From contig NC_088803.1 in assembly GCF_011386835.1 (NCBI RefSeq), forward strand, positions 51,522,001 through 51,586,000: a stretch of DNA of 64,000 nt, given 5' to 3'. The notes under the pieces were generated by a model. That model was not told where the DNA came from, ran no database searches, and was given only the letters and a program-made list of their open reading frames with translations. A program made the translations under genes and the position numbers. Origin of the DNA: Chrysemys picta bellii (lineage: Eukaryota). Positions 1 to 64,000 of this stretch are shown here, piece after piece. Position 1 is the stretch's first letter. Every line of letters begins with the position of its first letter.

Positions 1-1156
1 AGTCTTTTTATAAATAGAGCCTTATCTAAAAAGCTTATTAAATCTGACTTCTCCTGCAAATAATTGTCCATGATGCTAATACGTTTTAGTTGATGGAGGT
101 GGGTTTTAGATGCTCACTCTCACAGATACCACTCCCACGGCTTAATTAAATTTTTCATTTATCTGTGTCAACTTCTATTAGCATTGTAACATAGTTCATG
201 GACGTGCTCTTCTCCTTATTGCAGCAGTAAATTTTAATCAAGGACAGAACCGGTTTTGGTTCATTGGTTACATGACATAGGTTTGGTGGATTATTATTGA
301 GACAGGATAACTAAACTAAAAAATATTCTGTTCTCCTATAGCATTCTTTTGTATATGCTCCAGAAATATTAGCACGCCCCCCACTTCTTCTTTTTTTTTT
401 TTTTTCATGGAGCATAGTAATAAAGTTTTCTAATCCAAATATGATTATAAAACAAAGAAGGGGGGAGGGGGGGGAAGTAATGACTTTTTATATGGCTTGA
501 ATGAGAAATGCATGTCAAGATCAAGTTGCTATTTTTTTTTTTAGAGTAAAATGTTTTAAATAAATTTACATCTCGCGTGTGGTCTGCAGTGTTTAATGCA
601 ATGTTTCTGATCCTTTAAAAATTGATATATTTAGTATTTGCTTTTTTTAAGGGTCTCTAAGCCTGTATATTTTATTAATTGCAATTATTGTAAGATGTCC
701 AAAGGCTTGAAGCAACCCAACAGCTACATGCTGTAACCCAAGTGTCATCTTGATGTCAATCATGGACAGACACGAGCACTACCTGTCTTCTTTCAGAGTA
801 GCATGATTGACGTAAATGCATTACTGTCTGCTCACAGATGTCACTCTAGCTATCCGGTCCCAGGAGGCTTATGTTAAGTTATACCTGTCATCCTCCATAG
901 CTTACCATTAGACTGATTCTGAAGTTAACATGGAAGTCTGCAAAGAAATTCTTAAAAGGTTAGTGACTGTATTTAGACTTCCTCCGTTGGAATCATCCTC
1001 TTTTAGTCTAGAAACTTTTGCCTTGGGTCCCAAATTAGCAACTTGAGAGTTTTGAAGTGGTCCTTGAGTTCCTTGCCTTTCAAGTTGAAGGGATCAGCTG
1101 CATTTCAAACCCTCAGTTTGGCGGCTGGACTTCTGCAGAGCATAGAGAGAGGTTTA

Positions 1157-1425
1157 GGGTATGTCTACACCGTCCACATGGCCGCGCTGTGACATGGGCA
1201 ATGTAGTCACGCTTTATCACCGGGGGGGGGGGGGGGAGGGAAGAGCTCTCACAGCGATTAAAAATAACCACCCTGAATGAGGAGTGGTAGCTTTATCGCC
1301 GGGAGCAAGCACCGTCTATACTGGCGCTTTTCAGAGCTAAAACTTTTGTCGCTCAGAAGTGTGTCTTTTTCACACCCCTGAACGACTAAAGTTTTAGCAC
1401 TGACAGTGGCAGTGTAGACACAGCC
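1157..1425. mobile_element. Harbinger/PIF-type MITE
   Basis: TIRs gggtatgtctacac / gtgtagacacagcc and a 3-bp TSD TTA (1154-1156, 1426-1428). Confidence 0.8.
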
Positions 1426-1959
1426 TTAGTGATTAAGACCATACCCCATTTTGCATCAGCCACATTTTTCTTGAGGTACCAAATCCCAATAGTATCCTCA
1501 GTCTGACCTGATGTGACACCTGAGTAATGTGTTCTGACATGTGGCTCTTGCTTCTTTCATGCTACAGTTATCAAGAACATGTCATGTGCTAAGTGTTCAA
1601 GATAACTATATAGCTGCACAGAATGAGAATTGTGTGTTCTGTCTGGAGATTAGCTGATCAAATATCCCTGTGGAAAAGGATTCAGTAGCGACACTAGGTT
1701 TTCTAGGGAAATTATTCAAAGTGTAAGCTTTGAAACGTTACATTACAGCCCTTCTAGACATAGCTCAGTCCAAAGAGCTCAGGTCTACTTGGATGGAATG
1801 CTGAAAGAACAGCTAGAAGATATTTGCAGCAACCATACTGAGAATTGTAACCTAATAGTCACTACAGCATTCGTTGTTCTTGTGGTATCCTTTTGCATAA
1901 TATACTCAAAAGATTGAGATCTCAGTGATATGGCATCTTGAATCACGTGGATGTGACAC

Positions 1960-2290
1960 AGCTCTTCAGAAAAGATTGTTACAAAGAGGACAGTGATCAG
2001 TTGTTCTCCATGTGCACCAAGGGTAGGACAAGAAGTAATTGGCTTAGTTTGTAGCAAGGGAGGTTTAGGTTAGATGTTAGAAAAAACTTTCTAATTATAA
2101 GGATAGTTAACCACTGGAACAGGCTACCTGTGGAGGCTGTGGAATCCTGTCATTGGAAGTTTTAAAGAACAAATTAGACAATCCTCTGTCAGGGATTGCT
2201 TAGGTATATGTAATCCTGCCTCAGTGTGGGAGATGGACAAGTGACCTCTTAAGATTGTTTCCAGCCCAACATTCCTATCATTCTGCGATT
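1960..2290 (+). mobile_element. CR1 LINE 3' fragment
   Basis: Typical CR1 ORF2 end and 3'UTR (gacagtgatcagttgttctcc...aggtttaggttagatgttagaaaaaactttc...cagcccaacattcctatcattctgcgatt). Confidence 0.8.
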
Positions 2291-3099
2291 TACCTGGAGT
2301 TGGTAAACAGTCTGACCTCAGACATGGACTTCCAAATTAGTGACCAACAACAGAACCAAATGTGTTATAAGTTTCAGAAATAGTAGCTGAACTTTGCACC
2401 AAGTGGTGCTCAACCACTGTTTATGAAACAGTGATGAATGTGGGTTTTTTTGTTCTGTGTACATTTGTAGTTGTTATTTTCAACGCTAATGTAATTACCC
2501 CCATTGCTGACGCATGATGTCAGTGACTGGTACATTTCCTAGTGTAAACAATGCAATATAGGAGGAATATTTTCCTAATATATGATGTTTCTGGTTATAC
2601 AACCTGAAATTGTCACATACCACAGAACAAATTAGTATCTAGCTGCCTACAAACTTCTGCCTCCTCCCCAGGTATGTTTTAGCCAACTTTGAAAAATTCT
2701 TCTTGACTTAGGCAAATAAGCTTTATGGCAGGTGAATAAAATACAGGTTTTTTTTAAATTATCAATCATCATGGTGTAAAGGGTGGATAAATGGTTAGAT
2801 TGCCAGGGCTGGTATGTTTTTATTATAGTTTTATGTAATTTGCTGCATTCATGCTTTCCAAGAATTCACTCACAATAATTTTGGATTATTTTCCACACAG
2901 AGAAGATTACCTTATGTTTTTCTGTTTTGAATATTTAATTTGTGTTTGTATTTGTAACTTCTCCATCTTCTTTTGTTTTAATTTTCTGTCCTCCCTACCT
3001 TTTGTAGAAATTTCCAGTTTAGTAGTATTTTCAAATAAAACCCTTGTTACAGCAGTGGCATACTGCTGAGATACAGTATCCCTAGGGCGCTGGATCTCA

Positions 3100-3335
3100 A
3101 GACCGTTAAATCCAAAGATGACGGTGAAGAGTTACAAAGGGATCTTACAAAACTGGGTGACTGGGCAACAAAAAGGCAGATGAAGTTCAGTGTTGATAAA
3201 TGTAGAGTAATGCATATTGGAAAATGTAATACCATATAAAAGTATGGGGTCTAAATTAGCTGTTAACACTCAGAGTCATTGTGGATAGTTCTCTAAATAA
3301 TCCACTCAGTGTGCAGCAGCAGTCATAAAAGTTAA
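3100..3335 (+). mobile_element. CR1 LINE ORF2 fragment
   Basis: Translates to DDGEELQRDLTKLGDWATKRQMKFSVDKCRVMHIGK, a CR1 post-RT motif. Confidence 0.8.
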
Positions 3336-3529
3336 CTATCTTATGTACCTACCAAAGAACAAAAAAATGGTTTCTTGTCACTTGTACTCCTCACCAAAAA
3401 AAAGTGTCCAGTTCACTTCTATCCAAGTAGAAATGTATGTGCAGAGGCTTTGTCTGTGTTTGTTTAGGAAACTGCTACTCCAGCCACTCTGTCAAACTGC
3501 TTAAACACTGTTTCTAGAATTGTGCTAAT

Positions 3530-3870
3530 CAGGGCCGGCTCCAGACACCAGCCCTCCAAGCATGTGCTTGGGGTGGCACCTGGAGGGGGGCGGCGCTCAC
3601 CCGGGGGAGAGCGGGACCCCGGCCGGGCTCGCCGCCCTCCCCCGGCGCTCCGGCTGGCCGGGGGAGAACGGGGCCGCGGCTGGGCTCGCCGCCCTCCCCC
3701 CAGCGCTCCGGCCGGCCGGGAAAAGTGGGGCCGCCCTCCTCCCGGCGCTCCGGCCGGCCGGGAAGAGCGGGGCCCTGGCCGGGCTCGCCGCCCTCCCTGC
3801 GGCGCTCCCCGCTGGGGGGCGGCAGGAGGGTTTTTTGCCTGAGGCGGCAAAAAAGCCAGAGCCAGCCCTG
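3530..3870. mobile_element. hAT non-autonomous element with internal GC-rich minisatellite
   Basis: TIRs cagggccggctc / gagccagccctg. gtgctaat at 3522-3529 and 3872-3879. Repeated ggccgggctcgccgccctcccccggcgctccggc units at about 3610-3810. Confidence 0.8.
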
Positions 3871-3880
3871 GGTGCTAATG

Positions 3881-4198
3881 CAGGAGTCGGCAACGTTTGG
3901 CACGCAGCTCATTAGGGTAAGCACCCTAGCGGGCCGGGCCAGTTTATTTACCTGCTGACGTGGCAGGTTCGGCCGATCGCGGCTCCCAGTGGCCGCGGTT
4001 CGCCGTCCCGGGCCAATGGGGGCGGCGAGAAGCGGCGAGGGATGTGCTGGCTGCGGCTTCCCGCCACCCTCATTGGCCCGGGACGGCCAGTGGGGGCCGC
4101 GATCGGCCAAACCTGCCGCGTCAGCAGGTAAATAAACTGGCCCGGCCCGCTAGGGTGCTTACCCTGGCGAACCACGTGCCAAACGTTGCCGACCCCTG
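3881..4198. mobile_element. hAT (Charlie-like) MITE
   Basis: TIRs caggagtcggcaacgtttggcacg / cgtgccaaacgttgccgacccctg and a perfect 8-bp TSD TGCTAATG (3873-3880, 4199-4206). Confidence 0.88.
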
Positions 4199-4674
4199 TG
4201 CTAATGCTTACCATGGTCAGCATAGTTAGGGATGAAGTGTGTGTGTCATGCACTATTCAGCTAGAATGTGTGGGCTCTCTCTAACAAGATGCATGTAATT
4301 GGGCTTCATGTGTAAATAAGGATTTTCCCAGTTAAACACTGCTTTCAGAGTTTCAGGAATGTATGACCTACCTACAGTATAGCAGAAGCTGTTAAAAGGA
4401 ACCTCATGCTTTTTTAAAAAAAAAAAAAATCTTTGAGCAGACTGAATTTCCTAATAAAGATTTTCTGAAAGCTTCAGTGTCTGGAAACGAGGGTGGGGCA
4501 ATGGAATAATTGTGGGAGAATTATTAGCAGATACTAATGAGCTCAGTTTTTCAGAACAGCATTTTAATTCCATATTTAATTTGTTGGCGTTAACTAGGAT
4601 TTCCTGTGAATGATACAAAAGATGCAGAGAAATGCCTCTCTTTGGCAAGCAGATGTCATTTAAGCTCTCATTTA

Positions 4675-4956
4675 GGGTATGGTCTACATTATAAGTGAAG
4701 GTGTGAGTGTGGCATGAGTAGGCATATCTGTGCTAGATTTAATCTAGCTTGCATGGATAACCATAATAGTGAAGACGTGGCAACTGAAGCTACTAACCCA
4801 GGTATGTACCCAGGTTTCCTGATGTCTTGTAGTCAGGTTGTTAGCCTCTGCTGAAGTCCTTGCTGCACATCTACATTACTATTCTCAACAGTACTAGCTA
4901 GATAAAAGCTAGCATGGTATGCTTAGTCACACCTTCACCTACAGCAAACACATACC
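4675..4956. mobile_element. Degenerate Harbinger-like MITE
   Basis: Left end tta|gggtatggtctaca; the right end (...aaacacatacc) is decayed. Confidence 0.45.
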
Positions 4957-5078
4957 ATAAACATTAGGTGAATTAAGGCTTATTACATTCCTCCTCTCCT
5001 TGGATAATTTAAAAAAAAAATTTTTTTACTGGAATTTGGTTGACTTGAATTTGAAAGGCCCTGATGATCTCCTTAGTT

Positions 5079-6013
5079 CAGGGGTGGGGAACCTTTTTTC
5101 TATCAGGGCCACTGACTCACAGAAAAAATCAGTTGCAGGCCACACATAGCCCTGCGGTGGGGGGTGGGGGGGAGAAAGGGGAGGGGCCGTGGGGGCTTGG
5201 GGCTTTCCTCCGCAGCCGGTGCTTGCAGCTTCAGCCCTGCGGGGTGTGTGGAGGCTTGTGGCTTCCCCTAGGCTCTGGGGTGGGCCCAGAGATGAGGAGT
5301 TCAGGGTGTGGGAGTGGGCAACAGGCTGTGGGAAAGGGTGAGGGCTCCGGCTGGGGATGTAGGCTTGGGTAGATCTGGGGTCAAGGGGTTTGGAGTGCGG
5401 GAGCAGGCTTGGGGTTGGGGGTGCGGGAGGACGGTTGGGGTGTGGGCTCCAGGGGGGACTTTGGGTGCGGGAGGGGGCTCAGGACAAGGGGTTGGGGTGC
5501 AGGGTGTGGGAGGGGGTTCAGACTGGGGCAGGGGGTTCGGGGTGCAGGTGTTTACGGCGGCGCAGTGGGGCTAAGGCAGGCTTCCCGCCTCCGTGCTGCT
5601 CCCAGAAGTGGCTGACATGTCCAGCCCCTAGGCGGAAGGGCTAGGGAGCTGTGCGTGCTGCCTGCAGGCGCGGCTCCCGCAGCTCCCATTGGTCGCAGTT
5701 CCCAGCCAATGGGAGCTGCAGAGTCGGCAGTGGGGGCGGGGACAGCATGTGGCGCTTCCCTGATGGCCCCTGCTCCTAGGGGCTGCAGGGACATTCTGGG
5801 AGCTGAGTGGAGCCGACCGTACTTTTAACGGCCTGGCAACCCCAGCTTCCCCACTCAGCTGGGTGAGCCGGCGTTGCTCCAGCCCCGCGGGGGGGGGCGG
5901 CGGGGTGCTGAGACCCAGGGCTTCCAGCCTGCAGTGTGGAGACTAGCCGCGGGCTAGATGAAATGCAGCAGCGTGCTGGATCTGGCCTGCCTGCCGTAAG
6001 TTCCCCACCCCTG
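5079..6013. mobile_element. hAT (Charlie-like) element with G-rich internal repeats
   Basis: TIRs caggggtggggaac / gttccccacccctg and TSD ccttagtt / cattagtt (7/8). Confidence 0.82.
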
Positions 6014-7465
6014 CATTAGTTAATTGGGCAGCGATGGATACTTTAGATTCATGTGATTCTTTGCTAGCAGATTAGAAGAGCTGTTACATCAGATGAGAGA
6101 GGGGTTTTGCAAGCTCAATTAAGAGGGACTTTGTGTGTTTGGGGTTTCTTGTTTTGTATTTTTATTTTGTATTTTTTTAGTAATTTCATTAGTGTGATTA
6201 GTTATTTTGCCTTAAAGTATATTTGATTAGGTCATTTCAACTATAAATACTGAAAGCCCTAAAGTCACTATTTGATTGGCTATCTGTAATCTTGGCTTTT
6301 GACGAATATTTAATATCTTGTTGTGGTTAGAATTAATCTGCCTGTGTTTTAGCAATTAGTGTTTATGTGCCGCATGCAGCAACACATTCTGGAAACTGTC
6401 AGTCAGCATCTGTAATTGGCTATGGAAAAGAAGTGAGAAAACTGGAAATGTTTTACTGCCCAATATTTGGCAACAGTGATTGTTGTCAAACATCCTTTCA
6501 GGCCTGAATTCTTTGCCACCTCATGCAAAATCTACTACAAACAATGCTGACTGGAGTAACAGGTTTTAAAGAGGTTTGTTAAATTGCCTTTTTAATTAGC
6601 CATAATTCTCTTAATTTCTTTATCTCTTCATGCAATACTTGATTTTTGAATCGTTTTGATTAAAGGGACAATTTTTTTTAAACAATCTGTTTTAAAAATT
6701 GTTTTTATCCTCTAATTATGAACACTAATCAAAATGTGGTGAAGTATTAACATTTTCAACTTGGAAAACTAATTTTTAAAATACTTTTTTCTAAAAGAAA
6801 GACTGTTGAGCTGATTCTCCAGAAATGAAATATGGGGAGGGAGGGAAATAGTTCGGCTTTACAGAGAGCGAGAGAGAGCGAGATTCTGTCAGCTGAACCT
6901 AAACACTGCTGACATGTTTATTGCAAAGCTTGCATTGCCATCTTTTAATTTTCCCTAAATCTCCAACAGCGTTGATTGAGTACTACATAGTAGGGAATAG
7001 TTGTCATTTTTGAAGGAAGTGGAAGATGTTACTTATGGGACAACAGCAGGCTATTGTTCTATCTTCATAGATGCAATCCAGTTTAACAGAATAAACCTCG
7101 CAGTATGATAAGGAATCTAAAGTGCCCTGAGAGGCAGAGATAAGATCAGAGCATATCACAAATGACTAACTTCAGATACACTTCTGTTCAAAAAACTGTT
7201 AAGAGAAACTTCAAGTTGCATAATTAAGCACTTAAAAGCCAAGATATCCATACGATTAACCTTAATTCTGCTATTGTTATGCAAATGTTTTGGGATAGTC
7301 TTTAGTCTCATGATCACAGTGTTTCTCAAATAGGGCTCTCAAGTGTAGGGTATTGCAGAGTTTCCTCTTTCACCCCTCTTATTCATGTGGCCATTAGGAA
7401 GGCCACTAAGATGGCATGGAGTACAGGATTTTAAGTATTTTTATGAGGGTGAAAGCCAGCTTTGT

Positions 7466-7848
7466 CTTGTGTGTTCTGAACCCGTGGGTCTCAACAGGGG
7501 TCCGGGGACCCCAGAGGGACCGTGAGCAGGTTTCAAGGGGTCCACCAAGCAGGGACGGCATTAGACTTTCTGGGACCCATGACAGAAAGTCGAAGCCCCG
7601 CCGCATGGGATTGTAGCCCGGGGCCCCGAGCCCTGCCACGCGGGGCAGAAGTTGAAGCCTGAGCAACTTGGGTTCACAGGGCCCCCTCTGACATGGGGCC
7701 CCAAGCAGTTGCCCTGCTTGACACCAACTAATGCTGGTCCTGGCTTTTATATGCAGAAAAACAGTTGTGGTGGCAGAAGTGGGCCATGGAGGTTTTTTTA
7801 TAGCAGGTGGGGGGGGGGGCTCAGAAAGAAAAAGGCTGAGAACCCCTT
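7466..7848. mobile_element. hAT MITE, degenerate left end
   Basis: Right terminus aaggctgagaacccct with a GC-rich body of the turtle hAT type; no clear TSD. Confidence 0.55.
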
Positions 7849-8018
7849 CTCTGGACAATGCTGTTGAACACTTTTTTAGCCAGGTTGAGATTAGGTCATG
7901 GAGGAGGGCAGGTGATTTAAAGCTCAAACTAGATAAAGCTCAGGTGGTGCTAAATTGTAGGATGTCCAGTTTAGGATGATATGGAGAAATAACATAAGCC
8001 CCCTTGGTTGAAGGTATT

Positions 8019-9086
8019 TGTGACAGGTTCCCCGGGATGCAGCCTGGGACTGTGGAACCGCTGTGCCCTCTTTACTCCCTATTCTGGGTTGTCTCTCACA
8101 ATGCCTTACTAGTGGCAAGCAGCAAACCCCTGCAGGTACTGTTACCACTCAGTACAACTGCACGTGGAGCCCCACACCCAGCTAAATTGCATGAATGCTC
8201 CCAGAGCCACTCCTGAATCACACAGAGAGAGGCACCAGAGCCAAATCCCCCAAGCTCCCAGCCTTGTACCTCAGGCATATATCGTCTTGCACTGCTCAAG
8301 ACCCTTTCTTGAGCAATGCAAGTTTATTAATTGGTTCACCACTTCATCAATGGGAAGTGGACATACATGAGTCTTTGTAATTTGAGCATATTTACCAAGC
8401 ACTTCAGGCAAACTCACTGGTAAAGATAAACAGTAAAACAAGTTTATTGATTACAAAAGATAGATTTTAAGTGATTATAAGTGATAGGCAGAAAGTCAGA
8501 GTGGTTACCAAAATAAAATATAAGCACGCATTCTAAACCTTAACCCTTATCACACTAGGCAGTATTTAGATCAAGCAATGTTCTCACTCCACCGGCTCTT
8601 ACAGTTCTTAATATACAGGTTTGTCCCTTAAACATGGGCCAGTCTTCTCTGTTGAAATCTTCTGTCTTCTCAACGTCCTTGTTGCTTGCAGCATAGGTGG
8701 GGGAGGAAAAAGGACCCAGGTTGAGCAATTCCCCTGGTGTGGCCTTGTGCAAGTGAGTCATTGCATTGTAGCTCCCTTGCTGGACAATGGCTGTTGATAG
8801 TTGTTCGACACTTGCCTGGGCGTTGGTTATCTCCTTGGTTATCGTCTTTGGGGGCGCTAGTATCTGGGCGCTTCCCAAACCCTTAGCATATTTTAGTGAC
8901 AATCATACAACACAACTCTCATAACTTCATATGCATTAATGATATATATTTAGATGTAACAATGGGTTTCAGCAGATCATAACTTTTCCCATGATACCTT
9001 ACAAGGCATACCTTGTATGCAACATCAAAATTATATACAAATAAATATGGGGGTTACAGGGTGCTCCCCTGGGGTGTAGTGTCACA
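8019..9086. mobile_element. Solo LTR (about 1.07 kb)
   Basis: Termini TGTGACA...TGTCACA and 5-bp flanks gtatt / gtagt (4/5). Confidence 0.75.
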
Positions 9087-9131
9087 GTAGTCATCTGTCC
9101 TTAGTTTCTTAATTTTGAAATGGTCTTAGAC

Positions 9132-10188
9132 CAGGAGTCGGCAACCTATGGCACGCATGCCAAAGTTGGCACGCGAGCCAAATTTTAATGGCACTCTGCA
9201 GCCCCGCACACCTCCCAGGCCCGTGCCCTGAGCCCTGCACCCCGCACACACCCCAGGCTCCTGCCCTGAGCCCTGCACCCCCCTCATACACACCCAGACC
9301 TCTGCTTGACTCTTTCACCCCCTCCGCCCCCAGGACCCCAGCCCTGACTCTGGCACCCCCGCACCCCATGCCCTGACTCTTGCACCCCCCACATACCCAT
9401 CCCCACCCTGAGCACCAAACAGGAGCTCCTGTTCCCCCCCCCCACATTCCCACCTGCACCCCTCACACCAAATGGGAGCTGCCCAGGTAAGTGCCCCACA
9501 CCCAAACCTCCTGCCCCAACCCTGAGCCCCCTCCCTCATTCTAGCTCCTGGCCAGACCCTACACCCCAACCCCCAGCCTGCTCCTTCACCCACAGCCCTG
9601 TGCTCAGTGCACTCCCACCCTCAGCTCAGTGCAGAGAGAGGAAGAGAATGGGCCAGAACCAGGGAGAAGGTAGTTACCCACTGTACATGGGCAGGGCCAG
9701 GACCCCAGACCGGCAGTGGGTTGAGCGGGTCCGGCAGCCGGGATCCCAGCTGGCAGGAGCCGGCTGATGGAACCCCTGAGCGACAGCGGCCTGAGCCGCT
9801 CAACCCACTGCCAGTCTGGGGTCCCGGCCGCGGGCCCCGCACAGCCCACTGCCGGTCAAGGGTTCTTGCTGCCAGACCCTTGCCAGCCTGGGTCCCGGCC
9901 GCAGGCCCCGCTCAGCCTGCAGCTGGCCTAGGTGAACAGAACCCAGGACCAGCAGCGGACCGGCGGCCTAAGATCAACATTTTAATTTAATTTTAAATGA
10001 AGCTTCTTAAACATTTTGAAAACCTTGTTTATTTTACAATAAAACAATAGTTTAGTTATATAATATATAGACTTATAGCGAGAGACCTTCTAAAAAACAT
10101 TAAAATGTATTACCGGAACGCGAAATCTTAAATTAAAGTGAATAAATGAAGACTCGGCACACCGCTTCTGAAAGGTTGCTGACCCCTG
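9132..10188. mobile_element. hAT (Charlie-like) element
   Basis: TIRs caggagtcggcaacc / ggttgctgacccctg, a perfect 8-bp TSD TCTTAGAC (9124-9131, 10189-10196), and internal C-rich tandem repeats. Confidence 0.9.
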
Positions 10189-10363
10189 TCTTAGACAATC
10201 ATTTAAAACACAGTGGCTTTTAGACACTCCATATTACAGCAGTGACCAATATGTTGTTTTTTTTGTCTGCTCCCAGACAGGAGATTGCAACCTTTTCTCT
10301 CCGGTTTGGACCTTGCTGCTGTTATCCGTGGCATTGTCACCTCAAAATTACATTACAGTAATG

Positions 10364-10545
10364 TAGAGTAGTGTGGTCTAGTGGATAGAGCAGTAGATTG
10401 CGACTCAAGACCTGGATTCTATTCCTAGCTCTACCATTAGCCTGCTCTGCGACCTTGGGCAAGCCACTTCACCTTTGTGCTCCGTTTCCCCATCTGTAAA
10501 ATGGGGATAAAGATTGACCTCCTTTGTAAAGCACTTTGAGATGTA
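10364..10545 (+). mobile_element. MIR-like CORE-SINE
   Basis: tRNA-like A box (tggtctagtgg), B box (ggattctattcc) and the CORE motif cttgggcaagccacttcac...gtttccccatctgtaaaatgggga. Confidence 0.8.
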
Positions 10546-12234
10546 GTTATGGAAATTGCTATATAAATTATAATATGCTCTCTGTGGGGCCACACATTAA
10601 ATCCTTTTGAAAACTGAAGCTGGTGTAGAATGCTACAACTCACTTGTTAAATGGTGTATCTTGTAGGGGAGCACACAGCATCAGCACTCTGATCTGCGTT
10701 GGCTTCCTATTGGTTTGAGTGAATTTTAAAGAGTTGGTTTTGACCTATATAGCAATAAATCATTTGGGACCTGTCTACTGGAAAAACTGCCTCTCTCCCT
10801 ATATGATACAGCCACATGTGCACTCTGCAGAGATGCAGAACCCCCTTGATGGGGCATTCTCAGTGATGTCCTGCTGGCTTTCCAAAATAGCTGTAATCTG
10901 TTGACTTTTAGGACATGCTGCACCGACCATCCATTTGCTCAGGATTTTGGCAATGGCTAAGCTGTGTGTGTGTGATTGGGTTTTAGGTTTGGGTCTGTTT
11001 GGCTATTTTGAATTGATGGCTAGTTAACTTTGTTGTGTGTGTGGTCACTGTTGCTCTGTTGGCTGATTATTCCTTTGTGGACTATTTTAAATAATTATCA
11101 TAATGGCTAAAGGTATGAATGTCATTTTTTATTGGAATAAAAAACTTGCAAATGTAATATTTACAACTTTACATACATGTGTATTATTTTCTAATATTCT
11201 TTTCATTCTTCTGCACTTATACTAATTGTTGTAATAGTCCATTACATTTTTGACTTCTGAGGCAATTTACCATGTCAGGTGGTCTGTTTTGTCAGAGTTT
11301 TTTTCACAAGTACTCATGTTAAACTTCATGTATAATAGATGTTGTTGTGAAACTGTAGTTTATGGTATCCTTTTAATATGAATGACCTCAGGGACCACAT
11401 GGAATTGTAGTAGACCTGTTGTTGCTCAGATTTTCCAAAATCTTCATCTTGGGGAAAAGACCAAGCCTGGAAAATTTCAGCTGGAAAGCCACAATTTAAA
11501 GTGGCTGAAAACAGTTTGTGTACTAGCCTGCTGTGATAAAATCTTAACTGTCATGGTCAGTGAAACTCTTGCTGTAGTATTAAAATATGAATTGCTCAGT
11601 ATAATCCAGTGAGTTACATTGATTATCTTATATTGCCTATCCATCTACGTTGTTTGTGATAGCTGTGATGTAACCACCTGCTTCATAGAACAACAGCAAA
11701 GACTGCAACCCACGTTGGAAGGATCTGGTGGAGAACCTTAATTGAATTGGTTCTGATGTATCTCTTGAAACAGAAAGTGCGCACATATTACAAATTACAA
11801 GATTATGGGTCATATAATATTGCAGTTCACCTTCAGGCTTTCTCAAGGGATGGAAGAGTTACTCACACTAAATTTGTTTCTCACCATGTATTAGAATAAG
11901 TCTTTAGTGGTTGGCAACGGAAAACGCTAACAGAGTTTTTTTTGCTTTAATCTTTGAGTAGTCTGGACATTAGAAGCATGTGAGTTGCATGTTTGGGATT
12001 GAGTAAAAATGTGTAACTGTTTTAAATTAAAATATGTAATGGACAATAAAAGTTGAGACCCAAACCAGAACTCTTACCATCTACTTATGAAAGCAAAACC
12101 AGTAGGTCCTCTTCCTATGTACTGTTGGTGCCTAGCCGTTTAGTCCTAAGATTAGAAATGCACGTGTCTAGATATCTCACCTTGAAAGTTTGAATTCTTT
12201 GTATGTTTCTCTAATGGTGTTTTTATTTACATAG

Positions 12235-12510
12235 GTGCTGATGTGACAGAACCCAGCAATTCGGATAGCCGAGTGGAGAGATCAGACCTTTACACAAATG
12301 TTGATGAAGCACTCCTAGGAGGTGATGCTAGCTACCTATCTCAGCCTCTTACCCCGGAGAAGGATGATGCACTTCAGGCTGCGACAGTTGCTAACCTGCG
12401 CGCAGCCCTCATGAGTAAGAACAGCTTGTTATCTCTGAAAGCTGACATGCTGGGAGAGGACAGTTCTCTGCTATTCGAGTACTTACCCAAAGGCACACAT
12501 TCTTTATCTC
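12235..12510 (+). CDS. ZBTB46: ZBTB46 internal coding exon (276 nt, phase 1 to 1), linker region upstream of the zinc fingers
   Basis: Acceptor ttttatttacatag|GT and donor TCTC|gtaagt. Encodes ADVTEPSNSDSRVERSDLYTNVDEALLGGDASYLSQPLTPEKDDALQAATVANLRAALMSKNSLLSLKADMLGEDSSLLFEYLPKGTHSLS, which matches the recalled vertebrate ZBTB46 sequence (...TPEKDDAL...ANLRAALMSKNSLLSLKAD...LLFEYLP). Confidence 0.93.
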
Positions 12511-13220
12511 GTAAGTTTATACTTTTATATTTTTGCTTAAAGATTAATTTAAAAACTAATTAGGGGAAAAAGGAGGAAATTCAGGTCACTCTAGATTTAT
12601 TACTCCTTTGCTAGTTTTATCTGTGTTAAACTTCTGTATAAATGCACATCCCATGAGGTTTAGAATCCTGTTGTCTGTAATGTTATGCAGCATAGCTCTA
12701 GTACCAATTGTCGGAAATATAAAAGGTATTAGGGAGATATTTATTACATTGATTTGGACATTGTGCTAATTGACAAATCACTAGCATGGTTTTACGTATT
12801 TAGAGAGTATGGAATATTTGACTTTTTCAGTTAAAGAATGGATGCTGTGTAGGATTTGAATAAAAAAGTAATCAATCTTAAAGCCAGGTGGGAAGGAGCT
12901 GCCACTCCAGTAAATTTTAAAAATAAAATAGAGTTGTAGTCATGTTTGTAGACCCAACAAGCCGAATCCTTTTTTGCTTCTTCCTTTGGATTTTCTGCAT
13001 TTGATAATGAACAAATACAGTTTCTATAGCCATTCTGACTTCCACTATGCTTATGCACAAAGAGTAATACTTCTTGTTTGTTTGGGGGGTTTATTTTAGG
13101 ACTAAATATTTGATGATTACAAAAACTGGAATTGAGGAAGGAAGGAAAATTCTTGATAGCATCTTGTAACGAGTCACTTGTACATTTGCTAAGTATCCCC
13201 AAATAATCAGGGTAAACGTG

Positions 13221-13355
13221 TTTACAGTATTGCTGTAGCCGTGTTGATCCCTGGATGCTAGAGAGACAAGGTAGGTGAGATAATACCTTGTATAGGACCA
13301 ACTTTTGTTGGTGAAAGAGACAAGCTTTTGAGCTTACACGGAGCTCTTTTTCAGG
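13221..13355 (-). mobile_element. Penelope-like element terminal fragment with degenerate hammerhead
   Basis: Minus strand reads CTGAAAA-AGAGCT..AGCTC-AAAA-GCTT. Flanked by near-direct repeats tcagggtaaacgtg (13207-13220) / tcaggataaaagtg (13351-13364). Confidence 0.6.
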
Positions 13356-15461
13356 ATAAAAGTGATCATTCTGTGCATTCATAACTTAAAACATACTTTC
13401 TTCAAGTCTGAAGCATGTGGAAGCATCATAGTTCATAGGATGATTTCCTGGTTGCTTCAGGTTATGTTCTACTGGTTATGTGTACACACCATTAATAAGA
13501 ACTTGAGTATATATTCTTCCCTGTGTTGTAAAGTAGTTCTATAGTTTCTTCTAGGCAGAAGTCTTTTATAAAGTGTTTTAGATAAAACTTGGTAGGCTGG
13601 AGAAAATAGAAATAACAACCATATATGCTGTATTGAGATGGTATTTTCAGTAGTGGGGGAGAAGAACACTGGCTGGGGCATCGTACAGAGCAAAAGATGG
13701 CCATTAGCAGTATATGCAGACTTCCAGAAAAAAAAAATTAAGGCAGTGAATGACCCAAATAAACAAAGTGAAAAGAACATTTAGCACATATTTGATTTTT
13801 ATTTATTTTTATTTTTGAAGGCCAAAATGTTTAGGTCACCTTTAAGCTAACAATCACCTGAATTGCATGATGAATTACAGTGCAGTGGCAATGCAATTAA
13901 ACATAACATAATGGCAAATCTTAATATATATTAATTTTTTTGTTGAAGTTAGTCTGGTTTTAAAACTAAGGGGGGTTGGTGGTTGTAATCTTTTTTTGCA
14001 GCTTGGAGTTATGTGTTTTGTTTGTTTTTGGGGTGATGTTTTGCATTTTTTTTTAATTGGTAGGGTAGCTTCTTTACTTTGGTAATCTCTCTAAGTAAAT
14101 AAGTAGAATATTCTGTTGTTCAGACTACTCCTAGAGTGCAAATGGCCCCATTGCAATGAAGCAGCACATGGCCCTTTGTACCACCTAAACTCTTGTTGCA
14201 ACTGTATGGAGGAACCTGTAAGCAGAGTGTTTGCACAGGGGCATTTTTGCCCTCCTTGCATTCTATAGAAAGGGTCTCCTCACTAGGCCTACAGATGGGT
14301 GGAGGCTAGAAATAGGGCAGGTCAAGGGAGGGGACCTGGGATCAGTGTTACATGGACAATGTGTCACGCCCACTGCTTCTAGGAGTAATAGCATGATGAC
14401 GCAGTTTCTGCCTTCATTGGCAAGAGTAACAGCTCTGGGAGGATGCCACACTGCAGCCCCTCATCTTGGCCCTAGATTGGCAGGTATTTGATTTCACATC
14501 CTTGTGCTTTCACCAGCACATGAAATTCACCCACATAGACCCTAATTACTTGGTCTTCATGCAAGTGAAATGCATTTCTTCTGAAGTTAAGAGAAAAAGA
14601 TAATTGGTCTATAGTTCTTGCCACAACCATGCCCAAAAGTCTGGGGAGACTCATTTTACAGCTGATTGAATCAGGGAATTGGGGGGAGGGGGACCCTCCT
14701 CTTTATTTTTTATTAGGCTCCTTGCTGTTTGTTAATGTATCACTAAGAGCTGCTGGCATAATTTTGAGTGTACTTGTTTTATAATGGTCCCTTCAATCTG
14801 AATATCTTTCTAATGTTAATTCTTTAGTGATATTTAACTCTATACACTAAAATTTCTCATTAAACTTTATATCATGTTTTTTTTTTTTTTTGTTAAAAAG
14901 CCATAAGTGATAGCTTGTTGTTAAATCCGTGTTTGGGATTAAACTCATAAGTTATAACGTATCATGTGATTAAGGCACTGCTAATACATTCAGAACATGC
15001 TATTTAGGTTAGTAGTCGATCTTTGGATTTTTTTCCCGCCCATTATTTCAGTTCTTTACTTTCCTTCTCAAACCCATGAGTTGAGGATTTTGTCATTTAA
15101 ACCTTTGAAACTTAAAAAAAAAAAAAAAAAAAAAAGGCAGTGAACAAAGTTCTTTAAAAAAAAACACATTATTAATTGTAGTTTTGTTTTCTATCTTGTC
15201 AAATCTGAAAATGACATGCACTAACACCAAGCATTTCTAAATGGTTTTCAACCTGAAGCTTTAAAAAAAGAAAAGAAAGTGTGTTGGATCTTAACCATCT
15301 GTTGATTCAGTTGTCTTCCTGACCCAGAAAATAATATTGTAAGAAGATTACCTAAATAGTGTTGGTAATATTTGCTGTCCTTTCTCTGAGTAAGGTTGAG
15401 GTAAGGAGGAATAGGTTGTCAGAGTGTATTTTCTTTGTTTGACATACTCATGAGCTTTCTA

Positions 15462-15737
15462 AGGGGGGTGTAACTCTCACTGTTAGGGATGCAATGAGGG
15501 CAGGGAATCAGGGGGCCCAGGATTCCCGCCCTCCTTGGCCATAGATGGGGAGGGGGTCCCAACTCTCAGGGTGATGCAGGGAGGGGAAAAGTGTTTCAGT
15601 CAGTCAGTGTCTCTCCTGTGGGAGGAGAGCGAGAAGAGGTCATGGCAGTGGGGGGGAGGAGGGGGAAGGGGCCGACGCATACACACAAATGCACCTCTTG
15701 GACTCCCTCTTTTAGGAAATTTCTGGTTGCACCCCTG
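15462..15737. mobile_element. hAT-like MITE
   Basis: Right end ggttgcacccctg versus left aggggggtgtaact, with a GC-rich body; no TSD recognised. Confidence 0.5.
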
Positions 15738-17519
15738 GTTGCTGTAGAAATACAGGGTTTTTTTCAGTTTTTCTCTGGCATAGTTTATACTGTTGTAAGA
15801 AGCTAATTGAGAATACATAAAGGTGCTCATCATACCTTTGCTGATTTTTCTAATGGATTTTAAACCTGAGAAATCTTTGTGCTTGGTGAGTAAAGGGAAC
15901 TGCTGATTACTAAAAGGCTTAGTTTCATGTCAACTTTACTGTGGTATTGTAAACATTAAGCTAACAAAACAAAGTGTAAAATTCTGTGTAAATGAACATT
16001 AATTTTAAAGGATGTACAAGCATTGTACCTTTTGTAATGATGACACTGAAAGAGAAGCATGAAATCCCTAATATTCAATTAATGGACAATGGAAATACAG
16101 GATGATTCCTGTTTCAGTGGATATTCATATATTGTGTTTAGAACAACTGAGCAGAAGGTAATGCATACTTTTAAACTTAACCAATTCAAATCAGCTTAAA
16201 AATAAAAGTAATAAAAAAATTAAATTTATTTTCATTTCTTGCCATTCAGGTAATGCTATAGGAAATAAATTGATCTGATTACTTTTTCCATATTTTCCAT
16301 AGTTAAAAAGTCAGTTAAGTTTTCCGTTTTCTGGTGATTGAAATCAACTCTCATTTAAAAAAAAATTTGTCATGTTTTCAGATTAGTCTGTTCTAAAGTT
16401 CTCCATATGTCCGTTTGGATCTTCCTGTTTACTCTCTCTGTTTGTTTATAGAAGCAATTCCTATGAGGCGTGTTATACAACAGATTGCATGGCAAAAAGG
16501 GCCATTTTCTCTTGGGCTAACCAGTTAATATTTTATTTTTAGATATGCATTGAAGCCAATAATTTATACTTTCACTAAAAGTTAAAGGAATACGTTTATA
16601 CTGTGGTCAGTTTTCCCAAGTGGTATTCATGTAGGCAGGAACGTTTTCTGACAAGATTTAGAGGAGAGTTGATGTCATTTTAAGCATGTCATAATCATCT
16701 TGGCATTTCAATTTAAGTTTTCTACAGGAGTTGACTGTTAAATCTGTTAGTGCTCTTGGCAGTGGAGGATACTATTTTCATGTCGCTATCACTGAGATCT
16801 TCTATGTATATTTTTCCATGAACAGTGCTGACTACAGGACAATTGATAGTTTTAATTTCTGATTAAGAAAATCGTCTTGCTTCCATGAAACAATTTAAAG
16901 AAAAAAATAATCTTAACATTTCTTACTATATTAACCAGAATGGATTAAAACCTAAACTCAGACATTGTTTACTTACATGCATAGTACAAAACATCAATGA
17001 TATACCTTCATTTGATACTTGCAATTGGTGGAAACAAACAAGTAGATATTAATTGTTGTTCTGTATCTATTTTATGCTGCATATCTTTCCTTTCCATTTT
17101 CAGGAGTGGCATATTATTTCCCCTTATGCTCCAAAAAATTGCCCATTCTATTAGCCTTCGCTGTTGCTTTAATAAGTGGGCAGCTGTTTACTTCACGTTT
17201 ATTACCAAGTATAGCTTCCCAAGGGAACTAGCAAGGGAATTACGAAAGCTAAACCACTGTTTCTTACTTTGCTAAAGTTCAGACTACTTTTAGCCTGAAT
17301 TGGACACCGTATGTAAGTTCTCTAGAGTCACAATGCAGAGCTGCAATGTAAACAGGGCAATATGCATCAGTATTGTAGATTTAATCAGAACACCAGTTAA
17401 TCTCATATTTGTGTAGGTGGACTGTGATTGTGCAATTACCTAAAGTGTTGTAATACTATAAACCTGATTTTTTTCCCCCCATGATTCATTTGAACGTTGA
17501 AAATATTTTTTACTCTGTA

Positions 17520-18125
17520 TCTCAAAGAAGATGTATTAGAATTGGAAAAGGTACAGAGAAGGGCAACAAAAATGATTAATAGTATGGAACAGCTTCCACA
17601 TGATGAGAGATTAAAAAGACTGGGACTTTTCAGCTTGGAAAAGAGATGACTAAGGGATATGAGAGAGGTCTATAAAATCATGAATGGTGCGGATAAAGTG
17701 AATAAGGAAGTGTTGTTTACTCCTTCACGTACCACAAGAATTGGGTCACCCAGTGCAATTAGTAGGCAACAGGTTTAAAACAAACATAAGGAAATTCTTC
17801 AGACAATGCACAGTCACCTGTGGAACTCATTGCCAGGGGCTATTGTGGAGGCCAGACCTATAACAGGATTCAAAAAATAATTAGATAAGTTCATGGAGGC
17901 TAGGTCCATCGATGGCTATTAGCCAAGAAGGTGAGGGATGCTCTAGATGTTCCTAGCCTCTGGGTGCCAGAGCAGGGACTGGACAACAGGGATGGATCAC
18001 TCGATGATTGTCTGTTCTGTGTATTCTCTGTGAACTATCTGGCATTGGCCGCTGTCAGAAGACAGGATACTGGGCTGGATGGACCATTGGTCTGATCCAG
18101 TAGGCCGTTCTTACATTCGTATGTA
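17520..18125 (+). mobile_element. CR1 LINE 3' fragment (ORF2 C-terminus plus long 3'UTR)
   Basis: Encodes [12 protein letters not shown]...LGLFSLEKR and ends gggctggatggaccattggtctgatccagtaggccgttcttac. Confidence 0.88.
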
Positions 18126-19234
18126 CTCTCCATGTGTTCTTGAACCTGCCACAGACCATTGCCCATTCACAAGGAAATCACATAAGTTCTAATGGTAAAT
18201 TAAGACAAGAAATCCACCTGTTTATAACTGGAGATAGTAACTTAGTAATTTAATTTTGCCTCATTACTGCCTACATTTAGTTTTTCTTGGCATTCTCCAC
18301 TGCCCTGCAATGTTTATTGTTAAATAGAAGGAAAGCTTGAAAATATTCTCTTTTCATTGCTCCTGAATGTAACTAACTAAACTATGAGAGTAACTTTAAT
18401 ACAGAAGACCAAAACAGAGGAGGCCAAACCAGAAGATAGTAAGAAGTGCAAGAGTAGCAGTGGTGTTTCACATGAACTAAAACTTAAATAAACTGAGGAA
18501 GTAATGGGGAATCCTTATTACAAGGCATATTAAAGTCACTTTAATCTTTTTTGGTATTTAATAAATGTTGGGCGGTTTTGTTTTGTAGTGGGTGGTTTAA
18601 GTAAGAGACTCTTACCCAGTTTCGGTGGAATGCTCCATTGTAATTTTGATTAAGTTGTATCTTTTGTGAAATAATTGTTCATGCCATGCAATTTAACATT
18701 TGCACGTATTTAATAATTTGATTAAAATTATGCTAAATTTTTATACACCTTGTTTGCTATCTTGCAAGCAAATTATTGTACTCTCTTGTAATAAGAATGA
18801 AAAGCCTTTGAAAGGACTTAAAGTATTTTAAATTGTGCTTTTTTTACAGCTTAGTTTACAATACCATATTGAACAATGCATATACAGTATTTGTTCCTAA
18901 TGATTTTGCCCACTTTCTTTTCACAAGCAATCGTTTGTTTGTGAGATTGAAATGAGGCAACAATTAAGATGGCTGTTAAGGTTTAATTAACAATTTTAAA
19001 CTTGTATAGCAATTTGTCTTAGTCAAAACATCATTATATATTTTCACCATTGATTGTCAACATACTTTCTGAGTACTGTATACCATTTAGCTGCTGTCAC
19101 AACATGAACAAAGGGATACACTTTTATTTTGTCTGGCACAGCAAAAATAAATTGGCCTTTTAGTGGCCAGTCATTTTCTTTTCCCTTAAACTGTAGTAGA
19201 GGTTTAGAATGTAATTCTTTTTAGGGTTTAGTTA

Positions 19235-19350
19235 TGCAACCTCGTACAAGTCTCTTAAGCTCTCTGCTTTCCCAATCATAAAATGTAGGTAGTACTTTCT
19301 CACCTTTTGTAAAGCACTTTGAGATCTGGGATTAAGGATACTATATAAAA
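19235..19350 (+). mobile_element. MIR-like SINE fragment
   Basis: Decayed CORE plus the tail ttgtaaagcactttgagatc, shared with the copy at 10364. Confidence 0.5.
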
Positions 19351-19809
19351 CAAATTATTTTATTTATTTATTATGGTTAAATGTTGGGCTTAAAACTTTG
19401 ACAGAATTTTTAAAGACAATTATATGGATAGTGGATAAATAATTTTTGTATATGTTCATGGAAAATTTAGAGCTATATGTTTGAAATAGTACTTGTTAAA
19501 GCAGTGTAATTGTTAAGAATATTTGTGCTACCTTTTTGCTTCTTTCTCCCATATGACTCTCTTTAGTGACCATATTGCTGCTGTGAGCTATAACCCCCAC
19601 CCCATACATCACATGCAGACAACTGGCATTTTGGGTGGGGAGGCTGGTTATAAAAACACAAAAGGCCTGGCATCACTACACTGCTGCGTTCCCTCCCACT
19701 GACAGAAGATAAACTGCAAGTGCTCATTCACTGCCTTTTCAGGGCCTTTTTTAAAACCACCAGCTGGTGCTAGTTCACGTGGGTGAGACTCGTTTCCTGT
19801 GTTCCCCAG

Positions 19810-19982
19810 GGCCTGGTGCCAACTTGAATCGTTCAAGGGGCGAATTTGATGGCAAAGTGGAAGCACCATCTCCCCTGCTGCCTTCATCACACCTTGCCAC
19901 TCAGAGCCCCCCTGTGATCTCCTGTTCTGGTGAAATGTCACCAGAAACCATGATAAAAGGAAAGCTGTCTTCCTCGGCTCAG
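19810..19982 (+). CDS. Predicted alternative exon A (173 nt, phase 1 to 0), Ser/Pro-rich linker
   Basis: Acceptor cgtttcctgtgttccccag|GG and donor CAG|gtaaga. Open in the frame continuing from 12510 (C+GG=Arg): RPGANLNRSRGEFDGKVEAPSPLLPSSHLATQSPPVISCSGEMSPETMIKGKLSSSAQ. Confidence 0.65.
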
Positions 19983-21178
19983 GTAAGATCAAGAGATAGC
20001 GGCAAAAATTTGTAAATGTTAGGGGGGTTTAACACACATTCTCCCTAGTAGAAAAACGTGCAGTGACCATCGTATTTTATACTTTTGCCATGTCACACTA
20101 GAGTTACATTTTCAAAATATCGTTAATTTAAAACTTCAGCAAAAAAAATCCAGATTTGCTCCTGGGCTGGATTAAGAGCTAATATTTCCCTAATTTTGCA
20201 GCTCCCTTTCCCTTTTTTCTTTCTTTCTTTCCGCAGTGGAACGTACATCCAAAAGTAATTAGTGTTTTTTACAAAAATGGCATGTGTGCTTTTTATTATA
20301 AAAAACATTAAGAGTTATAATACAGTATAAGGATGCTTGAACACGCAAGTGTCCAGTGTGCTTTTTTACTCAGTACTTAAACATGGATAGAAGCAGGGAT
20401 TGCTTTCCGTAATGGAAAAGTTTCTGAACTAAAATATGTAGCTGTCAGTAATGAGTTACCTTTTTAAATATTTTTGAATGAGTTATTTACTCCATTTGTT
20501 TAATAAGGAGGCAAAATACAGCTCTTCCTTTGCAGTCACCTTAGAAAAAAACACATGGTAAGAAAGGTTAATTAATCACCCCACCCTGTCCCCAATCTCT
20601 GAGAAACCTACCCAGACTACAACATCCGCACTATTCCATAGACAGGGTCACCATCTGCCATGCAGTGGCATAGTGCAAACTGCTTATGCCAAATTCAGAT
20701 CAGTAATATCATGTAGTCTTAACATAAAAGAAACTGAGGAGAGCATGATTTTGCTTGATATGGCTATTTCTGTATGGAAAGAAAAATATCAGTAAAGGGT
20801 TAAGGGCAAACTAGGTACCTGGATCCATATGCCAGCTCTTAAATAAAAGTAGCCTGACTTTCAGAATTGCTCTGCACTGTGGTTCCCATTAAGTTGAAGG
20901 GAGCTGTGTGTGCTAGGCAACTCTGAAAATGGAACCACATTTACTTACGAACCCAAATATGAATTTAAATTCCTATCTAGGTTCCCTTCTTCGTGCTCCA
21001 AACTTGAAAACTTGACCTCCATCTCTAAATTTGTTAATAATGAAAAGTCTGTAGAAGAGAAATTAATTATTGCTGAATAGAATGCTGGATCTCTGTTAAA
21101 GAAGTGGAGGGTTGGTGGGTGGGTGAGAAATATTTTTCTGTGTGTTTATTTTAACTTAATTGCACTTTTCATTTGCAG

Positions 21179-21230
21179 GCCCCCTGTGATGGATTTTTAG
21201 CACTGTGGCAGTTTGACAACTCTGACACAG
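21179..21230 (+). CDS. Predicted alternative exon B (52 nt, phase 0 to 1)
   Basis: Acceptor ttaacttaattgcacttttcatttgcag|GCC and donor CAG|gtaaat. Only the phase-0 frame is open (APCDGFLALWQFDNSDT+G), and this is the frame needed to join exon A to exon C across an 85-nt intron. Confidence 0.62.
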
Positions 21231-21315
21231 GTAAATGGAGAGAACAATACCTTTAATAAAAAATTATTTTGTACTTAAAGTCATTAACGTGTGTGTGCAT
21301 GTGTTTCTGTTTTAG

Positions 21316-21908
21316 ATATAAACATTTCAAGATCTGAAGATGACTTAAGGAATGAAGGCCTGTTCTCGGATTCAACCTTAACCAAGAGTCTGACTTGTGG
21401 TTTCTGCAGGAGGGTTTTTGAGTGCACTGAAAAGTTGAAGGAGCACATACACGAGCATGCTTTTTCCATGATTCTTCCTTTTGACTTAATTGACTGTGCC
21501 AGACCTGTGCTCATTGACCTCACTGATCATGTGTCCCAGGATCAGCTTGCCCGTTTCCAATGCTCTAAGTGCCCTGCAAGCTTCACACTAAAATCAAATA
21601 TGGATAGGCATGAAAAGACAATCCACTTTAACCACAAGAAGATGCAGTGTCCTGACTGCTTAAAACTCTTCCGAGACAAAACAGATCTGAACCGGCATCT
21701 CATGTCCGTGCACTCAGATGAACGTACCTTTGTGTGTCTCTTTTGCAGTAAAGGTTTTGGTACACAAAAGAATCTCACTACTCATATGAAAGTGTGTTAC
21801 CTGGGCTCTGCCCAGCCAATGGGTGAAGAAGTTCTGGATCGTGTGGATCAAAATCAGGAACCTGAGGAGGTCCATCAAAGCTGTATTAAGGAAATGAGAA
21901 AATCATGA
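21316..21908 (+). CDS. Predicted alternative terminal exon C encoding four zinc fingers (3 C2H2 + 1 C2HC)
   Basis: Acceptor cattaac...gtgtttctgttttag|AT, phase 1. Uninterrupted ORF to TGA at 21906-21908. Fingers: CGFC-x12-H-x3-H (21396-21458), CSKC-x12-H-x4-H (21561-21626), CPDC-x12-H-x4-H (21648-21713), CLFC-x12-H-x3-C (21735-21797). Confidence 0.85.
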
Positions 21909-23620
21909 AATTGGAGGGAGATGGGATCACATGTTTTAGGCATTAATTTTTTTATTAAATCCATAAATTAAGAGGAGTATATTGCTGCATTGTTACTTGC
22001 CGAAAATGGGTTTACCATTGGATAAGCTATAACACTATAATAATTCCCAGATATTGGACAGATTGGTCAGGCATTATTTCAGTTCCAGATTTTGTAAACT
22101 AAAAACTCTAATTAGAATCAAGATGCAATTTTGTGTAAGAATATTTTTGATAGATAATATAATGGTATTTTGGATTACTCCTGATTAGAGGTTGCATTCC
22201 CTTTAAATTTTTACATGTCATGATTAAGAGCTTTGGCTTGTGTATTTTTTAAATATAAGCTCAAGCCTTTAGAGAAGATTTAATTTGTTATACAGAGATA
22301 ATGGTTTTAAAGATAATTAATTTATTTTTAAAAGCAGTTTTAAAAGATTCCTTTGTAAACATAGCAATTCATGGCAGTATGTTATTTGCTGTCCCTATGT
22401 ACTGTGGGGGTCTTTATGAATGGAAATGATCAGTGATTGTAAACATTTCCTTGGTTTAAAATTCTGCTTTATGGGTTCTGTTAAAAATAGTCTCAAATGG
22501 ATTATTGAGAAGTATACAGGATAACTGCATTTGGGAGTGGAAGAGGGTGTGTCTCTGTGTCAACTTTGTCATCTAAGGAGATTTCCTCCTCTGATGTTAG
22601 GCATTACACAGTTAAACTATAAGCTTGTTCTGTACTGCAGCTAAAGTGAATCTGTTCTGAAAAGAACAAATTCCAGCAGATCTCAGGCATGGGAAGAGGA
22701 AGATAGTCCTACCAGAAAAGGTGAAGCTGGCCTGCTGTTTAATACAATTAGAATATGGCATTTTGAGATTTTTTTTTTAAACTTCCTTTGGCTTCCTGCC
22801 AATGTATCATGTATGTGCACTCAGCCACTTCCTCTTCCCTAAAACACTCTGGTTGTTGCCTGTATTAGGTGAGAAACTCTGTTGAACCACTGTGCAAGTA
22901 TTTCTGCTTTGCTGAATGTCTTCATTTATACTCGTTTTTAAAACCACATAAAACTTCTGGAATGCTATTGGACAAAGATTAGATTTATATTGCATCAAAC
23001 AGATTATAAAAGAAACAGAACAACAAAAGACCTAAACTTTGCAATTGCACAACTGTGGGATTGAGCTGCTAGTTCCATCTCTGGCCCAAACTGCCAGTTA
23101 ATGAAAGTACTTTGCTATCACCAAATGCCACAAGCTATTTATAAAGAAGTCCAGCTTTCTGTATCATATTTAGAAACTCTGTGCTACTTGGGCATGGTTC
23201 TATACTAGGATTTTTTTCAAATTGCTGCAGGGTTAAGAACATTAGATTATTTAGTATGCTGCTGAATGTTACCTGGAGTTATTTTCTATATCTAGGAGTA
23301 AGAATGTGGCATTCAAAAACTAAGTTTCTTCAAGTGTTTTAACTCCGTCAATTGGTCTGTACATTGTGGTTGAGCCAGCCCAATTGAATGTACATAAAAA
23401 TAGATCCTCTTGCTTCAAAAAGCCTAATACTATATAGTGGGGACAGTGGAGCTTGACAATCAGCCACTGTTACTGGAAGGTTGAAGTCTAACTATAGTTC
23501 CCATTTAATTACTTTGGTTCAATTATTTGAAAGCTGTGAACTGTTTAACTTACAGCTTGCTATTTATTTTCATACAAATACATATTAGTTTAATTACTCT
23601 AACAATTGCTGTAGTTTAAG

Positions 23621-23977
23621 CAGGGCCGCCCGGGGGGGGGCAAGTGGGGCAATTTGCCCCGAGCCACGCAGTGGCCCCCACAAGAGTTTTTCGGGGCCCC
23701 TGGAGCGGTGTCCTTCACTCGCTCCGGGGGCCCTGGAAAACTCTCGCAGGGCCTGGGCCCACGGAGCGTCTTCCGCACCAGGTCTTCGGCAGCAATTCAG
23801 CGGCGGGGGGTCCTTCTGCTCCAGGACCCGCCACCGAAGTGCCCTGAAGACCTGCGGCGGGGGGTCCTTCCGCCCCAGGACCCGCCGCTGAAGTGCCGGG
23901 TCTTCATCAGCAATTCGATGGCGGGGGCCCCCCACCGCCGAAGACCCCAGACCCCCTGAATCCTCTGGGCGGCCCTG
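23621..23977. mobile_element. hAT MITE
   Basis: TIRs cagggccgccc / gggcggccctg, a perfect 8-bp TSD AGTTTAAG (23613-23620, 23978-23985), CpG-rich body. Confidence 0.9.
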
Positions 23978-25004
23978 AGTTTAAGGCACAGTAAGTGTGC
24001 TTTTCAAATACTCTGCCCAATGCACAAGTTGTCAGCAACTTGGTCTGGTGCTTAAGTGTTATGTAGTGTGTTGGGGTTAATTTGTATATTGGTTCTTTTG
24101 ATGTGTGTGACAACATAACTAGGAAACAATAACAAAACTTTTAGAAGTAGTAGTCCTGTGATTTCTCCAAAGTAGTTCTCTTGTAGCATGGCCATACCTC
24201 AGGAAAACAAGGCAGGGAAATGCTTAGTTTTGCACAAACAATATTGTATACTTGTAGGATGATTAAACATTAAGGGCCGGATTCTTTAGCCTGCTAAATC
24301 CACTTTTGCAAGCTGCACAAAGTGGGCATAAAACAGCTGAAGATGGCCAGTGGAGAATTTCTCATGCAGAGGAACGGTCTACCAGTGGAAAGCTGGAAGA
24401 GGTGGCTCTACCACCCCCAGCATGGAGGGGAAGCGCCGCCTTCTGGAGCACTGATCCACTACACTCAGTCTTCCTCTGGTGTAAATTATATCTGCTTCAC
24501 TGCAGCTCTAATTTGCACCAGAGCTGGGTGGCTTAGGGCCAGGAAGCCACAAACACCACTCAACCTCACCCCCACTGTGTCTGAGCAGATCACAGACAGT
24601 TTGAGAGTCTGTTCCTATGTAACAATTATGGCACATATCATGTTAATTGATATAGCAAGAAAGTCATATTAAACACTCCTTTGTCCATATAATGCTTTCC
24701 CCTTATTGATTATTGATATATGTATAAATAAGCCTTAGAATCAACCTGCTCCTCCTGTTATGCACTTGACTAATCTGCCTATTTGATGTTTGGCAATTGC
24801 TAAGTAAATTTACTGTGCTCTTTGGCAGATGGGAGAGGAGGTGGGAAGGAACTGAGCAGTGAGAGGGAACTGTGAAAAATCTCTCTGCCCCCATGAAAAA
24901 TATCTGTGGCATTATGGAAGCAGCAAATGAGGGCTTATCTAGACCATATCGGAAAGGGAGCATGAGTAACCACAGCATACCTAAAAGGACTGTTGTCTCA
25001 TGAC

Positions 25005-25150
25005 AGAGTCATAGTCATAAAGTTTAAGGCAACGGGGCTACTAAAGGGTCTGACCTCTTTATCGCAGGGCACCAACACCCTCACACTAATCCCAACTAAC
25101 CCAAAGTATTACAACCCATAGGAAGTTAGACTGTTATGTGCCACAGGCAG
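25005..25150 (-). mobile_element. CR1 3' end fragment
   Basis: agtcatagtcataaagtttaaggc...gtctgacctc matches a reverse-complemented CR1 tail. Confidence 0.55.
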
Positions 25151-26226
25151 ATATAATGGCCATATTAAATACTTATTGGGGGTGGGGGTTTCCCCCCTGT
25201 ACAAGGGAATTAATACCTGTGTAACATCAGTCACAAATCTGGCTCCTATCTGATTTCTTCAGTGATGCTTCAGTTCAGTCATTGGAACTCAAATTGCCAC
25301 AATGGTAATAAATGTAGTGAAACACATATGGAACTGTTAAAGTCACTGAATACATCTTATAAATAGAAGGAGTAGGTGGATCATGAAAGAAGACCCTTGA
25401 TCATTTCTTCCTCTTTTCTCTCATTCTAACCAACGCTCTGCTGGTTCTCTGATTTTGTAGCATTTTCTGCAGAGTTTGTTGTTTTGAGGTTTTTAAGTTT
25501 GTCCTTTATTATTTTGTGTTATTCTTTGTGAAAGTGTCTAGATAACATTCTTTCAACTAGATTAGCCCTCATTTCCCTAATGTTTAAGGGACTTGATTGA
25601 ATTAATTTAACATCCAAATGAGATCACATAGGTGTGGAAGAAATTACTTTCTACTAGACAGGTTAATTAGGCATTTTATTGTAATATGTACAGTTGATAC
25701 TGATGGTATTGATTCCTGACACCTGTGCAAATACTTATCAAACTTTTTGAGTGACTTGCAAGTTCTTGTCTTCACGGATAGGAGCAAATTTATTAAAAAC
25801 ACCACAAACATTAGAATTTCAGGAAACAATATAACAGATGTTATATAGTTGTAATAGAAAACTTTCTTAAAAATACAAGTTTAAGTTCAGAATTAGGAAG
25901 TAGGAGAAGATGTGATAGGGATTATTGGTTTTACTATGTAAATAAAAAAAATTGCAGTTTGAGCTTAAAAATATAAAATGCAGTCTAATGTGTAAAAGGA
26001 AAGGGGGAAAACTTGCCTCAGGTTATTTTGTGAAATACTTCTTGGCATCCAAAAGATTCAGTATTCCAATAATTGTCATGCAGTAACACAGCATATGCAT
26101 AAGTTACAGATTTATAGAATAAAATGTAGTTTTATATAGCACCTTTATGCAATAGTTATGTGGTGTTTTACAGAATAGCTACTGGTATTGATGTAACTGT
26201 GTAGGAAATGTAGAAGCTGTTTCTGA

Positions 26227-26526
26227 GGCCTGGTCTACACTTTTGGGGGGCGGGGGGAGGAAATCAATCTAAGTTTCACAACTTCAGCTATGTGAATAAC
26301 GTAGCTGAAGTCGACGTACTTAGATCTACTCACCGTGGTGTCTTCACTGTGGGAAGTCGACAGCTGACGCTCTCCCATCAACTCCACCTGCGCCTCTTGC
26401 CCTGGTGGAGTAGTCATCGGGAGAGCGCTCGGCGGTTGATTTATCGCGTCTAGACTAGACGCGATAAATCGACCCCCACTGGATCGATCGCTGCCCATCC
26501 ATCCAGCGGGTAATGTAGACAAGCCC
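26227..26526. mobile_element. Harbinger/PIF MITE (hairpin family)
   Basis: TIRs ggcctggtctacac / gtagacaagccc, 3-bp TSD TGA, internal palindromes. Confidence 0.85.
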
Positions 26527-28604
26527 TGAGAGGGAGAATTTTGGTCAGGAAACAAGTTTTCCCTTTAATTTAAAAAAATATTTATTTTCCGTAGAATCAG
26601 GAGAAATGGCTTTTGGTTTAACATCTTGTCTTAAGGATGGCAATTCTAATAACACACCAAATGGAATAATATATTACAATCTTACAGTAGTGGACAACTG
26701 AAGCAGGGGAATGCCAAACAATATATGGCACAGAATTGATCTAGTTACTGCACAGGATTCCAGAAATTCTGTCTCCGTAATTTGGGATTTTGAATTATGA
26801 ACATATCTTTTGGGGGGTCCTGATGGTAGCAATCAGCAATAAAGAGAAATAATTATGAATAATTGTTGCAAATGAGATAAGCAAGATATTAAGAAAGCAT
26901 AAATTTAGCTGTGGGGCTTTTTGTTGCGCGGGGGGAGGGGAGGAGGGAGGGAGGGAGAGAGTTGTCTACAAATCTTCCAAACTGCAGACAAACCTTACAA
27001 TAAAATTTCTTCTGTAGACACTGTGATGCTAAATGAAATGGGTTCCCTTTATCACTGACTTGGAGTGCATATTCAAAACTAGAGTGGAAATAACATCATT
27101 GATATGAATATGTTACATGATAGGTCTAATGCATATTAACTTTGCATAACAGGTTTTTTTCCTATATCATCTAGGCATTTGTCAGTGTTTAGCAGTGACA
27201 GTCGACAGACCAGATTTATACTTTTGAAAAAGTTTTAATCTTTCTCCATTGGGAATTTGTTTGGAGTTTATTTAGATTTTCAAACAGGTTTTTTTACAAA
27301 TTTATGCAGGAAATGCATGTACAAACCAGGGTAGTGTTAAATCTGTACATCACTTTTTCAGGTGGGGAAGCGGGAGGGGAGCTAACATGTATTAGCAAGG
27401 AGAGAATTCTAAAAATGTAAAACAATGAAAATTTACCTCAGTGAAACTAGATAGATGACTTGAGACAGTAATGCCAAAGTTTTTGTAGTGTTGCTGGATA
27501 ATTTTTTTTAAAACACTCATTTTATATAAATGTATTTATAAAATTATTTATTTTTGCAGTTTTTGTTTAAAAATGCAGCTCTGTTCATTATGCATATTTC
27601 ATTTCTTGGTGCTATTCCTCATTTAGAGATTTGCCATGTATCGCTGTTGGTAATGATCTTGGTAATCTGGTCAATGATCGTTTCCTTGTTTACAGATGCT
27701 GCTATTTCTACGTGTTGTAAATATTTAATATTAGCCTTTTTATTTAGAGCAAATAGTTTGTACATTTAAACTTTGTCATTTAGACAAAAAAATGCATTGT
27801 CTGTCCATACCAAGGTTAATGTATTGTTGACTAAATATACGTGCTTATAGGTATGTGTTTAACAGATAGTGCTGTGAAACTCTAAAATGAAACTGTATTA
27901 AAGTTTTTCTAATGATGCTTTTATTTGTCAAGTTTTTAGTTTATAGATGCAGAATTAAAAATATATGGATATTTGACAAAATATTTAGTTTTTAATAAAA
28001 TTATAACTGCACAAATTATTGTCCTGTGTCTGTTCAATCTTAAGTAAACAGAGTTTCTTAGCTGGAAAAATGTGTCATCTGCACCGAGATTCACTTTAAT
28101 ACCCAAAGCAGTAAATTTGAGGGACATTTATCATAAAACGTTTTGGATCTGTTATTTGAAACAGAGTTTGTATCTGAATTTAACATAAGACTTTCATATC
28201 TTTCTCTTGGTAAGCAGAAATAGTTAAAATGGTTTAATCTATTTTAACCATTCTCTTAAAGCTTTTGTACCTGATTTTTTTCATACTGTTAGGTATCCAA
28301 ATACACTCATTATTTGCATGAATTTGCTATGATAGTGCACCCAAAGTGGGGTAAATGGACATTTTGTACATGGGTTTGCCTGGTTAACTCCTGCAAATGT
28401 ATACCTTGGCTTTGAAATTGGGGACTTCTATGTCTGCAGTAACACATGCAATGTTGCAGTGTAATTTATTTAGCTTCACAAGCTTAAACCATATGTTGTC
28501 TGGACAATAAGTTGAGGGAAGCCCTCCAAGGGGCATCTTAGTATTGTAGGAAGTAATGTGTACAGTAAGTGGCATTCTTACCTCTGAGTTTCACATTTTT
28601 TTTT

Positions 28605-28938
28605 TAAATAATTCTTGGAACACTGGGGAAGTTCTGGAACTCTGGAAGAAAACATATGTGATGCCAGTATTTCCAAGGATAAGCAGGATGACATGGGTAG
28701 CTATAGGCCTGTCAGCTTGATGTCTATCCCAAGAAACTAAGGGAATAGCTGTTATGGGACTTTTTTAATGAAGAGTTAAAAAAGAGTAATATAATTAATG
28801 CCAGTCAACTTTGGTTAACAGAAAACAAATCGAGTCAAACTTGATATCTTTATTTTAAACGCGATTACAAGTTTGGTTGATAAAGATTATAATAGTGTTG
28901 GTGAAATATACTTAGATTTTGGTAAAATATTTGACTTG
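28605..28938 (+). mobile_element. CR1 RT-region fragment
   Basis: Decayed YRPVSL...YLDFGKIFD (consensus YLDFSKAFD) motifs. Confidence 0.75.
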
Positions 28939-29452
28939 GGAATTAATTCAGGAAAGTCCTATGGTTTGAATTATACAGGATGACAGTAATCCCTTCTTTT
29001 CTTGCCTTTGTAATCTACAAATCAGAATTGAAACCGTATCACAGAATGGTGTTGGGGGCACTTAATTTCTGTGAGTACTCCCATGGCACTAAGTATAGGT
29101 GGCATCCTGGCTAATTGTAACTCTGTTAACTACATTCTGCTTACGTAAAGTTCTGCCGTTGAAACACCAGCAATTTTTTTCTTCGATTGCTATTCCAAAC
29201 AGCCCCGTACTGTTGTTGTGACTTACTCCGGCCTTTCAATTTCTGTTCTATGTTACCTCTTCTGAATAGCTCCAGTACCTATTTCTGTTGCTGGTAAGAG
29301 GTTTCTTGGTGGACAGTGTGAAACTGATTTACAGTTTCATTGTTGTTGTCAGGATTCTGAATAGTGAAACTAACCATAGTCTTGTCAGCTTGACTCCACT
29401 TAAATGCCAGCAGCAGCAAAGGCGCTTAGAACTGTCTGTCTTTGCAGACTCA

Positions 29453-29764
29453 GCTCTGGTCTACACTGGGGGTGGGGGGGGGGAGGGAGGAGGGAATCGA
29501 TCTAAGTTGAGCAACTTCAGCTACTTGAACAATGTAGCTGAAATCGACGTACTTAGATTTACTCACCACGATGTCTTCACTGCGGTGAGTAGACTGCTGA
29601 CTCTTCCCCGTTGACTCCACCTGCTCCTCATGCTCCGGTGGAGTACCGGAGTCGACAGGAGAGCGCTCAGTGGTCGATTTATCGTGTCTATACTAGACAC
29701 GATAAATCGACCCCCGCTGGATCAATTACAGCCCGTCGATCCAGCAGATAATGTAGACAAGTCC
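29453..29764. mobile_element. Harbinger/PIF MITE (hairpin family)
   Basis: TIRs gctctggtctacac / gtagacaagtcc, 3-bp TSD TCA, same body as the copy at 26227. Confidence 0.85.
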
Positions 29765-31276
29765 TCAGGAAGGCAGTACTGTATCAGTTCTCATTTAGAA
29801 GGTTCTCTTTGCAGCTTCAAGGATTACACTTGATTTTTCTTAAGAACATTTTAAATTCTGCAGAAATGGATAGCTTCAGCACTCCTTCACACACCCACTG
29901 GGGAAAATTTCCTACACCCCGTCGGTAAGAGGATCAAGACCTGCATTTATTTATAGTGTATTTCACCAGTAAATTACTATTAATGACATTTTTTTAGGTG
30001 ATGGTGAAAGCTAATCCAAAATGTAACAAATTTGCTGTTAATTTGAGGCATTTTCATTGAAAGGACCCAATTTGTTTTGAATTAGTATGCCATACTAGGT
30101 CAGCATTTTCTTAAACTGATTTGGTTAACTGTACATGAGAAGGAACACCACCTGTTCACAAAGGTGGACCTGCAGGAGCCTTGTTTACTGCATCTGTGAC
30201 TACTTTAATTCCTGTAAATAACCACCTCTGAAGGAATCCAACAGAGCTGGATAGCTGGGAACGACATAAGGATTGTATTAAGTTACGTATGTTCGGTTTA
30301 AATTGTTAAACAATACTGAAAATAGCCTTGGAGCTATGGGAGGTTTAGATGACCTTGGCTGATCTTACCTGATCTGCTGATAGCTTGCTTACCTTGTCTA
30401 GATTCTGTAGTATTTGGGTTATGGTGATCCTGTGGTGTGCAAATGTTTTGTTTGTATAACCTATTGTTAGTAGTCAAGCAGCTGAGAGATCTTATCCCCT
30501 ATTCAAATTGGTAACAGATTATCATAAATATCTTTGTCCTTCACAATATTCAAACGTGCTAAAGATTGCTTATAAAAGAAATAGACTGGGAAGCGTGTTA
30601 GATACGATACAAAGGCAAAATATTTTTCATCGCAGGCAAGTTGGAAAAATAAAATAGACTAGAATACCTTTCCATTCTCTAGTTTATTTCAACAGTGCTT
30701 TACAAGTAAGAAGTTAAATACTGGTAGCACAGTGACTATGCAAGCAAGCTGTTGCTATTGTTTTATCAACAATAGCTGGCGCAGAGCAATGGATATTAGA
30801 ACGTGCTTTATTGAGAGAGAATGGTGCCGGGAACTCAGGTGTTATATTTTTCATTTATTTTGCACTTTTCATCCCATAGGTTCCCAAAGCAGTTTGCATG
30901 CATGTTTGTAATCCCTTTAAACTAACCTTAGGAAATTCTACTTGACTGGAGTGGGTAATCTTTTCTGACAAGTGAATAAAATAGTCTTTGTGTTTTTCAT
31001 TATTATCATTATAGTCACCATGGTACAGGTGGATGAATAGGTTTTGTGCTTGGACTAGTAAATTTTCATGACAGTTTTCCAGGGCTGCTTTAAATAACTT
31101 CAGGGTGGAACACACAAGCTATAGAACACAACAGAGCAACAGTTTGGGACAAGATATGAGGACTGTTAAGTTCAAAGTGCTGATTTGAGGAGATTTAGAG
31201 GTAGATTTAAAAATAACTGCCCCATTTGCTGGAGCAGGAAACTATACTTTGGATCTTCTCTCTAAGTGGTCAGGAC

Positions 31277-31582
31277 TAGAGCCAGCCAGAGGATGACAAT
31301 TCTGTTTCATGGCAATATTTGAGTTGTTGAAATTTGATTTCATTCCATGTTAGAACGAAAACAAAATTTTCCAAATGCTTCCACAAAGTGGAATTGTGTT
31401 AAAATGTCCATTTTTCTTATCGAAAAGATCAGATTTTCAATTTGGGCATCTCTCTCTTGTCAGAAATTACCAGAAAGCCCTGGACCTTAGAAAACTGATA
31501 AGTCTCTGAAACATGGACTCTTCGAGTTAACAACATATTTCAATGAAAATATATTTAGTCAAAAATGTTCCAACCAGTTCTT
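31277..31582. mobile_element. Old AT-rich DNA-transposon-like element
   Basis: Termini tagagccagcc / ccaaccagttct resemble a decayed TAGAGCTGGTT-type inverted repeat. Confidence 0.35.
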
Positions 31583-33415
31583 GTTAGGACCACTTTTGTG
31601 CATTATCTGGAAAATGGCATGTGGCAGCCCAGCACAATTCTGGGGCATTTTTTTTCAGGAGAGTGTCTGCACTGTGTTTGCATGAGGAATCAAACCTAGT
31701 TCCCCCTCTCGTTGTGTTTGCTCTGCAATGCAAATAAAAGTAAATTTTTAAAAATAACTGGTCACCAGAGTAAGCTGATGAAACAGGCCTGCTGAGTAAA
31801 AAGATGTCATTTTAAAGTAGTTCATTTTTTCAGAGTACAATTGCACTTGAAGGGCGCGAGTCTGAGATGCTGAGAGCTCTCAGTGTTGACTTAGCTAGTG
31901 GGATCTTTGCAGGATGTAATATTTGAGTAAGCAGCTTATCATTTAACTCGGTACCTTCAATGACATAAGACCATAATAGACATTAGACTTCCCTTGTTTC
32001 CTTCACTCTTCTACATGCGGTGCTTCATTTGAAAACACAATGCTGGTTTGCCATCTACCTAGAACAATAGCATATTTAAGCCCACCAAGGTTTAAGATGT
32101 CAACTAGAATTTGCTTTTATTGAATGCAAACCAGTATCCTTAAGATTAAGAATCCAGTTCCTTACTAGCAGTAAAACTGCTTTGGGCAAAGATGATCATT
32201 GAAGTGGGTAATATTTAACATATAGTAATGGCAACCAAGAAAATTATTAATGAGAAGATATCAAATGCTACATGCACAAGGACAATGACCTCCAAATGTA
32301 TAGTGCGTGGGTTCCATTAAGGAATATCAGATCTTCTGTTTTCCCCTGCTTTGTTTTGCATGTTCCACTTTCATTTTTATTTGGAGGGGGAAACATCAAC
32401 ACAGCTTCTATGTGCACTCTGCTGGCAAATTAGACCCTTAGGCTGTCAATACTGTATGTGTCCCTAGAGTCCAGTTTGAGTGCACTTTACCTCTAAAAGG
32501 ATGGCAAAAGGAGAAATATTGACAGCACAGGAATAACTTATAAAAATTCATTCTCTTCCAAATCATTCCGGAGAATGTGATAAGAAAATTAATCTAACAA
32601 AGATTATACAATTTGGACTGTGAACACTCTTTCAAGAACTGCGCTTTAATTCAACATTTTGTATCCGCTTTTTGCTACTCTCTATACTTGCAGCAATAGT
32701 AATACTACTTTAAAGATGGTTACTGTTAAATGCTTGCATGGTGAACTCTATATTTGTTCAAGATGCCCCTCAATCTTTGAACATTAATGGAAATACTGCC
32801 ATGGTACCTGGTTTATTATAAACTGCATTTCACTCATTCGTTTTACTTAGGGGTTTAAAGAGAAATTCTGCATACTGCTATCGACATGTCACATTTGTGA
32901 TCCTCTCTTCACAGCCAGTTATTTCTGACCTGATTCTGCATGTAGCTGTTTCAGTACATCAAGGCATTGTCACTAACTAGAACTATGCTTGAATTTCAGA
33001 TCTCTCTGTTGGCCAACTAATTCCTGAAAATAATTTAGCATTATAGCAGATTATAGTCCCCTTTTGTTTTGTACTTTAACAGACATTAAGGAAATTGGGT
33101 CATTCTTTTGCTGTTGCTAAATATTTGACAGCCTGGTGTACTGTCTTATCAACAAGTTTCTCTGGGGGAGATACTTGAAGTTCCCAGCTGTGTTGACACA
33201 GTATAAGTACCCTAGTTAAAATCTGCCGCTTAATAAGGCAGACATTAGAAAGACAGTGTAACATAATTGAACTTGTTAAATGTTTTCCTTATGCGGAGCG
33301 TAAAACAGTGGGAATGTGGTCGGACAGCAAAAACATTAATGAACATTAAGCAAGAAAATGGATTATTTGAAATGTTTTAAGTTGTAACCTGCTTTCTTGG
33401 GTTGCTCTTTTTCAG

Positions 33416-33591
33416 TAAACGAATTCACAGTCATCAGAAAAAAATTCAAGTGCCCATACTGCAGTTTCTCAGCCATGCATCAGTGTATCCTGAAGAGACA
33501 CATGCGATCCCATACAGGAGAAAGACCCTATCCTTGTGAAATCTGTGGGAAAAAATTCACACGCAGGGAGCACATGAAACGGCACACCTTG
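33416..33591 (+). CDS. ZBTB46: ZBTB46 canonical zinc-finger exon (176 nt, phase 1 to 0; two C2H2 fingers)
   Basis: Acceptor ctttttcag|TA and donor TTG|gtaagt. C(12510)+TA gives Leu, then NEFTVIRKKFKCPYCSFSAMHQCILKRHMRSHTGERPYPCEICGKKFTRREHMKRHTL, with a canonical TGERP linker. Confidence 0.95.
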
Positions 33592-34197
33592 GTAAGTAGG
33601 AGCGTTTGAAGTCGTTGGAAAATAGAAAGATGGTTTGTTGTGCTTAAGGAGAAAAGGAATTTCACCTGACTTAGATTTGTGTTCTGTTTTTCCCCTGGTG
33701 CTCTTCTGAGTCTTTTATGGAATGCAAAAGACCTCTGTCCTGTTTTCTCCACTTTTAAAAGTCCCAGGGTCTTGCTTATTGTTCCTCTGGAGTTATTCAA
33801 CAATGGGTCCTCCAACTCAGCCAGAGTTGTTGCTGAAGAACAATTTGAAGTGGTCTGCACACCCTGTTTAGTGCTCCTGGCCCCAAAGTGAGGGACTGAG
33901 CTGGAATCTCAAACCTCACTTCCTATTGCACGAAACTATTTTTTAATGCAACATAGACTGCTGTGGAGGACCTATTAGACTTTGGTGCTTCAAGGCACAA
34001 GAGACCATGTTATTTTTAGTATCAAAAATGTTGGCCTAATAGGCTGAATAATTAGGAACAAATTTTTTTGAAGTAATACATCACCCAGTAAAAGCAAGGA
34101 AATTCTGTTCCAGGACTACCGCTATCCTGTTGCGCTTAATTATCATTTAATACATAATTTCATTAAAGATTGCTTGCTGTTCAGACAGCTGCTAGAA

Positions 34198-34508
34198 CAG
34201 GGATCGGCAACCTTTGGTATGCGGCTCGCCAGAGTGGGCCGGGTCAGTTTGTTTACCTGCCGCATCCACAGGTTCAGCCAATCGCAGCTCCCACTAGCGG
34301 CGGTTCGCCGCTCCAGGCCAATGGGGACTGCGGGAAGCCGCGGCCAGCACATCCCTCAGCCCGCGCCACTTCCCGCAGCCCCCATTGGCCTGGAGCAGTG
34401 AACCATGGCCAGTGGGAGCTGCGGTTGGCCGAATCTGCAGACGCAGCAGGTAAACAAACTGGCCCGGCCCACCCCGGGGAGCCGCGTGCCAAAGGTTGCC
34501 GATCCCTG
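34198..34508. mobile_element. hAT (Charlie-like) MITE, same family as 3881-4198
   Basis: TIRs cagggatcggcaacctttgg / ccaaaggttgccgatccctg and flanks tgctagaa / tgcttagaa. Confidence 0.85.
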
Positions 34509-35176
34509 TGCTTAGAAGGTCAATATGTGCTGTTGTAACTTGCTGGCTTGTCTCAACTGAAGCATTGTTATAAACACATGATATTGTGTGTGCATTTTTT
34601 TGTCAAATTTCCTTCTTTGGTGGTAGTATTTTCCCTTCCATGCATTTGTTAGCATCATTTCTATAGACTTGCACTTGACAAGCCTTCACCTTGATGGTGT
34701 GGGGTGATATTGTGGGATAGTCCAGATTACATGAAGTCCCATCTGGTGATAGTGAAATTAGATATCGTTGTTCATACTCACTAGCTACTTTTTCAAAACC
34801 TTAATATCCTGGCAATTTCTATTTATCATAATAAATTCAGTACACACAAACTAGAAGTGCTAGAATCTAACACTTGCCAAGTTTATTTTGATTTTATTTT
34901 TAAGCAGAATGTTTGGGCTAGTATTTGACACAAAGGAATCTAAAACTAACTCGCATTTTTCTCCAACAACAACAAAAAACCCTTGAAACAGTTTTAGTTT
35001 AAAAAGAACAAATTTTATGTCAACTTCTAGCACAATAGTTTCAACAGCCAAGACCAGCACTGTCCCTCTCCCCTTAAATCAGGTCTGTAGCAAAAACACC
35101 AGTTTCAGCTTTAATTTTAGGGATGGTAGCAGCTTCATAATAATACTTTCTCATACATCAACTGGTTTGTAACACT

Positions 35177-35472
35177 GGCCTAGTCTTCACTTACCGGCTG
35201 GTCCGGCGGCACGCCATCGATGTTCTGGGATCGATTTATCGCGTCTGGTTAAGACGCGATAAATCGATCCCGGATCGATCCCGGAAGTGCTTACAGTCAG
35301 CGCCGGTACTCCAGCTCGCCGAGAGGAGTACGCGGCATCGACGGGGGGAGACTTCCGGCCGCGTCTGGACCGTGGTAAGTTCGGACTAAGGTACTTCGAA
35401 TTCAGCTACGTTATTAACGTAGCTGAATTTGCGTACCTTAGTCCGAAGTCCGGACTAAGTGGGGACCAGGCC
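35177..35472. mobile_element. Harbinger/PIF MITE (hairpin family, opposite orientation to 26227 and 29453)
   Basis: TIRs ggcctagtcttcac / gtggggaccaggcc, 3-bp TSD ACT, CpG-rich, perfect 20-bp inverted repeat at 35227-35271. Confidence 0.85.
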
Positions 35473-36430
35473 ACTGTGGGAGAGAAAGGGAAAAAGAGAG
35501 CTGGGCAGATAAATCACTGAAAAAAATTATTAGAGCCTGTTCAATAACTTGCTTGTTTTTACCTTTCATCACCTTTTTAATTTTGAATTTGCAAATAGAT
35601 ACAACTATTAGAGAATTCAGTGGAATGTATTGTCTTCAGAAACAACAGTTCTTGATTGTGGGCTGTAAGACTGACTAAAATCTTCCAGGCTAAGAAAAAC
35701 CCTTACCTTAATGGGTTTTGACAGATAGGAGCTGGAGACAGCTTTTCCTTTTAAATGATGTGTATTCCATGTGAAGTACATGTAAATTAAGGTATCACAA
35801 AAGATTAAAGATAAATTTAGACTGATTTATGTTTTACTGGTTATAATTCAAACAGCAGATATCCACAAAGGAATCCTCTCTCCCATCACCAAATTTTGAA
35901 TAGGTGATTTAAAATGATAATTCAAGTTAAATATAACACATTTGAATATCCTGAAATATCCTGCAAGGTTTTTTCCTGTTGTAATGGATAGTTTTAAACA
36001 GGTTAAATGTAGCATATTTTTATTTTCTCTTGCACAGGAAGCAAACTACATTGTCTTTCAGAAGTGAATTGAGAGAGTTTTGTACAAATCCATCTTAGAT
36101 CTCCATTTTTGCTATAAGGAAGGCCCATCAGGTCACTACCATGGTGTACTGAAATGGAGTTAAAATTGTTTTAGTATATACATGGGGAGGTGTATCAGAC
36201 ATCTCTGTGAGATCTATAACTTTTCTTCATATGCAGTTGAGCCTGTCCCTCGGAATCCAGTTATTTCTTGTTGTTTTGAAAGTGCCAACTGAGTGTGCAG
36301 ATTTGTAGGGCAAGGAATAAAGTCCTGAAAAAGTGTCACATTGGAATAAAATGCATTACTACTTATGTTATCAAAGTTATTCCAAAGAATTTATCAGTTT
36401 AGTTATAAATCGGTTAAAGGTTGGGTTAAC

Positions 36431-36517
36431 AATCATAGAAATGTTGGGCTGCAAGGGACCTCGAGAGGTCAAGGCCAGCCTCCAGCCTGAGGCAGGACCA
36501 AGTAAACCTAGACCATC
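36431..36517 (-). mobile_element. CR1 3' end (left half of a copy split by an LTR)
   Basis: aatcatagaaatgttgggctgcaagggacctcgagaggtc is a reverse-complemented CR1 tail and continues at 37398. Confidence 0.8.
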
Positions 36518-37397
36518 TGTCAAGGTTCCTTCCCCACTCTGAATTCTAGGGTACAGATGTGGGGACCTGCGTGAGAATCTCTAAGCTTAACTACTAGCTT
36601 AGATCTGGTTTTGCTGCCACCACCCAAATTATTTGAGTCATTTGGGAAACTCTGTCTACCACCCTCCCCCCAGAATATATCCCTCCCAAGAACTATAACC
36701 CTTCCATGGGTAGCCTTGAGAGACTTCTCCACCAATTTCCTGGTGAACACCGATCCAAACCCTTAGATCTTAAAACAAGGAGAAAATAACCATTCCCCCT
36801 CCTTTCCCCCACCAATTCCTGGTGAGTCCAGATCCAACCCCCTTGGATCTTAAAACAAGGAAAAATCAATCAGGTTCTTAAAAAGAAGGCTTTTAATTAA
36901 AGAAAGAAAGGTAAAAATCATCTCTGTAAAATCAGGATGGAAAATAACTTTACAGGGGAATCAGATTCAAAGAGCCCAGAGGAACCCCCTCTAGCCTTAG
37001 GTTCAAAGTTACAGCAAACAGAGGTAAACACTAGCAAAAGGAACATTTACAAGTTGAGGAAACAAAGATAAAACTAACACACCTTGCCTGGCTGTTACTT
37101 ACAAGTTTGAAATATGAGAGACTTGTTCAGAAAGATTTGGAGAACATGGATTGATGTCTGGTCCCCCTTAGTCCCAAGAGCGAACAACCCCCAAAACAAA
37201 GAGCACAAACAAAAGCCTTCCCCCCACCAAGATTTGAAAGTATCTTGTCCCCTTATTGGTCCTTGGGGTCAGGTGTCAGCCAGGTTACCTGAGCTTCTTA
37301 ACCCTTTACAGGTAAAAGGATTTTGGTGTCTCTGGCCAGGAGGGATTATAGTATTGTACACAGGAGGGTTGTTACCCTTCCCTTTATAGTTATGACA
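36518..37397. mobile_element. Solo LTR (880 bp) inserted into CR1
   Basis: TGTCA...TGACA termini, a perfect 5-bp TSD CCATC (36513-36517, 37398-37402), and an internal direct repeat of about 55 bp (ccaccaat..ggatcttaaaacaagg). Confidence 0.88.
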
Positions 37398-37812
37398 CCA
37401 TCCCTACCAGGTGTCTGTCCAACCTGTTCTTAAAAACCTCCAATGACGGGGATTCCACAACGTCCCTTGGAAGCCTATTCCATATTTTAACTACATGTAT
37501 AGTTAGGAAGTTTATCCTAATATCTAACCTAAATCTCCCTTACTACAGATTAAACGGTTTACTACTTGTCATACCTTCAGTGGACATGGAGAACAGCTGA
37601 TCACTGTCCTCTTTAGAACAACCCTTAACATACTTGAAGCTTATCAGGTTCCCCCTCAGTCTTCTTTTCTCACGACTAAACATGTCCAGTTTTTCTAACC
37701 TTTCATCATAGGTCAGGTTTTCTAAACCTATCATCATTTTTGTTGCTCTCCTCTGGAGTCTCTCCAGTTTATCCACATCTTCCCTAAGGTGTGGTGCCCC
37801 GAACTGGACAGT
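37398..37812 (-). mobile_element. CR1 ORF2 C-terminal fragment (right half)
   Basis: ORF 37543-37776 reads DKLERLQRRATKMMIGLENLTYDERLEKLDMFSREKRRLRG. Confidence 0.88.
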
Positions 37813-40740
37813 GAAAATCTCAATTAAAATAACTTAAAAATCATGATTGGTTTTGTGTTCAGACCATTGTTCCTTCTATGAAGAAGCAATAGGTAGGTTC
37901 ACTTTGCTTTTTGGACGTTACAGTTCGGACCCATCAGGTATACTGACAAAAATCTCCATAGAGGAACCCACTGACTGAATATTTTCACAAAAGTGGGAAC
38001 CCTACAGGGGAGGATCGTGTATAAGACTCAAGAAAATGGATAGTTTTATATTCATCAGATTTTTTTTTTCCATTTAGCACAGCATCTCTTTCCACAGGCT
38101 ACTAGTTCAATCAGTATCTTGATCTTCACCGACAGGGAGGTGTTGCGGTTTGTGTGAATTGAATATGGGTAGGGAAACCCATGGGATCTTGTGCCTTGTG
38201 CTTATTTGCCTTGTAACTTTATTTTCCTCATATGTCAGACGTTTGTGCTTCTTAGTGCCAGTTTGCAGGTAGAACTGTGGAGATGAACGTTGATGTGCAT
38301 TAAATGCAGACTGCACCTGTTATAAAAATAACTTCCAGACATACATCTCGGAGTAAAAAGTTGAAGTAGAGAAAAGGAACTGTGTTTAAACCACCAAAGA
38401 CTTGGCTTCTTTCAGTTCCTCAATCAATGTGCAAGGTTTAAAGGGCCTGGATTAGCTTATGTTTAGCCCAATTTTTTGTTTTAAAAATGTTTTTTTTGTT
38501 TGTTTGTTTTTAAAGCTTTTACATATAACCTCAGGTCTGTAGAAATGTTTCTGTGCTGTATCTTTTTAAAATCCAGAGCAAGTTTTTAAACCAATAAGAT
38601 TTTCCCTGCATTCCTTGCTTCTCAGCTACTTTTCCATTGTATTAGAGCATAAGAAGCTGAAAGAGAAATGAACTAGAAACAGAAATGACAGATCTATTTT
38701 CATTGTCCAGGTTGAGAGAAATACAAAATGTGTGAACAGCACAGATTCTAGTTGTAGTAACGTATGCAATGTTAACATAGGTAAGGACATAAATTTTTAA
38801 AAATATGGTTTTAAATCCGATATTGTCTCTTTAAAACACTGTCTATAAAGAGTTAGTTTTACCAGTGTGATTTCTATCTGAAGATGAGTTAAATCAACAG
38901 CTGTGCTTCTGAAAAACACACAAATGACCTCAGATGGCAAATATCTCTTTGATATTTCCTTTCTTCTATTTGATTTACAGATGTGTACTGAGAAATACAT
39001 ACTCTAAATAAGGTTCATTTATTTTATTTTTAAATTACCATTTACTTTGGAGGGCTTAGATGTAATAGCAATAGTAACCAGTGGATAATGTGGTATCAGT
39101 TAACATTACATCATCACTCGCTTTCCTTGAGGTTGCAATGCACATTGTGTATCCAAAAATGGATGTCCACCTTGGAAGGAAAATGTGTAGTCTTATAATC
39201 AAATATTTTTAAACGGCTTCAGCAAAAAGTATTGCTCTGCTGTTGTTTGCTGGTGGGGTTTTTGTTGTTTTTCCCTTTGGGTTGTCCCTGTGTTTGCTAA
39301 CATTTTCTGTCCCCTGCTAGTTGCAGTGTCCATAGTGACCAGAAATTACTTCAATCTCGTGGCTTTGTGAATGACAAACAACAGCTTCCCTGGTTGCTGA
39401 GCCCCCAACTCCTTGGAGAAGCTAGAGCTTTTTAAAACTATAAACTGACGTTTTTCGTGTAGCTAGTACATTGTGAATGCAGCTTGTTTGGTTCACACGT
39501 GCATTCTGAAACTATGTTCAGTTCCTTTTTCTGGGAAGAGTTGTCTGTAGTCAGCTGGTAGGCAGTTGTCTGCCTAGAGCAGATGCCAGTGTCCTGTCTT
39601 AGCTTGCCAAATGGTGGTGTTTATATACAGGGTGGCAGTTAGCCCATACCACTTAAACCAGAATCATCAAGGGGCTTATGTTATCAGTTGCTATGGTATC
39701 TAAAACCCTGCCATTTTTTACTTCCTTCCATGAGTATGTGTCCATTCGGATGAGTGCCCAGCCATCTGGCCTTGGGACCAACTGCTCCCTGAGATGTCCC
39801 TTTATTATTCCCTTTGGGCATTAGTCTTCTGGTGTTCAGTAGGTACATCCAAGCAGTCAGCTCTGTCCCCTGCAGACACAAAGGTTTCAAGGTCTGTTGT
39901 TAGTTTTGCCGTTGTAGACCCCTTGTCATACCAGCTGGTTCCCTGGATCTTTTTAGTTTGGTGGGGACATGTTTTCTTTTTCTTTTTTACTCTAGGATTT
40001 GGTGCAGTTGCAGCCAGGGCAGTTATTCCCCTTTGAAATATTGGTGAATATCCTTATTATCAAATACAGTAAGCATAGGGTCTGTCTATCATGAAAGTGG
40101 TCATTTTCAAATACTGAAGACAAACCGCATATCTGCCTTTGTTTTAGATAGTACATCTTTTGAGTTAACTGGGGGAATGGAAATAGTACATTTTGATGGC
40201 AAAATCCAGTAGGGTGGGTCGCTTTGAGTATTCCAATTAGACTATCAAATGTAGAAAACGGGTGGGGAGGGTGGAGAATAAGAATCATTTAAAAGTTTGG
40301 GCTGCTGGTCAGTTTTCTGTTTGAAGTTATGGTTCATTTTTGGTGCATATTGTGTCACTTCTGACTCTTGCTCTCTTGGCCCTGCGGACCTCACCTCATC
40401 TGCCTATTTTGCCATCTCTCGAGACAGTGTTGATGTTTTGATTCCTGAAAATCTTTTCAGTAACACAGACTGACATACATGGTTGCAGCATAGATTATTT
40501 TAAATGGCTTTTAAGATCCCTTCTTTAGCATGGGTCTACTATCCAACTTTTTTTATTTTTAAAGTTTGCTTCATATTCGTATGGTAATAAATACAACAGT
40601 ATTTCAAATAGTTTTCAAGAACCCATCTTGAAAAATATTTCAGAGCATGGAATAATGTGTGATTCGATAGGAGTAAGAATGCACTGGCTTTGGTGAACTC
40701 AATGTTGATCAAAGAAGCATGACTAACAACTTCCCAAGGT

Positions 40741-40888
40741 TTCAGAGTAGCAGCCGTGTTAGTCTGTATCCGCAAAAAGAAGAACAGGAGGACTTGTGGC
40801 ACCTTAGAGACTAACAAATTTATTAGAGCATAAGCTTTCGTGGACTACAGCCCACTTCTTCGGATGCATATAGAATGGAACATATATC
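40741..40888 (-). mobile_element. Penelope-like element terminal fragment
   Basis: ttcagagtagcagccgtgttagtctgtatccgc...gtggcaccttagagactaacaaatttatt, recalled as an abundant turtle PLE end. Flanked by a perfect 14-bp direct repeat CAACTTCCCAAGGT (40727-40740, 40889-40902). Confidence 0.8.
40828..40867 (-). ncRNA. Minimal type I hammerhead ribozyme motif (Penelope-associated)
   Basis: Minus strand reads GCAT-CCGAAGA-A-GTGGGC-tgta-GTCCAC-GAAA-GCTT-ATGC. This gives stem I GCAT/ATGC, a 6-bp stem II, a palindromic AAGCTT stem III, and a core with U4 replaced by C. Confidence 0.65.
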
Positions 40889-42269
40889 CAACTTCCCAAG
40901 GTGTGATTATGCTTGTCCTTGCTACAAGTTTTTGGGCCACTGTGTCCCCCTTTTAGTAGATACATCTTATAGGCAACTATGTCAAGAGCAGACACAGTAT
41001 ATGGGCAGTTCTTCCCCATGTCTCCATGCTATCTGCTGATTCAGTTACTGTGTTTCTAACCTTTCTGTTTGCTCACTTTACTTTTCTTTTTTATTAACTT
41101 TTCTCCTGTTACTCCCATTCCTCCTTTTTCCTGTCCATTTTTATTAGTTTTTGCTCTCTTGGTTTTTTTCTCTTCCTTGCCCTTGTTCCCATTGCCTATT
41201 CCATCAATGACCAGAAAGCTACATGCTGCTTGTGATGGAGGTGAATATTGGCGGCTTTCATGTGGCCGAGACGCCTGTTCTCACAACTGAGCTGTGTGTT
41301 GCGAGGGGCGACACACACAGATTGGACCAGCAAGCTGCTTTCTGAGCCTGCACTCCCCACCCCATGAGCTGTTATCTCTGGGCAGCTTTATGAGGGCCCA
41401 TCACAGGGCCAGAGAGGCTGCCTACTTCTTTACCCCTACCAGCATGTTTGCAGTGAGAAATTGGTCCTGCTTTAATTGCTCCGTTGCTCCTCTCATATGG
41501 CACCTTACCCAAGTCGGGAAACCTAACATAATCCATAAGTGTTGCTAAACAGAATGACTACAGTCTGTTCAAACAACCTAACTCTGAGACTAGGAGTATT
41601 GTGTTCTTGATACTCCCAGCTGCCTTGAACTTTGAGAAACAGAAATCATCAGAGAGCTTAGTGCCTTCCGGAGTGGAGTGCTTGACTGTTACAAAGTTCA
41701 TGTGAGGAAGTGTTGCACTTTATATCTAAGTTTTGAGAGAATTTTTTGTTGAGACTGGCATTACATTCCCACAGTTTCTGTCTGCTCAAATGCCTTGGTG
41801 GTGGTGGTCAACTGCATTACAGTGGATGGGAATTACTCAGGAAATCCTTTTTCTTTGAGCTGAGACAGGAAATTACATATATTTGGGGATTCAGACCTGG
41901 ATGTCAGTAGTCACAGTTCTCAATCCTGCCAGCACAGCTAACATCTCCTGAAGGCAGCAAGAGTGTGGGCTGTTCACCCCCTCTCACGTGCATTTAGCCG
42001 TGGTACCAACTGTGCTGGTTACAGACAATTCATTTAGAAAGCACCGAAAGAAGAAAAAAGTCTTTTATGTACACTTGATTTGTGCTACAAGAATTCTTAC
42101 TTTTAACTAAAATTAGTTGATTTCCAGCTGTCTGTTTTAGTAATTATTTATATCGCCTGGGGACCCCAAACAGGTTGTTATAGTGCCTATATATAATATA
42201 TAATGAGAGGCTATGTCCCTTCCCCAAAGCGCTTACAGTCAAAGCAGACAGAGCAGATGAAGGGTGGGA

Positions 42270-42428
42270 GAAAGGAAATAGGTAGTATCCCCATTTTGCA
42301 GATGGGTAATTTAGGCACAAGGATGAAGTGAATTGTCCGAGCTCACCCAGGCAGTCTGCAGCAGATTTGGGAATTAAACCCAGATCTGAATCCCAGACCA
42401 GTGCCTCAGCTACAAGACTGCCATCTCC
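42270..42428 (-). mobile_element. MIR-like CORE-SINE
   Basis: tatccccattttgcagatgggtaatttaggcaca...gggaattaaacccagatct is a reverse-complemented CORE plus B box. Confidence 0.75.
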
Positions 42429-44252
42429 TGTTCAAAGTGACTTATGGCACAGCTATATCTTGACTTGTTTATTTTTTTCCTCTCTCAATGACATTTTCTA
42501 TGTGGCACATTTCCTGACTGGTTTCAGATTAATTTCAGATTTAGTCATGCAAAAACTTTGGATCAAGTTATGCCTGATGAAAGTTGGGCTGCTTTAATAT
42601 CTGTCCCAATATCTCCTTTTTGTGTGGAAAAGCCAACTCACCACCTTACTTGAATGTGAGGAAGCATTTGTTCTAAACTCAGATTGTCAGGTCAAAGTCT
42701 AGCTATTAATTTGGGGTTTTTTTCATCCGTTCCTTACTATAATAACTTTGTGGCATAGCCAGCGTAGTTTAAATTGCCCTAGAGCCCTCAAACAGAAGCC
42801 AGCTTTTCTCTGGTGGACACGGTAGGCCCATCAATTCAAAGAATAGACAGTCACAATCGATTTGAATGCTGTTCCCAGAGACCTCTTGGCACTGTAACAT
42901 CTTAACAGAAAGAACCTTTAAAAGCGTCACGTGTTTACGCGTGCCATGTTATTTTTGGTGTGACTCCATTGAAGTAGAGTTCAGTAATCCTGACCCCACT
43001 GATACGTTCTTTTCTTTAGAAGTGGAGTGTAGCAAATTAGCTTAATGAGTAGATAAGCTCCCTTGCTTTACCTAAAGTGAAAATACGCTAAGGCAGAGAT
43101 TACGTGTATTAGCGTACTTTGGATGGAGCTGTGTTTAAACACACAAACTCTTCAAGTGCTTAGTTCTGGTTATTATACTGTGAAGTTTGGGTCAGTTAGA
43201 ACAATGTTCTCCCTCTGAATAAATTCTGCAGATGACTTTTCCACTGCTGCTCGTGCTCTCTAACTGGAATAGCTGTGCATAATGCCATGTTCAGACACAC
43301 ACTGCTGTGTGACTCTTTCGAGAAACAGAAACTTTTGTGACAAACCTGTCAAAGTAAACATACATTTTGAAGCTGATGTGCATTAGAAGGTGGTTTGGTT
43401 TTTTGTTTTGGTTTGGGTTTTTTAAGTGGATACATTGGCTACGTTTTTATTCTTTAGCCTGTGGTGATAATGATGGAATACAGACTGCTAAATTCATGCA
43501 TTACAATATCCTGACACCTGTTGATAAATTACCACCTTTGAGCCTGTCTTCGCGGGGAACATTTTTGAAAAACTTGATCAATGTAACTGTCAGTGCAACT
43601 AAAGCAGGATACACCTCTCCCACAGATGCACTGCACCAGTCCACGCCAGGGCTTGCAAAGGCACAACTTAATCTGGTTAATTGCCGAAGTAACCTCACTT
43701 TACTTCAGTGTACTGCAGCTCCATTAGCAGTTTGCACAGTGTAGCTACACTGACCTGGTTACACCAGTGAAAATGTTCCTGAGGTAGACAGTTCCTTTGT
43801 CTGACCAATAGCAAACATGGAAATTCTGGTTGTTGTATCTTTGAGACATTTCTTGGTAGCTTTTAACTAGCATCTGGTGACAGCTATTTTAAGATAGTAC
43901 AAGACTTTCAAAATGTAGTAGGCATTTTAGGAATGTGTGCACTTTAGTGCCCTGTGGTAAATGTAGGCTTAAATTACTGGTTTCACAGTCAGGGCTGTTT
44001 CAAAAAAAGGATTTTCTGTTGCCTTGTAAAATACCTTCCTACTAATACTGGTAGAAATATAGTGGGTAAAAGTCATACCTGGGACCCATCATTTCTGTTC
44101 CAAATACCAGCCAGTGACAGTTACGGGCTACGCTATTTTTTTTCCCCTTTACAGCAAAACAGAAAGCATCTCTTCTTTCATGGACCACATTTGCAATTCT
44201 CTGCTTAATCTTCTCTGCCTTAATTTTTTTTTTCTATTTTTTCCTTCCCTAG

Positions 44253-44642
44253 GTCCACAGCAAAGATAAAAAATATGTATGCAAAGTGTGCAACAGAGTG
44301 TTCATGTCTGCCGCCAGCGTGGGAATTAAGCATGGTTCCCGACGCCATGGAGTTTGTGTTGATTGCTCTGGTCGAGGCATAACAGGCCACTTAGATCAGA
44401 ATGGAGGAGAAGGATCTCCAGATGAATTGTATCCTGGTGAAGGCCAGTACATGGAGGATCCAGATGACATGAAGGTGGAGGGAGATGAAGAGATGGGGGA
44501 TGATGATGATATAAAATGGAAAGATGATGTAGGAATTTCACAAGATGATGTGATTCTAGAAGATGACAAAGAAGATGTCGACTCTCCACAGGAGCAAGAG
44601 AACTCTGGAGAGAATGACAAGGATTTTACTTGGATTTCTTAG
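44253..44642 (+). CDS. ZBTB46: ZBTB46 terminal coding exon (atypical third finger plus acidic tail, TAG stop at 44640-44642)
   Basis: Long polypyrimidine tract ending ccctag|GTC. Encodes VHSKDKKYVCKVCNRVFMSAASVGIKHGSRRHGVCVDCSGRG...EGSPDELYPGEG...DKDFTWIS*, in frame after the phase-0 donor at 33591. Confidence 0.94.
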   Translation, partial: VHSKDKKYVCKVCNRVFMSAASVGIKHGSRRHGVCVDCSGRGITGHLDQNGGEGSPDELYPGEGQYMEDPDDMKVEGDEEMGDDDDIKWKDDVGISQDDVILEDDKEDVDSPQEQENSGENDKDFTWIS

Positions 44643-47600
44643 GGAAACGGGGAAGGTTTTGTTTGTAGGGGGAGGGAGGGAAGACAGAGTGTGCTGGGAA
44701 AAACTAAGTAGCCTTGTTGTTGTCCATGTGTGCAAAAGAGTTGTTTGTGGGTTTTTTTAAAACAAACAAGTCCTTTATCTGTACCATTCAGATACTGTAT
44801 TAGTAAGTGTCACTTTTAGTGGCATCAGTTACATCCCTTCCCCTTCTCCCCCATGGAAAAATACGATTGTCTGTCTTTGCCTCTCTGTGGGAGCAAATCA
44901 GATTGCATGCAAGTGACGTAAAGTTTCTGAAGATGTGAGCACTGTGAGGGGGGAGAGACTAGGAGACAGTGTAAAGCGTGTGTTCCTTTTATAAACCTTC
45001 CCCACCCTGAATTAAATACCAGGGAGGTTTTGCGTCCCAAACCATTTTTTTTTAAGTTTTGTTTGTTCTAAATTCACAGCAGCAGTGGACTTACTTACAG
45101 ACTAGTATCATGTAAATAAACTGACCTGTATGTTTGAGGGCTTCTCCATATAACCCAAGCCTTTCACAAAGAATTAATTTAAATATTTAATTTTTTTAAT
45201 TTATATCTTTTTTTTTTTTTTTTAATGGAGCCTGTTAGATCAAACAGCAATTCAGGCTGCAGCCTTAAGAGCCACTTTCATAACATGGGGTCTTAACTCC
45301 CAAATAGTCCATCAGGTTAAAGATCATGAAATTACTTGGGCCCACTGGCATCTTAACAGAATCCAGTTTTCCAACCTTGTTTAGTTACGTTATGTGAAAT
45401 GAGTGGTGGTGTTTCCATAAGATTTCTTTTGTTATAAAAGACGCATATAGTTTAGTACCCAGTTGCTTGGTTTACATGAAAGTTGTCACCTTTCTCCCTT
45501 AGGTGTCAACTAACTGCCTTTTTCATATTTATGTGTAAATTTTAGTAAATATAAGTCATTTAGCAAAATGAATTACAAATTGTGATAACTTAAGAAACTA
45601 GGGGAGAAATCCTGGTTCTGAATTCAAGATTTCTCCCAAGTTATATTATTATTCATCCTTGCCAAGCTAAAACAGTCCTACTTAATTTGTAAGTGTAGTC
45701 CGGATATTTAATTGACTAAGTAAAATTTCCTTTGTTTCAGCCAGGCTGGTTCCGGGTAAGTAAACCTTCTCTTTTAGAGAACCAGATTTCTCCACTAGAG
45801 CATCTCCTCTTTCAGTAGAGTTTACATGGGTGTGTTCCAAATAGTTCAGTTCATATTGGCCATCGCTGCCTTCCTATGACAATGTTTAAAGAAAAAACTC
45901 AATGAAAGTGTCCTGTTCATAATAAAAGCTTCTGCTGTACCTTTCACCTGTATGCTTTTGGTGCTTAAAAAAAAAAAAAAAAGCTGAAGACCTCACTGTT
46001 TTCTTGCTATGGAGCAGACTTTTATATAACCTGTATGAATATGGTGATCTTGAAACCTGCCACAAATAAGCAACCAGTTAAATCTAGGAAGCCAAATGAT
46101 TAAAAGGTGCTATTTTTCCCCCAATTGTGGGAAAGGCAATTTCTTGTGGGAAAAGCATATAAGTCCTTGCAGTTTAATTTTAACAAATGGAAAGCATGGT
46201 TCTCCCCAAATTTTGGGACTCCACTCACAGTGGTTTATACTTTCACATTGTGCAAAAGCACCAGAGTTCTTGCTGTTCAAGTTTGGTACTTGTCAGTAAT
46301 TTGGAAAAATGTTTTTCTAAGCCAATCCATGTTCTTAAATCTACTGTTAGCTCGAAGCAAAGCTCTGTCATCACTTGTCTACACTGCTGCTAATATTTAG
46401 GATTGAGAAAGTTACCCGACAAAAATGGACAACCAGATTCTTTAAATATTCAAGGAATAGTGGGGGAAGGTCATATAAAACCATTTTTATGAAACTGTAA
46501 AAAGCTGTTTTTGCATTTTAGCTTGTTGTAAAGCCCTATAACTGTGTTTAAAAAAACCCCAATATTTTAAGATTGGACCTTTATATCCCTTTTTCTAAGT
46601 GCAAAAGAAATCAGCAGCTGTGTCCACTCTGTGTTGATCATAAAACCAGGCCATTGTTTCATGAACTTGACTGCTTTCACCTGTCAGATATGCAGGCTGT
46701 GGATTTATTGCCATTTATTCTGTAAATATTACGTTTTTTCCCTAAACTTCCAGCAATCACTTGTTACATGTAGACAAATACATACAGTACTTTAAAGATA
46801 CCTGTCGCTTGGCTTTTTATATATTAAATCTATTTAAAAACGGAGAAAGGAGAAAAAACCCAAAACCACAAACCTTCAGTTTCTACATTCCAGTTTTGGT
46901 CCACCCTGACTCCACTATACAGATTCACTATCTTCAGCTAGTACGTTTTAGGGAGAAACACAAGGTATTGATCCTGAGTTGACTTTTTCCCTTGTCCCTG
47001 CCCCCCTTTTGGGCAAACTTGATTTTGTATTAGTATTTTGGGGTGCTTAGCTTTATTTCGTGTTTTATTTGGAAATATTTTATATTGCCTTTCTCTTTTC
47101 CTTTTTTTTTTTTTTTTTTTTTAATGGTGGACAATAAGCCAAATGGCTTTCATAAATGTTTTCTACTAGTGCCACTTCTGTGCTCTTCAAACTGAGGATG
47201 CAAAAAAAACCAACAAAACCCACAAAAAGCTAACTTGTTATAATGTTAAAATTATAATATGGCACATGCGTCTATATTACTAATTTACACTAAATAAATA
47301 TATATACCAAATAAATCATTCTAATATGTGATGTATACTTTGAAGTGCTTTGTTTTTGATGGAGGTGTGCAGATTTGGAAATTAAAAACCTTTCAGGAAT
47401 TTCTTTTTAAACTTTCACACCCTATAGGGGTGAGACATGGGATTTTATTTTTGAAAGACAGTGAGTTTTAAAACAGGGATACTTTCTCTCAAATGGAAAG
47501 GGAGGCTCTCTATACAACTTTACCGGTTACTTCACTTCTGTGTTCTAAACTGAAATCTGAAACTGCACTATGTTTAACTGCAGGGATAATCTCTGTAAAA

Positions 47601-49180
47601 ATGAAAAGAAATCCGATTTGAAAACAGAAAATTAAGCATGAAAGAGACCAGCAATTTCCAGGTCCATCCCCAGGCCCAATTCCACAAAGACGTAAGCAAA
47701 TGCCCAACTTTGTGCAGGTGTTTGACTTTCTAAATTTGGGGCGCCCGTTTAGAGTTTGCCAACCATTGCTCACGTTTTTCTGTGTCCAGATACTTGTGTA
47801 ATTTGCTGCCTATATAAATTTCTATCTTTGCTGTTCTGTGTAAAGAAATTCTGCTTAAATGTTGTTCTATCCAACACTAGCTCAAATAATCTTTAGCATC
47901 CGCTCTTCTATTTCCCTTCAGGAATTTGTATATTTTACTGAGGTTCCCTTTTTAAATTTCATTTTCTTTAAAAAAATAAAATAAAATAAAATGCAGATTT
48001 AATTTCAGAAAACAACTCCCTTAAAATGAAAAATTAAGACATTTGATCTCAGTGGAAATGTGGGTAATTGTTAAAAATGTTTTATATGTAATGTGTAATC
48101 ACTGTACCCTGAATCTTTCTTATTCTCATCTTTTTTATATATAAAATGGGGCCAGGACTAAAAAGAGCATCTCAAATGCAGCTTTGCTAATTTCTCATGC
48201 AGTTCAATGATTGAATGCATTTCTTCAGTTTTGTATACACTATCTATGCAGCTCCGAATAAATACCTAAAGCATGCTAAATGATGCAGTAGGTTAGACCT
48301 TTGTACAATACTGCATTAAAAGCTTTCTTGAACAATACAGGCAACTTAGGTTCTTGGCTTCTCCTTCCTGTCAACTTTTTGTTTCTTTCAAAAAGTCTTT
48401 TTAAAAAAATCCTAATTTATATATATTTGAGTATTGTTTCTTTATATATTAAAGTTTAAGGTCACCATAAAACCTCACAAAGATACAGAATGATTTTGCA
48501 GGGAGATGAGAAGGGGGACATGTCTCATGAAGGTTTTCAAAGTGACTGGTTCTTTTTAAAAACAAATAGTGTTTGGACTATTAAAGGAATATTTTCTTAT
48601 CAAACGGAAACCTACTTTAGCATTAGGTCTCATTTTATGTTTTGTATCTTGAATTATGCCTTTAAATGTTCTGCAACTCCAAAGTGAAAATCGCATTCAG
48701 TTGACTTATATATATATATGTATGTATGTTTGGGAATTTATTACTCTGGGTTATGTGTCAAACTCTTGTTCCTGACAAAGTTATATATTTTGACTCTCAA
48801 TTTGCAGTAGAGCATTGGGTCAAACACTGCCATCTTTGACTAGGCACCTCTGTGAAAAAGATCCACCTTAATGCTTCCAATTTTGCACATCATCCTTTAA
48901 AAAAAAAAAAAAAAACCTCCAAGAAAATGCAAAAACTGGAATTTTTTGCAATATTATGAAAGATAATCTTATTTTAGCTCATTCTGTGACATGTGCAACT
49001 CTTAAGAAAGCCATACTTAATGGTTTTTTTATTTTTAGATTCTATATTGTGTTTTGGATTTCTGCCTTTTTTTAGAATTTCTGCATAGTAAGAGTGCTGT
49101 GTGTATGCTTTCATATATATTTATTTTTCAACATGCTTTAAACCTGTCTACAAAAATAAAACTAAAAATAACAAAAAAAC
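44643..49180 (+). other. ZBTB46: Probable ZBTB46 3'UTR (end inferred)
   Basis: AT/U-rich sequence with no recognised repeats after the stop codon. AATAAA at 45115, 45921, 47293, 49155 and 49520. The actual cleavage site cannot be determined from sequence alone. Confidence 0.55.
49155..49160 (+). terminator. Candidate polyadenylation signal of canonical ZBTB46 mRNA
   Basis: AATAAA followed by GT/T-rich sequence (cagtgtttgaagattgttgactatttttttt) near the end of the AT-rich block. Confidence 0.4.
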
Positions 49181-50305
49181 ACCAAGACAGTGTTTGAAGA
49201 TTGTTGACTATTTTTTTTGCTGGGAATATTCTATATTATACTGACTTTATATTAATTATTATAAACCTGTGTTTGTATTGGAGATGTGTTTAATATTTTG
49301 GGGAGGTGGGGAGATTTTAGTAATCAGAAGTCAGTGGGAGAACATGACTGTGTGTTGTACTGATTTTCTGTAAATGTAGTTCAGGTAAATATTACCTTAT
49401 TTTCTAGTTGATCTCACAGTTTCTTGTCTGCCTAGGCATGCCAAAGGTATGCCTATTGATTATGATTACTTTATGTGATGGGATTAGCTTAGACATACTT
49501 GCAAAAATCAATCAGTTTCAATAAATTGGGAAATTGCTGCTAAAACACGTTGTCTTGGTTTTTTCACACACTGATTGAGACGTGATAGACATCCAAGTGT
49601 CCCATAATATCACTTGAGAGAGTTTGGTTCAGAATCTTGAATGGCCTTTTCCCCCATTAAATTGTCTCCACAGAGACACCCTGTCGAAGCCCACCTGAGC
49701 ATCAAAACTATTCATTTTGGAATAAGAGGGGACCATGTTAAGTCCAGCTCATGCAGGGAGATTTATAAAGAAGCATGAATCCCTTCTTACTTGAGCTCCC
49801 TTTTTCCTATCAGTGGATCTGGAGTCCGACTGAGTTGCTCTGGCTTGAAGTTTTTCTTTAACATTTCTACATTTTGATGGACATTTTCCTTAGCTTAGAT
49901 TTTCTTACTAAACTGAAAACCATTTTTCCTCAGGCCTCATTGAAAAATTGTAATAGAAATTCGAGGGGTAACCCAACTCATCTCCCCACTGATGTAGGAA
50001 CATGTTTCCAGCTGTACCTTTATGACTGTTTGACAAGTCTAGTTTTAAATGTCCCAAACGATGGGGCTTCCCTTCACTAGGAAGCCATTCCACCTCTTGG
50101 AACGTTTTCCTTAATATCATAAGCAAAAGGCCTCCCTTTCGTAATTCCACGCCACTACTCCTAGTTATGGCCCTTTGTACTATACTGAGCTATGGGAGAA
50201 GGTGAGAGGAAGTCTGGCTTTAAACGCTGTGCTTCATGTGCATGTTTGGAGGGTTCCCCATGACATTTGTGTTCTGCCCAGAGAATGCCGTTCTCAGAAC
50301 AGGCT

Positions 50306-50343
50306 GTTAGTCTCAAAGGTGCCACAGGACCCTCTGTTGCTTT
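50306..50343. mobile_element. 38-bp Penelope-like terminus micro-insertion
   Basis: gttagtctcaaaggtgccacaggaccctctgttgcttt resembles the reverse complement of the 40741 element. It is flanked by a perfect 16-bp direct repeat gttctcagaacaggct. Confidence 0.6.
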
Positions 50344-51043
50344 GTTCTCAGAACAGGCTTTCTCAAACAGTGAGGCCCCCTACTGGGGGTGCAGGGAAGA
50401 GTTTCTGAAAGGAGCCTGAAAATCTTGTAAATTTAAAGAGGAGGAAGCAAGAAAATGCAGATCTCTGTGTGGTCTTTTCTTTTACATCACCCCCAAGGAG
50501 CTTGTTCCACCTCCAACCACATTCTCTCCTATGCACCCATCAAAGGCTGTTAGGAATTCCATCCTCTGCAGTGATTCCTCCTGGCCACAGGCTGGCACTG
50601 TCATGAAGGCCAGGGAAACTGTCTCCGTCCTCAGTGCTACCCGGGGTGGAGGCAGCTGCTGTTTCAGGGGTAGCACCATGGCACTGAGGCTCCCTTTGAG
50701 CCCCTATCCCCTTGGCCCATTCCCTTTGGAGTCCTTAAACATTGTCTCCCACCCAGGTTTCCCCATGAGCCCTCCTTCCCCCCAGTGAGACTTGCAGGTC
50801 ACTCTCCCGTCACCACGTGGGAGACGCAGTCTTTCCCCAGCCCTGTAGGTGCTGCACAGAAACCACCTCCTGCAGCGCCGGCCTGAAGTGCCCCAAAACC
50901 AAGAGCCAGGCCTTGAACTCAAAAGTTAGGGAATGCCAGAGTTAAGCCTACATGGGCAACCTCAGTCTGGCCCCCTTGTGTACATGGATTGGAGTGCAGT
51001 CTGTAATTACATGCTATTTGTCCCACAGGACCCCTGCCTCCTC

Positions 51044-51393
51044 TAGGACTTTTCAACCTTTCTTTCTGAGCGCCCCCCCCCCCCCCCCCCCCAACATGCT
51101 ATAAAAACTGTATGGCCCCCCTGTGTCGCAATAACTGGTTTTCTGCATATAAAAGCCAGCGCCGTAGATACGGGGTAGCAAGCCGGGCATTTGCCTGGGG
51201 CCCCTGCAAAGCTACGTTGCTCAGGCTTTGGTTTCAGCTCCGGGTGGTGTGGGGCTTAAGGCCTGCGCTTCGACCCCATGCAGCGGGCTTCGGCTTCCTG
51301 CCCTGGGCCCTAGAAAGTCTAATGCTGACCCTGTTGGCGTCCCCAAAACCTGCTCGCAGCCCTCCAGGGGGCTTCTGACCCCCGGTTTCACTG
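51044..51393. mobile_element. hAT-like MITE, degenerate ends
   Basis: Left end taggacttttcaacc, with a body (gcttcggcttcctgccctgggcc) similar to the 7466 element. Confidence 0.5.
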
Positions 51394-52163
51394 CTCTAAT
51401 GGACAGGATGGATGCATGTGGAGTCTGGATTAAGGGGGCATGGGCAATCGTAAATCTGGCATTCCCTAAATGTTGGGTACTTGGGTTTACAGCCTTAACA
51501 TTTTTCACGTTTGTGATGCGAGGCCTGGAGTTTAGAGTGGCGGGTGCTTGCTGTTACCATTTATTGGCGAGCAGTGGAAAGTGGCCCAGAGCTGCTTGAG
51601 AACGCCAGATGGGCAGAAACTCTGTAGGGGAAAGAGCTCTCTGCTGCCATCTACTGGTGATCAGGGAGAAGAGACCGTTAGCCAGGCCTCATTTGCATTT
51701 TTGTTATGTAAAAGTTTTAGGGGTGGTGGTGAAAATTAGTTTTTGTTTTTTGGGTGAAAGGATAATGAAATGTTGTTATCCTTGCTGGGTGACAGAAGGC
51801 AAAAGAACTGCACCAAATGTGCCCTGGATGAGGGGTCACCCTAACCAAATCCACTCTCTGGCATGGTTGGATAGTGAAATATGGACAGACACCAAAAGGC
51901 TAAATATTGTCCCTACTATACTGAAAGAATCACAGCTGAGTTAAATGAAGATGACTCAGGACCAGACTGTATAGTATTTCCCCTAGGGGTTGCAGATGGG
52001 CCTGCTGACCTCTGGACTTTGCTAACCAGGGATAATCAATGATGAGTGAAGTGCAGTAGCAGAGGGGGAAGGTGACTGTGACAACCAAACAACAATGAGA
52101 GGGTGTAATAGGAGAAGGGGAGAGAAATTGTTAAAGGGACATTTTCTTATCAGGTATCACACC

Positions 52164-52407
52164 CAGTGCCGGCTCCAGCGTTTTTGCCACTCCCAAGCGG
52201 CGGAAAGAAAATAAATAAAAGTCGCGAGCGGCAGCACTTTGGCGGCACCTCTACCACTGCCGCTTCATTCTTCGGAGGCAATTTGGCGGCAGGTCCTTCC
52301 CTCTGAGCGGGACTGAGGGACCCGCCGCCGAAGAGCCGGACGTGCCGCCCCTTTCCGTTGGCCGCCCCAAGCACCTGCTTGCTGCGCGGTGCCTGGAGCC
52401 GGCCCTG
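52164..52407. mobile_element. hAT MITE
   Basis: TIRs cagtgccggctccag / ctggagccggccctg and TSD atcacacc / atcgcacc (7/8). Confidence 0.87.
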
Positions 52408-53699
52408 ATCGCACCGGCCCTTCGGGAACTGAGCTGATCTTCTGCCAAAGATACCATGGGGATGGGTGATTTATTTTATACATACATACATACATGTGTT
52501 GTTACTGTTCCTGAGTTGATTCTGCATCCCCTTTTCCTTGAATGTCTCATACTCAGACTTGCGAGTGGGGAAGTATTGCCTATTAAAGATGTTAGTTTCC
52601 CAGGTATCTGAGGAGGGGCTTGAGCTGGTATTTGTTTCATTCTGAAAGGAACCCTAGATATTTGAAGCTGGTTATTTTTGCTGCTGACTACTCCTGGCTG
52701 AAGGGTTACACTAACTTAGTCTAGAGTAGACTTTACCCTTTTTCATGTCAGTATAATTTCAAGTCCCAGTTCTCCTCCACTTCCTCCCGTCCTGGATTCT
52801 GAAGTGGGGTTTGGGACCATTTAATGCTGGGAAGCATCTTATTGCATGTTAAAATGTGGCTCTAATCTAACAAAACGTATAACAGCCTGAGCAATCAGTG
52901 ACAGTAGAGTGCCTGCACGTCTTGCTTTAAATACATTTGGGGGTCTAGGTTTTGCCCATTCGTTATTGCTGTGAAGTGTTTTCCTTCCTGTAAGGGGGGA
53001 GGGGGGGACACATGGAAAAACAGACCCTGGCCCCAGCTATATTGAATACACACAATAGGTAAAATGGGCAAGAACCCCACTAGCTCTTCCTACGCGCTGA
53101 ACCGTTAGTAACCTGGTGCAGAGGTACCCGCTGCCCTCTAGTAGATTTGGCTGTGGCCACTCCGGCTTCGGGTGGTGGAAGTGGGCCGAGGGAGAAGCTG
53201 CCGTAGTTGGGGGGAAATACACATCTCCCTTGGGCCCATTCACCCCCGTCCACCATGGGCAGCTGTCTCCTTTCGTGCCTAGCTGCTCACCGGGCCGCTT
53301 GCGCGCCATCCCTGCTTCAGCGTAGCGGCCGCAGGCTCGCAGTGCAGTATACGCTGGGACACACAGGGAATGAGCAGCCTGAGAAGGGGGCAGGATGAAT
53401 AGCTCCTCACCACCCCCCGTTTGCCCTCACAAGGGCTTGGCAGGCGCCTGTTCACCAGCAATGCTCCAACGGAGAAGGGAGATGTTATTTTCCCAAAGAG
53501 AAAACAGGACGCCACACAGGGGCCAACCTGCAGCCCTCCCTGCCTTCTGCCAGCAAGGATGTGCTGGCCTGAGACACCCCTCCCTTCTCTCCCCACATGT
53601 GAGGCTGGCATGAGGCCCCGCTGCCCACCTATGCAGCCAGCCCAAGCCCCACTGCCACCCACACAGGACTGGCCCAAAGCCCCCATCAACACCTCCCCA

Positions 53700-53974
53700 G
53701 TACCTGCATGGGACCAGCTCAAGACCCCCTGCACAGCTGGCCTGCCAAAGCCGCTCTCCCTGACCCTCCCTCCGGTGCAGGGCTGGTATTGCCACTTGCT
53801 TCCTCTGTGCCCCATGGGGGATGGCGCATCCCACTTTTTTGGCACCACGGCACTTGCCGACTGGTGAGCAGTTGGCTGGGACACATGTCCAGTTTTGCCA
53901 AACAAAGCCGGCCGGCCAGGACAGGGCTTAAAGATGGGTCTGTCCCAGCCAAACCAGGACACAGGGTCACCCTA
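53700..53974. mobile_element. Partial hAT element (TAGGGTGACC-type right end)
   Basis: Ends tgtcccagccaaaccaggacacagggtcacccta; the left end was not located. Confidence 0.5.
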
Positions 53975-54621
53975 CCACGGAGGTGCTGCTGCAAGAGAGC
54001 ATATGTGTGCACATCCACACACACACCCGCCCCCTGGAGCCTGGCGTCTGAGGCTTAGCTGGGCGGTGGCGTGACCTGCACCCACAGGGCTGGTTTAGTG
54101 CTGCGGGACAGGAGACCCGCTGAGCCCCTGAGGCTGCTGTTGGCCCAGGTGTCCTGAGGGGGCAGTTGGTGGGGGGGCAGTTTACTCTTATGCCTGCATA
54201 CGGGGGTGGGGGTGGGGGAGCTGCAGCCTTGCTGTGCATTGCCTCCAGACAGGAGTTGTTTGTACCACGCCCCGCATTGCTCTGGTGAGGAGCGGCGGGT
54301 GGCCTGCCATGGCGCGGGTGATGGGCAGCAGGGGGAGCCTGAGCTCCACCTGGCCCCGCAGCAACACACCCATGCGTGGCTGGGGCAGGGCAGCTGAGCC
54401 GAGGGGGGAGCAGGCCAGTGCCGGGGGCGTCCCTTAAGGCCTAGGGCCGGGGCCTGCCCCTGCCCCTTGCAGAGCCAGGCCAGCCCTGACACTTTGCTTT
54501 GGCTTGTGCCAGCGACAAGTGGCGCCCACCCACTTCGGCTCGGGTCGCTGCCGGCGGGAGGGGCGGGCTTTGCCACAGCCGGCACCTGCCCTGTGGGGGG
54601 GGCTACACTGGGCGGAGAGGA

Positions 54622-55320
54622 TAGAGTCACCAACTTTCTGCTTGCAGAAAACCGAACACCCTTGCCCCGCCCCCCTGCCCCAAGGCCCTGCCCCTTCTCC
54701 AAGGCCCCTCCCACCCACTCACGCCTTCCCCCCCCCACACACACACACACTCATTTTCACCAGACTGGTGCAGGTGGGGGCAGGGAGGTGAGGGCTCTGG
54801 GGTGGGGCCGGGGATGAGGGGTGCAGGAGGGGGCGCTGGGCTCGGCCGAGGGGTTCAGCGTGAAGGAGGGGGTGGGTTATGTGGGCTCTGGGAGGGAGTT
54901 TGGGTGCGGGAAGGGGTTGGGGTGCAGGCTCTGGGAGGGGGCTCAGGGCTGGGATACAAGAGGGGGTTCAGGGTGCAGGCGCTGGGTGGCGTTTACCTCA
55001 GGCGGCTCCCGGAAGCGGATGGGATGTCCCTGCGGCACCTAGGTGCAAGGGTGGCTCCACACGCTGCCCTCGCCCACGCCGCTCCCATTGGCCATGGTTT
55101 CCAGCCAATGGGAGCTGCGGAGCCAGCACTCGGGGCAGGCGCAGAGCACGGAGCTTCCCTGGCCGCCCCTGCACGTAGGGGCCACAGGGCCACACCGGCT
55201 GCTTTTAGGCGCTGCAAGGTTCCTGCCTTAGCCCCGCTATGCCGCTGATTGGACTTTTAACGGCCAGGGTCCCTTTTTGACCCGGCGTTCCAGTCAAAAA
55301 CCGGATGCCTGGCAACCCTA
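54622..55320. mobile_element. hAT element (TAGGGTTGCCA type) with G-rich repeats
   Basis: Termini tagagtcaccaactttc / tggcaacccta and flanks ggagagga / gaagaggc (6/8). Confidence 0.78.
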
Positions 55321-56882
55321 GAAGAGGCCACGAGGCTCAAACCACCTGGTGGGCTTCATCGCCTCACGGCTCAGCGTCCCGGCTGCTGGCAGCAGGGGTG
55401 GGCTGAGGCATCGTCGAGGGGGGAGCTGTGTATGTGCCTGACGGGTTAAAGGAGCAATGGGAGAGACTGCTGCTCCCCAGAGCGTCTGACGCTTGCGCTG
55501 CTGTGCAGGAGGGGAGAAGTCTCTGAGCTTTCTGCACCACAACCCCTCGTACTCGGGGCCTCTTGGAATGAGCTGGGGTGGGAGCAAGGGAGAAGTGGGG
55601 GGGCAGCCTATCGCCCTGTGCCCCTGGCTGGAATCAGAGTGGCTCCATGGGGTGTGTGCACCACAGGCCCTATAGCGCTGAGCTAACGTAGATTCTCCTT
55701 TAGCCCACACAGTAGGGGCCTGGCCTAGATGGGCAGGAGGGCCCTACGCGGGGGCCACTGGTTGAGGGGCAGCACAATATGTGCCCCAGGCAGATGTGGA
55801 CTTGCAGCAGTCTAAGCCAGCCCGCCATTGTTACTATCATGTTAGCACAAGCCTCTGTGGCCTTTAGCTGGGACCCCTGTGCAGACCCCTCACCTGGTAT
55901 CTGGTGGGGCAGGAGTTCCCTTTGAGTATGTTACATCTGTTTTCAACCTGCACTCCTCCCAGAACCGCTGCGGGCTGGCCGGACGCTAGAGCGCTGGATG
56001 GCAGGGAGCGGGGCCACTTGAGCAGCTGGTCCCACTTGAGCCCCCGGAGAGCTGGCCCACCGCACGGGCACCTCTTCCTTGTTCCCGGCTCCTCAGTTAC
56101 ACCAGTGCTAGAAGTACATAGACTTTGCCAGGGTTACTTTTCCTTGGTAGCTAGTGCCGTGGTTAGGGGGTTGGGGGACCCTGACGGAGGTGGGGATACA
56201 AGATGGTTTGAGCCAGGAGATAATTTGACAGTGCCTCATTGTAGAAGAGCCATGGGTTTGCTTACGGGGCCTTTCTGCGACCCCATCCTGCCCCAGGTAG
56301 AATGTGGCCACAACCCACCGATGTCAGGGCCTGATTAAGACAGAAGAGGTGGTGGCACCTGTAGGAAGTGACGGGTTATGGAGCGGCAAGCTCCCGGGGT
56401 GTCAGCTGGCAGAGCTCTGTCCAGCCCAGGTGGGATTTGTCACGGACAGAGCTGAGCCGGCACAAGGCCATAGCGTAGCCAGAGCTAGCCCAGCCGAGCT
56501 GCGCTGGTGCCAGCATGTTCCTTGGACTAAGCTGCGTCCACACCAGGAACGCGTGGCCCGTAGAGATACCGCTTCAGCCACGCGGGCAGAGCGCTCCTCA
56601 TGACCTGGTCTCGGTTCTCTGCCTTGGGGCAGCCAGCTGCAAGCTGAGTTTTCAAACAAAACAGCTGCGTGTCTGCCGGGGGCCTGGCTGCACCCTTCCA
56701 ACAGTCAGCTGCAGGCCCCGATCACTGCTGGATGGAAGCTCCATCAGGCCAGGGAGCAAGCCCAACTTGTCCCATTTTCCTTGGGACTGCAAGGGGTGAC
56801 GATGCTGGAGGCAGCTCTGTGGTGGGGGAGCTGGAACCACCCAAAGGGCTGCAAGTACAGTTTACCCCAGAGGCACAAAGTT

Positions 56883-57203
56883 CAGGGTTTCTCAACCTTT
56901 TTGATCGCAGGGACTGGCTTGCTGCCTTCCTAAACGGTCAGGGAAATCTCAGGGACCGGCGCCGGTCTGCAGATGGGTTGTGGAGAAACAAAGCACCAGT
57001 CCTGGGAAATGCAACAAGCTGGTTCCATGCACCACATGCCCTCCGGTGGCGGCTCCATCCAAGGGTTTACCGCTCTGCAAGCTGACGGAGTCACTCCATT
57101 GGTGGCAGGAGTAAAGGCCACAGCCCCTAGGCCCCGAGCCAGGGAAGTATTTGTGTACAAGTCTAACTTTGTGTCACCCGCTCCCGTGTTCCATTCCCCA
57201 CTG
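56883..57203. mobile_element. hAT (Charlie-like) MITE
   Basis: Left TIR cagggtttctcaaccttttt; the right end is approximate. Confidence 0.55.
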
Positions 57204-57369
57204 GTGAGTACTGGGGATGGGGCATTACACACCCAGCTCCCACCAGCCCCACTGCACTGCCCTACGATCCAGCAGCCAGCGCGGCAGCTCAGCCGCCCCA
57301 CCCAAACTCCCCCCCCGCAAGCCGTGCACAAAAGGCACACAGAAGAATGAATCTGAAAAACACAAATCT

Positions 57370-57375
57370 TTTATT
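57370..57375 (-). terminator. Candidate polyadenylation signal of a convergent minus-strand gene
   Basis: Minus strand reads AATAAA-agatttgtgtttttcagattca followed by U/GU-rich ttcttctgtgtgccttttgtgc. Confidence 0.4.
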
Positions 57376-60300
57376 TCGCTTGTCTCTGACAAACCCTCCC
57401 TTCCAGGGGCACACGATTCCGGGCACAAGAGGGACCTGAGCGAAGCACACGTGCGACAAAGAGCATCGGCCCAAATTCCACTTGCAAAACCCTGGAAGAA
57501 AATTTGAAAAAGGGGCAGCCCGAGCAGAGCCCGCCCCAGCCGCACCCCTCCCTGCCAGGAAGTGCCACAATCCCGGGTCCCAGAGGGCAAGTCCCTGGGC
57601 CGGTTTTGTACATTCTAGCCCAGGTCATTCCAAGGCCGGTTTCACTTGTTCTGTTTTTTTTTTTTTAATTGCCGTTTACAAACCCCCCTTTCACACATTG
57701 ATTTTCCTTTTGGCTTTGTTACTTTTCCCCGGCCAAGCCTGGGATCCCCAAGGGCCGTGGTCCCTCTTGCCTCGAGCCAGCAACCTGGGCCGGTTTGCGC
57801 AGTTGCGGGAGATGGCATGGCCTCTTCCTGTCTTCCCCACCAACCGAGCTCAGCCTAGTGCACGTCCCCCCGCTCTGGTCCTGACTGACGTGAGCAGGTG
57901 CTGGGATCCCACAGGAGCCGATCGCAGGCTCGGACTACACCTGCTCGCGTTCTTCATCTTTGCTTTTTCCTCCAGTCTGAACAGCTCAAATGAGGACTGA
58001 CTAGGCTGCAGGGCTCCTACAAAGTGCATGATCATGCCTTCCCCTTCGTCAATGGGGCACCGTGGGACCTGGCACGTGGTGCCTCACCCCCCCTTCGCGA
58101 TACACTCGGCCCTCTTTGGAAGGAAGTGCTGGCTCAGCTCATGCACGGGCCCTGGTGCATTCTTCCACCACAGAGCAGCTGTCTGCCAGGGCCCTGGGGC
58201 TAGTTTGCAATGCAGGCTCAGTACCTGTAATCAACAGTGGACAGGGTAGGCGACAGGGACTAGAGAAAGGGCTGGTCTGACACCCGTTCCTGCCCAAGCT
58301 TTGTGGTCTTAGCCAGGACCTCAGGTTCCTAAAGGAACCCACGAGGGCCAGACAAGGGACAGGAAATCCAAGCAGAGGGACCCCCAACCCTGCTTCAGTG
58401 CAGCTGCAAAAAGCATCAGTACCTACAAAGACCCCTAGTGCATGAACCTGTCAGTGTCCCACACGGTCAGAGAAATGTGTAATATCACGCAGCCTGGGGA
58501 AACAAACAAGCTACATTCATTGCCCGATGGCCAGCAAGTTCACACAGGTCAGAGCTAAATTCACCTCTAGGGAGGGGGATGGCTCAAGTCCCCTGAATTG
58601 TGACTGCCTGTACAGAGGGCATGCGGGCGTTCGGAGTGTGGCTAGTACGTAGCACATCTTCGGTCCACCCAAATATCTGATACGTATTCCCTGTTCATCT
58701 GGCTCAAAGAACGTATCCATTGCATTGGGAGAACACACCGCTCCGTCAGGGCACTCGCTGCAACCAGTTACCTTCCCCCGCCGCACAAAGCCGAAGGCGA
58801 CACCTCTGTGAGCAGCAGCAGTGAAGCTAGAATTGGTGAAAGGTCCCCGCAGGGCAGGGAGCTGGTGGCCAATCTCTGGGGCGAGGGTGGCACTGCCAGC
58901 CAAAGCCGTTCAAAGCCACAAAGGCGCAGAAGCCTCCATCACTTGCATTTGCCATGGCCAGGTAGGTAGCACTGGCAGCTCTGTTCTCCGGCAGCATTAA
59001 GCTCGCTTGTATCAAGTACCACCAGAGAAAGGAAAAAGGCCACCAGGATTCCTTGGGCAGCCACCTGGACCGACCCTCCCCGTGCAGGGACCCATGGGTG
59101 CTGCAACCTGGAGCTGAGACAGCAATTCCAGCCAGCTGCGTGTCACAGCCCCATCCCCCATCACACCCACGGCCCTGCCAACAGGGCCCCATCTCCACTT
59201 GATACCCGTCAAGCCAGGACCCTGCATAGCAAACCACAGAGGGGTTTTCCCACTGGGCAGGGAAGAGACTATTCTCTGCTTTACGGCTTAGGAGCACGAT
59301 CTGCACCCATGGGATGACCCCGCTCCCTCCAGCCTGGGCCGACCTGCCCCCTGCAGGCCGATCCCATGCTCAGCACGCTAGCTTTAGGCAACGTTTCTAC
59401 CACTTCCCCATAAATACTATTTCTAGTGGATGCGCCCGTTGGACCTTTAAAAGACACCAGGCCTGCATCTGGGGATGTAGGATTGTCGTATCGCTGAGAC
59501 CCGCCACGCACTAGAACTGCAACCCTGCCAAAACCAGCCCGAGGCCCAGACAAACTCCCCCCGCCAGGAGAAATCCTCGAGTGTGCAGTGCTGTCACCTG
59601 GGACAATGCTAGGATCCCACCCTACTTCCACTGAGCCGGGGAAGCAGGAACCGAGCCCTGCGGGAGGAGGTCCTGGGAATTTGTGGGGAGATCTTCCAGC
59701 AAAAGGGGATTAACATGCTGAAGAAAGCAATGAAACAGTCATTAACGCACCAGGCCCAGTGGTGCCAGCAGCACTGACCCTGCTGCTTGGGCAGCCCCTT
59801 CCCTGGGATTACGCTTCTCCACTTTGCCCGTGGCTGCAAGAGGCACACCCCTCCCCTCCCCTCCTCACTTTGTCTGGGGAAATCACAGTGCAAATTCGCT
59901 TTCTTAAGAAAAGTGAGTTGTGTGCTAGTGAGCAGGGCCAATCCCAGGCCCCAAACTCCCTGATTTACCCTCAGAATTGGCACACCACAGGCAGGGCTCA
60001 AAGGGTCCCTCAAAGGGAGACTTCTGGTGACTACAGACCAGCACCAGCTTCGAACCTGTGCCCCGGCGGCGGACAAGGGTTAGTGCGAGCAGGTCCTCGC
60101 TACACCATGCAGTGTTCTACCCTGAGAGAAGCCGGGGGCATGCGACTCTCCAGCCTTCCCCGGGAGCTCCCCCAGAGACAGCGGGTTCTGCGGGATCCAG
60201 TAGCTCTGAGTGGCTGGGAAGCTCAGGAATGGTGGGGCAAGGGGCGAATATGGACCCACGGAGCTTGAGAGGGAAGAAAAAGGCTTTAGGAGGAAAATAG

Positions 60301-60532
60301 CCCAGAACAGCAGAGCTCAGAATGATCCGTCCTGGAGCGTGGGTGGGTGAGCTCCAGTCTATAGAACCGTGCTGGGATACTGCCCCACCGGCTGCTCCGC
60401 TGCCTTGCTGCCCGGGGCCCTCTGCGCCAAGCCCCACATCACCTTGCTCTGAGTCTGAGCACCGGAGCTGGCCAAGGAGGCACCTGGCCAGGGGTTCTAG
60501 CTGGGGATAAGTGAGGGGAAGGTTTGGCAGCA

Positions 60533-60708
60533 GATTCATAGAATATCAGGGTTGGAAGGGACCATCTAGTCCAACCCCTGCTCAAAGCAGGACCAATCCC
60601 CCACTAAATCATCCAATTTTTTTGCCCCAGATCCCTAAATGGCCCCCTCAAGGGCTGAACTCACAACCCTGGGTTTAGCCGGCCCATGCTCAAACCGCTG
60701 AGCTCTCC
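60533..60708 (-). mobile_element. Tortoise PolIII/SINE (tRNA-derived head plus CR1 3' tail)
   Basis: Minus strand reads agctcagcggtttgagcatgggccggctaaacccagggttgtgagttcagcccttgagggggcc...ggtcccttccaaccctgatattctatgaatc. Confidence 0.9.
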
Positions 60709-62469
60709 ATATGATCCCACCAGATCAGCTGAGAAATAGAGCGGGCACCAGCTGGATCTGGGGTTTGCATCCCGACCCCTCTCCCCTGGAAGGATCCGGC
60801 ATAGGCCCATGGCTAGTCAGAGCCCCCCCTACAAAGCCATCCTAACACTAGCTCTCTGAACCATCCTGAGCCAGGGGTCTGGAGACCGGAGGCAGGAGAT
60901 CAAGAATGATCGGACGAAGCTCCCATGAGCGGAGCCTGACAAGAACCAAGGACAGCACCAGCTGAGCAAGCAGGAGGGAGCTGCAGCCATTAAAGTCTCT
61001 CCGGCCATCTTGGGGAATTCTTCAGGGGCCGTAAAAGATGGCGGCAATTCTGAAACAGGTGTCCCAGGACTTTGCTTTCCCGGCCCTCCCCTCAGACTGT
61101 TGCCCAGCAGAACTGGCAAAACTTCCAACCGAGTTTTCAGTGACGTTTTTCAACAATGGGAAAACGCCACTGAACATTCAGAGAACCATTAAAATGCTTT
61201 AAAAAATTCTCAGGATTATTTTTTTTTTTACTTAAAAAATAAACCAAACCAACCTCCCCCCCCACCCCAGTTTGATCACATGGGCAGCTGTAGCATCATC
61301 AGGCTAGAATCCCCACAGCTCACCCCCGCCCCCAAAACATACAGTCACCCCTCCACACCCACACCGACAAGCAGGCCAGGAATCACTGCGCTAGGCATTC
61401 CCACACCACAACCCTCCCGCTACTGTTTTCTTCCTGTGCTTCCGACCAATCAGAGCTCTATTAATGGGTGGGGGAGGGGGGCTGATTTTTGTTTTAAACA
61501 CACCCAAAGAGGGCAGGTTTGTGCAGGCGATTGCTACACCCCAAATCCATGCAGGATGGAAACCAGGACACAGCGTTCCTCCACGAGTGTTCATCTCGTG
61601 TGTCTCAGCCAGACACACGAGATGAACACTCCCAAACTACGGCCCTGACTCCCAGTCCTGCACCTTTCACATTCAGGAGCTCCCCCGCAGCATTCACACT
61701 AATACAGACCTGAGCAGGGCTCCCTTTCCCCCACCCGAGTTACAAACACACACGGGCCTGCCACCACTCCTAGCCAAGTCTCCCAGCACCATACACCCAT
61801 CTGTGAATGAAGTCTCATGTTGTCCCCTGGAGGTAGCCAGCATTATCCTTGTTTTACACAGGGGTGAGGTGCACTGGATCCCCACTCCCACTGAAACAGA
61901 TGCAGGAGGATTGATTGCCCAAAGCCATGCAGCAAGTCTGTGGGTGTGGCAGAAAAAACAACCTGGATCCGTGCACCCCATCAGATCGTCCTCCCTGGTT
62001 ACGGAACACCCATTCCCAGCCCGGCACTTGGCTACGCCAAGCCCTCACCTCCCTGGAAACAATCAACCTGCTGAAGCAGATGGGACATGTAAACTTCCTC
62101 CTGTCCCTACGAAACCCCTGGAGATTGGAAGCACTCGCGAGGGGCCAGCCCTGCAGACCAGTTCTCACCACGGTGACCTGCCACACCCGTGACTGGAACG
62201 CTGCAGGTTTCCAGGGCTGGACCCACAGCAAGCAGGAGCAGCCCTGCTGCGACAAGGGGGAGAGCAGCGCTAAAGGAGGCGGGACCCTGCCCAAGCAGGG
62301 CCTTGAAATGCTCAAGATCACTTTCCCCTTTGGCTTTTTAAGCCGGGTGCCAGCGCAAAGCGGGACGTGCTTTAGGCAGCTGCCAGCAGAACAAAATAGC
62401 AACAACACAAGGCAGTGACCTATGCACCAGACCGGGAGCCGCGAAGGGAAGACTTTCTCACACTGACTC

Positions 62470-62522
62470 CTGTGGCTTTGGGCAAGGCCCGAGCCCACTG
62501 CCTCAGTTTCCCCATCTTAATG
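62470..62522 (+). mobile_element. MIR CORE fragment
   Basis: ctttgggcaagg...tgcctcagtttccccatct. Confidence 0.5.
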
Positions 62523-64000
62523 ATTGTTGCTGACAGAGCTGCTGGGAGATTAATTGATGTCTGGCGCGTGGTGTAGAAGGGCTGAGTCACTGAACTATTT
62601 CCAAACGTGTTTCCGTGCAGGGGTTTCTGCAGATAGCCTATGGCCAGGGCAACCTCCACACACACGCTTTCTCTCCTCCAAGCCACCCTCCACACACACT
62701 GTACCCGGGGAGGGGGGGGGGGGGGAAGGGGAGAGCGAACAGTTTTGAAAATTGCACAAAGTCCCCACATTTAATCGGTCAATTGTTCACCCACAGCCTA
62801 GGACCAAGGGCTAGTGGCGATGATCAACTTACAAGCAGAAGGGAGGGGGGACAGATGGGGCGCATGGGGGTATTCAAAAGTCATGAGTGTGAAAAAGCCC
62901 CTCATCACCTGCCCCGGTGAGGCAAAGCGAGGATTGTGCCAAAGGGAAACTGTCAAATCGTTTACCATTAAAATACCAGGAGAGAGCCCATGGTGAAAAT
63001 TATTCTAAGCCTAGAGAGGCCAGGGGCCCGACGTGAGCTACCTTAAGAGCGGCCTGGATTTTCAGTGCTGAAAATCAGGGCCCAAGAAGGCAGCTCCGGT
63101 CAGTTGCCCGAAAATCGCGGGTTACTCTCGAAAGCCTTGTCCTTGTGATTATCACTCCGCCAGCGCTAGTCGCAGCCCAAGCACGTGGCCGCAGGAAGAG
63201 CAGCAGAAAACCTGCCTCCCCGGGCTGTGCTACAAGTCTCTGCTGGTGCACAAGTTTCAGCAAGAGTGGCTCTCTGGACACCCCCCAAGTCCCACCTACA
63301 CTGTGGGCGTAAGCGGGATTTCAGTGGTCTCCTTAGCACCACTTAATGTACTTAAACTAGACACCTGCCTAAGCACCCTGCCGAGGCCCACAGCTCTGGA
63401 GTATTCCCCCGGCACAGACCGTACTGCCCAGGCACAAAAGGCAGCAGAGGAGTATTCATTATACATTCAGAATAGGGAGCTTTTTCCATTCAAATCCACC
63501 TCAGCCGGGCCACTTGGGGCACAGACAATTGGTTTTGTTTACAAAAAACCAACAACAACAGACATAGAATTGAGCCAGGCTACAAACATTGAAAAAACAA
63601 TCTTACAAAATACAGCTTCGTAAACACACGCACACACAGACTCGCATCTTTGCATCCAGCAAATGGATTTTGGGGGGATTATCTCGGACGTTAACGACCA
63701 AGGCAAATTCCAATGGACGTTGGCCGGGTTCTTGCAGTCAAGACTGCAGGGCAAACACACACAAAAAAATGCACGAAGGGAAAACTACATTTCCCAGCAA
63801 CCAGTGCTGCTTGCTTATAAACAGGGTGTCCAAAGGGGGTAGGAGGTGATGGGAAAGAGAAAGGATTCTGGGAAATATAGTCCCTACAGAAACAAATCTA
63901 GAGACATGCTTTTGGAAAGCAAGGAGATGAGGGTTTTCTCCATCTCTCTCTCGTGCCCTGGGAGGGAATATTTAAAATACAACCTTTAATATATTTTATT

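What the first reader, a model, noticed from the sequence alone, without database searches (positions are those of the whole stretch)
19810..21908. Hidden three-exon cassette giving ZBTB46 an alternative C-terminus with a different zinc-finger array
Seen: three exons sit inside the ZBTB46 intron, each with a good branch site, pyrimidine tract, AG and, for A and B, a CAG|gta donor. Their phases chain exactly: 12510 (phase 1) to 19810-19982 (1 to 0), to 21179-21230 (0 to 1; only this frame is open), to 21316-stop. Direct 12510 to 21316 splicing is also in frame (C+AT=His). The product would be about 272 aa ending in four intact fingers, replacing the 188-aa canonical tail. Established: Drosophila BTB-ZF genes (lola, fruitless, broad, tramtrack) swap DNA-binding fingers on a shared BTB domain by alternative 3' exons. 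Inference: a vertebrate ZBTB46 does the same here. I do not recall this from mammalian ZBTB46 and cannot tell whether reptile annotations already include it. An independent nested gene is the alternative explanation.
Basis: partly seen in the sequence, partly recalled or inferred. Interest (0 to 1): 0.92.

Follow-up and report, generated by a model that had tools for sequence, protein, structure and literature searches.

The report
Alternative zinc-finger tail inside ZBTB46
Three small exons inside an intron of the transcription-factor gene ZBTB46 are real, spliced together in RNA and conserved from bony fish to reptiles and birds, and they encode a second four-finger DNA-binding tail that most likely replaces the usual one, although the join to the upstream ZBTB46 exon was not seen directly.

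Summary
Exons A (19810-19982), B (21179-21230) and C (21316-21908) have the stated splice sites and phases, and exon C encodes four C2H2-type fingers.

- **RNA evidence:** RNA-like contigs from three runs, three studies and two organisms carry the GT..AG joints A/B and B/C. One 2.5-kb contig holds A+B+C plus at least 1.7 kb of 3'UTR. It breaks from the genome exactly at 19810, so the exon-A acceptor is used.
- **Conservation:** the same cassette lies in the same intron, strand and phases in a bird, two geckos and an electric eel. Exon C has dN/dS of 0.09-0.27. The DNA-contact residues of fingers 2-4 are unchanged between eel and window.
- **No start codon of its own:** in geckos the A-B-C frame has no ATG before finger 2, so translation must enter from an upstream phase-1 exon. 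ZBTB46 exon 3 ends in phase 1 in window, bird and eel.
- **Gap:** the 12510/19810 junction was not seen. A separate upstream first exon is not excluded.
- **Prior annotation:** automated pipelines already hold pieces under inconsistent names, such as "ZNF425-like, partial", "MECOM-like" and "ZBTB46 isoform x1". Three literature searches found no description.

Verdict: real and ancient, probably an alternative ZBTB46 C-terminus. Moderately interesting.

The parts
12235..12510 (+). It is 276 nt, enters and leaves in phase 1, and has a gtaagt donor. It is the proposed splice donor for the cassette.
   Evidence: It is 90% aa identical to bird L003:2300-2578 (dN/dS 0.044) and 54% to eel L002:2824-3096. 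Run X20 holds all of its sampled words but none of the cassette's.
19537..19809 (+). Conserved sequence immediately upstream of exon A, either a splicing-regulatory region or an internal promoter. The last 35 nt (19775-19809) are nearly identical in bird, geckos and eel.
   Evidence: blastn gives 77% identity to bird over 19537-19990 and 77% to gecko over 19629-19949. The tract 19779-19814 is 89% identical to eel L002:8679-8714 (alignment A1). An A-rich, TATA-like 'GGTTATAAAAA' sits near 19647.
19810..19982 (+). Exon A, 173 nt, phase 1 to 0. It encodes 57 codons of a low-complexity linker.
   Evidence: Contig pieces in X10 and X2 start exactly at 19810, and the joint 19982/21179 appears in X2, X9 and X10. 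Its length is 173, 173, 167 and 221 nt in window, bird, gecko and eel, all 2 mod 3. dN/dS is 0.47-0.99 with an unusually low dS of 0.18 against bird.
21179..21230 (+). Exon B, 52 nt, phase 0 to 1, 17 codons (APCDGFLALWQFDNSDT).
   Evidence: Joints on both sides appear in contigs. It is 52 nt in window, bird, gecko and L005 and 43 nt in eel, all 1 mod 3. dN/dS is 0.12-0.40 in most pairs.
21316..21908 (+). Exon C coding part, phase-1 acceptor. It holds finger 1, a spacer of about 35 aa, three tandem fingers (the last C2HC), an acidic tail and the TGA stop.
   Evidence: dN/dS is 0.09-0.27 across window, bird, gecko, a second squamate-like locus and eel, with dS saturated.
21909..23614 (+). 3'UTR of the cassette. 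This is its minimum extent; the true poly(A) site was not determined.
   Evidence: X10 contig 14 (2554 nt) and X2 contig 23 run from exon C past 22800 for about 815 more letters. They stop where a GC-rich repeat begins at about 23620.
33416..33591 (+). Canonical finger exon (finger 1 and half of finger 2), phase-1 acceptor. It is the alternative to the cassette.
   Evidence: It is 98% aa identical to eel L002:14479-14652.
44253..44642 (+). Canonical last coding exon (rest of the fingers, an acidic tail and the stop).
   Evidence: It is 57% aa identical to eel L002:15610-16041.

Best explanation

Proposed mechanism (inferred): a transcript that has spliced the phase-1 donor at 12510 either uses the distant canonical finger exon at 33416, or uses the exon-A acceptor at 19810. 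In the second case it splices A to B to C and ends at a poly(A) site inside the intron. The product keeps the N-terminal BTB and linker part. It swaps the 188-aa canonical tail (two to three fingers) for a 272-aa tail with four different fingers.

Expected consequences (inferred): the contact residues of fingers 2-4 differ from the canonical ones and are frozen from eel to reptile, so the isoform should read a different, conserved DNA motif. Through the shared BTB domain it should still dimerise and recruit the same partners.

Shown here: the exons, their splicing to each other, use of the exon-A acceptor, protein-level selection, and deep synteny with phase conservation.

Inferred: the partner exon upstream of A, the DNA specificity and the dimerisation.
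For: 1. **Spliced RNA.** GT..AG joints at 19982/21179 (X2, X9, X10) and 21230/21316 (X2, X10). One contig (X10, record 14) carries A+B+C+3'UTR with 0 mismatches in A, plus 30 further letters that do not match the genome upstream of 19810. X2 record 20 also starts at 19810.
2. **Above background.** Cassette contigs have depth 16-63, against about 0-15 for the flanking intron in the same runs.
3. **Same layout elsewhere.** The order exon 3, A, B, C, canonical finger exon holds on one strand in eel L002. Exon 3, A, B, C lie on one 11-kb bird contig, L003.
4. **Frame kept.** Exon lengths keep the frame in every species: A is 2 mod 3 and B is 1 mod 3. All splice sites are kept.
5. **Selection.** Exon C has dN/dS 0.09-0.27. 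The helix positions -1, 2, 3 and 6 of fingers 2-4 are identical in eel and window.
6. **Phase match.** The exon-3 donor is phase 1 in window, bird and eel. The A and C acceptors are phase 1.
7. **No own start in geckos.** In both geckos the frame has a stop 39-60 nt upstream of exon A with no ATG. The first Met of A-B-C is residue 169, inside finger 2. The conserved finger 1 can therefore only be translated from an upstream exon.
8. **RefSeq model.** Gekko japonicus XP_015283868.1 is A+B+C, 5'-partial, starting at the first full codon after the acceptor.
9. **No rival first exon found.** No ATG-bearing exon with a phase-1 GTRAG donor is conserved between exon 3 and A in window and bird.
10. 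**Naming.** A godwit protein made only of exon C is named 'ZBTB46 isoform x1'. This suggests, but does not prove, that a RefSeq isoform with this tail exists.
Against: - The 12510/19810 junction was not observed.
- NCBI models the eel copy as a separate two-exon gene starting at an ATG in exon B, while the eel host gene's longest recorded product is the canonical 620 aa. Ensembl and UniProt list a stand-alone junco protein.
- In run X9, contigs cover about 19155-19979 continuously and are spliced only downstream. This could be a retained intron, or a start site inside the 'intron'.
- The 270 nt upstream of A are as conserved as A itself and contain a TATA-like tract.
- Exon A has dN/dS near 1 against bird.
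- A profile search allowing proteins of 264-840 aa found no long BTB protein with this tail. The sensitivity of that search is doubtful.
- The identity of the host gene as ZBTB46, and the BTB exon, lie outside what these tools tested.
Confidence: 0.65

Rival explanations
1. An independent gene nested in the intron. It would have its own promoter, either a dedicated upstream first exon or a start site in the conserved block just before exon A. It would make a finger-only protein of about 230-290 aa with no BTB domain, sharing only the locus with ZBTB46.
For: - Separate-gene models exist in eel (XP_026875019.2, ATG in exon B), junco (A0A8C5JEK9) and Gekko (ZNF425-like).
- The window and bird have an in-frame ATG at codon 42 of exon A.
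- X9 contigs run unbroken from about 19155 into exon A.
- A conserved block with an A-rich, TATA-like tract lies upstream of A.
- The eel exon-A region is GC-rich and looks like a CpG island.
- Run X20 has exon 3 but no cassette. This fits either model.
Against: - Exon A is entered through its acceptor in X10 and X2.
- Geckos have no usable ATG before finger 2 and have an in-frame stop just upstream of A.
- The eel ATG in exon B and the window and bird ATG in exon A are not conserved with each other.
- The eel model has no 5'UTR, because its gene range starts at the ATG, so it looks like a CDS-only prediction.
- The Gekko RefSeq model is flagged 5'-partial at the acceptor.
- No conserved ATG-bearing phase-1 first exon lies between exon 3 and A.
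Confidence: 0.22
2. A and B are mainly internal cassette exons. A+B is 225 nt and runs phase 1 to 1, so B could also splice to the canonical finger exon at 33416. That would insert 75 aa into the normal protein, with B to C being only one of two outcomes.
For: A and B carry consensus donors that a purely terminal cassette would need only to reach C. Nucleotide-level constraint on exon A is unusual (dS 0.18), as is often seen in regulated cassette exons.
Against: - Every contig that leaves B goes to C, only 85 nt away.
- No B/33416 joint could be looked for, because 33416 lay outside the stretch that was laid.
- The strong protein-level selection on C shows that the B to C product matters.
Confidence: 0.08
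3. A decaying relic or transcriptional noise: exon-like sequence that is spliced but makes no functional protein.
For: Locus L006, from an unidentified taxon, carries exon C with a frameshift after finger 2 and a stop after finger 3. No hit with a mammalian source name was found. Exon A has dN/dS up to 0.99.
Against: - Exon C has dN/dS 0.09-0.27 with saturated dS.
- The frame is intact in window, bird, two geckos, L005 and eel, and all indels are multiples of 3.
- Finger contact residues are invariant across the fish/tetrapod split.
Confidence: 0.03

Closest known systems
Drosophila BTB zinc-finger genes with alternative finger-encoding 3' exons (lola, fruitless, broad, tramtrack); established knowledge, see the lola papers listed
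   Same: Common 5' exons are followed by mutually exclusive terminal exon sets. Each set encodes its own C2H2 fingers, stop and 3'UTR, and the alternatives are arranged in series along the gene.
   Different: - Here there are only two alternatives, not up to about 20.
- The join to the common exon is inferred, not shown.
- The fly genes belong to the Tramtrack-group BTB class, which the abstract of PMC11426971 calls arthropod-specific. This is therefore an analogy, not common descent.
- lola also uses trans-splicing, for which there is no hint here.
Vertebrate BTB-ZF genes whose isoforms differ at the finger end, such as PATZ1/ZBTB19 (recalled from memory, not checked here)
   Same: Alternative 3' exons change the C-terminal finger content on a shared BTB domain.
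   Different: As far as I recall, those isoforms add or drop fingers of one array. Here a completely different four-finger array would replace the canonical one. This one is conserved from teleosts to sauropsids, and no copy with a mammalian source name was found.
Automated models of the same sequence: XP_015283868.1 'zinc finger protein 425-like, partial' (Gekko japonicus), XP_026875019.2 'MECOM-like' (Electrophorus), PKU28720.1 'ZBTB46 isoform x1' (Limosa), A0A8C5JEK9 (Junco), KAL8179711.1 (Gekko kuhli)
   Same: They are orthologous sequence (49-77% aa identity to exon C). The G. japonicus model has exactly the A+B+C structure.
   Different: None is joined to a BTB domain in the records seen. 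The names are inconsistent and transferred by similarity. Several are unspliced ORF read-throughs.
Canonical ZBTB46 tail (window 33416-33591 plus 44253-44642)
   Same: Both tails have C2H2 fingers followed by an acidic tail, and both are entered through a phase-1 acceptor.
   Different: - Identity is only about 35% over 51 aa, which is generic finger similarity.
- The canonical tail has two classical fingers plus one atypical finger, against 1+3 fingers in the cassette.
- The recognition residues differ: canonical HCIR and REHR, against CEKE, LSNR, DTDR and TKNT in the cassette (read).

Membership tests
Alternative 3' terminal finger cassette of a BTB-ZF gene (lola-like architecture) | The alternative exon set encodes its own C2H2 fingers, stop codon and 3'UTR, and lies upstream of the other finger exons on the same strand. 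| tested here: met
   Four fingers, TGA at 21906, and a 3'UTR of at least 1.7 kb in contigs. The canonical finger exons lie 11.5 and 22 kb downstream.
Alternative 3' terminal finger cassette of a BTB-ZF gene (lola-like architecture) | Transcripts join the common (BTB-side) exons to the cassette. | tested here: inconclusive
   The acceptor at 19810 is used and 30 contig letters continue elsewhere, but those letters were not shown. Junction-pattern scans of metagenome contigs found neither this junction nor the canonical one, so they are uninformative.
Alternative 3' terminal finger cassette of a BTB-ZF gene (lola-like architecture) | Reading-frame compatibility between the common donor and the cassette acceptor, kept in evolution. 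| tested here: met
   A phase-1 donor and phase-1 acceptors are present in window, bird and eel. Exon lengths keep the phase in five loci.
Alternative 3' terminal finger cassette of a BTB-ZF gene (lola-like architecture) | The host gene encodes a BTB domain upstream. | not testable with these tools
The BTB exon is not in the window: no BTB-like ORF appears.
Independent nested gene | Its own conserved start codon ahead of the conserved domains. | tested here: not met
   Geckos have no ATG in A, B or C before finger 2, and have an in-frame stop just upstream of A. The ATGs in eel (exon B) and in window and bird (exon A) are not homologous.
Independent nested gene | Its own transcription start and promoter. 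| tested here: inconclusive
   X9 coverage from about 19155, and a conserved upstream block with a TATA-like tract, are compatible with a start site. X10 shows no upstream coverage and enters at the acceptor. Contigs cannot show 5' ends.
C2H2 zinc-finger domain (Pfam PF00096 / PF13894) | The C-x2-C-x12-H-x3-5-H/C motif scoring above the Pfam cut-off. | tested here: met
   PF13894 scores 53.5 bits (cut-off 27) and PF00096 scores 50.7 bits (cut-off 25.2), with 3-4 stretches. Four motif matches are found. All zinc ligands are conserved in five species.

The most novel reading that the evidence does not exclude
A vertebrate BTB-ZF gene swaps its whole DNA-binding array in the way fly lola, fru and broad do. 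ZBTB46 would have had two mutually exclusive finger tails since before the teleost/tetrapod split. The second tail would read a conserved, different DNA motif and would be regulated through an ultraconserved intronic element at the exon-A acceptor. This isoform may have been lost or degraded in some lineages, possibly including mammals, where only the canonical tail is studied.
Probability: 0.55. Interest if true: 0.65.

Novelty: new member of a known kind. Interest (0 to 1): 0.55.

Why it matters
- **Immunology.** From general knowledge, ZBTB46 is the lineage-defining transcription factor of conventional dendritic cells and is also active in endothelium. All functional work I know of assumes one DNA-binding tail. 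If fish, reptiles and birds make a second isoform with a different, 400-million-year-conserved finger array on the same BTB domain, comparative immunology that uses ZBTB46 as a marker or regulator in these animals is looking at two factors, not one.
- **Transcription-factor evolution.** It would be a clean vertebrate example of finger-array swapping, which is otherwise known mainly from insect BTB genes.
- **Annotation.** The same exons are filed under at least four unrelated names, which hides their orthology.
- **Splicing regulation.** The near-identical 35-nt intron tail in eel and reptile is a ready-made candidate element for regulated 3' splice-site choice.

Tried and rejected
1. The search of protein representatives with exon C. 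It was swamped by giant poly-finger proteins whose repeated hits add up. Only two unspliced bird ORFs were recovered, so it was useless for finding full-length isoforms.
2. The search for homologous proteins has a length filter that hides roughly 670-aa isoforms from a 196-aa query. I widened the length range by putting a long first row in an alignment.
   - With a poly-finger first row (A2) the list was flooded.
   - With an inert 480-aa first row (A3) no protein of 264-840 aa with this tail appeared. However, only one of the alignment's own rows (P0018) came back. I therefore do not trust the sensitivity and do not count this as evidence of absence.
3. The protein-atlas search returned generic finger clusters only.
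4. Logan contigs behind the bird proteins P0003, P0008 and P0013 are all colinear with genomic DNA. None is spliced, so they give no view of the upstream partner.
5. Degenerate junction patterns were scanned in metagenome contigs. Exon 3/A and, as a control, exon 3/canonical exon both gave zero hits. The collection simply lacks such host transcripts.
6. A second look-up of sequencing runs on exon 3 was meant as a falsification test: do the cassette-expressing runs also hold exon 3? It did show that X20 has exon 3 without the cassette.
7. Literature searches found nothing on ZBTB46 isoforms with another finger tail.
8. The search of earlier findings returned nothing.
9. Rejected: a retrocopy as the source of the joined contigs. 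The contigs are essentially identical to the window and run into an unspliced 3'UTR. This was not formally tested in DNA runs.
Full report
**1. Observation**

- A 276-nt exon at 12235-12510 ends '...tct c|gtaagt', in phase 1.
- The canonical finger exon is 33416-33591: 'tttcag|TAAAC...', phase-1 acceptor, finger 1 and half of finger 2.
- The last exon is 44253-44642.

- Exon A, 19810-19982: 173 nt, 'ttccccag|GG...CAG|gtaaga'.
- Exon B, 21179-21230: 52 nt, 'tttgcag|G...CAG|gtaaat'.
- Exon C, from 21316 ('gttttag|AT') to TGA at 21906-21908.

The phases chain 1 to 0, 0 to 1, and 1 to stop. The spliced tail is 272 codons, against 188 for the canonical tail. Exon C has four finger motifs and scores well above the Pfam cut-offs for C2H2 fingers. 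The window has no N.

**2. RNA evidence**

Contigs of four runs were laid on 16900-22800.
- Runs X2 and X10 (organism B, two studies) and X9 (organism C) carry GT..AG joints at 19982/21179.
- X2 and X10 also carry 21230/21316.
- X10 contig 14 (2554 nt) is one molecule-like path. It holds 30 letters that do not lie on the stretch, then exon A from exactly 19810 (0 mismatches), then B, then C. It then continues unspliced past 22800 for about 815 letters, to the edge of a GC-rich repeat at about 23620.
- X2 contig 20 also begins exactly at 19810.

The acceptor of exon A is therefore used, and the cassette has a 3'UTR of at least 1.7 kb.

Cassette contigs have depths of 16-63. Neighbouring intron contigs in the same runs have about 0-15. 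X1 shows only unspliced sequence.

In X9, contigs also cover about 19155-19979 without a break and are spliced only downstream. This is either a retained upstream intron or a start site upstream of A.

The letters upstream of 19810 were not printed, and read laying allows one call. **The partner exon is not known.**

Run X20 holds every sampled word of exon 3 but none of the cassette. The cassette is therefore optional.

**3. Relatives**

A protein search with exon C found 19 relatives. They come from geckos, many birds and the electric eel, plus unnamed Logan ORFs. Most are unspliced ORF calls.

Fetched loci show the architecture.
- **Electric eel (L002).** In order on one strand, inside a gene whose longest recorded product is 620 aa:
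  - exon-3 homologue 2824-3097, ending 'tcc t|gtaagt' in phase 1
  - A, 8710-8930 (221 nt)
  - B, 9995-10037 (43 nt)
  - C, 10228-10832
  - canonical finger exon 14479-14652 (98% aa identity)
  - last exon 15610-16044
- **Bird (L003, an 11-kb contig).** Exon 3 (90% aa identity), A, B and C lie in order.
- **Two geckos and a further squamate-like contig.** They have A and/or B and C with the same splice sites.
- **Frame.** Exon A is 173, 173, 167 and 221 nt, all 2 mod 3. Exon B is 52, 52, 52, 52 and 43 nt, all 1 mod 3.

The 35 nt of intron before exon A ('GTGGGTGAGACTCnTyTCCTGTGyTCCyCAG') are almost identical in window, bird, geckos and eel. In sauropsids about 180-270 nt upstream are conserved as well.

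**4. Selection**

- Exon C: dN/dS is 0.09-0.27 in all computable pairs, with dS at or beyond saturation.
- All zinc ligands are kept. The helix residues at -1, 2, 3 and 6 of fingers 2-4 (L-S-N-R, D-T-D-R, T-K-N-T) are the same in eel and window (read from the alignment).
- Exon B: dN/dS is mostly 0.12-0.40.
- Exon A behaves differently. dN/dS is 0.47-0.99, but dS against bird is only 0.18, compared with 1.15 in exon 3 and 1.6 in exon C. Its nucleotides are constrained as such, like the flanking intron. Its indels still keep the frame.
- One contig of unknown taxon (L006) has a frameshift after finger 2 and a stop after finger 3.

**5. Alternative tail or nested gene?**

For the tail:
- The acceptor is used.
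- The phase-1 donor and acceptor match in three lineages.
- In both geckos the frame meets a stop 39-60 nt upstream of A with no ATG. The first Met of A-B-C is residue 169, inside finger 2. The selected finger 1 can therefore be translated only from an upstream exon.
- RefSeq's own Gekko japonicus model (XP_015283868.1) is A+B+C. It is flagged 5'-partial and begins at the first full codon after the acceptor, on a scaffold that ends or gaps less than 7 kb upstream.
- A scan for ATG-bearing exons with a phase-1 GTRAG donor between exon 3 and A found none shared by window and bird.
- A godwit protein consisting only of exon C bears the name 'ZBTB46 isoform x1'. The name was presumably transferred from a database isoform.

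For a nested gene:
- NCBI's eel model is separate and starts at an ATG in exon B. Its gene range begins at that ATG, so it has no UTR support.
- Ensembl's junco protein is separate.
- X9 has contiguous upstream coverage.
- The upstream block is conserved and partly TATA-like.

I put about 0.65 on the alternative tail, about 0.22 on a nested gene, and the rest on mixed or other readings. One of these is that A+B (225 nt, phase 1 to 1) also serves as an in-frame insert before the canonical finger exon.

**6. Mechanism (inferred)**

The choice lies between a proximal composite terminal unit (A-B-C plus an intronic poly(A) site) and the distal canonical exons. The ultraconserved acceptor region is a likely control point. 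The product keeps the BTB side and exchanges the DNA-reading part. The frozen contact residues argue for a conserved target motif distinct from the canonical one.

**7. Known or new?**

- The architecture is that of fly lola, fru, broad and ttk. Those belong to an arthropod-specific BTB class (abstract of PMC11426971), so this is analogy, not membership.
- Pieces of the cassette are already in public annotation under unrelated names.
- Three full-text searches found no paper describing a second ZBTB46 finger tail.
- I file it as a new member of a known kind.

**8. Limits**

- The BTB exon and the identity of the host gene were not testable here.
- The run types are guesses ('RNA?'), although the exact GT..AG joints argue for RNA.
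- Contigs cannot give 5' ends or expression levels.
- Absence in mammals is only suggested by the lack of named mammalian hits.
- The long-isoform database search is of uncertain sensitivity.

Noticed in passing
window 19775-19811; L002:8679-8714; L001:5945-5977; L003:8436-8466: A 35-nt intron tail before exon A is nearly identical from eel to reptile (89% over 36 nt). It contains a 5'-splice-site-like GGGTGAGA about 25 nt before the AG. Intronic conservation of this depth suggests a regulatory element, but its role is unexplained.
   Followed up: partly
window 19810-19982 plus 21179-21230, versus 33416: A+B total 225 nt and run phase 1 to 1. Exon B could therefore splice in frame to the canonical finger exon and add 75 aa. 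No read evidence was obtainable.
   Followed up: no
window 19810-19982: The synonymous rate of exon A against bird is 0.18, compared with 1.15-1.6 in neighbouring coding exons. Nucleotide-level constraint overlaps the coding frame.
   Followed up: partly
L006 (Logan SRR22184594), 179-830: An exon B-like and exon C-like copy has a frameshift after finger 2 and a stop after finger 3. This is either a decayed copy in an unidentified taxon or a contig error.
   Followed up: partly
window 16414-16623; L003:6070-6291: A 220-nt conserved non-coding block (77% identity to bird) lies in the intron between exon 3 and exon A. It has no exon-like frame and may be an enhancer.
   Followed up: partly
window 17490-18280: A LINE-like repeat fragment, whose ORF translation resembles a reverse-transcriptase tail, has summed contig depths of 10^3-10^4 and many variant joints in all four runs.
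   Followed up: no
window 3464-4110, 23594-23960, 34170-34540: Copies of a GC-rich repeat give similar Pro/Gly/Arg-rich ORFs on both strands. One copy marks the point where the cassette's 3'UTR contigs stop.
   Followed up: no
window 50000-64000: A sharp rise in G+C, from about 0.35-0.40 to 0.51-0.65, begins downstream of the gene's last exon. Many long spurious ORFs appear on both strands.
   Followed up: no
runs X20 versus X2/X9/X10: X20 holds all sampled words of exon 3 but none of the cassette. The cassette is therefore sample-specific rather than constitutive.
   Followed up: partly
output: The profile search returned only one (P0018) of the alignment's own database members. Its candidate selection is not understood, so the negative result is unreliable.
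   Followed up: no
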